The notes beneath the pieces are model-generated. The model saw nothing but the letters and a program-made list of their open reading frames with translations, searched no databases and was not told the origin of the DNA. From positions 1 through 53,673 of the IMG/VR virus record IMGVR_UViG_3300031111_000014: a stretch of DNA of 53,673 nucleotides, one strand, 5' to 3'. Each line of letters starts with the position of its first letter. Positions within the stretch are counted from its first letter, which is position 1. A program made the translations under genes and the position numbers. Source of the stretch: a virus. Its lineage: Duplodnaviria > Caudoviricetes. This document shows positions 1 to 53,673 of the stretch, piece after piece.

Positions 1-2470
1 GGCCTGGAATGACGTAGCTGCCGCCCTGAGGCGCCACGGTCACGAAGTTGATAGTAACATCACAAAAATTCAGGCCTTTGCCGGGCAAATGCAGGCCGCC
101 ACTGGTCGGTCCGATGAGTTCATCGGCAAGGCCGTCCAGAGCTTCATTGACTACGGCCAGTCTGTAGACGAGGCCATGAAGACCACCCAGGTCGCCCTCG
201 ATTTGGCGGCTGGCGGTGGGATGAATCTGGCGAGTGCTACTGACCTGCTGGCTAAGGCCGCGGTCGGGTACACGTCTACGCTGTCGAGATATGGTATCAT
301 CATAGATGAGAACATCCCTAAGTCTGAGAAGTTTGCGGCTGCTATTGCACAGATAAATGAGCGGTTCGGCGGGGCGGCAGCAGCACAGGCCGATAACGTC
401 GCCACGAAGATATCACTGCTGACCGAACGATTTGGGGATCTCCAAGAGGAGATATTCACGCTGATATCCCCGGCGTTATTCTCGGGGCTGGAGAGCGCGA
501 TTGGCTTGGTGAACGGCCTGATCGGCATATTCACCGACGAATCGGTTGACCAGATTCGACAGGCCAACAAGGCATTCGAGGAGACCGCCGGGAACACTCT
601 GCGCATGGCGGACCGCTATGACGAGCTGGCGTCAAAGGAGAAGTTGACCAGCAAGGAGCAGGAGGAACTAAACCGGCTGCTCGAAGAGCTGGCAAAACTA
701 CAGCCGGGTATCGTCGAGAGATGGGACGCGATGGGTAGGGCTATTGATATCTCCACCGATGCACTCAGGGATAACATCCGTGAACAGCGCACGATAAATC
801 AACTGGCAGAACAAGACGCCTTAAAGAAACTTGGCGACGCATACAAGGACAACTTGAGTGCCATCCGGGATAACATCGAGACAATCAAGAAGTATAGGGA
901 GGAATCATCGAGCGCCTTAACAGCTTTAAGTAATAAGAGTTTTGATTACCAAGGGGCCATTGAAAACCTGAGTGCCGAAATACAATCACTCAGGTACTCA
1001 CAAAAGCAATACGTGTCGGAAGCGTCTGGGTATTTCCCGGAGTTGGCGGCCGACACCGACCAGTATGCCTTCGCGGTGAGAATGCTCGGGGAGGATCTCG
1101 CTCGCATCGTGTTACTGCAGCAGACCTTGGGTAAGACCAGTATTGACTTGGATAGCGGTGCTGGTTTTGGCAAATTCCTGTCCGGCTTGACCTCGATGGT
1201 CTCGACTACCAGGGAGACCACTAGTCAAGTGGCTTCGCTCTTTGACCAGCTCGCGGCGCATGTCGAATTCGACGAGATCAACGACGAGTACGAGGACGCC
1301 CTTGTCGGGATGCAGCGTTCAACCGAGGAGCGCAATGAGCGGTTCAATGAGCTGTGGGCCGAACATCAGAATGTGCGGCGCAGCATAGAGGAGGCCGCAT
1401 TTCAGGCGTCCATTGCTGGCATGACGGATTATCATGCGACTGTCGCTACTCTCGAACACGACCGGGCGGCTGAGGAACGGGTTCTCCGCCAAGACCAGTA
1501 TTTGGGCGAGGAAGAACTCCAGGCCGCCCTGTACGATCTCGATGTCATCTATGGTCAGAGGCGCCAAGAACTACTCAACCGGCAGATAGAACAGTTCCAG
1601 GCGCAATGGTATGAGCGTTGGTCTATCCTGACCGAGCAAGTCTCGACCTTCTCCCACAACCTAACTCAGGTACTTATCACGGACAGCAACAACCTCCGGG
1701 ATATGATGCACGACACGTTCGAGCAGATCGGCCAGTCTATCGCTCACAACCTGGTCGACCGCGGGCTCAAGGCCATCTGGAAGTTCATTGCGGGACAGGC
1801 AGCGCAGCGGACTGCCACGATTTTATTGGGGGCAACCCAGAAAGCGCAGATGGTTGCCGAGACGGTGTCGACTACTACCCGACAGGCCCACACGAAAGCA
1901 ACAGCGATGGCCACCGCCATTACGGCATCTTTGACGGCGGCGACGGGGGCACTCACTGCGGCCTCTGGAGTGGCTGTTGCTGCTATGGGGGTTGAGTCTA
2001 TCGCCGTCAGGGCTCTCACGAAACATTACATTGCCCTGGCCTCGGCTAAGGCAGCCGCTACCCTCGGCATCTCTGCTGGGCCCTCCATTGCTGCCGCGGC
2101 TACCGTCAAGGCGTCGCTCACGGCCATGCTCACGGGATTTGACGACCCTATTAACGACTCGATCGCCTACCGGCACGGCCAGGACTACGCGAAGAACTTC
2201 ATCAAGGGTGCGCAATCGAGATTCGGGGCCCCTCAGTTCGGTATGGAAGTACGGTCGGGATTGTCCCGGGTGCCGTCGTCCAGTCAGTCGGCGCCAGCCC
2301 AAGGCAATACCTATATCACTGTTAGGGTCGAGGGCAACGTCGTGGCTGATGATACTTGGGTGCAGGAATCTCTTGTCCCCGCGATTGAGAGAGCATCCGG
2401 CACGGGACACAGTAGGGTCGCCCTGAAAAACGACAACAGGACCGGGCGTTCAGCCCTGAGGTTGAGGTAA
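1..2470 (+). CDS. Tape measure protein, 3' part (starts at 53492 and wraps the junction; ~880 aa total)
   Basis: Long Ala-rich helical protein downstream of tail tube and chaperone; frame open from position 2 and continuous with the ORF starting at 53492. Confidence 0.9.
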   Translation, partial: AWNDVAAALRRHGHEVDSNITKIQAFAGQMQAATGRSDEFIGKAVQSFIDYGQSVDEAMKTTQVALDLAAGGGMNLASATDLLAKAAVGYTSTLSRYGIIIDENIPKSEKFAAAIAQINERFGGAAAAQADNVATKISLLTERFGDLQEEIFTLISPALFSGLESAIGLVNGLIGIFTDESVDQIRQANKAFEETAGNTLRMADRYDELASKEKLTSKEQEELNRLLEELAKLQPGIVERWDAMGRAIDISTDALRDNIREQRTINQLAEQDALKKLGDAYKDNLSAIRDNIETIKKYREESSSALTALSNKSFDYQGAIENLSAEIQSLRYSQKQYVSEASGYFPELAADTDQYAFAVRMLGEDLARIVLLQQTLGKTSIDLDSGAGFGKFLSGLTSMVSTTRETTSQVASLFDQLAAHVEFDEINDEYEDALVGMQRSTEERNERFNELWAEHQNVRRSIEEAAFQASIAGMTDYHATVATLEHDRAAEERVLRQDQYLGEEELQAALYDLDVIYGQRRQELLNRQIEQFQAQWYERWSILTEQVSTFSHNLTQVLITDSNNLRDMMHDTFEQIGQSIAHNLVDRGLKAIWKFIAGQAAQRTATILLGATQKAQMVAETVSTTTRQAHTKATAMATAITASLTAATGALTAASGVAVAAMGVESIAVRALTKHYIALASAKAAATLGISAGPSIAAAATVKASLTAMLTGFDDPINDSIAYRHGQDYAKNFIKGAQSRFGAPQFGMEVRSGLSRVPSSSQSAPAQGNTYITVRVEGNVVADDTWVQESLVPAIERASGTGHSRVALKNDNRTGRSALRLR

Positions 2471-2473
2471 TAT

Positions 2474-3292
2474 ATGGCGAGTACGGCTACACTATACACT
2501 ACGGGGCTGATGGCCAAGGGAAGCGCCAGCGTATCGACGGGCGGATCCAGCAGCGGGCACGGCATTAACAACGCCTTTGACTTTAACCCCGACACCTACT
2601 GGGCGCCATCGAGCACGGACAACCAGATAATAGACGTTGATATGGGAGCGTCGGTCAGCCCCGACAATTTCGCCATCTGGGTCCACGACTACGACACCGA
2701 TTACGAATCAGGCACACAGAGTATCGGCATCTATACTGACGACAACGACAACGGCAGTTATTCCGCCGTAACGGTCTGGGGTGGCTCCGCCGTACTATTT
2801 GACAACACGGTAGGGGACCCCATCTACTATCCGTTGTCCAGTCTGACCCTTGAAGCCGTAACGAAGCGATACTGGCGTATAGCGATCGCCAGCATGACCT
2901 CCATCGCCGAGATCTCGATGTTCCTATGGCTTAAAACTCGGTCGATCTCTATAGCAAATCAATGGCCGGAGGACGACACCGACGACTTCGAAACCGACAC
3001 CGTAACAGCCGGGGGCGGGCGCCAGTACATACAACTGTTCAATAGGAACGCCACCGGCAGGATCACCCGCCGATATTTCTTTAATGGCGATACTGATAAG
3101 GACGCTCTGCGCAACGCTTTTCTGGACTCCAAGAAAAACGCCTATCCCTTGATACTGAAGGAGGGGGCGGTTAGCAAACTGGTGCGCTTCACGAACGATC
3201 CGTTCAATAAGCGACAGGTCCAGTATCAGCAGTACACTCCGACCGTGAGCTTTGATCGCATCCCGTATATCGAGGACGGGGAAACCTACTAA
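2474..3292 (+). CDS. Distal tail-type protein with discoidin/F5-8C-like N-terminal domain
   Basis: Follows TMP; NAFDFNPDTYW...IDVDMG...RYWRI pattern typical of discoidin-like domains. Confidence 0.6.
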   Translation: MASTATLYTTGLMAKGSASVSTGGSSSGHGINNAFDFNPDTYWAPSSTDNQIIDVDMGASVSPDNFAIWVHDYDTDYESGTQSIGIYTDDNDNGSYSAVTVWGGSAVLFDNTVGDPIYYPLSSLTLEAVTKRYWRIAIASMTSIAEISMFLWLKTRSISIANQWPEDDTDDFETDTVTAGGGRQYIQLFNRNATGRITRRYFFNGDTDKDALRNAFLDSKKNAYPLILKEGAVSKLVRFTNDPFNKRQVQYQQYTPTVSFDRIPYIEDGETY

Positions 3293-5538
3293 TGCACTCA
3301 GCATCCGCAGCCTTTTCCGCTTTCCAGAATCGGACCGGCGATTCGTTGGCGACCATTGTGATGGTTACGGACGGGACCGATACGTGGTACTTCTCGGATC
3401 GGGATATGAACCTGGCGGAGGGACATGTCCACGCGGTTATGCGCGGCCACTCCGGCATCAACGAATCAATCGACATCTATTCGAAAAAGTGGACGGTGTC
3501 GAGCGTGTCGGTCACCCTGCACAACGTCAAGTTCAAGCAGAACAGTTCCGGGACTTGGGTCTCTCCGTCTGATATCCTGTCGGGCATTCGTTTCAATGAT
3601 GCGGCGATTTATCTGCTTAAAGGTGAGATGGTGGGGAGTATCGACGACTGCCTGTTGCGCTTTTCCGGTAATGTGGTCGATGCGCCCGAGTCCTCTGAGC
3701 GCGAATTTAAGTTTACAATCGTCGATAAAGGCCGTCTCTATGCGGGGATCACCCTGCCGCAAAATGTTGTGTCGAGCGTCTACCCGAACGCCCCAGAGCC
3801 GGACGTCTCCAAGAAAATCCCGATAGTCTACGGGAAATTCACGAAGGAATACAAGTCGAACGACACCGGGTTGGCCGTGGCCGTCAAGTACAACAGTAAG
3901 GATCGGCCGTCTTATCTGGTGTCCGACCACGTTCTGCATTTGGCTACGGCGGCGTTCGTACAACACCCCTCCCTGCCGGAACAGACTAAACTCGAAAACC
4001 CGAGCCTCGTTGAGGACGACAGCGGCCGAGGCCGGATTACCTTGAAATACTATGGCGATTACTGGCAGACATACCATCGGGGTTTGACATATCTGTACCC
4101 CGAGAGCACCTTCTCGGGCAACTATGAAGTCGGCGGCTATCAGGACTATATCACGAACTTCTCGGCGGCGAGAGACAGGGGGACGGCAGACTATGCTTCT
4201 GTTTTTGATGCTACCGATGGCGGTACAGCCGGGACCGACTACCAGGAATGCTGGGCATATTTCACGTTTGGCGATTACGATTCCGGCGATTCCCAGGACA
4301 ATAAGATAGGCTGGTTCACTTCCGACGCCACAGTCTCTGTTGTAACCGAGGCTGGGGCCAGTATTCACCAGGACGATTTTAACACACTCGACTTCCGTTT
4401 ATACTTCAATCACTCAGGGACGGTTGATAGTTACGAGTCCCTCGGGTCCCTGCTTATCGGGGGCCGTCGTAGCTTCACCCTCGGTCTAGCGTCATCGCCT
4501 TATTGGGGCACGAATATCGTCTGGCACCCCCTTACCGGCCACGCCAGCGCAACATCCGACGAAGCGCTGCCAGCCATGTTTGCGATATACGGCAAAACGG
4601 AACAGAATAGCGCCCGCATCACGGGTTCCGGTGACGGGACTACAAACAATCAGGAACTTCTCAAGGTCTACGATCTGCGTTTACAGATCCGACACTACGT
4701 CAAGTCCGGTAGTTGGGAAAGCGCATGGTGTGCCTGTGAGGGGTATGAGTACGGCAGTTGGATCAACGGTCGGAGTAGCGGCTATTCTTCCGGTGATGTC
4801 ATCGAGGATCCAGCCGGGATTGTCGAGGGGTTACTGCGCAATGAACTGTCGGTTGCTACTGCCAGCATCGACATGCCGACGTTCATATCAGCAGAAAACG
4901 CCAGTGTAACCGCCAGAATTAACCTGCACTCAGATAATGAAATGTCGGCGGCCGAGGCCATCCAGCAGATAGCCGAGCAATCGACGTTTGCGTTCCATTG
5001 GAGCGCTAGTGGTATGGCCAAACTGGTATCGCTCAATGACACGTCACCAACCACCGACAGGACTATCCCCTGGTGTCACATCAGAGAGCGCTCCATTAAG
5101 ACAAGCCACACCGATAAGATCATCAACCACCTGACGATCAGCAGCCGATGGCAGGAGGAGTATCGAGAGTACCACGATATCGACATAGTCGAGGACGCCT
5201 CATCACAGGCTGCCCCGCCTACGGGCACGGGGGAGGTATTCAAATACGAGGCCGACTGGCCGAACATTGCCGGGACGTCTCGGGCTCATGTGGCTAGCCA
5301 TTTGGTCAACACCACGAACGGCATCTGGTCGAAGGAGCACCTGCTGCTCGACCTGATCACGGTCGGGACGACCAACGCGGACCTAGAGATTGGTGATTGG
5401 ATAGAATTGGATGCCACCTCCGTTGACCCACATTTCAAGGCCGATGGTGAGAGCTGGGCGGGGAAACAACTGTTGGTCTATTCCCTATCGCAGGGTATGG
5501 ACTCCACACGAATCAAAGCAATCGAATTGTACTCATAG
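3292..5538 (+). CDS. Tail tip/hub protein
   Basis: Position, 748 aa length, KIPIVYG and IEDPAGIVEGLLRNEL motifs resembling tail-hub proteins. Confidence 0.6.
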   Translation: MHSASAAFSAFQNRTGDSLATIVMVTDGTDTWYFSDRDMNLAEGHVHAVMRGHSGINESIDIYSKKWTVSSVSVTLHNVKFKQNSSGTWVSPSDILSGIRFNDAAIYLLKGEMVGSIDDCLLRFSGNVVDAPESSEREFKFTIVDKGRLYAGITLPQNVVSSVYPNAPEPDVSKKIPIVYGKFTKEYKSNDTGLAVAVKYNSKDRPSYLVSDHVLHLATAAFVQHPSLPEQTKLENPSLVEDDSGRGRITLKYYGDYWQTYHRGLTYLYPESTFSGNYEVGGYQDYITNFSAARDRGTADYASVFDATDGGTAGTDYQECWAYFTFGDYDSGDSQDNKIGWFTSDATVSVVTEAGASIHQDDFNTLDFRLYFNHSGTVDSYESLGSLLIGGRRSFTLGLASSPYWGTNIVWHPLTGHASATSDEALPAMFAIYGKTEQNSARITGSGDGTTNNQELLKVYDLRLQIRHYVKSGSWESAWCACEGYEYGSWINGRSSGYSSGDVIEDPAGIVEGLLRNELSVATASIDMPTFISAENASVTARINLHSDNEMSAAEAIQQIAEQSTFAFHWSASGMAKLVSLNDTSPTTDRTIPWCHIRERSIKTSHTDKIINHLTISSRWQEEYREYHDIDIVEDASSQAAPPTGTGEVFKYEADWPNIAGTSRAHVASHLVNTTNGIWSKEHLLLDLITVGTTNADLEIGDWIELDATSVDPHFKADGESWAGKQLLVYSLSQGMDSTRIKAIELYS

Positions 5539-5554
5539 CAAAGCGGGGACACGA

Positions 5555-5767
5555 ATGATCGAGACAACGATAAGGTTGGGCGATATCCTACAGATACTCG
5601 CCCTGATCTTGGCGGCTATCGCCTTCTACTATGGGGTTCTTGGTAGGCTCCAGCGGTTACTGGAAAACCATGCCGTCAGGCTGAAGCACATCGAGGAGCT
5701 TTTAGATAGACACGATCAGGACATTCGTGACCTATACAAAACAAAAACGGACAGGAATAACCCATGA
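5555..5767 (+). CDS. Small membrane protein (TM plus coiled coil; holin/XhlA-like)
   Basis: ATG at 5555; hydrophobic ILQILALILAAIAFYYGVL followed by a charged helix. Confidence 0.5.
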   Translation: MIETTIRLGDILQILALILAAIAFYYGVLGRLQRLLENHAVRLKHIEELLDRHDQDIRDLYKTKTDRNNP

Positions 5768-6204
5768 CATTGAACATCACCACCAAATTATTGTTGGGCA
5801 TCGCATTCATCTTATGTGTCGTCAGTATCTTTGCGCACGGCTGCAAGGGTGTCAAGGCTGACCCCGCCGATGTGCAGATAACATTCGAATGGACGGCGCC
5901 CGGCGATGACGGCCTGCTCGGTCAGGCCAGCGTAACAACGATAAAATATGCCCTTACGGCTGATTCCCTGGCTGACCAGTGGGACAACTGCACTCAAGTA
6001 GGGGGAATCCCCGAGCCCCTACCGGCCGGCAGCCACGAAAGTCACGCAGTCACATTGTCACTATTCAGCGAGACCCCGTACTTTTTCGCCCTCAAGGTGG
6101 CGGACAATGTCGGCAACTGGTCGGTACTGTCGAACGTGGTCGAGGTTGAGATAGCCGACACCATCCCGCCCGCCGGAGTATCAGACCTGCAAGCGACCTT
6201 CTAA
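5764..6204 (+). CDS. Exported/lipoprotein with fibronectin type III-like domain
   Basis: Signal peptide ending FAHGC; WTAPGDDG...YFFALKVADNVGNWSVLSN FN3-like signature. Confidence 0.65.
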   Translation: MTLNITTKLLLGIAFILCVVSIFAHGCKGVKADPADVQITFEWTAPGDDGLLGQASVTTIKYALTADSLADQWDNCTQVGGIPEPLPAGSHESHAVTLSLFSETPYFFALKVADNVGNWSVLSNVVEVEIADTIPPAGVSDLQATF

Positions 6205-6213
6205 AGGACTTCT

Positions 6214-9200
6214 TTGGCCTCAGTAACCAAGACAGCAACAACTTCATCCGTCACCGCGTTTGAGGGGACTGGCTCCAACGGCTGGAGTAATCCCGACAAC
6301 GCGAGAGTGTCGGACAATACGTATGCTTCTTCGCTTAACGTCGCAAGCGAGAAGTATTTCTGCATCTATACGTTCGGCTTTGACACGGACGATATCCCCG
6401 AAAGCCACAAGGTCGATGGTGTCAAGGTTGAGGTAGAATGCCAGGACACCGGCTTTTCCTTCAACAACGCCAACATCTACCTACGGTTCGGGGCCAGTGA
6501 TTATTCGGCGTCGTCCAAAAGCCTGGTATTCCCGGCTTTCGAGAATTGGGTGGCACTCGGGAGCGCGACCGCCTTATTCGGGGAATCGTCTATTGGCGAC
6601 GACGTGGTCAGATCGAGTAACTTCGGTGTTGCCATCAAGCGATCGGGGCGTCCCTCCGACACGACGTTCCGCATCGACTCGGTGCGGATCACGGTCTATC
6701 ACTCGGAAGATGACCAGACTGTGCGGTTGGCCGGGGCCGTGTCTGGCGATAAAATCGGCCGTGCACGTCTGGCGCATATCCCCGATCCCGATAAGACCGT
6801 ACTGTCGAGGCTCGCGCAGGGGCTGACCGCCGACAAGACCGTTCCCGGTCGGTTATCGAACACCCTTGCGTTCCTGTATTACGAGCCGGAGTGGTGGGAC
6901 GTCTCCTATATGAAGCGACGGCCCATCTCATTCGGGACCGATCACGATGAGTTGCCGGTCGGATACACCGCGTCCGTAGCGTTCTTCACTGGATACGAGG
7001 AGCGGATCGCAACCGATGGCATTCTAAATGAGGCTATACAGCATTCAAGTAAGCCCCTCGTTAACTTTCAGGCTGCTGACGATAATTACTATACCGTTTA
7101 CGCATGGACGGACACCGAGGGTAATATCTACGTCCGCAAGCAGACGAGGACTGGGGCTAGTGCCGGGTGTTGGGGATCTGCCGTAGATACCGGGCTCACG
7201 GGGTCGGGGACCGACACTCACTTCTATCCAAATATCGTATGTGCGGATGACGGTAAGCTGTGGATATTCTGGGGTGGCCACAACAACGATACGAAATACG
7301 CGGTATCATCTGCCGCTTACGATGAGACGGCGTGGGGAAGCGCCCAAACCCTCTCGGGGGTTCTAGCATATCCACGGCCACTGGTGGACAATAACGGTGA
7401 TATTTTAGTCTTCTTGAGGGGGGCGTCCAGTACCGAAAAGATGGGGTTCTTCCGGTATGATGCGTCTGCATCGTCATGGGACCCCTTCAAATACATCGCC
7501 AACTATTCCGTCCATAAATACCTGACCGCACTAAACACTTCAATCTACTGTGGCGGTGTGGCCTATGACTCGTCCGGTGACAGAATACACGTTGTACTGT
7601 GCTGGTGGGATGGTTACGGGAATACCAATTACAATATAGGCAGGGCCGTCTCGCATATATACTCCGACGACTCGGGGTCTACTTGGTATGATCTGCAGCA
7701 GGGGAGCCTCGTCGGGAACGCATCAACGAGCAGTAGTTCCACGGAGGTTGTGACATATCTCGGCAACGCTACCGCCGGGACATCTGCCCCGACGAAGATA
7801 TTCCTGTCGGGCGACGAGGACGACGACGGGACCTCGGAGGGATGGCCAGGTGGAACGGCTACAAGTGCCCCGTACTACTTCACAAACACCGAGGCGTGTG
7901 CTCTCGATTCCCGAGGGTATCCCTATTTCTTGGTTCAAGAGATCCAAGACTACAAAGAGGAGCCGTGCGAATTGTGGCTTGCGCGGTGGTCGGGTTCTGC
8001 TTGGGCTAAGACTAACCTGTCTGCGCTCAGTGGTGGTCAGAAACTGTTCACCCACAGAACGGGGGGGAATCTCTATGTAGACGACGGTGGTATCGTCTGG
8101 GTCTACGGCTTTGTCTATGATGCGTCTGCTGGTGATAGTCAATTCGCGGGCGAACGGTTTAGGTGGCGCGGGTTGGCCTATGGGACGTCATGGTCGGCGG
8201 AGTGGCAGACCAAAAACACGGCGTTCGGGCACGGCGCGATGGCCGTCCTCCCTGAAGTACCTTATGGCGGGGCCCGGGAAATAATCTACTGCCGAGACAA
8301 CGACATCTTCTGGACGGATGACCGCTACTATCCATATGTCAGGCAGGACGGTGGAGACGTCCGCATCGTGCGCCAGCAAATGGACGCCTATGGTGAATAC
8401 ACAAATACCGAGCACGACAGACTCCCCGACCGCTTTCAGGCCGAGGATACTGCGATTTATTTCAAGCTACAAGCGACCGTTGCACAGGACTCCGAGCATC
8501 CCGGGACAGAGGACAGGTACTGGATATACTACAATAAATACAACGCAACGAACGCCCCAAATGACCCCGATAATGTCTACACATTCTTTGAAGACTTCGA
8601 GACGTACGTAGCAACCTCAGACATGGATGGACAGGGGGGGTGGTTTACTTCCGCGACGGCCAATACATATAGGCCCATCAACCACTACGATCTCAGCGAA
8701 TGGGATCAGACTGGCGGCAGCAAAATTGTCGGCGGGGCGCAATGCTTACTGTGTTACTACCCGGATACCACCCCCCCATACTTCTTGGCTAAGGCAGTAT
8801 CATGGTCTGATGTACGAGTGAGTTGGTGGATGGGCGTGCACATTAACCCAGATAACTTCAACTTCGTTGATCTCTATGAATCAGGGGGGGGGTGGGTCCG
8901 ACTTGGTTCTATCGGAAACTACTGTTATTACGAAAGGTCGGGGGATGGTACACCTCAGTACAGTAGTAAGTTTGCGCTTCCTGGGCGATACCACCATTAT
9001 GAGGCCGTGATATCTGGCAGTAGCGTCTCCCTATATGTGGACGGGGCGACGGTATTAGCATCGGACCCCGAGGTATCCTCCGTAGCAAGTATTAGGATAG
9101 GTACTACGGGAACCCTATCCCGAACGGTAGTAGACAAGATTGTCGTCACAAAGTACGTCGCTAACGCCCCCGCCCTCACTCTCGGTGACGAAGAGGGAGA

Positions 9201-11208
9201 GGATAATGTTGAGACGTATCGCGTAGCCCACGGCGTCAGTACCCACCACGCCAGGGAAATCCGACTTGCTCAGGATATGGATATGCAGCGGTCCGCCTCG
9301 GAGAGACTGGCCCACGGTTCTCCGCTATGGAAAGAAACCGTCAGGCGAATAGCCTCGTCCCTATCCCTTGAGCGCGAGGAGGCTACCCGTCTCGCCCACC
9401 TGATCGCCGGTGATAAGTTCGCGGTCAAGCGGCTGGCGCATGGGTTTGCTCTTGAAGCCGAAGAAAAGACGCTCATAGCCAACGCCATCGTTGCCGACAA
9501 GGTCCTGACTGAACGGGTGGCGCAGACCGTCATCCCCGACAAGACCACGCTCGAACGACTGGCCGCCGATCTCGACCTGGACAAAGAGACCGTCACGCGG
9601 TTGGCCCATATCTCCGTCATGGACAAAGAGGACGTGACGAGGCTCGCCCATGATCTCGACCTCCATTGGGAGAAGGTCATCAGGGTTGCCCACGCCCTCG
9701 TCTGTGAAAAGGAAGTAGTTGAGCGTCTGGCGCATACCGTTGACGCTACCCCAACCGGGTCGGTGCGTATCGCCAACCTATTGGCTCTCTGGGCTGAGAC
9801 CACCGAACGACTCGCTCAGACGGTGGCCGGAGATAAGGTCACGACGGCCAGGCTGTCGCAGACCCTCGACGCCGACAAGGAGGCCACGGAGCGTCTGTCG
9901 TCGGCCCTGGTAGTCGACAAGGTCCTTTCTGAGCGCGTAGCTCACATGCTCACGCCGGACAAGGAGTACCTGTCCCGAGTAGCCAACGCCCTGCAGGTAG
10001 ACAAAGAGACCGTCACCAGACTTGCCCATATAGCCGTATCCGACAAGACCGACCTTGAGCGATTGGCCAACGATCTTGACCTGCATTGGGAGACGGTGCT
10101 CAGGCTAGTCCACGGCATGGTCACAGACAAGGAAGTTACGGCGCGATTGGCTCACGACGCGCCGCTGTCGCCGGTCGAAATTACCCGCCTGGCCAATATC
10201 CTTGATCTCTGGAAGCAGACCACGGGCCGGTTGGCCCAAGCTGTGGTTGGCGATAAGGCCGATATTACTAGACTAGCTCAGGCTCTGACTACAGACAAAG
10301 AGCTGTCCGACCGGGTAGCTCATGCCGTCGTGACGGACCGTGTCCTCACGGACCGGGTCGCTAACCTGTTGACCCTTGATCGGATAAAAATAGAACGTCT
10401 AGCTAACGCCCTCGATCTCGACAAGGTAGACATCGCCTACCTGGCGAACCTGATCGTCTGCGATAAGGTCGACATCGAACGTCTGGCCAACACCCTTGAT
10501 CTCAGGTACGAGGAAACGCTCAGGCTCGCCCACTCTCTGGCGGTCGACAAGGAGAAGACTACAAGACTAGCTCATACGGTCGACTTCTCGTCGCAGACGA
10601 TTACCGAACGCCTGGCCAACATACTGGAACTCGACCGAGCTAAGACGAATCGGCTGGCGCAGACGATTACACCGGACAGGGAGATGGTCAGCCGGTTGGC
10701 CCACCTGCTCATATCCGACAAGATCCTGGTCGTCAGGCTCACCAATACGGCCGCTATGAGCGCCACGGCCACCGAACGGCTCGCCTCACACCTATCTACC
10801 GACAAGACAACTCTCGTGAGGCTCTGCCAGACTTTGGTGCCCGATGCTATCGAGGTCGAGAGAATCGCCAACGATCTGTCGATGGCGTACCAGGTGGCCA
10901 TCCGCGTTTCGCATACGATGATACCCGACAGGGAGATTGCCTCACGAATGGCCAACGCTCTGGCTCTCGTGTATGGCTTCTCTAGTATTGTCGGGCTCCA
11001 CTTTACCAACGAAAGCATGGCCAGCATTTCCATGACCGGGGAGGACATGGTAATGATGAGCATGAGCAACGATACCTTTGCCGCAATCTCGATGACCGGC
11101 GAAGATATGAAGTCTATCACCTTTGACGATGAAACCATGACGGGGATCTCGTTTACCAACGAGACCTTCAAGTCGGATGTCGAGCTGTCCGAAGTAGACG
11201 CCTCGTAA
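6214..11208 (+). CDS. Large tail fibre/receptor-binding protein: DUF2341-like domain interrupted by BNR_4-like beta-propeller, lectin-like segment, long 14-aa repeat stalk
   Basis: TTG start after AAAGGA; WWDVSYMKRRPI and DGGDVRIV...YWIYY...FFEDFE motifs; DTHFYPNI...GKLWIFWGGH, AYPRPL..NGDILVFLRG and Asp-box YSDDSGSTW; RLAxxLxxDKxxxx repeats. Confidence 0.7.
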   Translation: MASVTKTATTSSVTAFEGTGSNGWSNPDNARVSDNTYASSLNVASEKYFCIYTFGFDTDDIPESHKVDGVKVEVECQDTGFSFNNANIYLRFGASDYSASSKSLVFPAFENWVALGSATALFGESSIGDDVVRSSNFGVAIKRSGRPSDTTFRIDSVRITVYHSEDDQTVRLAGAVSGDKIGRARLAHIPDPDKTVLSRLAQGLTADKTVPGRLSNTLAFLYYEPEWWDVSYMKRRPISFGTDHDELPVGYTASVAFFTGYEERIATDGILNEAIQHSSKPLVNFQAADDNYYTVYAWTDTEGNIYVRKQTRTGASAGCWGSAVDTGLTGSGTDTHFYPNIVCADDGKLWIFWGGHNNDTKYAVSSAAYDETAWGSAQTLSGVLAYPRPLVDNNGDILVFLRGASSTEKMGFFRYDASASSWDPFKYIANYSVHKYLTALNTSIYCGGVAYDSSGDRIHVVLCWWDGYGNTNYNIGRAVSHIYSDDSGSTWYDLQQGSLVGNASTSSSSTEVVTYLGNATAGTSAPTKIFLSGDEDDDGTSEGWPGGTATSAPYYFTNTEACALDSRGYPYFLVQEIQDYKEEPCELWLARWSGSAWAKTNLSALSGGQKLFTHRTGGNLYVDDGGIVWVYGFVYDASAGDSQFAGERFRWRGLAYGTSWSAEWQTKNTAFGHGAMAVLPEVPYGGAREIIYCRDNDIFWTDDRYYPYVRQDGGDVRIVRQQMDAYGEYTNTEHDRLPDRFQAEDTAIYFKLQATVAQDSEHPGTEDRYWIYYNKYNATNAPNDPDNVYTFFEDFETYVATSDMDGQGGWFTSATANTYRPINHYDLSEWDQTGGSKIVGGAQCLLCYYPDTTPPYFLAKAVSWSDVRVSWWMGVHINPDNFNFVDLYESGGGWVRLGSIGNYCYYERSGDGTPQYSSKFALPGRYHHYEAVISGSSVSLYVDGATVLASDPEVSSVASIRIGTTGTLSRTVVDKIVVTKYVANAPALTLGDEEGEDNVETYRVAHGVSTHHAREIRLAQDMDMQRSASERLAHGSPLWKETVRRIASSLSLEREEATRLAHLIAGDKFAVKRLAHGFALEAEEKTLIANAIVADKVLTERVAQTVIPDKTTLERLAADLDLDKETVTRLAHISVMDKEDVTRLAHDLDLHWEKVIRVAHALVCEKEVVERLAHTVDATPTGSVRIANLLALWAETTERLAQTVAGDKVTTARLSQTLDADKEATERLSSALVVDKVLSERVAHMLTPDKEYLSRVANALQVDKETVTRLAHIAVSDKTDLERLANDLDLHWETVLRLVHGMVTDKEVTARLAHDAPLSPVEITRLANILDLWKQTTGRLAQAVVGDKADITRLAQALTTDKELSDRVAHAVVTDRVLTDRVANLLTLDRIKIERLANALDLDKVDIAYLANLIVCDKVDIERLANTLDLRYEETLRLAHSLAVDKEKTTRLAHTVDFSSQTITERLANILELDRAKTNRLAQTITPDREMVSRLAHLLISDKILVVRLTNTAAMSATATERLASHLSTDKTTLVRLCQTLVPDAIEVERIANDLSMAYQVAIRVSHTMIPDREIASRMANALALVYGFSSIVGLHFTNESMASISMTGEDMVMMSMSNDTFAAISMTGEDMKSITFDDETMTGISFTNETFKSDVELSEVDAS
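9220..10971 (+). repeat. Coding tandem repeat, 14-aa (42-bp) unit with a 140-aa (420-bp) higher-order period
   Basis: About 40 units of R[LV]AxxLxxDKxxxx; DLDLHWE codons recur at ~9652 and ~10072 (420 bp apart). Confidence 0.9.
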
Positions 11209-11254
11209 TATCCGCAATCCCACACAGTACAATCCCCGATAGGAGGGTGCTTAT

Positions 11255-11881
11255 ATGTCCATCCCGAATAAAGCGACTGGATACGGGGGCACTTCAGCCC
11301 GGTACGTATTCAGCTTCTATACCGATCAAGCCTTGTCCTCGAAAATCAAATACGAGGCTTACGACAACGACCAAACGTTTCCCGCCACAGATACCGTGAC
11401 GACCTCGGCCAACTACTCCCTGGCCGGTACGACCGCAAACTCCCATTATCCGATGGTCTGCCTGATCGACACCACGTCAGCGGCTCCGGCCAGTGCCGGG
11501 TGGAAACCCGCCACCCCGTCAGCCGGTGAGGCCAATCCCAACCGCCTGCGCGGCCAGACCTACTACGTGGAGCAGGACGGTTCGACGCTCGGCGCTGGTA
11601 CGGCCGCGTATTTCAATATGATCGTGGAGGTGCCGTATGACCTCGAGACGACCGATGCGATGGGCTTTGACCTGACGGTACGGTACACGTATACCGGCAC
11701 CGCCCCGACGCCCTACTTCCGGTTCAACGAGGGCAGCGACGCGACCCCGTCGTGGACCAACATCACGGTCGACACTCACGGCATCAAGCATTGCCGGTCC
11801 GGTTCGACGGCGTCCTATCTCTACGCCAATATCCCCGAATCCGGGACCGAGGACACCGCTGAGGGCTGGGTCACCACTTAA
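11255..11881 (+). CDS. Putative virion structural protein
   Basis: Thr/Gly/Tyr-rich beta-type composition, GGAGG RBS, in tail module. Confidence 0.5.
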   Translation: MSIPNKATGYGGTSARYVFSFYTDQALSSKIKYEAYDNDQTFPATDTVTTSANYSLAGTTANSHYPMVCLIDTTSAAPASAGWKPATPSAGEANPNRLRGQTYYVEQDGSTLGAGTAAYFNMIVEVPYDLETTDAMGFDLTVRYTYTGTAPTPYFRFNEGSDATPSWTNITVDTHGIKHCRSGSTASYLYANIPESGTEDTAEGWVTT

Positions 11882-11899
11882 CCTCTTGGAGGCAATCGC

Positions 11900-12286
11900 A
11901 TGGCAACAACCAAACAGGCCTATGAACAAACCAGCTCATGGTATTCCGCCGTCCTGAAGGATCAGAGCGACACCGCTATTGGCGTGTCCTCTATCTCGAC
12001 TTTGAACGTGACCCTATATGAGCCACATGGCGGCGCCACGATTAACGGCAGGGACGCCCAGGACGTCAAGAACTCCGGGGCCTGGGATAAGGGCGTGACG
12101 GTTACGGCCAACGGGACGGTAACATTTGCCCTTGAGGCCGATGACAATGCGATTGTCAATTCGGATAATGATGGCCGTCCGGAAGTCCACGTAATCGTAT
12201 TCGCCGGGACTACTACTGGAACACCTTCTTACGCATTCAAGCATAGATATGAATACCAGGTAATCAACTTACCCAAAACCAGTTAA
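11900..12286 (+). CDS. Putative virion protein (BppU N-terminal-like)
   Basis: GGAGG RBS; LKDQSDTAI...VTLY...NGTVTFAL pattern. Confidence 0.4.
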   Translation: MATTKQAYEQTSSWYSAVLKDQSDTAIGVSSISTLNVTLYEPHGGATINGRDAQDVKNSGAWDKGVTVTANGTVTFALEADDNAIVNSDNDGRPEVHVIVFAGTTTGTPSYAFKHRYEYQVINLPKTS

Positions 12287-12296
12287 CCGGAGGCTT

Positions 12297-12902
12297 ATGT
12301 TTTACGTGACCTTCCAGGACGGCTCATCTATCGTTGAAAGCGAAAATGAGTGTCCTACGTGGGATGATGTTCCACGAGACAAGCGGATAATGCAGGTGGC
12401 TCTTACCGACGGGGTTTCCCTCGTCGGTTCCCTTTCGGGCTGTGACTTCTACGTTGTAGTCTACGAGGGGGAGATGCGCATGCAAAACCGCTCAAGCATA
12501 CTCGATGGCGAGCAACGACGGGGCCCAAGCCGACAGATCGTGGCGCAACATCTGTACGGGTTGCGGGACCTAACCCAGAGCAAGCGGTTTGTTCGGAACG
12601 CGGCGTGGGCTCTACGGCGTGAACTGGCCGATGACGGGGAAAAGGTACAGGCCCATGTGGGCGAGAATTCGCTCTTGCTCAAGGGGCAGCGCCTGACTAT
12701 TGCGGAACTACAACATCGGGCCGAGTCGATCATCAACAAGATCAACGGCCTCGAGGTGGAGGGGGTGTCCCTCATGCTTTCCCACTCCCATATGCCCCGC
12801 AAGGACTTCAATGAATCGCCAGAGGGGCTACGGGAAGGGGTATCATACCCCCCGACAGACGAATTCAAGGATCAGACAAAAGCCGAACTACTCCGCTGGT
12901 AA
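12297..12902 (+). CDS. Hypothetical protein
   Basis: GGAGG RBS, 201 aa ORF in operon. Confidence 0.6.
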   Translation: MFYVTFQDGSSIVESENECPTWDDVPRDKRIMQVALTDGVSLVGSLSGCDFYVVVYEGEMRMQNRSSILDGEQRRGPSRQIVAQHLYGLRDLTQSKRFVRNAAWALRRELADDGEKVQAHVGENSLLLKGQRLTIAELQHRAESIINKINGLEVEGVSLMLSHSHMPRKDFNESPEGLREGVSYPPTDEFKDQTKAELLRW

Positions 12903-12905
12903 ATT

Positions 12906-12933
12906 CCGAAAAAGACCTTTGTGTGATTTTTTT
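12906..12933 (+). promoter_or_regulatory. 28-bp repeated regulatory motif, copy 1 (upstream of lysis genes)
   Basis: CCGAAAAAGACCTTTGTGTGATTTTTTT; 27/28 identical to 33440-33467 and 22/28 to 40133-40160. Confidence 0.7.
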
Positions 12934-12978
12934 CAACTAGCGGTGTTTCTACTTTGCTACTGACAGCAAGGAGGACGT

Positions 12979-13377
12979 ATGGCCTATACTCTGTCCGAAT
13001 CATCCCTGACCGAGCTGGAGACCTGTGATCCGAGTCTCGTGCGCGTGGTTATGGAGGTCGCCCCGATTTTCAATATCAGGGTTATCCAGGGCCACCGTGG
13101 CCGCGATCTCCAAAACCAGCTATTCGAAAAGGGGCTTTCAAAAGTCAGGTGGCCAAACAGCAAGCATAATGTGAAGCCGTCTCTGGCTGCAGATATCGTG
13201 CCCTATCCCATAGACTGGAATGATCTGAAACGCTTCTACTATCTCGGTGGGCTGATGGCTGCCGTGGGGGTACGCAAGCGAACGCCTATCCGCTGGGGGG
13301 GGGACTGGAACCAGAACGGCATCTTTACCGATCAGACGTTCCATGACCTTTGCCATTTCGAACTATTTGAACCATAG
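12979..13377 (+). CDS. Endolysin, peptidase M15 family
   Basis: GHRG..Q, SKH......AADI, IRWGGDW, DLCHFE motifs; AAGGAGG RBS. Confidence 0.9.
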   Translation: MAYTLSESSLTELETCDPSLVRVVMEVAPIFNIRVIQGHRGRDLQNQLFEKGLSKVRWPNSKHNVKPSLAADIVPYPIDWNDLKRFYYLGGLMAAVGVRKRTPIRWGGDWNQNGIFTDQTFHDLCHFELFEP

Positions 13378-13385
13378 GAGAAGAC

Positions 13386-13658
13386 ATGGAAACACTTGAA
13401 CTACTGTTGCCGTTCGTAATGGGCGGTGCTATCTGGCCGATCGTGGCGGTGCTCAAGAAGTACGTCCCGGTCCGGCCGGAATTTCTCGCTCTGGTGTTCG
13501 CGTTCTTTGCGACCTGGGGCCTGACAACGTGGCTGGTCCCCGAGCCTACAGCATGGATCGATATCATTAAGATCGCGGTCGGGGCCGTTGGGACCGCTGC
13601 CGTACTGGTCGGCGGGACGAAGATCGCCACAAACAAAAACGATCACTCATCGAGGTAA
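13386..13658 (+). CDS. Putative holin
   Basis: 90 aa, three hydrophobic segments, polar/basic C-terminus, directly after endolysin. Confidence 0.7.
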   Translation: METLELLLPFVMGGAIWPIVAVLKKYVPVRPEFLALVFAFFATWGLTTWLVPEPTAWIDIIKIAVGAVGTAAVLVGGTKIATNKNDHSSR

Positions 13659-13661
13659 CCC

Positions 13662-14162
13662 ATGAAGAAGCTACTACTCATCGTACTGCTGTTGCTGGTT
13701 TGGTCGGCTGTGCCGACGGCCATCAATGCTCAGTCGGTCCCGGGTGACGCCAAGCTGATCGGCGCCACGTTCGGCGTCACGCTCGACAAGGACAAATCAC
13801 CCCAACTTACATACTCCCTTTCATACCAGGCTCCCGGTTTATACAAGTGGACCGGCGGTCTGTTTGAAAAGGCCGTCCTCGGGGCGGTCTATCAGCAGCA
13901 GGGGGTCTTCGACAAGGCCGAATTATACGCAGCCAGAATCGGCGGACTCCGCGGTCTCTATTGGAAAAAGGTCTACGTCGTCTATGGTGTCGGCGCCTGG
14001 TATATGGCGAACACTACCGGTAGTGACTACGTGAGGGCCGCGACTATGGTGCAGCTCGGGGTCAAGACCGGGGCGTTCGACTTCTATGTCGGGACAGACG
14101 CGGTCGATTATGGGACATCGCTAACATACTACACCTTCGGCGGTTTCCTGCTCGACCTATAA
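13662..14162 (+). CDS. Secreted protein, possible small outer-membrane beta-barrel
   Basis: Signal peptide MKKLLLIVLLLLVWSA...; alternating hydrophobic/aromatic beta-strand pattern to the C-terminus. Confidence 0.5.
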   Translation: MKKLLLIVLLLLVWSAVPTAINAQSVPGDAKLIGATFGVTLDKDKSPQLTYSLSYQAPGLYKWTGGLFEKAVLGAVYQQQGVFDKAELYAARIGGLRGLYWKKVYVVYGVGAWYMANTTGSDYVRAATMVQLGVKTGAFDFYVGTDAVDYGTSLTYYTFGGFLLDL

Positions 14163-14683
14163 TGCCAAGACCGTTGCACATCGTACAGGGGTATCTCAGA
14201 CAATGGGATATCCCCTGTAAAATCCACCTCGGGGAATTTCTGCCAGACCCCGAACCGACCGTTTACCATCGCAAGGTCGGTGACTTTTCTCTGTACTGTT
14301 TGTTCCATTGGCGGGACTGGTCGACATGGCCCGCCATAATCAAGCCGCTGGATGAACACCCCTTTGATTTCGAGGGTGCTTTGATCGGTCCGAACTGGTC
14401 AGCCGCTGTGTTTCACCACGAGATCAAGTTCATTAACCAACAGGCGCAGACGATCCACGTCGAGCCAGCGGGGCACGGTATCGACTTCTATTCCCGCCCG
14501 GGTGTGTTTCTCTGGCTGCCGTTCGGTGATTACAAGCTGATCGAGATCACGAATGACATGGTCGACGTCTGGACGCGGGAGTTCCAACCGATATTCAACC
14601 GCAACGGCGTACACATGCCGTGGCAATGGTGCGACGGCCTAATGTGGCACAACCCCGACAAAGTGAGGCTGGAGTGTCACTAA
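14162..14683 (+). CDS. Hypothetical protein
   Basis: 173 aa ORF coupled to upstream stop. Confidence 0.55.
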   Translation: MPRPLHIVQGYLRQWDIPCKIHLGEFLPDPEPTVYHRKVGDFSLYCLFHWRDWSTWPAIIKPLDEHPFDFEGALIGPNWSAAVFHHEIKFINQQAQTIHVEPAGHGIDFYSRPGVFLWLPFGDYKLIEITNDMVDVWTREFQPIFNRNGVHMPWQWCDGLMWHNPDKVRLECH

Positions 14684-15423
14684 AGTGGCCTGACGACTAC
14701 ATCAACAAGGTTATCTGCGGTGACTGCCTCGAAGTAATGAAGGGCATCCCCGACGGTTCTGTTGATCTCGTCGTGACCGACCCGCCGTATGGGGTGACCG
14801 CCTGTGACTGGGACCAACCAATAGACCTTGCTAATATGTGGAGACACGTTAAAAGGATTGGGGCTCCTAATTGCGCTTGTATTATTACGTCTATTCAGCC
14901 CTTTACCACGGATTTAATAAATAGTAACCGCGATTGGTTTGCTTATGAGTGGATATGGGAGAAAACTAAAGGGAGTGGACACATGGACGCCAATCGAAAA
15001 CCAATGCGCATACATGAAAATATATGTGTGTTTACAAAGAAAGGGTATCCACGCTATCAGCCGCAGGGCCTAATCGAGGGAACGTATAAAACGGGTCGGG
15101 ACGTTAATGTCGAGGGGAAAGTATATCATCAATATGGCAATCATGGTACAAGCAAATTCGGTAATTTCCCTAAAAGTATCATCAAAATCCCCAACCCGTC
15201 CGGCATCAATCATCCACATCCTACCCAGAAACCAGTTGCACTTATGGCCTACTTATTGAAAACACACGGCACCATTGGCGACATCATCCTCGACCCCTTT
15301 GCTGGTTCCGGCACGACCTGCGTAGCGGCCAAGCAACTTGGGCGCAAGTATATCGGTATTGAAATCGACCCCGACTATTGCAAGACAGCCGAGGACAGGT
15401 TGAGGCAAGGGGAATTGTTTTGA
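14674..15423 (+). CDS. DNA methyltransferase (N6_N4_Mtase, beta class, DPPY)
   Basis: GDCLEVMK, TDPPY, HPTQKP, DPFAGSGTT; likely GTG start at 14674. Confidence 0.92.
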   Translation: MSLKWPDDYINKVICGDCLEVMKGIPDGSVDLVVTDPPYGVTACDWDQPIDLANMWRHVKRIGAPNCACIITSIQPFTTDLINSNRDWFAYEWIWEKTKGSGHMDANRKPMRIHENICVFTKKGYPRYQPQGLIEGTYKTGRDVNVEGKVYHQYGNHGTSKFGNFPKSIIKIPNPSGINHPHPTQKPVALMAYLLKTHGTIGDIILDPFAGSGTTCVAAKQLGRKYIGIEIDPDYCKTAEDRLRQGELF

Positions 15424-15424
15424 T

Positions 15425-15652
15425 ATGCAGACGCGCACTCAGAGCCTGATCGAGTCGACGACAAATATAATCATCGGGTATCTCGTCGCGGTCGCAAGTC
15501 AGATCGCAATCTTCCCTCTGTTCGACATCCATGTTGACGTTCACAGCAACCTGCTGATAGGGCTGTGGTTCACGGCTATAAGTCTAGCCCGCAGTTACCT
15601 GCTTCGGCGTTGGTTTACATCTAGAACACTTAGACATGAGGAGGCATCTTGA
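15425..15652 (+). CDS. Small two-TM phage membrane protein
   Basis: QTRTQSLIESTTNIIIGY...SLARSYLLRRWF pattern, two hydrophobic segments. Confidence 0.65.
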   Translation: MQTRTQSLIESTTNIIIGYLVAVASQIAIFPLFDIHVDVHSNLLIGLWFTAISLARSYLLRRWFTSRTLRHEEAS

Positions 15653-16020
15653 ATCTAGCCGACCTGACCGAAGAAGAGCGTACCCTGATTGAGGGAATGA
15701 GGATACTGGCAAGGCTTGATCCGCGGTTTAAGTTCCTCGCCAGCAGTCGAGCATCTAGAGACCGCATTATGATTGACAGGGGCGCCCTGTATAACGGCAA
15801 TGGATCAAGCGTCATCAAGCAACTCTATTACAAGAAAGATCAATCAGCGTTCCATAAGGCTTTTGACCCGATGAATCGTCTCGAAAATATCTGTTGCACA
15901 AAAGAGGCCGGACAGGGTCTGCCTGACGCCACACTTCTTGAGCTGCCACAGGACGCCGCCAACTATCTGGATATGTGGCTGTGCTGTCGAGAGGACTTCA
16001 AAGCTAACGGCGGGGGATAG
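15649..16020 (+). CDS. Hypothetical protein
   Basis: GAGGAGG RBS, TTG start overlapping upstream stop. Confidence 0.55.
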   Translation: MNLADLTEEERTLIEGMRILARLDPRFKFLASSRASRDRIMIDRGALYNGNGSSVIKQLYYKKDQSAFHKAFDPMNRLENICCTKEAGQGLPDATLLELPQDAANYLDMWLCCREDFKANGGG

Positions 16021-16021
16021 T

Positions 16022-17302
16022 ATGAACAAGATAACCGATCAGCAGGTACTTGACGCTGTGTCCGACCACAAGGGGAACAAATCTCAGGCTGCTCGGTCCC
16101 TCGGTATGAGCCGGTCTGCCCTGCGTGATCGGTTGACACGGCTTGAGGCCGGACACTCGACTACCGAAAGATTGGCCTACAAGTCCCGACAGGAACGGGA
16201 CACCTGGTACATCGAGATAAACGGTGACGAGCGTATCCGTAATGCCGACGACGCCATAGCGAAGGCCGGAGTCGATCCCGCGATATGGGAGATCGAGCGG
16301 GTACTGGTGAACGGCTGGGACACAACGATGAAAATGAGGATCGGCGACGAGGACAAAGTCACCGTCAACCAGAACCAGCAGATCAAGGTCTGGTTGCGCC
16401 GGAAGGTCCCCCTGATCGCCGAGAAAGCCGCCGAGGCGCTTATCAAGCGCATGAACCTGCACTCACCCAAGTATCCGAAACTCCCCAAGTTCAAAAAGAT
16501 CAAAGACCCGCACTTACTCGAGGTCTCGGTATTCGACCACCATTTCGGGAAGCTGGCGTGGGGTGAGGAAACCGGCACGAATTACGATCTCGATATAGCC
16601 GAACGCATATTTAAGGAGGCCGTCGAGGATCTGCTTGCTAAAGCCAAATCGTTCCCGGTCGAGCGTATCCTGTTCCCCGTGGGGCAGGACTTTTTCCACG
16701 TAGACAACCCAGCGAACACCACAATCAACGGGACAGTCCAGGACGTCGACGGCCGCTATCAGAAGATGTTCCAAACAGGCGCGCTGGCCTGCATCAAAAT
16801 GATTGATCGGATGAGCCAGATCGCCCCGGTCGACATCCTGAGCGTCCCCGGGAACCATGACCGAACGATGGCGTGGTATTTGGCCGCGTACCTGAAAGCA
16901 TGGTATCGCCTTTGCGATCGGGTGTCTGTTGACCTGTCTCCGAAGCTCCGTAAATACTACCCCTATGGGGCGACCCTGATCGGGCTGACCCACGGCGACG
17001 AGGAAAAGCATCGGGATCTCCCTATTATCATGGCCGGGGAAGTCCCGCAGTTGTGGGCCGAGAGTCTGTACCGTGAGATTCATACCGGGCACTGGCACAA
17101 GAAGAAGGAGACCTGGTATAATTCCTGTGATACGCACGGAGGGGTGCCCGTGAGGGTCTTGCCCAGCCTGTCCGGGACCGACTTCTACCATTACCGAAAA
17201 GGCTACGTAAATAACCGGCAGGCGGCAGAGGCCTATCTCTATTCGTTCAGGGACGGCTATGCCGGTCACCTCTCATCGAGGGCTCCGGTCTATGGCGAAT
17301 AA
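16022..17302 (+). CDS. HTH-fused calcineurin-like metallophosphoesterase
   Basis: N-terminal GNKSQAARSLGMSRSAL HTH; DHHFG, GQDFFH, PGNHD, THGD, GHWH motifs; ATG at 16022. Confidence 0.8.
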   Translation: MNKITDQQVLDAVSDHKGNKSQAARSLGMSRSALRDRLTRLEAGHSTTERLAYKSRQERDTWYIEINGDERIRNADDAIAKAGVDPAIWEIERVLVNGWDTTMKMRIGDEDKVTVNQNQQIKVWLRRKVPLIAEKAAEALIKRMNLHSPKYPKLPKFKKIKDPHLLEVSVFDHHFGKLAWGEETGTNYDLDIAERIFKEAVEDLLAKAKSFPVERILFPVGQDFFHVDNPANTTINGTVQDVDGRYQKMFQTGALACIKMIDRMSQIAPVDILSVPGNHDRTMAWYLAAYLKAWYRLCDRVSVDLSPKLRKYYPYGATLIGLTHGDEEKHRDLPIIMAGEVPQLWAESLYREIHTGHWHKKKETWYNSCDTHGGVPVRVLPSLSGTDFYHYRKGYVNNRQAAEAYLYSFRDGYAGHLSSRAPVYGE

Positions 17303-17453
17303 AGAAAAGCCCAAGAAGCCGCGGCGCCGTCTTCAGACGCTGGCCGAGGGTTTCGGCAAATTCACCCTGAAACGTCTAGCCCTCGGCGACGGCAAGTCAA
17401 AGCTGCTCATCGAGTTCGAAATCGAGGACGCTAAGGGCAAGACGAACAACTAA
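17292..17453 (+). CDS. Small basic hypothetical protein
   Basis: ATG at 17292 overlapping upstream gene. Confidence 0.4.
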   Translation: MANKEKPKKPRRRLQTLAEGFGKFTLKRLALGDGKSKLLIEFEIEDAKGKTNN

Positions 17454-17797
17454 ACGCCAGCCACCAGGTAAACTATCAGGCTGACCGCCGTAGCCACGCC
17501 CACCACTATCAGGGTCGTATTGGTGCTCTCGCGGGTGGCCTCCGCAATCTCCTCGCCCCAATTATTCACCGGCGTTATCACCATTGTCGAATCCACGACC
17601 GTAGTGGAATCGTTCACGACGGTCTTATGGACCGTCCAGATGGTATCCTGCGTCCGCTGCTGAGTATCTCCGCCCGACATCTCCAACGCCAGGTTCACCG
17701 GCGCCACAAACCGAGAGGGCTGCAAATCTACCGGCCCCCCGGCAACACTCCCCACCATTAATAGTATCAGAACTGCGATACAAGCCGACCGTTTCAT
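17450..17797 (-). CDS. Membrane-anchored exported protein co-oriented with integrase
   Basis: N-terminal signal peptide, C-terminal TM; directly downstream of int. Confidence 0.6.
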   Translation of the reverse strand: MKRSACIAVLILLMVGSVAGGPVDLQPSRFVAPVNLALEMSGGDTQQRTQDTIWTVHKTVVNDSTTVVDSTMVITPVNNWGEEIAEATRESTNTTLIVVGVATAVSLIVYLVAGV

Positions 17798-17831
17798 ACT
17801 GTCCCCGCTTGTTTAAGGTTTCGGCGGACTG

Positions 17832-18875
17832 CTACGCCCGCCCCATATCTACATACTTCATTATCGAAAACCTGTCGTGGCTTTCCTTTACCGCCTTAAC
17901 GTCGTGGCAGATATACCGTTGCGTAGTCCGAATATCCTGATGACCGAGTACCCGCCTAAGCATCTCTATGTCCATGCCGTTTTCGTGTAGGGCGGTCGCA
18001 CCGGATCGCCTGAGCATATGAGGATAGACCTTGAGCCCGACCTTCTTACCGGCCGCGACGACGATCTTCCTGATCCGGTCCTCGCTCATGGGATCTCCGT
18101 TCTTGTAGCAGATAAGCCGATCCCCGGCCCGTTTGTCCCTGTATTTCAGCCGCCAATGGTGTATCGCCTCGGCCGTCCGGGGTGAAATCGGGACCAGCCG
18201 CTCCCTCCTGGACTTGCCCCTGACGACGAGCAGGCGGTCCAATATCCGGCAATCGTCCACGGTCAAATTGATTATCTCGCCAACCCGCAAACAGGCGTCC
18301 AACATTAATAGGGACGCCAAGTGGTCCCGGTATCCAGTGAACCGACGCCGGTTGAACTGTTGTAGGAACGTGCCTATCTGGATGGGCTTCAACACCGGCA
18401 TGATCCGCTGCTCTACCGACATCAGGTGGACTCTCTCCATCGGGTTGTGATCTATCAGGTCTTCCGAGGCGAGGTAGTTGTAGAAGACTCGGAACACGCG
18501 GATTCTACCGTTGACGGTTTCCGGCGATACGTGACCAATGATGGACACCAAATAGCTTTGAATGTGAGATTGTTGGATTACCCCGAGATGGATTCCCGAG
18601 AGCAGACAGAACCGCATCAGGTAACGTAGCCTATCGGCGTAACACTTCAAGGTCCGCCGTCTTAACCCCTTGAGTTGACAGTGCAGATAAAACGATTCCA
18701 GCAATTCCCGATCTGAATATCCCGTTGTATAATTCCCCCGAGGCTTCTCCACGATGCTTCTGGTGCTCTCAGTATAGGAAGAGCTCCCGGTCTGCGCAAG
18801 GGAAAAGAGGACCCGCCAAGAGGTATTTACGGTGTTCTTTGTCCGGTTAAGGTCGCCGACGTACTGGGGGTCCAT
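17832..18875 (-). CDS. int: Tyrosine recombinase (phage integrase)
   Basis: Catalytic R (LRVGE), K (RGKS), HxxR (HMLRRS), H (LGH), Y (TTQRY); GGAGG upstream of ATG. Confidence 0.95.
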   Translation of the reverse strand: MDPQYVGDLNRTKNTVNTSWRVLFSLAQTGSSSYTESTRSIVEKPRGNYTTGYSDRELLESFYLHCQLKGLRRRTLKCYADRLRYLMRFCLLSGIHLGVIQQSHIQSYLVSIIGHVSPETVNGRIRVFRVFYNYLASEDLIDHNPMERVHLMSVEQRIMPVLKPIQIGTFLQQFNRRRFTGYRDHLASLLMLDACLRVGEIINLTVDDCRILDRLLVVRGKSRRERLVPISPRTAEAIHHWRLKYRDKRAGDRLICYKNGDPMSEDRIRKIVVAAGKKVGLKVYPHMLRRSGATALHENGMDIEMLRRVLGHQDIRTTQRYICHDVKAVKESHDRFSIMKYVDMGRA

Positions 18876-18922
18876 GATGGGCCTCCACGTTAATTCAGCC
18901 GTCCTTGGCGGGGGATACTGTA

Positions 18923-18950
18923 ATTATATACGAAAAAAACTTTCTGTCAA
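18923..18950 (-). promoter_or_regulatory. Sigma70-type leftward promoter for int
   Basis: Minus-strand TTGACA (18945-18950), 16-nt spacer, TATAAT (18923-18928). Confidence 0.75.
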
Positions 18951-19017
18951 TAGTTCTTTTGTTACATTGACTTACGGAAATTTTGGTTCTTGGGCCGGAA
19001 AAAACTCAACTTTTTGC

Positions 19018-19046
19018 TTGACAGGGATTAAACTTTTGGTTACTTT
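19018..19046 (+). promoter_or_regulatory. Sigma70-type rightward early promoter
   Basis: TTGACA (19018-19023), 17-nt spacer, TACTTT (19041-19046). Confidence 0.6.
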
Positions 19047-19101
19047 GTCCGATAAGATGGATAATGAAGCAAAAAACCCACAACAGCAAGGCGGTGACCG
19101 T

Positions 19102-19350
19102 ATGGCCTCATCCCTGGAGTTCTCAGGGAAGAAGCTGGACGACCTCATTAAACAGAGAGGTTGGACAGTGCCCCGGTTCGCCCAACTCCTTGCAATGGCT
19201 TCGCCTCAGTACAAGGCCACAACGGTGTCTATATACCGTTGGATTCGTGGTGACAGGACGCCGGAAATGAACTACCTCCCGGCCCTGAAACTGGTACTTG
19301 GGTTGAAAGACCCCGTGGCGGAGCTTTTCGAGGAGCGGCAGGTGAACTGA
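19102..19350 (+). CDS. Cro/XRE-like HTH regulator
   Basis: LDDLIKQRGWTVPRFAQLL...SIYRWIRGDRTP HTH pattern; 82 aa; no peptidase domain. Confidence 0.8.
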   Translation: MASSLEFSGKKLDDLIKQRGWTVPRFAQLLAMASPQYKATTVSIYRWIRGDRTPEMNYLPALKLVLGLKDPVAELFEERQVN

Positions 19351-20033
19351 TGTCAGCCGCCCTTGACAACACCCCGTCGACTCCGCGTATTTGCGGAAGT
19401 CCTTGCACGTCAAGGGTTGGACGGGCCACCGTAGCTCAGTTGGTAGAGCAGCTGATTCGTAATCAGAGTCCCTGCTCCCCCCGCTCCTCGACGACACCAC
19501 AACCACTTAGTCTGACGCCCCACGTCCTCACCGAGGGCAATCACAAGGCCCATCAGTTATCCCTAGAACTCACAAATCCAAACCAATCGGTCACATTTCG
19601 TCGGTGTCGAAAGTGCGGTAATGTCAAGCCGTTAGCAGCATTCTATCGAGACAAAAACAGTATTGGGGGGCACCGCTGGAACTGCAAAGAGTGTCATCGC
19701 CGACAGATGGTGGGCTATTATCGCGAGTACGCGGAGCGGCATCGAGCCGCCGTCTCTTCGTGGGCCGAAAGAAATCCAGAGCGGAAACAGGCGGTCAACG
19801 ATGCATATCGGCGAAGGCATCCAGATAGACAAGCGGCCCGGCGGCAGCTGCAGCGGGCCATCCGCGCTGGCCGCATATCCCGTGGTCCCTGTGCTGTCTG
19901 TGGCACGACGGTCGACATCCACGGGCACCACGAAGACTATAGTAAGCCCCTAGACGTGATATGGCTCTGCGGTAGACATCATCGGGAGTATCACGCGGGA
20001 CAAATCCAGATAGAACACAGGGAGGCGTCGTGA
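19350..20033 (+). CDS. Zn-finger/HNH-like protein spanning the tRNA fragment
   Basis: CRKCGNVKPLAAFY...CKEC and CAVCG...HGHHEDYSKPLDVIWLC..HH...H motifs; start overlaps HTH stop (TGATG). Confidence 0.7.
   Translation: MSAALDNTPSTPRICGSPCTSRVGRATVAQLVEQLIRNQSPCSPRSSTTPQPLSLTPHVLTEGNHKAHQLSLELTNPNQSVTFRRCRKCGNVKPLAAFYRDKNSIGGHRWNCKECHRRQMVGYYREYAERHRAAVSSWAERNPERKQAVNDAYRRRHPDRQAARRQLQRAIRAGRISRGPCAVCGTTVDIHGHHEDYSKPLDVIWLCGRHHREYHAGQIQIEHREAS
19425..19466 (+). other. 5' half of tRNA-Thr(CGT); putative attP
   Basis: GCCACCG TA GCTC AGTTGGTA GAGC A GCTGA TT CGT AA TCAG gives acceptor 5' strand, D-arm and anticodon arm; no T-arm or 3' acceptor strand follows; ~550 bp from int start. Confidence 0.8.
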
Positions 20034-20602
20034 CCTCCCTAACATTAAATAAGGGCGAGTGGCGGAATATAGACGCAAGTTCTGGGATCAGACTGTTGAT
20101 GGCGCGGGAGCGATACCAGCTAAGTAATGTCTTATGCCTTCGGGTACTGGGTCGTAATAACAGGAATTGCATCGTGGATGCAGCCATGCCGTGCCGTGCC
20201 AGGGTGGAAGTCCCTGGCCTCGCCCTGCAAAATATCTACTACGTTACTTCCTTCACTCCATTGTTTGCGGTACTCGTACCTCGGCGCGGTAGTTTCCACC
20301 CGCGTCGGGGTCAAGATTACGGGGCGGCACATCGACAACCCCAACATGAAAGGCGGGTGGTCGCTGAGTCATGTCACGCCGCCCCATTAAAATCAAGGGG
20401 CTTGGTCATTAGTCGGCATCTTTTACGACCGATGCGCGGCGACGGGGTGATCCCGGTCGAATATCACCCCACCAAGCCCCATAGGCTTTCATTCCAAAAC
20501 CCCGCGTCCCGGTCATCTATTACCTGTGTTACCCTACCCAACCCCCACGGCCGGGACGCATTGAAATTTAGCGACTATTCGATATGGGGAGATTTGCGGT
20601 GA
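20030..20602 (+). CDS. ORF overlapping the structured RNA region (coding status uncertain)
   Basis: GGAGG RBS, GTGA overlaps at both ends, but atypical amino-acid composition. Confidence 0.35.
   Translation: MTSLTLNKGEWRNIDASSGIRLLMARERYQLSNVLCLRVLGRNNRNCIVDAAMPCRARVEVPGLALQNIYYVTSFTPLFAVLVPRRGSFHPRRGQDYGAAHRQPQHERRVVAESCHAAPLKSRGLVISRHLLRPMRGDGVIPVEYHPTKPHRLSFQNPASRSSITCVTLPNPHGRDALKFSDYSIWGDLR
20052..20559 (+). ncRNA. Candidate large multi-domain structured RNA
   Basis: Nested helices 20052-59/20219-26, 20321-28/20378-85, 20397-406/20471-80, 20444-51/20463-70, 20504-14/20549-59; cUUCGg and GNRA tetraloops; possible kissing loops. Confidence 0.6.
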
Positions 20603-21162
20603 AGTATTACAAGGTGCTCAACGAATACGGTGGAGCGTGTCACGGCGGGTCGGGCAAGTGGTTACTACCGGACGGTGACACGCCCGGCGGGTGGATGCCG
20701 CGTATCAAACAAGTTATCCCCTGTAAACGCGGTTATCACCTGTGTCGCAGGGGCGATCTTGTGGTGTGGTTGGGGCCAACGATTTATCTGGCTGAAGGCC
20801 GAGGCGAGAAGGTAGTAGGTGACGATAAGGTGGTTTTTGCGGAAGCGCGGCTCATTCGCAAATTCAACACATGGGACGATAGAACGAAACGACTATTTGC
20901 TGCCGATTGTGCTTTTCATGTTCTCCATTTCTATGAAGAGCGCCACCCCAAAGATGACCGCCCCCGCAAAGCCATTGAGGCGGTCCGGCAATTCGCCAAT
21001 GGACTAATTAGCCGCCAACAACTGTCCGCCGCTAGGGCCGCCGCTAGGGTCGCCGCTTGGGACGCTGAGGGCGCCGCTAGGGCCGCCGAGCGTGAATGGC
21101 AAACGCGGAGGTTATTTGAATACCTGAACGGTAAAACGAAATTTAGCGATGCCTTGATATAA
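20599..21162 (+). CDS. Phage protein with Imm5-like/Ala-rich repeat domain
   Basis: RLFAADCA.HVL..YE...P.DDRPRKAIEA and AARAAAW motifs. Confidence 0.6.
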   Translation: MKYYKVLNEYGGACHGGSGKWLLPDGDTPGGWMPRIKQVIPCKRGYHLCRRGDLVVWLGPTIYLAEGRGEKVVGDDKVVFAEARLIRKFNTWDDRTKRLFAADCAFHVLHFYEERHPKDDRPRKAIEAVRQFANGLISRQQLSAARAAARVAAWDAEGAARAAEREWQTRRLFEYLNGKTKFSDALI

Positions 21163-21174
21163 GGAGGAGAGATC

Positions 21175-21426
21175 ATGAAGAACCGCAAGGTCTACGGTGG
21201 ACGTGATGGAACCCTTTGGGTTGAAGTGATTCAACGAGACAGCTTTATCCCCGTAAACACCTCGGACCCGAAAGACTTCACGCCACAATCAATCTGCGGC
21301 CTACTTAAACAATGCCGCAGACATGTTACCACCAACACAAGGGGGGAGCGAGTCACCCGTGGCAAATTACGCTGCGCCGGCCGCCTCCTCCGAATACAAC
21401 GAGCCGATCTCGTTTGTGTTTTATAG
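21175..21426 (+). CDS. Hypothetical protein
   Basis: AAGGAGG RBS. Confidence 0.55.
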   Translation: MKNRKVYGGRDGTLWVEVIQRDSFIPVNTSDPKDFTPQSICGLLKQCRRHVTTNTRGERVTRGKLRCAGRLLRIQRADLVCVL

Positions 21427-21448
21427 GGAAAACCAGGGAGGAGAGATC

Positions 21449-21880
21449 ATGGGAGAATCAAAACACATGGCAGATGAGGGGCTGGGAGTTCTTGTTTGGG
21501 ACAATGTTGGCGGTAACTTTATGGGACTTCACTATGAAAGTGGTGGCTATTACGCTAAACAACCGGGGTACGCAATTGTCGGGGAGGGGTTAGCCCTCCG
21601 CGCCCCCGCACTTCTTGCCGAGCGCGACCGCCTCAAGGAGTACGTCGAAGAACAGCGCCAAACGCTGATCGCTGTTGTCGGGGCGAAGGAACAACTCCAC
21701 GAAGAGAACGACCGCCTCAAGGAGTTGGTGGGGGAGATGGTGGAGGAACTTGGACATGCGCGGAACTACGTCCAAGAGGTCTCTAACGCCAGCCTTCATT
21801 CCGAGTACGATTATGCGGACTATGACCTACTCGATCAGATCGAGACAGTTATCGCCAAAGCGAAGGAGGCGATATCATGA
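21449..21880 (+). CDS. Hypothetical coiled-coil protein
   Basis: GGAGG RBS, ATG 21449, ERDRLKE/ENDRLKE repeat. Confidence 0.55.
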   Translation: MGESKHMADEGLGVLVWDNVGGNFMGLHYESGGYYAKQPGYAIVGEGLALRAPALLAERDRLKEYVEEQRQTLIAVVGAKEQLHEENDRLKELVGEMVEELGHARNYVQEVSNASLHSEYDYADYDLLDQIETVIAKAKEAIS

Positions 21881-22182
21881 ACTCAGTCGAATCAATGCTG
21901 TGGGGTGTCGTCCTGGGGTGCCTCCTCGGCGGTTTCCTCGGATGCTACATCACTCGCCGCCTGATCGACTCCAGATGGCGACGCCTCACGGCGAAAATCT
22001 CATCACGTCACCAGCTCGACATCAATTCTCTCCTGGCCCGGGAGTCCGAATGTTCCCGGGCCTGTCGGGGCATGAAGCACCCCGTAGAGACCGTCAAGGG
22101 TCTCAAGGCTACGGCACTGGTGGTCCACAAACTGTACGGCGTAGGCGCTGAGGAAATTCAGGACATGGAGGTAAGGGTATGA
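21877..22182 (+). CDS. Membrane-anchored hypothetical protein
   Basis: ATGA coupling, N-terminal TM. Confidence 0.55.
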   Translation: MNSVESMLWGVVLGCLLGGFLGCYITRRLIDSRWRRLTAKISSRHQLDINSLLARESECSRACRGMKHPVETVKGLKATALVVHKLYGVGAEEIQDMEVRV

Positions 22183-22568
22183 GCTTCGAGAAGTATCACG
22201 CATTAAGGTCGGGTCGCAACGCAACCTCGTCAGGTTACTATGTCGGGATCTGGAAATCTGGGTTGATTGTCATTGGGGCGGCCGCCGCCCAAAAGGTGGG
22301 GCTTACTGAGGGTAGTTCTTGCCAATTATGGTACGATGCCGACGCTGACACCATCGCAATACAGCCCTGCAAATCGCATCAACGTGGCATGATGAGGGCT
22401 TGTAAGCACAAGACCCTGAAGGACACATCTGCGGTCGTGATATCCGGGGTCGGTATAATAAACCGATTCCGACTCCACCACTTCAAGCGTACACAGTTTC
22501 CCTTTTCTCTAAATTCTGACGGGTGGATGATACTTGACCCTAAAGCGGAGGGAGTGATCAAGCGATGA
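22179..22568 (+). CDS. Hypothetical protein
   Basis: GGAGG RBS, ATGA coupling. Confidence 0.55.
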   Translation: MSFEKYHALRSGRNATSSGYYVGIWKSGLIVIGAAAAQKVGLTEGSSCQLWYDADADTIAIQPCKSHQRGMMRACKHKTLKDTSAVVISGVGIINRFRLHHFKRTQFPFSLNSDGWMILDPKAEGVIKR

Positions 22569-22771
22569 GCAAGAACGTCCATGAAATAATCTATCGGGGT
22601 CTAGCTGGTACGGTGCGACGCGAAATAGACTGGTACGACCCCGAGAACGCCCTCCGTCTGGCCCGCATCAAGCGGCAGCAGGAAGAAGCGATGGCTGAGG
22701 ATGCGCTGTTCGATGAGCAACGCGACTTCGAAGCGGAGAGCGAAATCATGCACAGAGCGAATGAGAGGTGA
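22565..22771 (+). CDS. Hypothetical protein
   Basis: ATGA coupling. Confidence 0.5.
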   Translation: MSKNVHEIIYRGLAGTVRREIDWYDPENALRLARIKRQQEEAMAEDALFDEQRDFEAESEIMHRANER

Positions 22772-22775
22772 TGTT

Positions 22776-23714
22776 ATGGCCTTCAAAAAAGCAGAGAAAA
22801 AAGGGATTCGGGGGCGGATAGCCATCTGCGGCCCGAGCGGATCAGGAAAGACTATGTGGTCCCTTATACTGGCGTCGATATTCGCTGGCCAGTACAAGAC
22901 GAAGATAGCGTTCGTCGATACAGAACAAGGCTCGGCCGTAAAGTACGCCGACCTGTTCGAGTTCGACGTCCAGGAGCTGTTCGACGACTTCGGCCCCCAG
23001 CGGTACGTGGCCGCCATGAAAGAGGCCGCGGACGCAGGCTACGGTGTTATCACCCTGGATTCCATCACTCACGCGTGGGCTGGCACGGGAGGGCTTCTCG
23101 ATCAGAACTACGAGACGGCCAAGAAGATGCGCAACGCCAATTCCTACGCCGCGTGGCGTGAGACGACGCCAAAGCACAATGAGTTCATCGAGGCGATGCT
23201 AGCCTACCCTGGCCATCTGATCGCCACGATGCGGACGAAGACCGAGTATGTGCAGTCCGAGGACGATCGCGGGAAGAAGCAGATCCAGAAGGTCGGGATG
23301 GCGCCGATACAGCGCGACGGTATGGAGTACGAGTTTGATATGGTCTTTGACGTCAACATGGAGCACGAACTGATCGTCGGTAAAACCCGCTGCAAGACGA
23401 TCGCCGACAAGGTTTACAAGCCCACTGACGCCGATGCTAAAAAACTCGCCAAGGCTATTATCACTTGGTTGGGCGACCAGGCCACGGTGGTTGACCGTGG
23501 GATGCCACAGCCCGAACGCGAGACCATCCTCCAGCGCATTGACACCGGCCTGCAGAAGTTGTTCGCCGACCCCGCCGAGGCCGCGGTCTACTGCGAGAAC
23601 AAGATCGGCAAGCTCGACCCCAATAAGATGACAGACGACGAGCTGGCCGCGTTGTTCGAGTGCATCAAGGCCGACTACAAGGCCAAGCAGAAGGAGGCCT
23701 CCGATGCTGCATAG
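22776..23714 (+). CDS. AAA_24/Sak4-like recombination ATPase
   Basis: Walker A GPSGSGKT, VDTEQGS, TLDSITHAW, IQRDGMEYEFD motifs. Confidence 0.85.
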   Translation: MAFKKAEKKGIRGRIAICGPSGSGKTMWSLILASIFAGQYKTKIAFVDTEQGSAVKYADLFEFDVQELFDDFGPQRYVAAMKEAADAGYGVITLDSITHAWAGTGGLLDQNYETAKKMRNANSYAAWRETTPKHNEFIEAMLAYPGHLIATMRTKTEYVQSEDDRGKKQIQKVGMAPIQRDGMEYEFDMVFDVNMEHELIVGKTRCKTIADKVYKPTDADAKKLAKAIITWLGDQATVVDRGMPQPERETILQRIDTGLQKLFADPAEAAVYCENKIGKLDPNKMTDDELAALFECIKADYKAKQKEASDAA

Positions 23715-24285
23715 TGAAGAATATCGAGATCTGGAAGAAGAGGTTTTGATTTCCGAGGACGGACTACCGATTGACCCCGAGACCGGGGAGATCATCGCCG
23801 ATCCCCTGCAGGTACAGGTGCAGGACCTGCCGGACGTAGCTCGCCGGATCAGGGCGCTCCAACGTCGAGTTGATATAATCCGAGAATTCGAACGCCAGGA
23901 AATCGAACGTATCGCCGGGGCCTGTTCGAAGAAGGTGTTGGCGATGGAGGCCCAGGTCGACTGGTTTATCTCTCGGGCCGAGCAGTTACTGGCCGAGACC
24001 GGCAAGGATGAAATCGACTATCCAGGGTTGGGTAAGTTCCGGTTTGGCATGACCAGGGAATCTGTAGTGACCGAGGTTTGGGACAATATGTCAGATGAAG
24101 ATAAGCGTCGGGTCCATGTCAACAACACGATGATCTTTCACGACCCGGCACGTAAGGACGTGCTTGAGCGCATCAGCCCCGACAAGCGGGAGATAGCGCG
24201 GCGACTGAAGAACGGTACGCTCCATCCGGACGTGTTCAGGTTATCCGAGAAGGAGCGCGTGTTTCAATTCAAGCCGGAGAAATGA
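23704..24285 (+). CDS. Gam-like/Gp157-like host-nuclease inhibitor
   Basis: DPETGEI motif, coiled coil, PGLGKFRF; next to the Sak4-like gene. Confidence 0.6.
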   Translation: MLHSEEYRDLEEEVLISEDGLPIDPETGEIIADPLQVQVQDLPDVARRIRALQRRVDIIREFERQEIERIAGACSKKVLAMEAQVDWFISRAEQLLAETGKDEIDYPGLGKFRFGMTRESVVTEVWDNMSDEDKRRVHVNNTMIFHDPARKDVLERISPDKREIARRLKNGTLHPDVFRLSEKERVFQFKPEK

Positions 24286-24408
24286 GGGGGGATGCGCCAG
24301 CTGGCGTTGTCCTCGCAACCCTCCCGGTCGTAACGGGCCGGGAGGACACTAACACTCTAGCGGGAGGAGATGGTGATGAGCAGTGATTCAAAGTACGGGG
24401 GTGACGCT

Positions 24409-24894
24409 ATGACCAAGCTAGACGAAGCGGTGGAGCGACTAGTGGAACAATCGGTGAAGGACTTTCTTGATGATATCTGGGGCGATCCAGCGTGTGGTGA
24501 TACGTTCTGGAAAAGCCCGGAGGACCGCAATAGTGGCAAAGATTTGGTGGCTCTAAGACAAATAGGTATATACGTCACGGCCACTCTCCGCGACTTCGCC
24601 TCCGAGGTGGTCGCGGCCACGAAGCCGCAGGGGGGAGAGGTGGAGGTGTTGAAAAAGAATCTTCAAGGTTCAGCGGCAACGATTCGAGACCAAATGGATG
24701 AAGTCACCGCCCTGACCGCCCGCTGCAAGAGGCTGGAAGACGCGCTGAGGCAGATGGGGGATTGCGACCTCGACTCATTGGAAGTCTTCATGGAAGAAGA
24801 CGAGCAGGTGAATAGACTGTGGGATGCTGTCGTGAATGCTCGTGAAGTTCTACGCGCCCAGGCCGCGCTGGAAGACAAGGAGGTGGGGGGATGA
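24409..24894 (+). CDS. Hypothetical protein
   Basis: Coiled-coil ORF in early operon. Confidence 0.5.
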   Translation: MTKLDEAVERLVEQSVKDFLDDIWGDPACGDTFWKSPEDRNSGKDLVALRQIGIYVTATLRDFASEVVAATKPQGGEVEVLKKNLQGSAATIRDQMDEVTALTARCKRLEDALRQMGDCDLDSLEVFMEEDEQVNRLWDAVVNAREVLRAQAALEDKEVGG

Positions 24895-25430
24895 GTCGTG
24901 CGGTATTTAATCTTGAGGTGGCCGACCAAATCAACGAAAGGATTATTGCTGAAATGGCACGAAAGCGCCTGACGATTCAACCCGTCACATTCAAAGAAGC
25001 GTGTGCCTTTATCGAGGAACACCATCGACACCATATCCCAAGTGTCGGCCATCGGTTTTCTATCGCCGTAAACGACGGCAACCCGGATGGTGCTAAAGTT
25101 GTCGGCGTAGCGGTCGTTGGTCGGCCCGTCGCTCGGCATCTTGACGATAGTTGGACCCTTGAAGTTACCCGTTGCTGCACTGACGGAACCCCCCATGCTT
25201 GTTCAAAATTGTATGCGGCGGCCTGGAGGGCGGCAAGAGCAATGGGGTACAAACGCCTTATCACATACACGCTCAAAGAAGAACCGGGGACATCTCTTAG
25301 GGCAGCTGGATGGAAAATGCTATACGAGACTAAGGGCGGTAGTTGGTCCTGCCAAAGCAGGCCCCGCATCGACAAGCACCCAACGGGACAAAAATGTTTA
25401 TGGGAAGCGGGAGACAAGGAGGTGGAGTGA
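24891..25430 (+). CDS. XF1762-family (Mom/GNAT-like) protein
   Basis: FIEEHHRHH, VGVAVVGRPVAR.LDD..TLEVTR.CT, ITYTL..EPG.SLRAAGW. Confidence 0.8.
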   Translation: MSRAVFNLEVADQINERIIAEMARKRLTIQPVTFKEACAFIEEHHRHHIPSVGHRFSIAVNDGNPDGAKVVGVAVVGRPVARHLDDSWTLEVTRCCTDGTPHACSKLYAAAWRAARAMGYKRLITYTLKEEPGTSLRAAGWKMLYETKGGSWSCQSRPRIDKHPTGQKCLWEAGDKEVE

Positions 25431-25618
25431 TGAGAGTAAGATTGATATGGAGAAATGGGACACCAGACGCTGAGGGGCAGTTTGTGGGATGGGAATACCG
25501 CACCGATATTGTTGAACTCCCCGACGATTCTGAGCCCGCTAAGTATGCCGCCAAGCATTACGGGCAACTCCCCGAAATTATCGGATGTGAGCAGATCAAG
25601 GAGGCCCCGGATGCCTGA
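25430..25618 (+). CDS. Hypothetical protein
   Basis: AAGGAGG RBS, TGATG coupling. Confidence 0.45.
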   Translation: MRVRLIWRNGTPDAEGQFVGWEYRTDIVELPDDSEPAKYAAKHYGQLPEIIGCEQIKEAPDA

Positions 25619-25844
25619 GACGCGAAAAGTCGGTGAGTACATGGTGGCGGTGAAGGAGTATGGGCATGAGAACTCTTGGCACATTTATGATGGGGATAAT
25701 ATGTGTCTCGGTTTCGTGCAGTTTATGGCGGGCTATGAATTTCATAGTTATGGATGCCTAACGGCCCAACAGCTCCGTACCATCGCCGCCTTCCTAGACG
25801 AACTCAATGCCAAGCACAAGGACGCGGAGAAGGAGGAGGGATGA
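25611..25844 (+). CDS. Hypothetical protein
   Basis: AAGGAGG RBS. Confidence 0.5.
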   Translation: MPETRKVGEYMVAVKEYGHENSWHIYDGDNMCLGFVQFMAGYEFHSYGCLTAQQLRTIAAFLDELNAKHKDAEKEEG

Positions 25845-26734
25845 GACAAGTTATTGTTTTAAAAAAAAGTAACGTATGGTATGCAAAATCTCCGGAATAT
25901 AATGGTTGGGACGACAGATATCAGATTAACGGTGCCCCGGTTGAAAAATGTATAGATGGGCGTTGGTGTCAGCTTTCACAACAACCCCAAAAGATAGAAG
26001 TCCTAGTAACGCCGCCAAGTAGAATTGTCGCCTATAAGCTAAGAGACGACTGCCGTGAAGTCGCCCCTAACGCTGCCGCTGAAGTAGCCCCGGAATTTTT
26101 TGCGCTACACGACGATTACGAGACACGTGACAACGAGCATTTGTACCGCCTTTACGAAGAAGTACGCGAAACGCCAGAGTCATATCTTGATCTGTGCGAA
26201 TGGGACATAGTGCTCGCCGACCTTGACTGCGAACCGGTGACGATGACTCTGCCAGTCAAGGTGGATGTGCCGAAAGTATTCACCGAATATCTGGAGACTC
26301 ACCACAAATACCCATGCACACTAAGTTCTGATGCTTTGTTTGATTTGCTATGGGACAGGGTGCACGCCAAAATCGGTGCTTCTGACAATTTCCAAATGGA
26401 CGCTTACAAGAATATCCGCGCTTTAACAGTCAAGCGTTTAATTAAATTTGCCACCCCACAGAAGGCAAGCCGTAATGTGGCTCGTTTTGGTGCCAGAAAG
26501 CCGAAGTGGCAGAAGTATTTGAAACACTACGACGCCAAGACGCTATTCACCATTCACGGAGCGTCTTACAAATCATCGGGGCCCTATACCCCGACACTCA
26601 GGGCCAACAACTATGCGGAGATGGAAAAGCAGGTGGACGAATACTGTCAGGGTTTCTTGGATCAGCTTGAGGACGTAGCTATAAGCGAATGCCCACATTG
26701 TCAGGGATACGGTTTTGTGGAGGCCGCCAAGTGA
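25841..26734 (+). CDS. Hypothetical protein with C-terminal CxxCxGxG
   Basis: AGGAGG RBS, ATG 25841; visibly more AT-rich than flanks. Confidence 0.6.
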   Translation: MRQVIVLKKSNVWYAKSPEYNGWDDRYQINGAPVEKCIDGRWCQLSQQPQKIEVLVTPPSRIVAYKLRDDCREVAPNAAAEVAPEFFALHDDYETRDNEHLYRLYEEVRETPESYLDLCEWDIVLADLDCEPVTMTLPVKVDVPKVFTEYLETHHKYPCTLSSDALFDLLWDRVHAKIGASDNFQMDAYKNIRALTVKRLIKFATPQKASRNVARFGARKPKWQKYLKHYDAKTLFTIHGASYKSSGPYTPTLRANNYAEMEKQVDEYCQGFLDQLEDVAISECPHCQGYGFVEAAK

Positions 26735-27909
26735 CCCCGACACAGAAACGCATGGACGCCGGGATGACTTGGCCTGAGCACATCAACGAAATCTGCATTG
26801 GTGACTGCAGGGCCGTTCTGCGCGAGATTCCCGACGGCGTTGTCCAGACCTGCATCACCAGCCCGCCGTATTGGGGCTTGAGAGACTATGGGACGGCAAC
26901 TTGGCAGGGCGGCGATCCAAACTGTAACCATAGGGTGGGTCGATTTGAAACTGAGACGCCCGTGAGTAATAAGCAGAAATCTAATAGTGGAAGCGCGGGG
27001 CACCAAGCAAAAGATATTTGTCCCAAATGCGGGGCGGTCAGACAAGACCTCCAGCTCGGACTTGAGCAAACACCCGACGAATACGTTGCGAACATGGTCG
27101 AGGTGTTCAGCGAGGTCAAGCGGGTGCTGAGAGACGACGGGACGTTGTGGCTGAATCTGGGAGACAGTTATGCCGGGTCATGGGGTGATTCTGGGAATAG
27201 GCCAGAGAGGACGGGCAAGCCCGGGCATCAGAGAACGAAACAGACGGAGTATCTTCAGCGCTCAGGGCATCCCCAAGTTGACAAGCCGGTAACGGTATCG
27301 CCGCCCGGGTGTAAGCCTAAAGACCTCGTTGGCATCCCCTGGATGGTGGCTTTTGCCCTACGTGCTGACGGCTGGTATTTGCGCTCCGACATCATCTGGT
27401 CGAAACCCAATCCGATGCCTGAATCAGTCACCGACCGGCCAACAAAGGCGCATGAGTACATTTTCCTGATGAGTAAGAACGCGAAGTATTACTACGATGC
27501 GGATGCTATTACGGAGGCGATATTAGAAACCACCGTAAACCGCTATGCACAATCAACCCCAATGACAATTTCAGGTCAATTTAAGGGGTCCCCAAAAGAC
27601 AAAAGGCATAAAGACGATGACGGTAAAAAGATATATGGGCGCGATCTACCACTTAAGCGCAACAAACGCTCGGTCTGGACCGTCGCCACTCAGCCGTTCC
27701 CCGGCGCTCACTTCGCCACCTTCCCGGAGAGGCTGATCGAGCCGTGCATCTTGGCCGGATCGAAAGAGGGTGACATCGTGCTGGACCCGTTTGGCGGTAA
27801 GGGCACGGTCGCAAAGAGATCGAAGGAACTTGGTCGGAAGTTTGTCCATATAGACCTCGGCTATGAGGAATTATCGAGAGCGGAGACGGCCCAGGAACAA
27901 CTTCTATGA
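26731..27909 (+). CDS. DNA methyltransferase, likely N4-cytosine (SPPY)
   Basis: TSPPYWGLRDY, WLNLGDSY, KPNPMPESVTDRPTKAHEY, HFATFP, DPFGGKGT. Confidence 0.92.
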   Translation: MTPTQKRMDAGMTWPEHINEICIGDCRAVLREIPDGVVQTCITSPPYWGLRDYGTATWQGGDPNCNHRVGRFETETPVSNKQKSNSGSAGHQAKDICPKCGAVRQDLQLGLEQTPDEYVANMVEVFSEVKRVLRDDGTLWLNLGDSYAGSWGDSGNRPERTGKPGHQRTKQTEYLQRSGHPQVDKPVTVSPPGCKPKDLVGIPWMVAFALRADGWYLRSDIIWSKPNPMPESVTDRPTKAHEYIFLMSKNAKYYYDADAITEAILETTVNRYAQSTPMTISGQFKGSPKDKRHKDDDGKKIYGRDLPLKRNKRSVWTVATQPFPGAHFATFPERLIEPCILAGSKEGDIVLDPFGGKGTVAKRSKELGRKFVHIDLGYEELSRAETAQEQLL

Positions 27910-27954
27910 TGACCTACCAACCAGACGACTACGCGATAGCGGGAGGCATTATTA

Positions 27955-28128
27955 ATGACATACGATACTGAGATCGCCGAGATCGAGAAGATAATTAAGG
28001 TCAAGCAGGGTTACTTGGATCGCAATCAGGGTATGCTCGCACCATCGGACGAGAAGGAGACCAAGAAAGATATCGCCACGCTAAGGCGCCGACTGAGAGA
28101 TATCAAGCAGATAATCGCGCTCCCATGA
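27955..28128 (+). CDS. Small coiled-coil hypothetical protein (not in ORF track)
   Basis: GGAGG RBS; MTYDTEIAEIEKIIKVKQGYL... 57 aa. Confidence 0.5.
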   Translation: MTYDTEIAEIEKIIKVKQGYLDRNQGMLAPSDEKETKKDIATLRRRLRDIKQIIALP

Positions 28129-28223
28129 GCGCCTCCCAGGGCGGGCGGGATCTCCTAACCCCCCAACTCCCGTCCGCCCACTCAGATTTGTACGGAAACG
28201 ACAACGTTCAAGGAGACCAGAGA

Positions 28224-28490
28224 ATGAAAGTAACAAAATCCCCAATCACGCAAATCAGCCCGGACACGGGCACCATCATCGATGAGATGATGAGGACGAA
28301 GATCACCGCCGAGTATGAGACGGTAAAGGTGGGTGTAACGATCACCAGCACGACCGACGCCGAGTCTGACGGGATCTATAAGGACGTTCTGAAGGTTTTA
28401 CGCGCTTTCGAGGACGGCAATCAACTGTCGATGTTCGCCCCGGACGAGGACACTATCGACACCCCTGAGACCGAAGAAGCGGCTCGGTAA
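28224..28490 (+). CDS. Hypothetical protein
   Basis: AAGGAG RBS, ATG 28224. Confidence 0.55.
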   Translation: MKVTKSPITQISPDTGTIIDEMMRTKITAEYETVKVGVTITSTTDAESDGIYKDVLKVLRAFEDGNQLSMFAPDEDTIDTPETEEAAR

Positions 28491-28492
28491 CT

Positions 28493-29527
28493 ATGCCCGA
28501 CAACTTAGACTTTCGCTTAGACGTTAAGTACCAGGAACACCCAAAGCTCAAGCGCCTGAAGCGCAAATATGGGGCGGAGGGGGTACTGGCACACCTGCGC
28601 CTTTTATCGTTCACGGCGATGTACAGGTCTAAGGGTTTGTTGACCGGCATGGACCACGTTGCGATAGCTGACGCGGCTAGTTGGGATGAAGACGCCGACG
28701 AGTTTGTGGCCACACTAAAGGGCGTGGGGTTACTCGATTTAGCGACCGACGGGACCTACCAGATTCACGATTGGGACGAGCATAACGGCTACGCATTTTT
28801 CGCCAGGGAGCGACGCCAAAAGGCCAAAAGGGGTGCCGCAAAAAGGTGGTCTAAGGGGGACAACGACTTAACTATATGCTCAAACAGTAAACGAGCATTG
28901 CTCGAATCCACTCCAAGCAATGCTCCTTCTCCTACTCCTGCTCCTTCTCCTACTCCTTCTCCAAAAGAAAGAAAGAAAGACCGGCGGCCTGTTGACAAAA
29001 ATGTGGATAACTCGGAATCTCAAGCCGGGGCATATGTGCCAAAACCGGGGGAATCTGATGCTGTTATCCAGTTCAAGTCGTATTGTCACGATCCCGAGAA
29101 CTGGCAGAAGGTGTGGGTGTTGATAAACAACCCGATGGCCTACGGGGATCTCGTTAGTGATATCAGGTATACCGGTTCTCTACTCCAGAAACATTTCATC
29201 GAGGGCGAGTGTATATCAGTTCTCCAATCTGATTCTGACCGTCAACTGGCCTCGCTCAAGCAGTACAACAGGGGCGATTGGCTTGTGTGGTTGAAGAACA
29301 GGTTGAAGTTCGCAGTCACGGATTATCGGGCTAGTAACCGACGTCCCTCGGCGCTACGGGACCCGATGACTGCAGCCGAAGAATCGGCGCACTATGACCG
29401 GCACCGACAACGTCAGGGAGGTGGTGAGGCTAGTAGCATCGGGGAGGTGATTCAAAGCACTATCAAAAACGCGAAACCAACGGAGGGTAACAGTGGGACG
29501 GAAAGCATTGACGGCGGCAGAACGTGA
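28493..29527 (+). CDS. Phage replication initiator (replisome organiser)
   Basis: HPKLKRLKRKYGAEG, YQIHDWDEHN, AKRGAAKRW and PSPTPAPSPTPSP motifs; internal DnaA boxes. Confidence 0.75.
   Translation: MPDNLDFRLDVKYQEHPKLKRLKRKYGAEGVLAHLRLLSFTAMYRSKGLLTGMDHVAIADAASWDEDADEFVATLKGVGLLDLATDGTYQIHDWDEHNGYAFFARERRQKAKRGAAKRWSKGDNDLTICSNSKRALLESTPSNAPSPTPAPSPTPSPKERKKDRRPVDKNVDNSESQAGAYVPKPGESDAVIQFKSYCHDPENWQKVWVLINNPMAYGDLVSDIRYTGSLLQKHFIEGECISVLQSDSDRQLASLKQYNRGDWLVWLKNRLKFAVTDYRASNRRPSALRDPMTAAEESAHYDRHRQRQGGGEASSIGEVIQSTIKNAKPTEGNSGTESIDGGRT
28990..29126. promoter_or_regulatory. DnaA-box cluster, candidate origin inside the initiator gene
   Basis: Perfect TGTGGATAA at 29002-29010; near-matches at 28990-28998, 29064-29072, 29118-29126. 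Confidence 0.55.
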
Positions 29528-29822
29528 AGAACGACGCCGTAAGCGTAAGGAATACCTGCATCAGTATTACCAGGCCCACAAGGAGAAGGCCCTGGAATAC
29601 CAGAGGAATTGGGCGAAGAACAACCGCCCCAAAAGACGTCAGCATTACAAGACTTGGGAGGAGAAGCAGCGGGCGATACTGGCCGAGGAATTACCCTCCG
29701 ACATGGTTATCGCTCGCAAACCCGGGAACTATTTCACATCGCAGGATATCCAGAGTATGTCACCCGAGAAGGCGGCCGTGGCAATTACCCGCATTTTAAA
29801 CGGTGAGGCATACCATGCGTAA
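29493..29822 (+). CDS. Basic hypothetical protein
   Basis: GGAGG RBS, GTG start; Y/K/R-rich helical repeats. Confidence 0.5.
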   Translation: MGRKALTAAEREERRRKRKEYLHQYYQAHKEKALEYQRNWAKNNRPKRRQHYKTWEEKQRAILAEELPSDMVIARKPGNYFTSQDIQSMSPEKAAVAITRILNGEAYHA

Positions 29823-29946
29823 GCCGGGGATGTCCAGATCTGTGGGGCGGTGTCTATCTTTCTTCGGGTATATAGTTGGCTGGGTTGCCGTGCTTGGGCT
29901 GTTCGCCTGGATATGCGCGTCGATCCACAGGATCGGAGGTTGATGG

Positions 29947-30408
29947 ATGCAGGATGCACTAGTGGCCACGGAAGGCCGTAAGATCATGTTCGAGGTCCCG
30001 GGTAAGCCAGGTTTCAAAGGGAGGCCTCGTCCGTATCATCAACAGGGACACACGGGACTCAAAAACACAGACCAGACTGTCAGGACTGAAAACCTGATCC
30101 GAGCTATATTCCAGTTGAAGTTTAGGGACTTTACCCCGATCGCTGGCCCCGTGAAACTCAGTTTCAGAGCGTTCTTCCCTATCCCCCAGAAGACACCCAA
30201 GAAGAAAAGAGCGGCGATGTTGGCCGGGGATGTCCCACATACGAAGGCGCCGGACGCAAGTAACATCCTTAAGGCGATTGAGGACGCTCTAAATACTGTC
30301 GCCTATCTGGACGACCGGCAGATATCTGACTATGGGGAGAGTTGCAAAAGGTACTCCGACCGGCCGCGGCTGGAGATTGAAATCGAGGAATTGGAGGTGG
30401 TGGAATGA
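29947..30408 (+). CDS. rusA: RusA-family Holliday junction resolvase
   Basis: VPGKPGFKGRPR, PDASNILKAIEDALN..AYLDDRQI. Confidence 0.9.
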   Translation: MQDALVATEGRKIMFEVPGKPGFKGRPRPYHQQGHTGLKNTDQTVRTENLIRAIFQLKFRDFTPIAGPVKLSFRAFFPIPQKTPKKKRAAMLAGDVPHTKAPDASNILKAIEDALNTVAYLDDRQISDYGESCKRYSDRPRLEIEIEELEVVE

Positions 30409-31388
30409 AGCCGAATCAAAAACGAATTGACCGCGGCCTATGGTGGGACGCTGGCCCGATGGTCGTCAAGGGCTGTACTGTCGTCTCGCCGGGCTGTGCG
30501 AACTGCTGGGCGGCTGGCATGGAGCATCGGTTCAAGACCGGCAACACTACTCGCGGCGGCAAGTGGAGCGGGCGGGTACAAACCGATATCGGTGCGCTAG
30601 AGAAAGCCGTCAGGGGCAAGCCGAAGGTGATTACGATCTGGAACGACCTGTTTCACGAGCAGGTCCCGTTTGAGTTTATCGACCTCGTCTTCGCTTGGAT
30701 GGCATTGGCTTGCGATCATCAGTTCTTGATCCTTTCCAAACGTCAAGGGCGGGCTCTGGAGTGGTCTCGACTTTCAATTTCTAAGGGGTATACGCGCTTT
30801 CGCGTCCATTCTGCGGCACAAAACCTTTGTGCGCTTAGCAAGGATCATGTGAGGCTACACTTGCTGCCACCGCCGGAGGAATCGGAGTTTTTGGTTTCGA
30901 AAAAGTACTGGGAGAGCATACCCGTGGGGGCATCGGGTATGCCTTGGCCGCTCCCTAACGTCTGGCTCGGAACATCTGTCGAGACCCAGGATCAGATTGA
31001 ACGAGTTTCCTACCTGCTGGACGCTGTTGCCGCAAAGCGTTTCCTCTCGATCGAGCCGATGCTTGGCCCGGTGTCGCTTGATCGCGTTGATTGCTCCGCG
31101 TGGGAGACAAAATGTATTGTCAATCCGCTGAGCGGCAAGATACTGGAGGACTCCGATTCGGAAATGGTCGGGGCGGATGCCGAGCGGGTCGACTGGGTCA
31201 TCGTTGGCGCTGAGTCCGGTCCTAAGCGCCGTCCCTGCAACATCGAGTGGGTCCGTAAGGTCGTCCAGGATTGCAGGGACGCAGGTGTCCCGGTATGGGT
31301 GAAGCAGATACACGACAAGAACGGCAAGGTGGTTCACAAACTGGGAGAATTTCCAGAAGATTTGAGACTGAGGGAGTGGCCGGAATGA
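30405..31388 (+). CDS. DUF5131 (phage Gp37/Gp68) three-Cys protein
   Basis: GCTVVSPGCANCWA, NDLFHE, NVWLGTSVE, SIEPMLG, WVIVGAESG, VKQ. Confidence 0.9.
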   Translation: MKPNQKRIDRGLWWDAGPMVVKGCTVVSPGCANCWAAGMEHRFKTGNTTRGGKWSGRVQTDIGALEKAVRGKPKVITIWNDLFHEQVPFEFIDLVFAWMALACDHQFLILSKRQGRALEWSRLSISKGYTRFRVHSAAQNLCALSKDHVRLHLLPPPEESEFLVSKKYWESIPVGASGMPWPLPNVWLGTSVETQDQIERVSYLLDAVAAKRFLSIEPMLGPVSLDRVDCSAWETKCIVNPLSGKILEDSDSEMVGADAERVDWVIVGAESGPKRRPCNIEWVRKVVQDCRDAGVPVWVKQIHDKNGKVVHKLGEFPEDLRLREWPE

Positions 31389-31621
31389 TTAACAGGCCCA
31401 AATTAAAAGAGATGCCGATCAAGGACGCCCGGCGCATGGCAGAATACTACGGCGCCGAGGGCGTGATAGTGATCATGTTCGAGAAGGTGCCGGACAGCTC
31501 GGCCGACAGTGATGTTGAAATGGCTTACACGCACACCAGTTACGGCAAGACGCGGGGGAAGTGCGAGACTGTGAAGCGGCTGAAGCTGGCGATGCTCAGG
31601 AGCGCAGGGATAGAGGATTAA
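31385..31621 (+). CDS. Hypothetical protein
   Basis: ATGA coupling. Confidence 0.45.
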   Translation: MINRPKLKEMPIKDARRMAEYYGAEGVIVIMFEKVPDSSADSDVEMAYTHTSYGKTRGKCETVKRLKLAMLRSAGIED

Positions 31622-31637
31622 CAGATAGGAGCCAACG

Positions 31638-32015
31638 ATGGAAGTGAGAAGTCTGATCATAGACGGTGCGCAGAAGCGGTCAGGTAGCCACAACCGCTAT
31701 CGAATCTATGTCAACAATCAGCCGCTGTTCCTGCAGGGTTCTACGTTTAGGTATCTAGTCCGTCTGGCGCTAGATCGGGGCGCGAGTGATCTAGGTGGTA
31801 CGCCACTCGAGGAATTCAACGATAACCACCTGCTTGTCCGGCGGTACGTCTGGCTGCTTCGTCAACAGGTCCCGTTCAGTATATCGCGCCCCCTAGCTGG
31901 CGTCTACGCAATAGACGTCGACCCGGCCGTGATCAGGTTTAACTGGAAGCGGCTGGCCATGTTCGACGACTGCAGGATAAGCGGCCCTTTCCGGCAGGAA
32001 GGGGTTAGAGTGTGA
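31638..32015 (+). CDS. Hypothetical protein, possibly winged-helix DNA-binding
   Basis: AGGAG RBS; FRYLVRLA...VRRYVWLLRQ...GVYAID pattern. Confidence 0.45.
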   Translation: MEVRSLIIDGAQKRSGSHNRYRIYVNNQPLFLQGSTFRYLVRLALDRGASDLGGTPLEEFNDNHLLVRRYVWLLRQQVPFSISRPLAGVYAIDVDPAVIRFNWKRLAMFDDCRISGPFRQEGVRV

Positions 32016-32782
32016 GTACGCAAGACACACCCAAAGAGAAGCGATGCACCAAATGCGGCGAGGTGAAGCCGCTGGAGGAGTTCTATCAAAAGAAAAGAGC
32101 TGGTTCAATGGGGCATTTTTCCTGTTGTAAATACTGTACGAGGCAGCAGCAGCGCCAATATGAACTACTCAACAAGCCAAGCATCCGAGATAGAAAGAGG
32201 CGGTATCGCGAGCGTAATGCAAAGAGATTACAATTGGCGGCGAGACGATATTATCGGGAACATCGGACACAGATTCGAGAGAGGAGGAAGCAATATGAGG
32301 CTCTGACTAAGGACCGGCGATCCGAGAGGAATCATGCTTGGTATATAGAGAATCGGGAACGCATATGCGCCCAGCAGAAGGAATACTATAGAAGAAACCG
32401 CGAGGCGGTATGTGCCCGGCATAGATGTTATAGCGCCGAGAATGCCGAGACAGTAAGGGCCCGCAATAAAGAATACCGCCGGGCGACGATTGATATTTGG
32501 CGTGTCGACGGAAGAATAAGGGCGGCGATGGGACAAATTATTGGAGGGCGCTCTTTTGGCTTCTCCCTCCTGGAGGTCCCAATCGAAACAGTCTGCACCC
32601 TATTTTACAGCCGACTAGACAAACTATTTGCCGAGGGCCAGATCACGAAAGCGGGCGTTCGCCGTCGCGCCGCTAGGTTCATGGATTCGCCCGCCGAGGA
32701 ATTAGTTAAGTTATTCAAGATAAAACTAAAAGGGAGATATAAACCCGATGACCTTTTCACCCATTTATTCACGGAGGTTTAA
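32012..32782 (+). CDS. Zn-finger protein with basic helical repeats (HNH-associated N-terminus, no HNH core seen)
   Basis: KRCTKCGEVKPLEEFY...CKYC; RxYxxxNRE repeats. Confidence 0.65.
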   Translation: MSTQDTPKEKRCTKCGEVKPLEEFYQKKRAGSMGHFSCCKYCTRQQQRQYELLNKPSIRDRKRRYRERNAKRLQLAARRYYREHRTQIRERRKQYEALTKDRRSERNHAWYIENRERICAQQKEYYRRNREAVCARHRCYSAENAETVRARNKEYRRATIDIWRVDGRIRAAMGQIIGGRSFGFSLLEVPIETVCTLFYSRLDKLFAEGQITKAGVRRRAARFMDSPAEELVKLFKIKLKGRYKPDDLFTHLFTEV

Positions 32783-32783
32783 G

Positions 32784-33038
32784 ATGGCAAGAAAAACAGT
32801 TGAGAGACTTGAGAGAGAGATTGATCTCCATACCGCCGAAGGCGTGGTGCTTTCGCTCAAGGACATCAACAAGCGTATTGGCGTGGGCGACAATGATCTC
32901 CGGGCCAAAACCACCGGACAGATGCTGCATTTTGCGTCTCGGCGCGGCCTGCAAAAAGTCGCAAGCGAGCGCAACGATATTGCGCGTCGGCGCCTGGAGT
33001 TGCTCACCGCGACCAAGAAGAGCGTCGGGAAGAAGTAG
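32784..33038 (+). CDS. Hypothetical protein
   Basis: GGAGG RBS, ATG 32784. Confidence 0.5.
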   Translation: MARKTVERLEREIDLHTAEGVVLSLKDINKRIGVGDNDLRAKTTGQMLHFASRRGLQKVASERNDIARRRLELLTATKKSVGKK

Positions 33039-33041
33039 CCC

Positions 33042-33290
33042 ATGCCCGACGACAAGAAGAAACGGGACAAGCCGCTGACCCCGGCCGAAATCTTGTCTGA
33101 CCCCGACTGGTCGAATTTCGTTGACCTGCTGGCCGACCGAATAGTTGACCGGATCGTCGGCGGACTAACGTCCAGTATCGAGACAATTCAGTTATTTCCA
33201 CGGCGCGGCTCGGGGGCGGGACCGGATTCGGACCCATCGTCCGATCAAGAAGACTACCCGCCCGAGTCGGCGCCAAAACCTAAACCCTAA
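33042..33290 (+). CDS. Hypothetical protein
   Basis: 82 aa ORF at end of operon. Confidence 0.45.
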   Translation: MPDDKKKRDKPLTPAEILSDPDWSNFVDLLADRIVDRIVGGLTSSIETIQLFPRRGSGAGPDSDPSSDQEDYPPESAPKPKP

Positions 33291-33400
33291 AGCAATGAAA
33301 GGAGTCTCTGTATCGCGGTTGCGGTAACCGCTGTTTCACTTCAGGTGGCGCGGAAGCGCCCAAACTCTAGTCCGGAAACCTTTCTGGACGCCGTTATGGT

Positions 33401-33434
33401 AGCCCCGTCGGCACGGTGTCGGCGGGGCTTTCTT
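33401..33434 (+). terminator. Intrinsic terminator ending the early/middle operon
   Basis: AGCCCCGTCGGC/GTCGGCGGGGCT stem followed by TTCTT. Confidence 0.7.
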
Positions 33435-33439
33435 GGGAC

Positions 33440-33477
33440 CCGAAAAAGACCTTCGTGTGATTTTTTTGCACTTGACA
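33440..33477 (+). promoter_or_regulatory. 28-bp repeated motif, copy 2, followed by TTGACA
   Basis: CCGAAAAAGACCTTCGTGTGATTTTTTT then TTGACA at 33472-33477. Confidence 0.7.
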
Positions 33478-33577
33478 ACCTGATATCTTGCGGGGGTTGA
33501 GACCCTTGTCCTCTGTGTAGAGAGCCCCGGGTTCGGTGTCCTCCCATCCCGGCCCGGGGCAATGCTAAAGGTGGAAG

Positions 33578-34396
33578 ATGGTAGAGATCGAAAAAGACGT
33601 ACCGCTCCTCCGCACGACGTTAACCATCCGGGCGGTCGAGAATAAAATCCAGCAGTTATTCGATTCGAAGGTGATCGGCGGGACCGTGCACCTGTCTATC
33701 GGGCAGGAGGTGATCGACGCCTCGATTATTGGGGCATACGACAACCCCCTGGTCTTCGGCAACCACAGGTCGCACGGCCAGTATATTGCGGCCACCGGCG
33801 ACGTTCGCGGCCTGTTCGAGCAGGTCTTCTCCGGCATGTCTCAGCATCTGTACTACCCCGATAAGTTCCTGTCTCACGGGATTCAGGGCTCTCTAGTCCC
33901 TGTCGCATTCGGCGCGGCAATGGCGTTCAAGCAGAGGGGGCTTGATCGCCGTGTTATTTGTTTCATCGGTGACGGGACGCTCGGGCAGGGCGTGGTCTAC
34001 GAGACGCTCAACCTGATGGGGCGGTATAACCCGCGTATGACATTGATTGTGATCGATAACAGGTACTCTATGGCGGAGACACGGCAAGGGTTGGAGGGTT
34101 GGGGCTCGCCCGTATTCCCTGAGGTCTTTGAGGTTACCCAGTATTTCGGCGACGTGAGGGGCTTCCCTGAATATACTGACTCCGATATTGCTGTCTTTGC
34201 CGCATCGCGTCTCTGCGGCCATTCCTGCAACGATACGCAAATGTACCGGCCCAAAGAGGAGCGAACGCCGGGGTGGGTAGCCCAAAACGACCCCCTGCAG
34301 GTATTTCTCGAGGACCCGATGCTTGAGGGGTTACGCCGACAGATCGAAACCGAAGTTGAGGAAATAGCCAATGACGTACAGAAACGCCATCAATAA
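33578..34396 (+). CDS. TPP-dependent dehydrogenase E1 alpha-like subunit
   Basis: GGTVHLSIGQE, NHRSHG, TPP-binding GDG...DN, RLCGHSCND. Confidence 0.9.
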   Translation: MVEIEKDVPLLRTTLTIRAVENKIQQLFDSKVIGGTVHLSIGQEVIDASIIGAYDNPLVFGNHRSHGQYIAATGDVRGLFEQVFSGMSQHLYYPDKFLSHGIQGSLVPVAFGAAMAFKQRGLDRRVICFIGDGTLGQGVVYETLNLMGRYNPRMTLIVIDNRYSMAETRQGLEGWGSPVFPEVFEVTQYFGDVRGFPEYTDSDIAVFAASRLCGHSCNDTQMYRPKEERTPGWVAQNDPLQVFLEDPMLEGLRRQIETEVEEIANDVQKRHQ

Positions 34397-34892
34397 GGCG
34401 TTGCGGGATCTCATGGCCGAGGACGGCCGTGTAATCCTGATCGGGCAGTCGATCCGGGACCCCTACGGTGGTGCCTGCAAGGTCACCCGGGGCCTAACCA
34501 AGCATTTCGACGGCCGGATATTCGACAGCCCAATATGCGAGGACGCCATGATCGGCTGGGCTATTGGCCTGTCACTGCAAGGCTACGTCCCGATTGTCGA
34601 GATCATGTTTGCCGATTTCCTGCCGCTTTGTATGAACCAGATATTCAACGTCGGCAAAGTTATACACCAGTACCACCAGCCCGTCAAGGTCGTGATCAGG
34701 ACTATGATCAACGGCGACAAGATGTACGGCCCGACCCATAGCCAGAGCATGGAGTATCTGCTGGGGACACCACAGGACGTGGTGCGCGGGCCGGACGTCG
34801 CCGGGATATACCGGCGGGCGGTCGAGGACAAAGATCACCCGGTGAACATCATCGTCGAGAATAAACAGATGTACGACAAGGAGGTGGAGTAG
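34371..34892 (+). CDS. E1 beta/transketolase pyrimidine-binding domain (C-terminal domain absent)
   Basis: TYRNAINKAL, KVTRGL, DSPICEDAMIG.AIG, PIVEIMFADF, GPTHSQS. Confidence 0.88.
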   Translation: MTYRNAINKALRDLMAEDGRVILIGQSIRDPYGGACKVTRGLTKHFDGRIFDSPICEDAMIGWAIGLSLQGYVPIVEIMFADFLPLCMNQIFNVGKVIHQYHQPVKVVIRTMINGDKMYGPTHSQSMEYLLGTPQDVVRGPDVAGIYRRAVEDKDHPVNIIVENKQMYDKEVE

Positions 34893-35243
34893 ATGCCCGA
34901 CAGCAAAAGAACAATATGGCGGTGGGTGTGGCTTGTCCTTACGGTCGCGGTGGTCGCTATAATCATAGGGGTTGCCGTAAAAGGCATCTACGATCAGGAG
35001 GTCCTCAATTTCAGGGCGAGGGCGATAGACAAGGCTGTCGTTGTCAAAAAGATATTTATCGGAAGCCACCCAAAGATATTCGGATCTCGTCCAGCGACGT
35101 TTCGGTTAGTTCTGATTGGGGCCGATGGCGAGGGTAAGATCAGAATGACGGAGGATGTTCCCCGAGAGTTATTCTACGCGGCGGGGGTTGGCGATTCCAT
35201 AGATTTGGCTGATTATTCTATTTTCTGGAAGGCTGACAAATGA
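34893..35243 (+). CDS. Membrane-anchored hypothetical protein
   Basis: N-terminal TM segment. Confidence 0.55.
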   Translation: MPDSKRTIWRWVWLVLTVAVVAIIIGVAVKGIYDQEVLNFRARAIDKAVVVKKIFIGSHPKIFGSRPATFRLVLIGADGEGKIRMTEDVPRELFYAAGVGDSIDLADYSIFWKADK

Positions 35244-35992
35244 AGCAGCTCATCATCATCGGTGCTGGCAAGGGCGCGGAGCTGGTACTCAAGTGGGTGG
35301 AGCGGTTTAACGAGTACGAATATAGAGTGTGGTCGGAGATATGGGGGCCATTCCCTCGAGGTGCAGGCTTTACTCCCGATCTAATCACGCCCGTTGGTAT
35401 CTTGGATGACTGCGAGGACCGGCACGGGCAAGAGATTATGGAGGTCCCCATAATCGGGGCAACCAACTATCTCAAAAGGCAGGAGTGTCTTTGTGGTCAG
35501 GCTGATTGCCTTGCGAATACTCGCCTGCCTAAATATCACCTGATCTGCTCGTCCTCCAATGTCCCCTTCCGCAAGAAGATCGCGGCCATGTACTCGGGTA
35601 AGTACCCCTTTCTCAATTCGATACGCTCCGAGCTGGCCGACGACATCAAGATCGGTGAGGGCAATATCATATTCCCTGGCGTCTCGACCGACTGGTTTAC
35701 CGAGATCGGCAGTCATAACGTCATGTCGACCGGCTGTGCAATCGCCCACCACAACAAGATCGGTGACTGCAACCTGTTCGGCCCGGGCTGCATGTTCTCG
35801 GGCTCGGTCACTATCGGCTCGGGTTGTCGGTTCGGCAGCCTGATCGTGGTAGAGCCCTGTGTGACAATCGGCGACGACTGCAACATAGCCTCGGGCAGCG
35901 TAATAGTCGGCGATGTCCCGTCCGGGACAAGCATCAAGGCTATACGCAACACCGGCCAGCCGATCTACCAGGGCGAAAGGAGGGTGCGGTGA
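35240..35992 (+). CDS. NeuD/PglD-like sugar acetyltransferase (hexapeptide repeats)
   Basis: LIIIGAGKGA N-terminal Rossmann-like motif; IGEGNII, IAHHNKIGD, VTIGSGC, VTIGDDC left-handed beta-helix repeats. Confidence 0.88.
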   Translation: MKQLIIIGAGKGAELVLKWVERFNEYEYRVWSEIWGPFPRGAGFTPDLITPVGILDDCEDRHGQEIMEVPIIGATNYLKRQECLCGQADCLANTRLPKYHLICSSSNVPFRKKIAAMYSGKYPFLNSIRSELADDIKIGEGNIIFPGVSTDWFTEIGSHNVMSTGCAIAHHNKIGDCNLFGPGCMFSGSVTIGSGCRFGSLIVVEPCVTIGDDCNIASGSVIVGDVPSGTSIKAIRNTGQPIYQGERRVR

Positions 35993-36162
35993 AAAAGGTC
36001 TATGTCATTGGCGGCCTGCTCGGCCTCTGGGTCTTCGCATGGGGAGCGGCTTTCTTCGAATGGAGTGATGCCTTAGTCGGCGGGGTCCTCGTTGCGGCGT
36101 TCTTCGTGGGGCTATTCGTTGTGGCCGCCAAACTAACCGAAAGCGAGGAACCGCCGTGGTGA
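35989..36162 (+). CDS. Small two-TM membrane protein
   Basis: AGGAGG RBS, GTGA coupling, hydrophobic. Confidence 0.5.
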   Translation: MKKVYVIGGLLGLWVFAWGAAFFEWSDALVGGVLVAAFFVGLFVVAAKLTESEEPPW

Positions 36163-36260
36163 ACGGGGATCATTTATTGGCGCAGATTGATAGCGGCTCG
36201 ACTGGTGTGAATGTCCATAGGGATGCGTATGGCGTGCTGACGATCAACAACCGGGAATAA

Positions 36261-36455
36261 ATGGAAGACCGGCAGCAGTTTAAGGCGTTCATAGTTAAGA
36301 TGCATCCGGACCTGTCGGACCTTGATATCGAGGTTATGTTCTTGCGGCAGTATGGACTTACGCAAAGAGAAATCGCCGCACAGGTAGGGATCTCCCAGCG
36401 TGGGGTAGGCAAGAAGTTGCAGAAATTGCGAAAAAAGTTTAATGGGCGGTTCTAA
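36261..36455 (+). CDS. Sigma70 region-4-like HTH, putative late regulator
   Basis: LSDLDIEVMFLRQYGLTQREIAAQVGISQRGV; directly before packaging genes. Confidence 0.7.
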   Translation: MEDRQQFKAFIVKMHPDLSDLDIEVMFLRQYGLTQREIAAQVGISQRGVGKKLQKLRKKFNGRF

Positions 36456-36489
36456 AGCAGGCCCAAACTGTGCATATCAGTGAGGGGCA

Positions 36490-36780
36490 GTGGGTAAAGG
36501 TTCCCGTAAATACAGGCGACGCCGCAAACACCGGCGCCAACAACAGGTCTCGGGCAAGCGGCACACTATCCACGTCACCTCGGAGGCTGAATTGCAATGG
36601 GCGAACGACATCGATGGCACACTTATCCGGCTGCCCGGCACCGAGCCTCTTGGACAACGCAAGGCGGTCAACGCATGGACGGAAGCGGACTGGCAGAGAA
36701 ACGAGCTTTTCGCGCTTAACCTAACATGGCGAGACGACAGCGCGATTACGCAGCGGACCAAACGTGGGTCAGCGTTCTGA
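36490..36780 (+). CDS. Basic hypothetical protein
   Basis: GAGG upstream of GTG; Arg/Lys-rich N-terminus. Confidence 0.35.
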   Translation: MGKGSRKYRRRRKHRRQQQVSGKRHTIHVTSEAELQWANDIDGTLIRLPGTEPLGQRKAVNAWTEADWQRNELFALNLTWRDDSAITQRTKRGSAF

Positions 36781-36839
36781 CCACGCACACGGGCCGATAG
36801 TCCGGGGCGTACGACCGGGCAGGCCCAACAAACCAGAAG

Positions 36840-38060
36840 ATGCCATTCGCACAACCTAAGTTTATATCAGATTGCGACATAGAGAAACTCAAGCCCTATG
36901 AGCGCAACCCCCGCAAGAACGACCCAGCCATTGAGGCCGTGGTCTCTTCCATCGAATCCTTCGGCTTTATCAACCCCATAGTCGTCGACGAGGATTTCCG
37001 CATTTGTGCGGGTCATACCCGATTCAAGGCCGCTACTCAAATCGGGCTGAAAACAGTCCCGGTTATTGTCGCCCCTCAGCTGGTCGGGGATAAGTTCGCC
37101 GGTTACAATATCGCCGACAATCAGACCGCCAGCATAGCCGAATGGGACGAGAGGGAGCTTGCCGGGATCATCAAGGAACTCCAGGAGAACGACTTCGAAA
37201 TTGATGCCCTCGGTTTCAACGCCGAGGAATTCAATGCGATTATGTCGACCTTGGACGAGCCGCCGGAGTACCTGAAGGATCCAGACTGGTCGCCTGAGCC
37301 TGAACCGGACAACCCGGTGACGAAGACCGGCGACCTGTGGTTGCTGGGCGACCATCGACTGCTGTGCGGTGACGCTACGAAGAAAGAGGATGTGGACGGG
37401 CTGATGGGGGGTAATATCCCAACCCTTATGGTAACTGACCCGCCTTATGGGGTCAACTACAATCCCGCTTGGAGAGATGAGGCTGCTGCCGCTGGTCACC
37501 TTACCCCGGCGCGACGTCGCATAGGCAAGGTGACCAGCGATGACGTCTCCGACTGGTCTGGTGCGTGGGGACTATTCTCTGGTGATGTTGTCTATTGCTG
37601 GCATGCTGGTCAGCATGCCAGCGTGGTCGAGGCGTCACTGTTGAATACAGGGTTCCCGATCCGTTGCCAAATAGTGTGGGCGAAGCCCGGTTTTGTTATC
37701 AGTCGAGGGCATTATAACGGACAGCACGAACCTTGCTGGTACGCTGTCCGCAAAGGCTCAACCGCACACTGGATAGGAGACCACTCACAATCCACTCTGT
37801 GGGAGATATCTAACCGCCTCTCTGAGGCTGAGGGGAAGACGAACCACGGTACACAGAAGCCGATAGAGTGTATGGCCCGTCCAGCCAGAAACCACTCCGG
37901 TGACGTCTACGACCCCTTCCTCGGCTCCGGCACCACGATGATCGCCTGTGAGCAGCTTGGCCGGAAGTGTTACGGCATGGAGATCGATCCTGTCTACTGC
38001 GACGTAGCCGTTCGCCGATGGGAAGGCATTACCGGCAAAAAGGCGGAGTTGGCGACGTGA
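36840..38060 (+). CDS. ParB-N domain fused to DNA methyltransferase
   Basis: LKPYERNPRKN...FGFINPIVVD...GHTR, IADN; TDPPYGV, HGTQKP, DPFLGSGTT. Confidence 0.92.
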   Translation: MPFAQPKFISDCDIEKLKPYERNPRKNDPAIEAVVSSIESFGFINPIVVDEDFRICAGHTRFKAATQIGLKTVPVIVAPQLVGDKFAGYNIADNQTASIAEWDERELAGIIKELQENDFEIDALGFNAEEFNAIMSTLDEPPEYLKDPDWSPEPEPDNPVTKTGDLWLLGDHRLLCGDATKKEDVDGLMGGNIPTLMVTDPPYGVNYNPAWRDEAAAAGHLTPARRRIGKVTSDDVSDWSGAWGLFSGDVVYCWHAGQHASVVEASLLNTGFPIRCQIVWAKPGFVISRGHYNGQHEPCWYAVRKGSTAHWIGDHSQSTLWEISNRLSEAEGKTNHGTQKPIECMARPARNHSGDVYDPFLGSGTTMIACEQLGRKCYGMEIDPVYCDVAVRRWEGITGKKAELAT

Positions 38061-38548
38061 CGAAGCGACGGCAAGTCAGTACCAAGTACAACGAGTCCGA
38101 CGCCGAGGCCTGGTTTAAGTGGTGGTATGAGAACGACCGGAACTACAAGGCGACGGCCAAGAACTTCAAGGTTTCACCGACGACGGTCCGTCGTCACGCT
38201 AGACGCCGGGACTGGGTACTCCGAGCTGAGAAGATAAGGGCCGACGTAGCCAACGCCCACGACCGCAAGATAGTCAAACAGGAAGTCTCAAACGTCCAGA
38301 TGGCCAAAGCCTGTCTCAAGAAGGAGATCAGGCAATATCTCGACAAAGAACACAAGGCGGTTGGCGACATCAACGCCATAGTTAAGTTGATGAGGTATAT
38401 CGATGAGGTTGAAGGCAATATGCCAAACGGTGGTGATTATCGCGGTGGTTCTATCCTTGATGAGTTTTCTCCCGATGAACGAGAATCCCTCCGCAAAGAC
38501 ATCACAGCCATCAGAGCCTATCGACAACAGTTGGCTGAGTCCAGATAA
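38057..38548 (+). CDS. Putative terminase small subunit
   Basis: N-terminal HTH (TAKNFKVSPTTVRRHARRRDW), directly upstream of TerL; GTG at 38057. Confidence 0.65.
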   Translation: MTKRRQVSTKYNESDAEAWFKWWYENDRNYKATAKNFKVSPTTVRRHARRRDWVLRAEKIRADVANAHDRKIVKQEVSNVQMAKACLKKEIRQYLDKEHKAVGDINAIVKLMRYIDEVEGNMPNGGDYRGGSILDEFSPDERESLRKDITAIRAYRQQLAESR

Positions 38549-40136
38549 TTTCCTCGACGACTCACCGCGTTTCAATATGGCATACCGCATCCGGACCACC
38601 CGGGGCGGTAAGTTGGAATTCCACAATCGCCCGTGGATGATCCCGCTATATGACGATTATGCCGACCGCATCGTGATCCAGAAGTGCTCCCAGGTAGGGA
38701 TCTCCGACTGGATGATATGCGAGATGCTGTCACAGGCCCGAAACGGCAAGGCCGTCATGTACGTCCTGCCGACCGACAAGATCGTCTACGGGTTTACACC
38801 CCGGCGCCTGGACAAGCTCATACTCTCGAGGCCCTATCTCCGGCAGAACTGCCAGCGCAAGGACAAAGACTCCGACACTAAGACCCAAAAGACCCTGTTC
38901 GGCGTTGATTGCCACGTTGTCGGGTCAAACGCCGTCAACAACTTCTACGAAAAGCCGTGTGATGTGCTCCTGATCGACGAGCTCGACCGCTGCACTCAGG
39001 CCAATCTGCCATACGCCTACGACCGGCTGGGATCGGCCGAACGTGAAATCTGGCGCAAGTGCGGTAACCCGAGCGTTACCAATTTCGGGATAAACAAGGC
39101 ATACGCCGAATCAGACGCCAAAGTCTGGATGGTCAAGTGCCCCCACTGCAACGAGTGGCAGGAACTCACCTGGTTTGACAATTTCGTCCGAGACGAAGGC
39201 GGTTCACAGTTCTCGCTCCGTGACGTTTCCTCTTCCTTCGTCACTTCCTCCACCGCAACCGGCACAGGGGATGCTACCCCCCTGTGCCGGAAATGTGAGC
39301 GGCCGATCGATCGGCTCGCCCCGGGCCAGTGGGTCAAGCAGAAGCAGGACGCCGTTGTCTCCGGTTACAAAATAAGCAAGCCGTGGGCAGATCCCCGCCC
39401 CGGGCCTATCGTTCTCAATCTATTCGACGAGTTTATCACCGCCCAGGCCAACCAGTTCGCCCTGCAGCGGTTTTACAACAACGTCCTCGGCGAGCCGTTT
39501 AAGGCCGAGGGCGCCCAACTCACCCTGGCCATGCTGGCCGAATGTGCGGGTGAGTACAAGATGCCCGTCACAGCCAATAACACCGTGGCTGGCGTTGATG
39601 TGGGTGCGGTTCTGCATGTCAACATATCCGAGATTCATAATGGCATAAGGCGTAAGGTCTTTATCGGTAGGGCGAACGACTACAACGACCTGCAAATCCT
39701 CTGCCATCGGTACGGCGTGATAAAGGGCGTGATCGATGCCGGGCCTGACGTTCAGGGCACGAGAGAGTGGTGCCGGCGGCATCCGCAGTGGTATCGGTGT
39801 TTCTACAACTTGTCGGACACTTCACCGGATACCCGGGTTGTCGACCACAAGCAGCGGACGATCAGGGTTAACCGGACAGCCTCACTTGATGAATCCTATG
39901 CACATTGGGCTACGGGGCAGGTTGAGATCCCGGTCGATTGGCGGACGGCTGACAATGGCGATTTCGCTGCCCATATGCAGGCACCAACCAGGATACAGGT
40001 AGAGCGGGCAGACGGTAGTCTGGCCTACGTATGGGACGAGGGGTCGAATCCCGACCACCATTTCCACGCGGACAACTATGAACGACTGGCCTCGACGCTG
40101 TACGGCGGGAGCGGCAGTCTTGTAACGGTGGTCTGA
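38403..40136 (+). CDS. terL: Terminase large subunit, lambda gpA-like (true start probably downstream)
   Basis: KCSQVGIS Walker A, LLIDELD Walker B, CPHC..CRKC, FYNNVLGEP, AGVDVG, DHHFHA. Confidence 0.9.
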   Translation: MRLKAICQTVVIIAVVLSLMSFLPMNENPSAKTSQPSEPIDNSWLSPDNFLDDSPRFNMAYRIRTTRGGKLEFHNRPWMIPLYDDYADRIVIQKCSQVGISDWMICEMLSQARNGKAVMYVLPTDKIVYGFTPRRLDKLILSRPYLRQNCQRKDKDSDTKTQKTLFGVDCHVVGSNAVNNFYEKPCDVLLIDELDRCTQANLPYAYDRLGSAEREIWRKCGNPSVTNFGINKAYAESDAKVWMVKCPHCNEWQELTWFDNFVRDEGGSQFSLRDVSSSFVTSSTATGTGDATPLCRKCERPIDRLAPGQWVKQKQDAVVSGYKISKPWADPRPGPIVLNLFDEFITAQANQFALQRFYNNVLGEPFKAEGAQLTLAMLAECAGEYKMPVTANNTVAGVDVGAVLHVNISEIHNGIRRKVFIGRANDYNDLQILCHRYGVIKGVIDAGPDVQGTREWCRRHPQWYRCFYNLSDTSPDTRVVDHKQRTIRVNRTASLDESYAHWATGQVEIPVDWRTADNGDFAAHMQAPTRIQVERADGSLAYVWDEGSNPDHHFHADNYERLASTLYGGSGSLVTVV

Positions 40137-40160
40137 AATAGACCTAAAAGTGATTTTTTT
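40133..40160 (+). promoter_or_regulatory. 28-bp repeated motif, copy 3 (upstream of terL-portal insert)
   Basis: CTGAAATAGACCTAAAAGTGATTTTTTT, 22/28 to copy 1. Confidence 0.6.
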
Positions 40161-40227
40161 AAACAAGGTAGGGCGGTAGGTTTAGGGTGAAGGATTAGCA
40201 AGAGGAATCACGGCGAGGAGGTCAAGC

Positions 40228-40461
40228 GTGAAGGTGACGGTGAAAGCAACTAGACACGATGACGAGGTTGACGTTCTGCGGGGCGTTAATTTCAAGTCCT
40301 GCTGTGAGGTGGGGCAGGGAAGCGCCTTAGAGTTCCGGTTTACTGACAATCAGAAAACTGTTAGCTCCCGTACACTGGTTGAGTACGTCGTGATGTTTCC
40401 AGGTTGGCTTGCGGATAGCCGTAGGGCCCTCAAGTCTTTGACCATCGAGGCGGAGGAGTGA
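40228..40461 (+). CDS. Hypothetical protein
   Basis: GAGGAGG RBS, GTG start. Confidence 0.5.
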   Translation: MKVTVKATRHDDEVDVLRGVNFKSCCEVGQGSALEFRFTDNQKTVSSRTLVEYVVMFPGWLADSRRALKSLTIEAEE

Positions 40462-40691
40462 TGATGGGTAACAGTATATTCTATGAAGTATTTCTTTTGT
40501 CCGGGGAGGGAGTCGAGTCTTGTATTTACAAGGTTCTTTTCTATACCAGCGAAGTCCAATGGTGGAGAGAGCCGAAGCAACAAGCCAACCTCAGGGAACG
40601 ATTCATCAAGTCATCACATTATGGCGAAGAATGTAGAATCGTCGATATCCAGCCCGTTAATCTTGACTATTTCGATTCGGTGGTGGGTTAG
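40458..40691 (+). CDS. Hypothetical protein
   Basis: GGAGG RBS, coupled start. Confidence 0.45.
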   Translation: MMMGNSIFYEVFLLSGEGVESCIYKVLFYTSEVQWWREPKQQANLRERFIKSSHYGEECRIVDIQPVNLDYFDSVVG

Positions 40692-40693
40692 TC

Positions 40694-40855
40694 ATGCCGC
40701 GTTACGTCAAGAAGCCGGTGGAGGGGCCGACCACGGAGTTCATTGCTGCGATGTGGTGTATTCACGATGCAGCCATAAGGTGTCCGCTTGGCGAAGTCGA
40801 AACAATAACCGACATCTTCACCGCCACGTACGACAAGGTGGAGGCCAAGCGATGA
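40694..40855 (+). CDS. Small phage protein (KKPV...DIF.ATY type), not in ORF track
   Basis: Manual translation MPRYVKKPVEG...GEVETITDIFTATYDKV. Confidence 0.45.
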   Translation: MPRYVKKPVEGPTTEFIAAMWCIHDAAIRCPLGEVETITDIFTATYDKVEAKR

Positions 40856-41040
40856 CTGACGCGGAGAAGATCGAGAGGTTGGGAAGGGAGTTGGATGAGC
40901 TGGACGACTTCACTGACAGGCTCGTGCAAAAAGTAATATCCCTCGACACCCGCCTGTCCGCGCTGGAGAAGCGGGATGGCTTTGACGCTAACAAGACCAC
41001 ATACCCAAGTGACTACAAAGACCAGGAGCCGCCGCGATGA
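40852..41040 (+). CDS. Small coiled-coil protein
   Basis: GGAGG RBS, ATG 40852. Confidence 0.5.
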   Translation: MTDAEKIERLGRELDELDDFTDRLVQKVISLDTRLSALEKRDGFDANKTTYPSDYKDQEPPR

Positions 41041-41255
41041 CCTTCTCTGAGGCGCTGGAGTTGTTGAAGCAGGGGAGGAAGGTGCGTAGGCATAGTTGGC
41101 ACCCCGAAGTGTATCACTTTATGAACAATAGTAAGGGCGAGTGGCTGAGTGGGCACTTGATGATTCATTTACCGCAAGGTGATTCGGGTGCTAGTTATTT
41201 CAGCGAGGATATATTCTCTGACGACTGGGAGGCGGTGTGGCCATGTGGCGAGTGA
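41037..41255 (+). CDS. DUF2829/Tad2-like protein
   Basis: MTFSEALELLKQGRKVRRHSW...EDIFSDDWE matches the DUF2829 terminal motifs. Confidence 0.7.
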   Translation: MTFSEALELLKQGRKVRRHSWHPEVYHFMNNSKGEWLSGHLMIHLPQGDSGASYFSEDIFSDDWEAVWPCGE

Positions 41256-41437
41256 AGGCGATAGGGACAGCACTGATCTGTACGGCCCTGTGGTACGGTT
41301 TATATAAGGCCGTGCTCATGGTGGGGCAGCGGCTGGGTTGGGGCAACCTTGTAGTCGGCGCAGTTCTTGTGGGGATGTTCACTTATTATACTGTCGGTTG
41401 CTACGACCGCTTCCGCCCCGACAAGGAGGAGAAATGA
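41237..41437 (+). CDS. Small two-TM membrane protein
   Basis: Two hydrophobic segments. Confidence 0.45.
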   Translation: MAMWRVKAIGTALICTALWYGLYKAVLMVGQRLGWGNLVVGAVLVGMFTYYTVGCYDRFRPDKEEK

Positions 41438-41805
41438 TCGGCTGGCTGTTCTTCATCCTCTGGCTGGCATACCTCGGACACGCCTGGTATCGGTGGGTAA
41501 GGCGTGACGACCCGTTGAGACAGAGGCTCCCCGATGGTTCAACGAGGCTCGATCGCGCAAAAAGGAATAACAGCTTGATGTATCGAGAATACTACGACAT
41601 GACCCAGCCAGCGCAGGAGTTGGAAGCGTTCAGGGCCGACCTCGAAGCTGAACTCCAGAAACATTGCCCGGACATTAAAGTCGAGATAGCGCAGATAGGT
41701 GACGCTGGGACGTTGGACATCTCTAACCTTGCCGCCCAACCCAACATCCCAACTTTCCGATCTCGCCTCTCCGACCGATTCCGCGAAATGGGATGGGACC
41801 AATGA
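41434..41805 (+). CDS. Membrane-anchored hypothetical protein
   Basis: AAGGAGG RBS, ATG 41434, N-terminal TM. Confidence 0.5.
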   Translation: MIGWLFFILWLAYLGHAWYRWVRRDDPLRQRLPDGSTRLDRAKRNNSLMYREYYDMTQPAQELEAFRADLEAELQKHCPDIKVEIAQIGDAGTLDISNLAAQPNIPTFRSRLSDRFREMGWDQ

Positions 41806-42791
41806 GTAAGCCCCTCGTCGTCTTCATCTCGATCCACGATTGGGCTAACTCCACCTACGAAGCGGTGCAGGCTATCAACCATGTCGGAGAGATTGATGCC
41901 CGGCATATCGTGCTCTGGGAGCACCCGTGGCAATATCCCCACGACCTGTGCATCCCCGTTGCCGGGTCGTCAATGCCAGCACGTAAGCACCCCAGGTTCT
42001 TCGAGGCGATGGACCTGCTTAACCGGGCCGACCTGGTACATCTGTGGAATTGTGAGTGGCGGGACTTTTCGAACGGTGCCCTGCATGGCAACATCCTGGC
42101 AGAGCCGTTCCCCGTCCCGGTCGAGAAAGTAAAATCCTGCTCATATACCGGGAGCCAGTACCGTAAGTTTCACTCACAAATAAACCCCCGCCTGAGAGGG
42201 CAGGGGTTAAAGCTGGCAGTGCAAGATCCCTGTTTCCATTGGCCCGATGAAATAGACGAGACTTTCATCCCGCATGCCGTGAACACCGATGAGCTGACAC
42301 CTTTGCCGATCGGCTTGCGGGATCCAGAAACTATTGGCTGCTACAACCCCGGCCGACCCAACTACGACGCCGAAATAAGGCTGCTGCGCAACGCCCTCGA
42401 TAAGGAGTACATTCAGTGGAAGCTGGTTATGGACCGGCTGCCGATATCACACCGGGACCACCTGAAGCAGGTAGCCAGGTGTCGATTCTTCTTCCAGTCG
42501 GTCTGGCGGGAGACCGGGACTTTCGGCAGATCGGCCCTTGAGGCCTGCTCGATGGGTGTCCCGACGTTCTCGATGATCTCCGACGAGGCCAGACAGCGGG
42601 GCGAGGTAGGTGGCTTTGACGACCCGGCGATTATCCACGTTACCGAACAGACGCTCGAGGACGTGATAGCCGAAACGATCAAGGCCAACTACGACGAGTT
42701 AAGTCACAGATCCAGGCAGTGGGTAATTGACCACTACAGCTATCCGGTAGTGGGGCGGATGTACACCGAGTTCTTTAGGGGGGTGGAGTGA
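41802..42791 (+). CDS. Glycosyltransferase, GT-B fold (GT4-like)
   Basis: ADLVHLW, FIPHAVNTD, TFGRSALEACSMGVPTFS, SRQWVIDHYS. Confidence 0.8.
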   Translation: MSKPLVVFISIHDWANSTYEAVQAINHVGEIDARHIVLWEHPWQYPHDLCIPVAGSSMPARKHPRFFEAMDLLNRADLVHLWNCEWRDFSNGALHGNILAEPFPVPVEKVKSCSYTGSQYRKFHSQINPRLRGQGLKLAVQDPCFHWPDEIDETFIPHAVNTDELTPLPIGLRDPETIGCYNPGRPNYDAEIRLLRNALDKEYIQWKLVMDRLPISHRDHLKQVARCRFFFQSVWRETGTFGRSALEACSMGVPTFSMISDEARQRGEVGGFDDPAIIHVTEQTLEDVIAETIKANYDELSHRSRQWVIDHYSYPVVGRMYTEFFRGVE

Positions 42792-43318
42792 TGGAATGGT
42801 TGCTTGGCTTATTTATCGCCGCATTTTGTGTCGTTGGCTATTACGTGGTCGATGTTCTTGACGACATCGCCACTATCCTGCGCGACAAGATGGAGGTCAC
42901 GAAAGTCTGTGACTGCGGGGGAGTAAAATGCCCCGAATGTGGCAGTTTCGATGTGACCCCCCATGTCAACACATTCACTTGTCAATGTGGGCATGATTTT
43001 GCGGTCGTTGTGTCCAAGGACTGTCAATGCGACCACACTTTTCACGCCAAGTCGGTTGACGACTGCGATGAGCATGGCAACGAATTGTGTTCCTGTGACG
43101 AACCCGATGAGCAGTTTTCAAGAGAGGTAGACTGCCACCCCGACGGCTCTGAGCGATGGGGGCATTATTATTGCGGTAAGTGTGGCAAGACAGTCCCGCC
43201 GGTAGATGACGGCGACTGCGACGAGCATGGGGTGCAGGGTGACGTTGTACTCAAAAAGAGTACAAGCGTACTCAAAAAGAGTACAACCCCCGATTACGTC
43301 CCCCCGGAGACGGAGTAG
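42788..43318 (+). CDS. Membrane-anchored Cys/His-rich protein
   Basis: N-terminal TM; CDCGGVKCPECG, CQCGH, CGKCG and duplicated DCDEHG. Confidence 0.6.
   Translation: MMEWLLGLFIAAFCVVGYYVVDVLDDIATILRDKMEVTKVCDCGGVKCPECGSFDVTPHVNTFTCQCGHDFAVVVSKDCQCDHTFHAKSVDDCDEHGNELCSCDEPDEQFSREVDCHPDGSERWGHYYCGKCGKTVPPVDDGDCDEHGVQGDVVLKKSTSVLKKSTTPDYVPPETE
43245..43286. repeat. Tandem pair of palindromes (21-bp period)
   Basis: GTACTCAAAAAGAGTACAA at 43247-43265 and 43268-43286; first copy is TTGTACTC-A5-GAGTACAA. Confidence 0.85.
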
Positions 43319-43321
43319 ACG

Positions 43322-43543
43322 ATGACCCGCGTCACCCCATACATAGCGATCTGCTTGGTCGTCTTCGTCTGCGCTCTGTTCATACAGGACAACGCCCTCG
43401 GTCGGCTCGGCACTTGGGATGGTCTCTGGTGGGCGGCCGTGAAGGCGCTCATTGTCGTGGCGGTGTTCATATCCCTGACAATCGGTGAAAAGATTATCTC
43501 CGGCGTATCCCGGCTACTGCGGCAGTGGATATGGGGAGAGTAA
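43322..43543 (+). CDS. Small two-TM membrane protein
   Basis: GGAG RBS, two hydrophobic segments. Confidence 0.5.
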   Translation: MTRVTPYIAICLVVFVCALFIQDNALGRLGTWDGLWWAAVKALIVVAVFISLTIGEKIISGVSRLLRQWIWGE

Positions 43544-43571
43544 CCATTTGATGGCGGAAACGACATTATGA

Positions 43572-45677
43572 TTGGCTGACATAGAAAAGATTAAGGCAGC
43601 GCTACGGCCGTTCTTTCCCCTGGCCCCTGGCGCCGCGGTGAAGTCGAACCCTATCGGCCCACTCACAGTGGGGTTGCCTTTCGGGGGGTTGACGCAGCCG
43701 CACCCGTTCGATTTCCATTCCCACTTAAAGGTATATCTGGTTAACGTCCACGCCTTTGCCGCTCAAAGGGCAATCGCCCGCGACGTGGCCGCCGTTCCCC
43801 TGCTTGTTCAAGAACGCAAAACCGTTGATGGCAAATTGACGTGGGAGACCATCGAGGACGGCTCGACGACCAGGGAGCGGGATCTGTGGGACATCGTCAA
43901 TCACCCCAACAATACCGAGACGTCCGGCCAGCTCATCGAGCGCATGGTTCTATCCCTGCTCGGGACGGGCAACGGGTACTGGATATTTGACGACGATGAC
44001 AAAGAGTTCCACCACGTCAACCCGTGTTGGGTGCACGTCAAGTGCGACGCCAACGGAAACCTCGAAGAGTACAAGATAGAGAATAAGGGTAAGAAGTTCA
44101 ACGCCGACATCGATTCGCTTATCCACTGGAAACTGGCGAATGCGGACGGCGAGTTCTACGGTGTCCCCCCTTCGACGGTCATTAAAAAGACGATAATGAC
44201 CAAGCTCGCCCTCAATCAATATCTCCAGAACTTCTTCTATAAGAACGCCCTGCCGGGGATGTCGTTTACTACCGATCAGGACATTACCCCGGAGCAAAGG
44301 GATGAGACCCGCAAGGAAATCAATAGACTTTACTCCGGCCCCGAGAATTCACACGGCGCCATAGTCCTCTCGAACGGTCAGAAGCTCGATCGTCTGTCTC
44401 ACAACATGAAGGACTTGATCCCCGGCGAGATAGAGACGCTGGTCAAGCGGGAAGTCCTGGCGGCCTATGGTGTGCCACCGGCCAAGTTGGGCGACCTTGA
44501 TGGTGCTAGTTACGCCAACGCCAACATCCAGGAGAAATTCTACTACGAGGGGACCATCTGTCCGATAGGCCGCATGTTCGCCGACGTATTCAACATGCAG
44601 TTCGTCATCCCGCAGTACGGTAAGCAATTACGGGTGAAGTGGGCCGAGGATACCATTCAGGCGTTGCAGCCCGACGAGAACGAAAAGGGTAAGCGCTTGG
44701 TTGGGTACGTTAACGGGGGGATCATGACGCCCAACGAAGCTCGGGGAAAGATTGGATTGGGGGCTATCGATGGTGGCGATGAGCTTAGGCGGACATCATC
44801 GATCGAGAGCCTCCTCGGACAGAGCGGAGATGATAAGGGCGCGGAAACGCCATCGCCTCGCCGTATTATCCGGGTCGTCCAAGGCAAGTCTGAGGACGAC
44901 CCCCGCTCACAAATTAGAGAACTTCATAAGGTCAAGATCACGACACTTGAGCGCAAGTTCGTGGTCATCCTGAATGCTTTCTTTGATGGTCAACTCGACC
45001 GCGTACTGACGGCCCTCGACAAGATGGCGGTACACGGCAGGATCAACCCAGCCCTGCTGTATGCAGTCTCTACGAAGGACGATGCGGAAGATGATGCGGG
45101 TAAGTTGATTAACATTGAGGCCGAGAACGCCGCCTTGACGGCCTCAACCGGCACCTTTGTCCGCGAGGCAGTCCACAAGGCGGGAGAAGATGCGATAGCC
45201 GAGATAGGGGCGGATCTGGCGTTTAACGTCGACAACCCCGAGGTCGCTGCCATGATCGAGACCTTCCACAACCGAATGCACAACGTAAACGATTCGGTCT
45301 ACGGGGATATCAAGAAGATCCTACGGCGGGGCTACGATGAGGGGCAGGGGATATCTGAAATAGAGAAAGCTATCAGGGACAAGTACCAAGAGTTCCCCAA
45401 GTTCCGATCGACGCGGATCGCCACGACCGAAATGAACGGCATGGTTAACGGTGGCGCCGATGAGGCCTATCGGATGGGGGGTGTGACGAAAAAGATGTGG
45501 ATATCGGCCTTCCTGGACACTTCAAGGCCAGAGCATACGGCCGCCGACGGCCAGATAGTGCCGATCACCAGCCGATTCCAAGTCGGGGGCGAACTGCTCA
45601 AGTACCCGGGCGACCCCGGGGGGTCGGCCTACAACGTAGTCAACTGCTACTGCAAAGAGATTCCGGTAGTCGACTGA
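43572..45677 (+). CDS. HK97-type portal fused to Mu gpF/SPP1 gp7-like minor head domain
   Basis: LLGTGNGY, YGVPP, AYGVPPAKLG..ASYAN, GIMTPNEAR; C-terminal RIATTE, KMW, RPEH.AADGQ, PGDP....VVNCYC. Confidence 0.9.
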   Translation: MADIEKIKAALRPFFPLAPGAAVKSNPIGPLTVGLPFGGLTQPHPFDFHSHLKVYLVNVHAFAAQRAIARDVAAVPLLVQERKTVDGKLTWETIEDGSTTRERDLWDIVNHPNNTETSGQLIERMVLSLLGTGNGYWIFDDDDKEFHHVNPCWVHVKCDANGNLEEYKIENKGKKFNADIDSLIHWKLANADGEFYGVPPSTVIKKTIMTKLALNQYLQNFFYKNALPGMSFTTDQDITPEQRDETRKEINRLYSGPENSHGAIVLSNGQKLDRLSHNMKDLIPGEIETLVKREVLAAYGVPPAKLGDLDGASYANANIQEKFYYEGTICPIGRMFADVFNMQFVIPQYGKQLRVKWAEDTIQALQPDENEKGKRLVGYVNGGIMTPNEARGKIGLGAIDGGDELRRTSSIESLLGQSGDDKGAETPSPRRIIRVVQGKSEDDPRSQIRELHKVKITTLERKFVVILNAFFDGQLDRVLTALDKMAVHGRINPALLYAVSTKDDAEDDAGKLINIEAENAALTASTGTFVREAVHKAGEDAIAEIGADLAFNVDNPEVAAMIETFHNRMHNVNDSVYGDIKKILRRGYDEGQGISEIEKAIRDKYQEFPKFRSTRIATTEMNGMVNGGADEAYRMGGVTKKMWISAFLDTSRPEHTAADGQIVPITSRFQVGGELLKYPGDPGGSAYNVVNCYCKEIPVVD

Positions 45678-45740
45678 TACTGAGATCAACAACTGAGTCA
45701 ATAAACACACAACCTTTGATGGCGAGGTAGGTTATGGAAT

Positions 45741-47942
45741 TTGGATAGACGAGATAAACCGAAGGACCTGAAATGGCGTCCCGGTTTGGAGTTTAAGTCC
45801 TCCGAGCCGAAATCAAAGAATGCCATTATGGTCATCTCGGGGTACGCATCGACCAACGACGTGGATGCCTATAACGAGATTGTCGAACCTACCGCCTTCG
45901 CTGAGACGATGGCGGATTTTATGAAATTCCCGATGCTTCTATTCGGGCACGATTGGTATTCGAAACCAATCGGCAAAATCACCAAATGGGAACTTGACGA
46001 GCGCGGCCTGTGGATCGAGGCGGAGATCGCCGACACCGCAGAAGGCAACGACGTCAAGAAGCTGATCGAGTTTGGCATACTGAAGGCCTTCTCAATCGGT
46101 TTCTCTACCCTCGAACGTTCTGAACCGGACGACGACGGTGGGGCCGCGGTGATCCGCAAGCTCAGACTGTATGAGATTTCGGTCGTGAACATCCCGGCCA
46201 ACGAGACCGCCTTGCTCGATAGCATCGAGCACTCCGGCCTCGCCCTGAAGTCTCTCAGCCTTGACGAGCTTACCAATCCTGTAGAACACAAGCCCTCGGA
46301 TGGCGGGGATAATCATTCAACAAGAAGGGAGTCCAATCATATGGGCGCTATCGACCAAGACGCTCTTGAGAAGATCAAGAACGCAGAGAAGATGGTCGGC
46401 GAGCATAAGACTGCCCTGGAGACCGTGTCCGGGGAACTTGCCAAACAAAAGGAACTTGCCGAGGAAAACGCTCGCCTCGTCAAGACCCTCCAGTCAAAGC
46501 TGGACGAGTATAAAACCAACATCTGGACACCGGCAGAGCAGAAGACCTTCGCCGAGAAGATCGGCGTTGATCTGGCCGAAGTCCAGAAGTCCCTGCAGAA
46601 AGTGCAGGCCGGTCGGAACATCCAGAAGGCGCAAATGCCCTTTACCGAGTTCCTGGTGAAGCAGCACGGCCGGATGGTGCCGAAGCATGACGACGGCCGT
46701 TCGTTTGAGCCGCTCGAAGCCAAGGCCTACCTGCTCCTGCAGGCGCCGGTGAAGTACGACGATTCCGAGCAGGCCCGCAACCTGAAGCTGTTGCGTGACC
46801 TGGCCGACACCGTCGTCATTGTGAACGCCTACATGAGGGGCCTGCAGCGCCAGGGTACGCTCACGTCGCCCTACCGCGGGCCGCAGTCTCTGAAGTCATA
46901 CAAGATGTTCCGCGACATGCTGGACATCGTTGACCCCGAGTTCGCCAAGGCGATGTATTCCACGGCCACCGGGTACGGCGACGAGTGGGTGCCTACTCTC
47001 ATGGGCGCCAACCTGTACGACTACTACAGGCTGAACACCGTCGTGGAAAACTACATCGAGCACTTCAATATGCCGTCGAACCCGTACGACTGGCCGATCA
47101 AGAGTGGCGTCCTGTCGTCCTACCTGGCCAGCGAGGCCGCCGTGGATAACCCGGACGAACTGACCAAAACCCGGCTGGCCACCAGCAAGGTCACGTTCAC
47201 GACCGGCACCCATGCGGTTGCTGTCCCCGTGTCCCCTGAGCTGATTGAGGATTCGGTCATCAACATTGCCCAGGAGATCGGCATCGAGATGATGAAGGCT
47301 ATGGCGACAGGCTTCGAGTCGGCCATCCTGAACGGTGACGACACGTCGACCCACCGTGACACTGGCGCCAGCTATACCAACAACGTCAGCGTGGAGACCC
47401 ACGAGGATGGTTTGCGGTATCTAGCCGTCGATCGTTCGGCCACCTTCAACATTCAGTCCACCACGGCGACCTATGGTGACGCCTCCTCGACGTTCACTGC
47501 CAAGGACGTACGGTATCTGCGACTAAAGAAAATGGGGGCTTACGGTGTCAACCCGCGTGAACTCGTTTACGTCACATCGCAGGACCCCTATATGCAGATG
47601 CTGTCCTGGGACGAGAACACTATGGGCGGGCGCTACATGGCTAATTCGACCTATCGTGAGGGCGAAATGACCATGTTTGACGGGTCGCCGGTCCTCGTGA
47701 GTGCTCAGTTCGCCGAGACCCTGAACTCCTCCGGTGTCAACAATGGCTCCAGTTCGACGAAGGGTTTAGTTTGCTTCAATAAGACCGCGTTTAAGATCGG
47801 CGAACGGCGCGGCTACACCGTTGGATACGAGTTCAATCAGCGCACACAGCAGATGACCTTCGTGGCCACCGCCCGGAAGTCCTTCAAGTGCATGGCCCCG
47901 TCGACCCAGGACCCCGTAGCCTACGGCATCAACATCGCGTAA
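45741..47942 (+). CDS. HK97-type prohead protease fused in-frame to major capsid protein
   Basis: ISGYAST, LLFGHD..KPIG, AFSIGF, LYEISVVNIPAN; coiled-coil scaffold segment; GDEWVP, SPELIEDS, ILNGD capsid motifs; internal RBS+ATG at 46341. Confidence 0.9.
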   Translation: MDRRDKPKDLKWRPGLEFKSSEPKSKNAIMVISGYASTNDVDAYNEIVEPTAFAETMADFMKFPMLLFGHDWYSKPIGKITKWELDERGLWIEAEIADTAEGNDVKKLIEFGILKAFSIGFSTLERSEPDDDGGAAVIRKLRLYEISVVNIPANETALLDSIEHSGLALKSLSLDELTNPVEHKPSDGGDNHSTRRESNHMGAIDQDALEKIKNAEKMVGEHKTALETVSGELAKQKELAEENARLVKTLQSKLDEYKTNIWTPAEQKTFAEKIGVDLAEVQKSLQKVQAGRNIQKAQMPFTEFLVKQHGRMVPKHDDGRSFEPLEAKAYLLLQAPVKYDDSEQARNLKLLRDLADTVVIVNAYMRGLQRQGTLTSPYRGPQSLKSYKMFRDMLDIVDPEFAKAMYSTATGYGDEWVPTLMGANLYDYYRLNTVVENYIEHFNMPSNPYDWPIKSGVLSSYLASEAAVDNPDELTKTRLATSKVTFTTGTHAVAVPVSPELIEDSVINIAQEIGIEMMKAMATGFESAILNGDDTSTHRDTGASYTNNVSVETHEDGLRYLAVDRSATFNIQSTTATYGDASSTFTAKDVRYLRLKKMGAYGVNPRELVYVTSQDPYMQMLSWDENTMGGRYMANSTYREGEMTMFDGSPVLVSAQFAETLNSSGVNNGSSSTKGLVCFNKTAFKIGERRGYTVGYEFNQRTQQMTFVATARKSFKCMAPSTQDPVAYGINIA

Positions 47943-47960
47943 GAAAGGAGACTATTATAT

Positions 47961-48221
47961 ATGGCTGGAATGACCAAAGCCAAAGACGCCCTGTGCCTGA
48001 AGACGGCTAAGGCAACTGGGACTACCACCTCCGGGAACATCACCATTTCTGGTATTGCCACGGAGGATCAACTGGTGCAGGTGCTGTGGATCTCCGATGG
48101 GACCGCGGCCTCTGACGACAAGACCGACGTTACGTCGATCAGCGCCGCAGACACTATCGTCTGCACGGAGACCACGACTGCGGGGGCCGTTATCGTCATG
48201 TACGCCGACGCCTCGCAGTAA
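47961..48221 (+). CDS. Putative head decoration protein
   Basis: AAAGGAG RBS, small Thr/Ala-rich protein after capsid. Confidence 0.5.
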   Translation: MAGMTKAKDALCLKTAKATGTTTSGNITISGIATEDQLVQVLWISDGTAASDDKTDVTSISAADTIVCTETTTAGAVIVMYADASQ

Positions 48222-48246
48222 CCGCTTCGATATCTCCATTAACCCA

Positions 48247-48275
48247 AGGCGGGGGTTTCGTGCCCCCGCCTATTT
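48247..48275 (+). terminator. Hairpin/weak terminator after capsid-decoration genes
   Basis: AGGCGGGGG-TTTCGTG-CCCCCGCCT then ATTT. Confidence 0.55.
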
Positions 48276-48297
48276 GAAAGCAAAGGATGGCACACGG

Positions 48298-49326
48298 ATG
48301 GCCGCAAATAATTACAAGTTTCTACACATTGACGTTGACAGACAGGATCATGTACTCAGGGAGATGAAGCAAACCCCGGACGGACCGATGCTCGGACCGG
48401 ACAAACCCCTGATCTGCGGTGGATACTACAACTGGCACAGGGTTTTCGATGGGGACTTCAAGCTGTATGACGAAGTCAAGGGAAAGATAGCGGACTATGA
48501 TATCGTATTTGCCGGGCTGACCACCTGGGACCTCAAGGCTGGACTGGCCACGAAAATCCGCCAGGAGATCGAGGGTACAAAGACCTCCCTTATCGTTCAC
48601 ACGGATTATGCCGTGGAATCGTGGGCTGGTGCCTATACCCCGCAACTATTGCGGTCGGAACTGCTTCAGGCTGACTACATCTTTGCGGCTGACGAGTCGT
48701 CTGTCTCATACCTCAGAGCACTTGTGGACGATCAGGTGCCGATCAACTTCCTGCAACACCCTACGGATGTCGAAAAGTACAAGAAGTTCACCATCGCACC
48801 GGCGGCCCGAGACAACGACATCGTGGCGCTGCTGCACATGTATGACCGCAACTGGTTGCCCGTCCACCTGATCGGGGAGCACCTGCCGTGGCCTATTTAT
48901 CTGGTAGCCCCCAACAATGTACTCAGGGATCTCGCATCACAGATACGGCCGTATTTCCCGAGGCTGATGCCGGGCGGGGATGACTTCAACCGATACATCT
49001 CTTTCGTGGCTAGGCGCAAGGTGGCCCTCGATACGTACCACCACGTCCATTCATACGGTCGGTTCGCAGTCGACAACGCCTGTATTAAACTGCCGACCGT
49101 GGGGACGGACATCGTCTGGTCTCAGAAGTTCTTGTGGCCCGACCTGACAACGCAGACCGGGGACGTCTTCGCACAACGAGAACTGATCAAACGGCTGTTC
49201 GCCGATCAAGAATTCTACGATCACTGTACGGCTTACGCACTCGACAAGGTGCAGACGCTGTCGTACGAAAACCGCAAAACCGCACTACTGGAGCTTATCA
49301 ATGCCGAAAATAAAGTTCACGCATAG
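48298..49326 (+). CDS. Glycosyltransferase-like protein (GT-B fold)
   Basis: DYDIVF, ADYIFA, HPTDV, HSYGRFAVDNACIKLPTVGTD (degenerate GT4 motif); ATG 48298. Confidence 0.65.
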   Translation: MAANNYKFLHIDVDRQDHVLREMKQTPDGPMLGPDKPLICGGYYNWHRVFDGDFKLYDEVKGKIADYDIVFAGLTTWDLKAGLATKIRQEIEGTKTSLIVHTDYAVESWAGAYTPQLLRSELLQADYIFAADESSVSYLRALVDDQVPINFLQHPTDVEKYKKFTIAPAARDNDIVALLHMYDRNWLPVHLIGEHLPWPIYLVAPNNVLRDLASQIRPYFPRLMPGGDDFNRYISFVARRKVALDTYHHVHSYGRFAVDNACIKLPTVGTDIVWSQKFLWPDLTTQTGDVFAQRELIKRLFADQEFYDHCTAYALDKVQTLSYENRKTALLELINAENKVHA

Positions 49327-49543
49327 TCAGGACACCCCGGACAACAAGACCATTAAGGGCTGGAAAAGCGGCGAAGTCCGCGAGGTCAGCGACAATACTG
49401 CCGCCAATCTGACGAGCTGGTGGCCTACCAGCTTCTCGATTGTCGAGGACAAGAGAGAAGAAAAGGCCGTCAAGGCACCGGTTGAAGACAAGTCCGTCAA
49501 ACAGCCCGAAGCAAACAAGGGTTTTCTCGGGAGAAAGAAGTAA
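49301..49543 (+). CDS. Small phage head-region protein
   Basis: GEVREVSD..A motif and Lys/Pro-rich tail. Confidence 0.55.
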   Translation: MPKIKFTHSQDTPDNKTIKGWKSGEVREVSDNTAANLTSWWPTSFSIVEDKREEKAVKAPVEDKSVKQPEANKGFLGRKK

Positions 49544-49546
49544 GGC

Positions 49547-50149
49547 ATGGCCTCACTGGCTAACAACGCCCTGATCACCGTCAAGGAATATCTCGAATTC
49601 CTGGGACACGACACCGACGACGAATCGGCCTCAACAAGCGATACGAGGCATATTCACATCATCAACGGGGTGTCCAACTTCCTCGAGAAGTACCTCGGGC
49701 GGAAGATATGCCCAGCAACGGCTGATAACGAGGAAGTCAAGCACGGCGATGGTGAGAAGTATCTATATGTAAACTACCGACCGCTTACGACCTTGTCGGC
49801 TATCTACAACTGGAGCGGCACCGAGTGGACGGAATGGACTACTGCGGACTATTCGTACACGTCCGACGCCACAACCGGGCGTGTGTGGTTCACCGATGGG
49901 ACGGTCTTTACCTCCGGTTCGGACAACTTCAAAATCAAATACACCTATGGATGGAACAGGGCCGACGTCCCCGATGAACTCAAGCTGGCCTGCTGCCTGC
50001 TCGTAAAGCAGCAACTAGACAGGCTCGATGCGGCTGGAGACGTGGCATCTCAGAATTTCGGGGATGTTACGGTATCCTACCGTCCGCACATGATGAGCGA
50101 CCTGATAAAGCAACTCCTGCTGCCCTATAAGCGAGTGGCCTTTGTCTAA
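49547..50149 (+). CDS. Head-tail connector (gp6-like)
   Basis: LITVKEY..FL, YTYGW...VPDELKLAC, LLLPYKR. Confidence 0.75.
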   Translation: MASLANNALITVKEYLEFLGHDTDDESASTSDTRHIHIINGVSNFLEKYLGRKICPATADNEEVKHGDGEKYLYVNYRPLTTLSAIYNWSGTEWTEWTTADYSYTSDATTGRVWFTDGTVFTSGSDNFKIKYTYGWNRADVPDELKLACCLLVKQQLDRLDAAGDVASQNFGDVTVSYRPHMMSDLIKQLLLPYKRVAFV

Positions 50150-50546
50150 GATCACGCTGACGTTTAACGGCGCCCAGGCGGTGTCCCGAAAGCTCGGCAA
50201 CATAGACCGCGCCCTGCCTGACGATATCGCCCGTGGCTTGAACAGTATGGGGGCAACGTTACTCAAGTCGATGACCCGCAAGGTGAGTGGCCCGGGTTTC
50301 ACGAGAAACCCTCAGCGGTCAAGCCCATACCCTGGCGTCTACAAGGGAAACCTGTTTCGGTCTCTCTTTTCAAAGGTAAACAAACCGCGCCTCCAACTGA
50401 GGGTGGGACCGAATGTGGAGTATGCCTATCACTTGGAGTTCAAAAAGGGTAAGGGGCGGTATCCGTTCGTTGGCCCGACGCTGGACGACACCGGCGATAA
50501 GGCGATGGACGACTTCATGGACCAGATCAGAAAGGCTCTGAGATAA
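50142..50546 (+). CDS. HK97 gp10-like neck protein
   Basis: GNLFRS, VGPNVEYAYHLEF, YPFVGP. Confidence 0.75.
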   Translation: MSKITLTFNGAQAVSRKLGNIDRALPDDIARGLNSMGATLLKSMTRKVSGPGFTRNPQRSSPYPGVYKGNLFRSLFSKVNKPRLQLRVGPNVEYAYHLEFKKGKGRYPFVGPTLDDTGDKAMDDFMDQIRKALR

Positions 50547-50547
50547 C

Positions 50548-51000
50548 ATGTCAGTCCGCAACGACATCCTGAAGGAACTTATATCGGGGTTCAACGTCAT
50601 TCGCACGTCATCCAGTTACGCCGTCACCCTCAATGACGACGTGGTAGGCTACGACGAGAACGTCCTGACGAAGGGCAAATATAAGACCCCCTGCATTATG
50701 ATCCGGGATACCGGAAACGAGCAGCGCCTGATTGACGACGGCACGAACACCCGGTTCGCCTTTGATGTCGACATTATCGGCTTTGTGCGAACCCAGTCGT
50801 GGGCAAAGGTGCAGGAGAATACCAACGCCATAGTGGCCGCGGTGAAACAGTACATCAACAGTGGCCCAGACCTCGGCGATTACGTGTTGGCACTACAATA
50901 CGTTGAGGGGTTGGGCGTCGACTACGACCAGCAAGGCGGCTTGGGCTCGGTAGGTATCCGAGCGCGGGTGATCTACTGGTGCACGAACGGAACTTATTAA
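50548..51000 (+). CDS. Tail terminator-like protein
   Basis: MSVRNDIL start, PCIMI, size and position. Confidence 0.55.
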   Translation: MSVRNDILKELISGFNVIRTSSSYAVTLNDDVVGYDENVLTKGKYKTPCIMIRDTGNEQRLIDDGTNTRFAFDVDIIGFVRTQSWAKVQENTNAIVAAVKQYINSGPDLGDYVLALQYVEGLGVDYDQQGGLGSVGIRARVIYWCTNGTY

Positions 51001-51468
51001 ATGGCTGAAATCTACGGTACGACATGGCTGGAAACTGCGCGGGACAAGATCAAGGCCCTGCTCGACATGCTTAAGACCGCGATGGCGTCCGGTTATAGCC
51101 CAACGTTCTCCTACGTCTACGAAAGGCATAACACCGCCAAACTACAACTGAACGCCGTCAGCGTGGGTTTACAGGATGCGGTCGAAGGTGAAAAGGCAGC
51201 GTCCAATAACGTGCTCGAAAAGTTTATAGTGCCGTTCACGTTGCGCGTCCACACCGCATACTCCGGCGGCGTTCAGGACGATCAGAAAAACGCCCGGCTA
51301 CTCAATTCAATCGTCAACAAGCTACTGGCCAACTATAACCTCGGCGACGGGTATCGCATTGAGGACGTAACAGATATTTCGGCATCTGAAGAATTCGCCG
51401 ACTCCCATACTCTCGGCGGTCAAATGACCGTCTATGTCCGCAAAGAAGTTAACTATACTCAGGAGTGA
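51001..51468 (+). CDS. Second tail completion/terminator-like protein
   Basis: Size, position and alpha/beta pattern. Confidence 0.45.
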   Translation: MAEIYGTTWLETARDKIKALLDMLKTAMASGYSPTFSYVYERHNTAKLQLNAVSVGLQDAVEGEKAASNNVLEKFIVPFTLRVHTAYSGGVQDDQKNARLLNSIVNKLLANYNLGDGYRIEDVTDISASEEFADSHTLGGQMTVYVRKEVNYTQE

Positions 51469-51477
51469 TAAAGGCAT

Positions 51478-51729
51478 ATGGCTATAATAAAGGGGACTGG
51501 CAACATCCACTGTTACCGGTCTAACATATTGGCGGCTATTCTCAAGATCGACATCGGGCAAGCCAGAAAACTGAAGGCTGGTGGCGAGGTGTCGGTCGAT
51601 GACGATGCCGCCCGCAGACTGGCCAACGATGACCTAGCTATCATCGTACCGGACAAACCCAGGAAAGTAACGGGCAGGGATGGCAAGCCCGAGAAGTCTA
51701 TAAACGAAAGCGAGGATTCGCATGAGTAA
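51478..51729 (+). CDS. Hypothetical protein
   Basis: 83 aa ORF before tail tube. Confidence 0.5.
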   Translation: MAIIKGTGNIHCYRSNILAAILKIDIGQARKLKAGGEVSVDDDAARRLANDDLAIIVPDKPRKVTGRDGKPEKSINESEDSHE

Positions 51730-52735
51730 CACCGCCGTCCCGCAGTCACCCAAGCAGAAACGATATGGCTTCGCCGTCCAGGGCGGATTCACCACGGCCG
51801 CTGCCGACGCCTCTGCCTGTTATGAAGTGGCTTGCGAAGACACTGAAATCATCTCGGACGTTCTCCAAGTCGAGATCGCGGGGTCGCACGGCAGCCGCAT
51901 CCCCAAAGAGGGGAACTTCGAATACCACTCGAGGGGCAGTATGCCCACTCTGAATATATCCGGCCCGGCCAAGCAGGACGAACTCGATCACTTCCTTTAT
52001 GCCGCCGTCCAGGGGGTCTCTGAAGGCGGGACAACCCCGTATGCCAAGACTTTCACCTGGCCGTCCACCCAGCCCGACTTCCAGTCAAACGCCGGGTACT
52101 GGCTGACCTGGTTCGAACGTGATCCTGCCGCATCCAAGACAACGAAAATCCACTCGGCAATCTCGCAATCGATGACTCTGTCTATCGAGCGGGGTAAGCC
52201 GCTGTGGGTCAATCAGGACTGGATAGCTAAGGCTCTGCCGAGCTATGTAGCTAACCCGAGCGGCACCTGGACAATCTCGGACTATGACGTCTGGGAGTTC
52301 GAGGATATCGACCGATGCACCCTGAACTTTGGCTCCGGCGCCGTGTCCTTCCACGTCGAGTCGTTCCAGTTTACTTTGTCGTATGACGTCACGCCGATTG
52401 GTCCCGATGGGTCAGGTGGCTATACCGTCTACGGCTTGAAATACAATCCCCCGGAATGGAAGCTGACCGTCGTCAAAGATGCTGACTTTCACACCGCCTT
52501 AACGAACTGGTCGACCAACGTCCCGGTTGACGGCCGTATCGGTTGGGGTAATGCTACCGCCGGTTCGGTCGATGCTGACCTCGACATTGTCTGGCACGGC
52601 AAGATCAACGACACCGTCAAAGCCCACGACGACATTATGAAGGGCGAGTTCTCTGGTTACTGCCTGGAAGCCCCGGGCGGGACCACGGCGCCGTTCACGA
52701 TCGTGATGGCTAACGATACCGACAGAACCTGGTAA
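51722..52735 (+). CDS. Major tail tube protein
   Basis: 337 aa beta-rich protein between terminator-like genes and chaperone. Confidence 0.75.
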   Translation: MSNTAVPQSPKQKRYGFAVQGGFTTAAADASACYEVACEDTEIISDVLQVEIAGSHGSRIPKEGNFEYHSRGSMPTLNISGPAKQDELDHFLYAAVQGVSEGGTTPYAKTFTWPSTQPDFQSNAGYWLTWFERDPAASKTTKIHSAISQSMTLSIERGKPLWVNQDWIAKALPSYVANPSGTWTISDYDVWEFEDIDRCTLNFGSGAVSFHVESFQFTLSYDVTPIGPDGSGGYTVYGLKYNPPEWKLTVVKDADFHTALTNWSTNVPVDGRIGWGNATAGSVDADLDIVWHGKINDTVKAHDDIMKGEFSGYCLEAPGGTTAPFTIVMANDTDRTW

Positions 52736-52759
52736 CCCCCAAACAAAGGATGGCCGTAG

Positions 52760-53185
52760 ATGGCTCTCAGACTTATCGAACCGGGGGCGGTAACGCCCCT
52801 GGTTATTGATGGTACTACTTTCACCATCAGACAGTTGACGAATGGGCAGAAGGTCGCCCTCAGTAAGAAGATGCAGGGACTACAGGATAGCGAGCAGGGC
52901 TATGACGACCTGCTTAGACTGATCGCCCCGCATATCGCGTCCATAGACCTGGGCGGCCCCGACCGCGTAGTCGGTGACGATGCGATAGCGGATATCCTTA
53001 TCCGCATGGCGTCGGCAAAGGGACAGGGCGAAGTGATTGCCGCCGTCATGGGCGAGTCGTCACTCACCGAGGACGAAGAAAAAAACTCCGAGTCCTCGTC
53101 GGATACGCCGAAAGCCGGTCCGGCGAGGGAGTCGGAGACTGCCGCCAGTGCAAGCGGGGAAAGTGCTTCAACCTCGGGCCAGTAA
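52760..53185 (+). CDS. Tail assembly chaperone (gpG-like)
   Basis: TFTIRQLT motif, EEKN before slippery site, position before TMP. Confidence 0.75.
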   Translation: MALRLIEPGAVTPLVIDGTTFTIRQLTNGQKVALSKKMQGLQDSEQGYDDLLRLIAPHIASIDLGGPDRVVGDDAIADILIRMASAKGQGEVIAAVMGESSLTEDEEKNSESSSDTPKAGPARESETAASASGESASTSGQ

Positions 53186-53505
53186 CCTGCAAATGGCCCG
53201 AGCGTCCGCGCCTTACCCTCGAACGAGACCAATGGGCGACCATCATCGATACCGAACGCGAGATCCTGAATGTCCCCGACTATCCCGAATTCCTCTGCTT
53301 CGAACGGCATGGGATATGTCCGATAGGCGTAATCACCCCGCTATCGATGGAACTGTGGAGGCTGTACTGCGCTTGCGACGGCACCAGGCGGGTGACGAAA
53401 CCGAGCGAGTATTACGATCTCCCGGCGTTGTATGTCGAGGCTGCATCTGTCATAGACTCCGAGATGGCGAGAATCAAAGGAAAGACCACTAATGGCAACT
53501 CGTAA
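53080..53505 (+). CDS. -1 frameshift extension of chaperone (gpGT-like)
   Basis: In-frame A AAA AAC at 53080-53086; -1 frame open to TAA at 53503-53505. Confidence 0.75.
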   Translation, partial: KKLRVLVGYAESRSGEGVGDCRQCKRGKCFNLGPVTCKWPERPRLTLERDQWATIIDTEREILNVPDYPEFLCFERHGICPIGVITPLSMELWRLYCACDGTRRVTKPSEYYDLPALYVEAASVIDSEMARIKGKTTNGNS

Positions 53506-53673
53506 CGAGCGGGTCCAGATCGTTGTCGATGCCAAGAACCAGGCAAAGGGCGTCCTTTCGAGCGTCAAAAACCAGGTCCTGGCCATCGGTGCGGCCTATC
53601 TCGGGTGGAAGGCGGTAACGGGTATCATCGGCAGTATTGTTGAGAAGGGCATGGAGTCCGAACAGGCCTGGAA
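53492..53673 (+). CDS. Tape measure protein, 5' part
   Basis: MATRNERVQIVVDAKNQA..., continues into position 1 onward. Confidence 0.85.
   Translation, partial: MATRNERVQIVVDAKNQAKGVLSSVKNQVLAIGAAYLGWKAVTGIIGSIVEKGMESEQAW

Follow-up and report, generated by a model that had tools for sequence, protein, structure and literature searches.

Can the integration of a temperate phage into a host tRNA gene, by itself, detach the lytic genes from their promoter? The question was raised by a locus within a stretch of 53,673 nucleotides (the window), which is a complete, probably circular phage genome of 53.7 kb; the phage is probably temperate and its host a Zixibacteria-like, uncultured sediment bacterium. 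An earlier note, made from the letters alone, had described a lysogeny module without a cI-type repressor, in which integration at a 5' tRNA half would separate the early operon from its promoter and act as the switch. Our best explanation overall, which we consider rather probable, retains the core of this proposal: the integrase would use an attP at 19425-19466, and integration would split the open reading frame ORF2 and unplug the genes downstream. The anatomy of the locus, the exact host match and the conservation of the layout in relatives were directly observed. Integration of this phage at the site, and the step from a cut operon to the lysis-lysogeny switch itself, are what we infer.

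Integrase, regulator and putative promoters

The integrase gene int (17832-18875, minus strand) encodes a tyrosine recombinase with a SAM-like N domain (PF13495) and a catalytic domain displaying the R-K-H-R-H-Y residues (Pfam PF00589 Phage_integrase, E 3.8e-32; phrog_1, E 5.2e-48). Among 19 aligned relatives, columns R197, K221, R289, H312 and Y321 were invariant and H286 was nearly so. The relatives nearest to the integrase were P0002 (70%) and P0003 (74%). With a single protein query no close relative was recovered from IMG/VR, where the 19-sequence alignment gave only matches of 30% identity or less.

Back to back with int lies the regulator gene (19102-19350, plus strand), coding for a protein of 82 aa, or of 97 aa if the start is the ATG at 19057. 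No Pfam family was assigned (HTH_3 was not reached) and the PHROG match, 'transcriptional repressor', was weak (E 9.5e-4); a profile search against the PDB returned an XRE protein at E 8e-4. AlphaFold (pLDDT 90.8) modelled a five-helix HTH fold. Because this model superposes on P22 c2, TP901-1 CI-NTD, SinR and C.BclI, modelling confirms a regulator of the XRE/Cro-CI type at the level of the fold; the top Foldseek matches were P22 c2 (TM 0.82 on the target, rmsd 1.8), TP901-1 CI-NTD and SinR, all with E values of at least 0.014. The closest regulator relative was P0099 (79%). The divergent layout and the XRE fold thus agree with the former description of an 82-aa Cro-like HTH, although 'Cro-like' holds for the fold and is not established as a function.

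HTH_3, Peptidase_S24 and excisionase families were absent at E <= 0.01 from the 56 ORFs, as well as from the further ORFs scanned. With a length of 82-97 aa, and no S24 domain in the scanned ORFs, the regulator does not have the features of an autocleaving LexA/CI-type repressor. The former statement that no cI lies elsewhere is correct to this extent, but other DNA-binding ORFs are present: a small HTH of the sigma-70 region 4 type (36261-36455, 26.5 bits versus a cut-off of 25.7), an HTH_8-exonuclease fusion (15938-17302) and a sub-threshold AbrB-like ORF (22179-22568). The XRE protein itself may also be an ordinary maintenance repressor.

A promoter-like site for int, TTGACA-16-TATAAT (18923-18950, minus strand), agreed with the consensus at 12 of 12 positions. 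The putative promoter of the regulator gene and early operon, TTGACA-17-TACTTT (19018-19046, plus strand), was read by eye; the consensus scan did not flag it because its second hexamer matches at only 3 of 6 positions, and the consensus used is of the E. coli type. The same scan, which the putative regulator promoter fails, detected no promoter-like site on the plus strand between 19467 and 24500. Equivalent back-to-back promoter-like pairs were present in two diverged related phages, L048 and L070. Two copies of AAMTTTTGGTT (18978-18988 and 19031-19041, plus strand), each situated between the two hexamers of a TTGAC-type pair, are candidate operator half-sites; both matches of the window fall into the int-HTH intergenic region, and two or more matches were also obtained in 20 of 100 shuffles.

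A tRNA-Thr(CGT) 5' half inside ORF2

The block at 19425-19466 (plus strand) corresponds to positions 1-42 of tRNA-Thr(CGT) and is the proposed attP core. It matches positions 1-43 of the Rfam tRNA model perfectly (25.5 bits) and is the sole tRNA-like piece in the whole window at E <= 10; no whole tRNA was found there by ARAGORN. The placement of this half shortly after the HTH stop, inside an early ORF, was borne out: it begins 74 nt past the regulator stop codon, within the ORF at 19350-20033. The earlier note had proposed to search bacterial genomes for the block, and host tRNA-Thr(CGT) matches do exist. Exact copies of the 42-mer came from 20 species genomes, of which 11 bear the title Zixibacteria or GN15; 18 of the 20 matches are whole tRNA-Thr(CGT) genes, and the other two are truncated at the edge of a contig or block. 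Identity ends exactly after tRNA position 42 and is lost at 43. Within 3 mismatches, the block occurred in at least 183 of 285 Zixibacteria genomes, and its exact form gave no match in IMG/VR. For an orphan phage, the exact tRNA match provides a host assignment. Second copies of the tRNA match were noticed in G210 and G255, among the matches listed.

Reaching from tRNA position 1 to the anticodon stem-loop, the block has the extent of an anticodon-loop tRNA attP. Judged from these features, it is very probably an attP of the 5' type, and the crossover would most likely take place in the anticodon loop, at 19456-19462.

ORF2 and the genes downstream

ORF2 (19350-20033, plus strand) joins an 85-residue bridge, which runs through the attP, to an HNH endonuclease domain (phrog_2340, E 4.3e-29, residues 84-218) with a zinc ribbon, an HNH motif and invariant Cys and His columns. 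Its start overlaps the stop codon of the regulator gene (TGATG), and the two genes are translationally coupled. The HNH domain has no start codon of its own, whereas its homologues have one; about 30 residues or fewer precede the first Cys in 10 aligned homologues. The bridge frame is open in the window, L048 and L070, while the other two frames hold 5 and 3 stops; with 2000 dinucleotide shuffles for each of the three phages, the frame was still open 287, 29 and 125 times.

Directly after the attP core, a C-rich, G-poor tract (19451-19570, plus strand) encodes a Pro/Ser/Thr-rich linker. Its excess of C over G, 24 per 80 nt, is a tied genome maximum (mean -1.5, sd 7.1), and an equally C-rich segment lies at 20461. 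L048 and L070 likewise have a C-rich tract next to their tRNA pieces, on the far side. If left untranslated, the tract of the window could act as a loading site for Rho; a Pro/Ser/Thr linker is also a simple explanation for it.

The genes between 19057 and 21162 overlap or abut. ORF2 is followed by an overlapping ORF of doubtful coding (20030-20602, plus strand), itself overlapped by an Imm5-like ORF (20584-21162, plus strand). The doubtful ORF contains a 62-nt element common to the early operon of a Proteus phage, and a conserved hairpin element in 20034-20583 also occurs in a P22-like phage, within its early-left operon. Since this ORF belongs to no family and carries the shared 62-nt element, the stretch 20034-20583 may not code for protein but form a leader that contains a conserved RNA-like element and signals of its own, and these 550 nt could hide a second promoter.

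Relatives carrying tRNA pieces

In L070, whose integrase fragment is 39% identical, int and a divergent HTH gene are followed by an overlapping ATGA and then by a Thr(CGT) 5' half, the two differences of which match the tRNA variant of other Zixibacteria. In L048 (integrase 44% identical), int, a homologous HTH gene and a TGATG overlap are accompanied, at the same position, by an inverted tRNA-like 3' part; this piece scored weakly against Rfam (18.6 bits, E 3.7), and none of 121 Zixibacteria genomes matched it within 3 mismatches. The integrases of the window, L048 and L070 form one starred clade (support 98/91), showing that a single integrase clade can flip between carrying the 5' and the 3' tRNA part.

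Prophage or island ends were found in other elements. On G236:C16, the neighbour of an integrase (40% identical) is a whole tRNA-Lys gene in divergent orientation. Positions 1-49 of this tRNA recur 20.1 kb away as a 49-nt repeat, which bounds a Zixibacteria island that brings its own copy of the tRNA promoter. An IMG/VR provirus carries a Thr(CGT) 5' half at 148-189 beside its integrase; the complete tRNA follows a tail-fibre gene, at about 42153. Further 5' halves lie beside integrases in L161 and L188, and the identity blocks of 5' halves end at tRNA positions 41-43 throughout. Real 5'-type integrations occur in this integrase family and at tRNA-Thr(CGT). L070, L048, the G236 island and the IMG/VR provirus lend support to the prophage layout foreseen by the earlier note, with promoter, HTH gene and tRNA at one end and the early and lytic genes at the other. 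The rarity of 5'-type attP sites implied there was overstated, in view of the reports on pelagiphages and of 3 more 5' tRNA parts that turned up in IMG/VR, where 36 matches could be scored.

The classical arrangement, in which a whole tRNA lies upstream on the same strand, was observed at 30 of the 48 integrase-relative loci, and a divergent tRNA at 3 of 48. Among the integrase relatives, G130 and G134 target tRNA-Thr(CGT) classically (G134 as judged by coordinates). In L067, a tRNA-Pro is divergent from the integrase, and the one repeat within range corresponds to a 3' part and lies on the other side of this tRNA.

Predicted outcome of integration

The integrase would recombine the 42-nt block with the host tRNA-Thr(CGT) gene, most likely in the anticodon loop, so that the window phage would insert at 19425-19466. 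Since it is the 5' part that the phage carries, the reconstituted tRNA would be located at the int-proximal prophage end, downstream of the regulator gene and reliant on phage transcription; this end would also keep int, the promoters and the regulator. ORF2, the frame coupled to the regulator gene, would be split, since the block sits within it. The HNH domain and all other rightward genes (early, replication, packaging, head and tail) would be found at the opposite end, behind the host tRNA promoter and severed from the one early promoter that can be recognised. The prophage would go on expressing the regulator, which would shut the consensus int promoter as well as its own, and read-in from the host tRNA promoter would be halted because the remainder of ORF2 would be untranslated and would start with the C-rich tract.

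The operon cut might instead be a by-product of an attP that lies near int, the XRE protein being a maintenance repressor which acts on early promoters downstream of the attP, for example in 20034-20583. We think this unlikely on balance. The regulator fold matches the DNA-binding domains of phage CI and C2 no less well than it matches Cro-like proteins, the PHROG family is annotated as a repressor, and other DNA-binding ORFs are at hand; small repressors without a peptidase domain are known, P2 C being one, and the 550-nt stretch with the hairpin of a P22-like early-left operon also suits this explanation. It is at odds with the confinement of the candidate operator motif to the int-HTH intergenic region and with the lack of promoter-like sites downstream in the E. 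coli-type consensus scan. Moreover, the regulator gene is coupled to ORF2 and the bridge frame across the attP is kept in three phages, a conservation that would be unexpected if the position of the attP were incidental.

Going beyond the operon cut as such, the whole lytic programme could be transcribed as one unit with the XRE gene at its head, governed by one promoter, one regulator and one recombinase, a scheme that we put forward tentatively and judge decidedly unlikely in this complete form. Int would be made from its consensus promoter before the regulator accumulates, and would unplug the unit by recombining within the translated bridge ORF. Regulator and rebuilt tRNA would form the only phage transcript of the prophage, read-in from the host tRNA promoter would die by Rho-type polarity because the bridge ORF would have lost its start codon, and excision alone would re-arm the phage. 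Such a module would work with either half of a tRNA, as the 5' half occurs in the window and in L070 and the 3' part in L048.

It is quite improbable that the tRNA half is a relic, left behind by a past recombination event or by fragment capture, with integration taking place elsewhere or never. Most members of the integrase family are classical, the contigs of one sequencing run break at the tRNA piece and no junctions were observed, but a neutral relic would not remain 42/42 identical. The block also extends exactly from the first tRNA position to the 3' arm of the anticodon stem, an extent that recurs in four other independent 5' halves; the 5' half kept by L070 is matched to another host variant; and the window has no second tRNA-like piece. 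A role mainly as RNA, either as a decoy or as an RNase P processing signal setting the 3' end of the regulator mRNA, is very unlikely: the piece is transcribed in the same sense as the regulator gene, and RNase P does act on tRNA-like structures, but a lone 5' half without the acceptor 3' strand and T arm cannot form such a substrate, and the piece of L048 is antisense to the operon at the same position, as would suit a site in DNA but not a signal in RNA.

Comparison with known systems

Classical tRNA-targeting elements carry the 3' part of the tRNA and keep the host promoter; the usual argument for the dominance of 3' parts is that this promoter must be kept. In the account attributed to Williams in 2002, the classical anticodon-loop attP reportedly has an identity block bounded by the anticodon stem and a symmetric core, and the tRNA is restored. 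The window phage differs in carrying the 5' part, so that the restored tRNA would need phage-side transcription. It would depend on a phage promoter here, and the G236 island supplies its own copy of the tRNA promoter; the flip between 5' and 3' parts within one integrase clade bears on the question why 3' parts dominate.

Precedents are already known for the parts of the proposal, namely 5'-part attP sites, integration-dependent immunity and Tn916. According to the available portion of the report on HTVC019P-type pelagiphages (10.1101/410191), a phage-borne tRNA 5' part completes the disrupted host tRNA, and the window phage likewise carries the 5' part of its target. These pelagiphages are T7-like podoviruses with a non-coding attP between int and the RNA polymerase gene, and that portion of the report describes neither a regulator coupling nor a frame across the attP, both of which are seen here.

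[quoted passage not shown] Common to these phages and the window, as far as those sections go, are a compact int-regulator module, an attP in coding sequence beside the switch and, by prediction for the window, a gene product altered by integration, which thereby has a part in the decision, and no xis, cII or cIII was found here at the Pfam level. In the window, however, the attP is located in the ORF after the regulator and not in a repressor gene, int is divergent from the sole XRE gene, with no second XRE gene in place of a divergent cro, and integration would disconnect the lytic operon instead of changing repressor stability.

For Tn916 and ICEclc, the excerpted source (PMC5812530) describes a main functional operon that is promoterless when integrated, the joined ends letting transcription cross the attachment site; expression in the window phage would similarly depend on the circular form. 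These are conjugative elements in which, by the same excerpt, the cut controls transfer genes or int and not lysis-lysogeny, and Tn916 has no tRNA gene as target there. Lysogeny of the tRNA-dependent kind (PMC10865867, as partly available) also departs from simple tRNA restoration on integration, but in that text the target tRNA is left unrestored, and a complete tRNA gene on the phage makes up for the loss; the window contains no whole tRNA gene, and the host tRNA would be rebuilt exactly. A limited literature search for phage attP sites separating lytic genes from their promoter yielded only the papers on integration-dependent immunity, and novelty in print is not claimed.

Should integration by itself suffice to disconnect the lytic operon, no simpler temperate switch would have been seen in a tailed phage to date; it would also be a natural counterpart, in an uncultured phylum, of the 'ancestral' recombination-based switch proposed for mycobacteriophages. 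The int-regulator-attP module is small enough to be reconstituted in E. coli.

Lysogens and sequencing runs

Mapping attL and attR in related prophages, as suggested before, succeeded for other elements with 5'-type ends, but no lysogen of the window phage or of a close relative was encountered among the 285 Zixibacteria genomes (best TerL identity 41%) or in IMG/VR (43%), and none of the junctions seen belonged to the window phage itself. Among the sequencing runs, only one contains the phage and is probably its source; its contigs break at 19437-19453, because the block is common to many tRNA-bearing contigs, and no clean hybrid junction was readable, an outcome that speaks neither for nor against integration at the block. 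The HTH profile of the regulator matched 2 of the 285 Zixibacteria genomes, both in unrelated contexts. Downstream of int, an ORF of 115 aa (17450-17797, minus strand) without Pfam or PHROG family has hydrophobic N and C termini, as read from its translation, and possibly encodes a membrane protein expressed in the prophage.

Probable attachment site, integrase and regulator

The tRNA-Thr(CGT) 5' half at 19425-19466 matched positions 1-43 of the Rfam tRNA model perfectly, and its 42 nucleotides recurred exactly in 20 species genomes, 11 of which were titled Zixibacteria or GN15. Eighteen of these 20 matches were whole tRNA-Thr(CGT) genes and two were cut by an edge. Identity with the host tRNA stopped right after position 42, inside the 3' arm of the anticodon stem. 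Neither a whole tRNA (ARAGORN) nor a second tRNA-like piece (E ≤ 10) was detected in the window. A host tRNA for the fragment, as presumed in the earlier note, thus exists, and the integrase, the divergent small HTH gene and the tRNA half described there were all found in place.

The tyrosine integrase gene int (17832-18875, minus strand) encodes a Phage_integrase domain (E 3.8e-32) with conserved catalytic columns. No Pfam family was assigned to the product of the regulator gene (19102-19350, plus strand, or from the alternative start at 19057), whose family is very small: of 1.84 billion representatives, 20 proteins fell within E ≤ 0.001, and 14 of these are small. Compared with solved structures, the family profile matched XRE-type proteins (best E 8e-4), and the predicted model (pLDDT 90.8) superposed on the DNA-binding domains of P22 c2, TP901-1 CI and SinR, as well as on restriction-modification controller proteins. 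The product is therefore, by its modelled fold, an XRE-type regulator. Of the earlier description as a Cro-like HTH, the fold was retained; the sequence does not separate Cro-like from CI-like action.

A predicted translated bridge across the probable attachment site

The regulator stop codon overlaps the ATG of ORF2 (19350-20033, plus strand), in which the tRNA half lies. From residue 84 onward ORF2 is an HNH endonuclease (phrog_2340, E 4.3e-29), and its homologues, of 132-230 aa, matched this C-terminal part alone. In ten aligned homologues the first zinc-ribbon cysteine is preceded by no more than about 30 residues (at most four in six of them); in ORF2 it is preceded by 85, and there is no start codon at the customary position. 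In-frame starts are limited to the ATG at 19350 and a TTG within the tRNA block, so the endonuclease requires translation begun upstream of attP and crossing it. The bridging frame was open in the window and in L048 and L070, two diverged metagenome relatives with the same module, with 3-9 stops in each alternative frame; dinucleotide shuffles kept it open in 287, 29 and 125 of 2000 cases, respectively. Between 19057 and 21162, neighbouring genes overlap or adjoin. A promoter scan returned a perfect consensus promoter directed at int in the int-regulator intergenic region, and no promoter-like site in 19467-24500 of the plus strand. A putative promoter directed at the regulator (TTGACA-17-TACTTT) was read from the same intergenic sequence, and comparable back-to-back pairs of promoter-like sites occur in L048 and L070.

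Given the bridge, the gene overlaps and the promoter positions, crossover in the block would yield a prophage starting with the host tRNA promoter, the 5' half and the remainder of ORF2. The early, replication, packaging, head and tail genes would follow, then a 115-aa ORF and int (both leftward), the promoters and the regulator, and finally the first 25 codons of ORF2, a rebuilt tRNA-Thr and host DNA.

Integrase relatives and integrated elements

The integrase family is frequent in Zixibacteria, with members in 53 of 285 genomes (E ≤ 1e-35, best identity 42%), and is associated with tRNA genes: a same-strand whole tRNA lay immediately upstream at 30 of 48 loci and a divergent one at three, while 15 had no tRNA within reach, several of them owing to a contig end. 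The integrases of the window, L070 and L048 formed one clade (support 98/91). In L070, a homologous regulator diverges from int and overlaps the next start (ATGA), and a Thr(CGT) 5' half follows, whose two differing positions both agree with a tRNA variant present in other Zixibacteria. In L048, int is accompanied by a regulator of clear homology, the TGATG overlap of the window and an HNH ORF; the position of the tRNA half is taken by an inverted tRNA-like 3' part, made up of T arm and acceptor strand, whose match is weak (18.6 bits) and for which no host tRNA was found among 121 genomes. In both geometries the tRNA terminus is integrase-proximal and the anticodon end integrase-distal.

Integrated examples of the 5' type were also found. 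The Zixibacteria genome G236 has a divergent whole tRNA-Lys(CTT) beside an integrase that shares 40% identity with that of the window; positions 1-49 of this tRNA are perfectly repeated (49 nt) on the same strand 20.1 kb away (contig G236:C16, 7000-7113 and 27163-27301, loci L135 and L134). TTGACA-N17-TATAAT precedes both copies, the tRNA-proximal island flank duplicating the host promoter. The rebuilt tRNA thus has a promoter that arrived with the island; elements of the 5' type are able to supply one. A relaxed Thr(CGT) 5'-half pattern matched 38 IMG/VR loci, namely 33 whole tRNAs, two cut by contig ends and three true 5' halves, each adjoined by an integrase. In one provirus both ends were retained: the integrase adjoins the half at 148-189, and at the far end a tail-fibre gene precedes a whole tRNA (about 42153), beyond which lies a host autotransporter gene. 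The identity blocks of these 5'-half cases ended at tRNA positions 41-43. Two more IMG/VR phage contigs differ in their relative arrangement: L161 (2572-3762) has the Thr(CGT) 5' half and then int, and L188 (708-1803) int and then the half.

Classical integration into tRNA-Thr(CGT) by the same integrase family was seen in G130 (G130:C6 75954-91193, locus L150), with a 73-nt repeat of tRNA positions 4-76; G134 appears classical at this tRNA, judged from coordinates. Positions 4-76 are likewise repeated in G094 (G094:C255 3-986, locus L151). The repeats in G130 and G094 are unusually long, and the G094 copies, just 910 bp apart, are perhaps the remnant of a deleted element. At L067 (8837-11537), a whole tRNA-Pro is flanked on one side by a 3'-part repeat, lying about 1 kb downstream, and on the other by a divergent integrase with a double-HTH repressor-like gene; two elements could occupy the two sides of this tRNA gene.

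No lysogen of the phage was found among the genomes and IMG/VR records examined. The closest terminase relatives were 41% identical in the 285 Zixibacteria genomes (six genomes at E ≤ 1e-20) and 43% in IMG/VR; the regulator profile matched two of the 285 genomes, neither match adjoining an integrase or tRNA. In the sole sequencing run with the phage, kept as contigs, the contigs break at the tRNA block. The attachment-site case therefore depends on comparison, and the comparative sequence evidence argues strongly for 19425-19466.

Proposed maintenance of lysogeny

The layout of the block, ORF2, promoters and regulator bears out the prophage geometry of the earlier note, in which integration would part the lytic genes from their early promoter; its further proposal, that integration itself acts as the switch, is a possible reading, and the full minimal-switch version seems unlikely. 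The regulator would remain joined to its own promoter in the prophage and is the obvious candidate for shutting the consensus int promoter and for autoregulation. An AAMTTTTGGTT repeat is confined to the int-regulator region (both window matches), a count equalled in 20 of 100 shuffles. The XRE protein itself could be a conventional repressor. No XRE, S24 or excisionase family was detected by Pfam in 56 window ORFs at E ≤ 0.01 or in the further ORFs scanned, a set lying outside the large tail-region ORFs and several of the head region. The claim that no cI-type repressor is present elsewhere hence holds in part, for XRE and S24 Pfam families in the scanned ORFs.

A difficulty is that the host tRNA promoter would face the lytic genes. 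Rho requires an untranslated C-rich leader, so that losing the ORF2 start codon on integration could alone silence this read-in. The 120 nt beyond the tRNA piece are G-poor and C-rich in the window, L048 and L070, and in L070 a hairpin and its T-run lie about 110 nt beyond the tRNA half. Alternatively, the C-rich tract simply codes for a Pro/Ser/Thr-rich linker; in the window it ties as the most C-rich stretch of the genome with an equal one at 20461.

Other DNA-binding proteins are encoded in the window and weaken the switch reading. A 64-aa sigma-70 region-4 type HTH (36261-36455) directly precedes the packaging genes, with a ParB-methyltransferase fusion and the terminase just downstream, and could be a late-gene regulator or a small packaging protein that binds DNA; an HTH_8-exonuclease fusion and a sub-threshold AbrB-like ORF were also noted. 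ORF 20030-20602, of doubtful coding, had no Pfam or PHROG family; if it is not real, ORF2 is followed by a 550-nt leader, which might have a promoter or an antitermination signal of its own. It contains a sharply bordered 62-nt element (20108-20169), 90% identical to a stretch of the early-left operon of the P22-like Proteus phage vB_PmiP_Brookers, the only match among 50,697 phage records; in that operon it follows a LexA-family repressor and an NYN-domain gene. Folding gave a hairpin capped by a UUCG loop, no Rfam family matched, and the element could be an early RNA acting in cis or a small mobile element.

Comparison with known systems

As far as the published accounts describe them, the closest known system is integration-dependent immunity (PMC3694055), whose defining features are absent from the window: here attP lies outside the repressor gene, and the one regulator present is divergent from int. 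Tn916 is an established case of an operon unplugged by integration, and ICEclc of the converse, a promoter that is joined to int in the circular form only (PMC5812530). Phage-borne 5' tRNA parts, as in the window, are described for pelagiphages, in which a partial 5' end completes the disrupted host tRNA (10.1101/410191); the 5' type is consequently unusual, yet not new. What appears new is the combination: a 5'-type tRNA attP in a translated bridge ORF that is coupled to the sole XRE regulator, ahead of all rightward genes. This arrangement keeps its position while tRNA half and orientation vary, and the phages that have it belong to an uncultured phylum of hosts.

Genome layout

The 53,673 bases are the full extent of the record, and the same nine bases occur at 1-9 and 53665-53673. 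The contig carrying int in the protein collection has 53,805 bases, 132 more; together with the nine common bases this makes 141, which would fit a frequent assembler word length. The window is therefore likely a complete phage genome, circular or terminally redundant. Almost all genes are rightward, including terminase large subunit (38403-40136), portal (43572-45677) and protease-capsid fusion (45741-47942), all assigned by PHROGs; only int and the 115-aa ORF are leftward. A Gad1-like protein (Gabija anti-defence, E 8.3e-18) is encoded at 25754-26734, and one of the 56 Pfam-scanned ORFs has a Tad2-like domain (Thoeris anti-defence, E 1.7e-11). A cassette at 33578-35992 encodes a thiamine-pyrophosphate enzyme in two ORFs (the E1_dh/TPP-binding part, then the transketolase pyrimidine-binding part), is closed by a hexapeptide-repeat transferase, and could be a module for auxiliary metabolism or modification.
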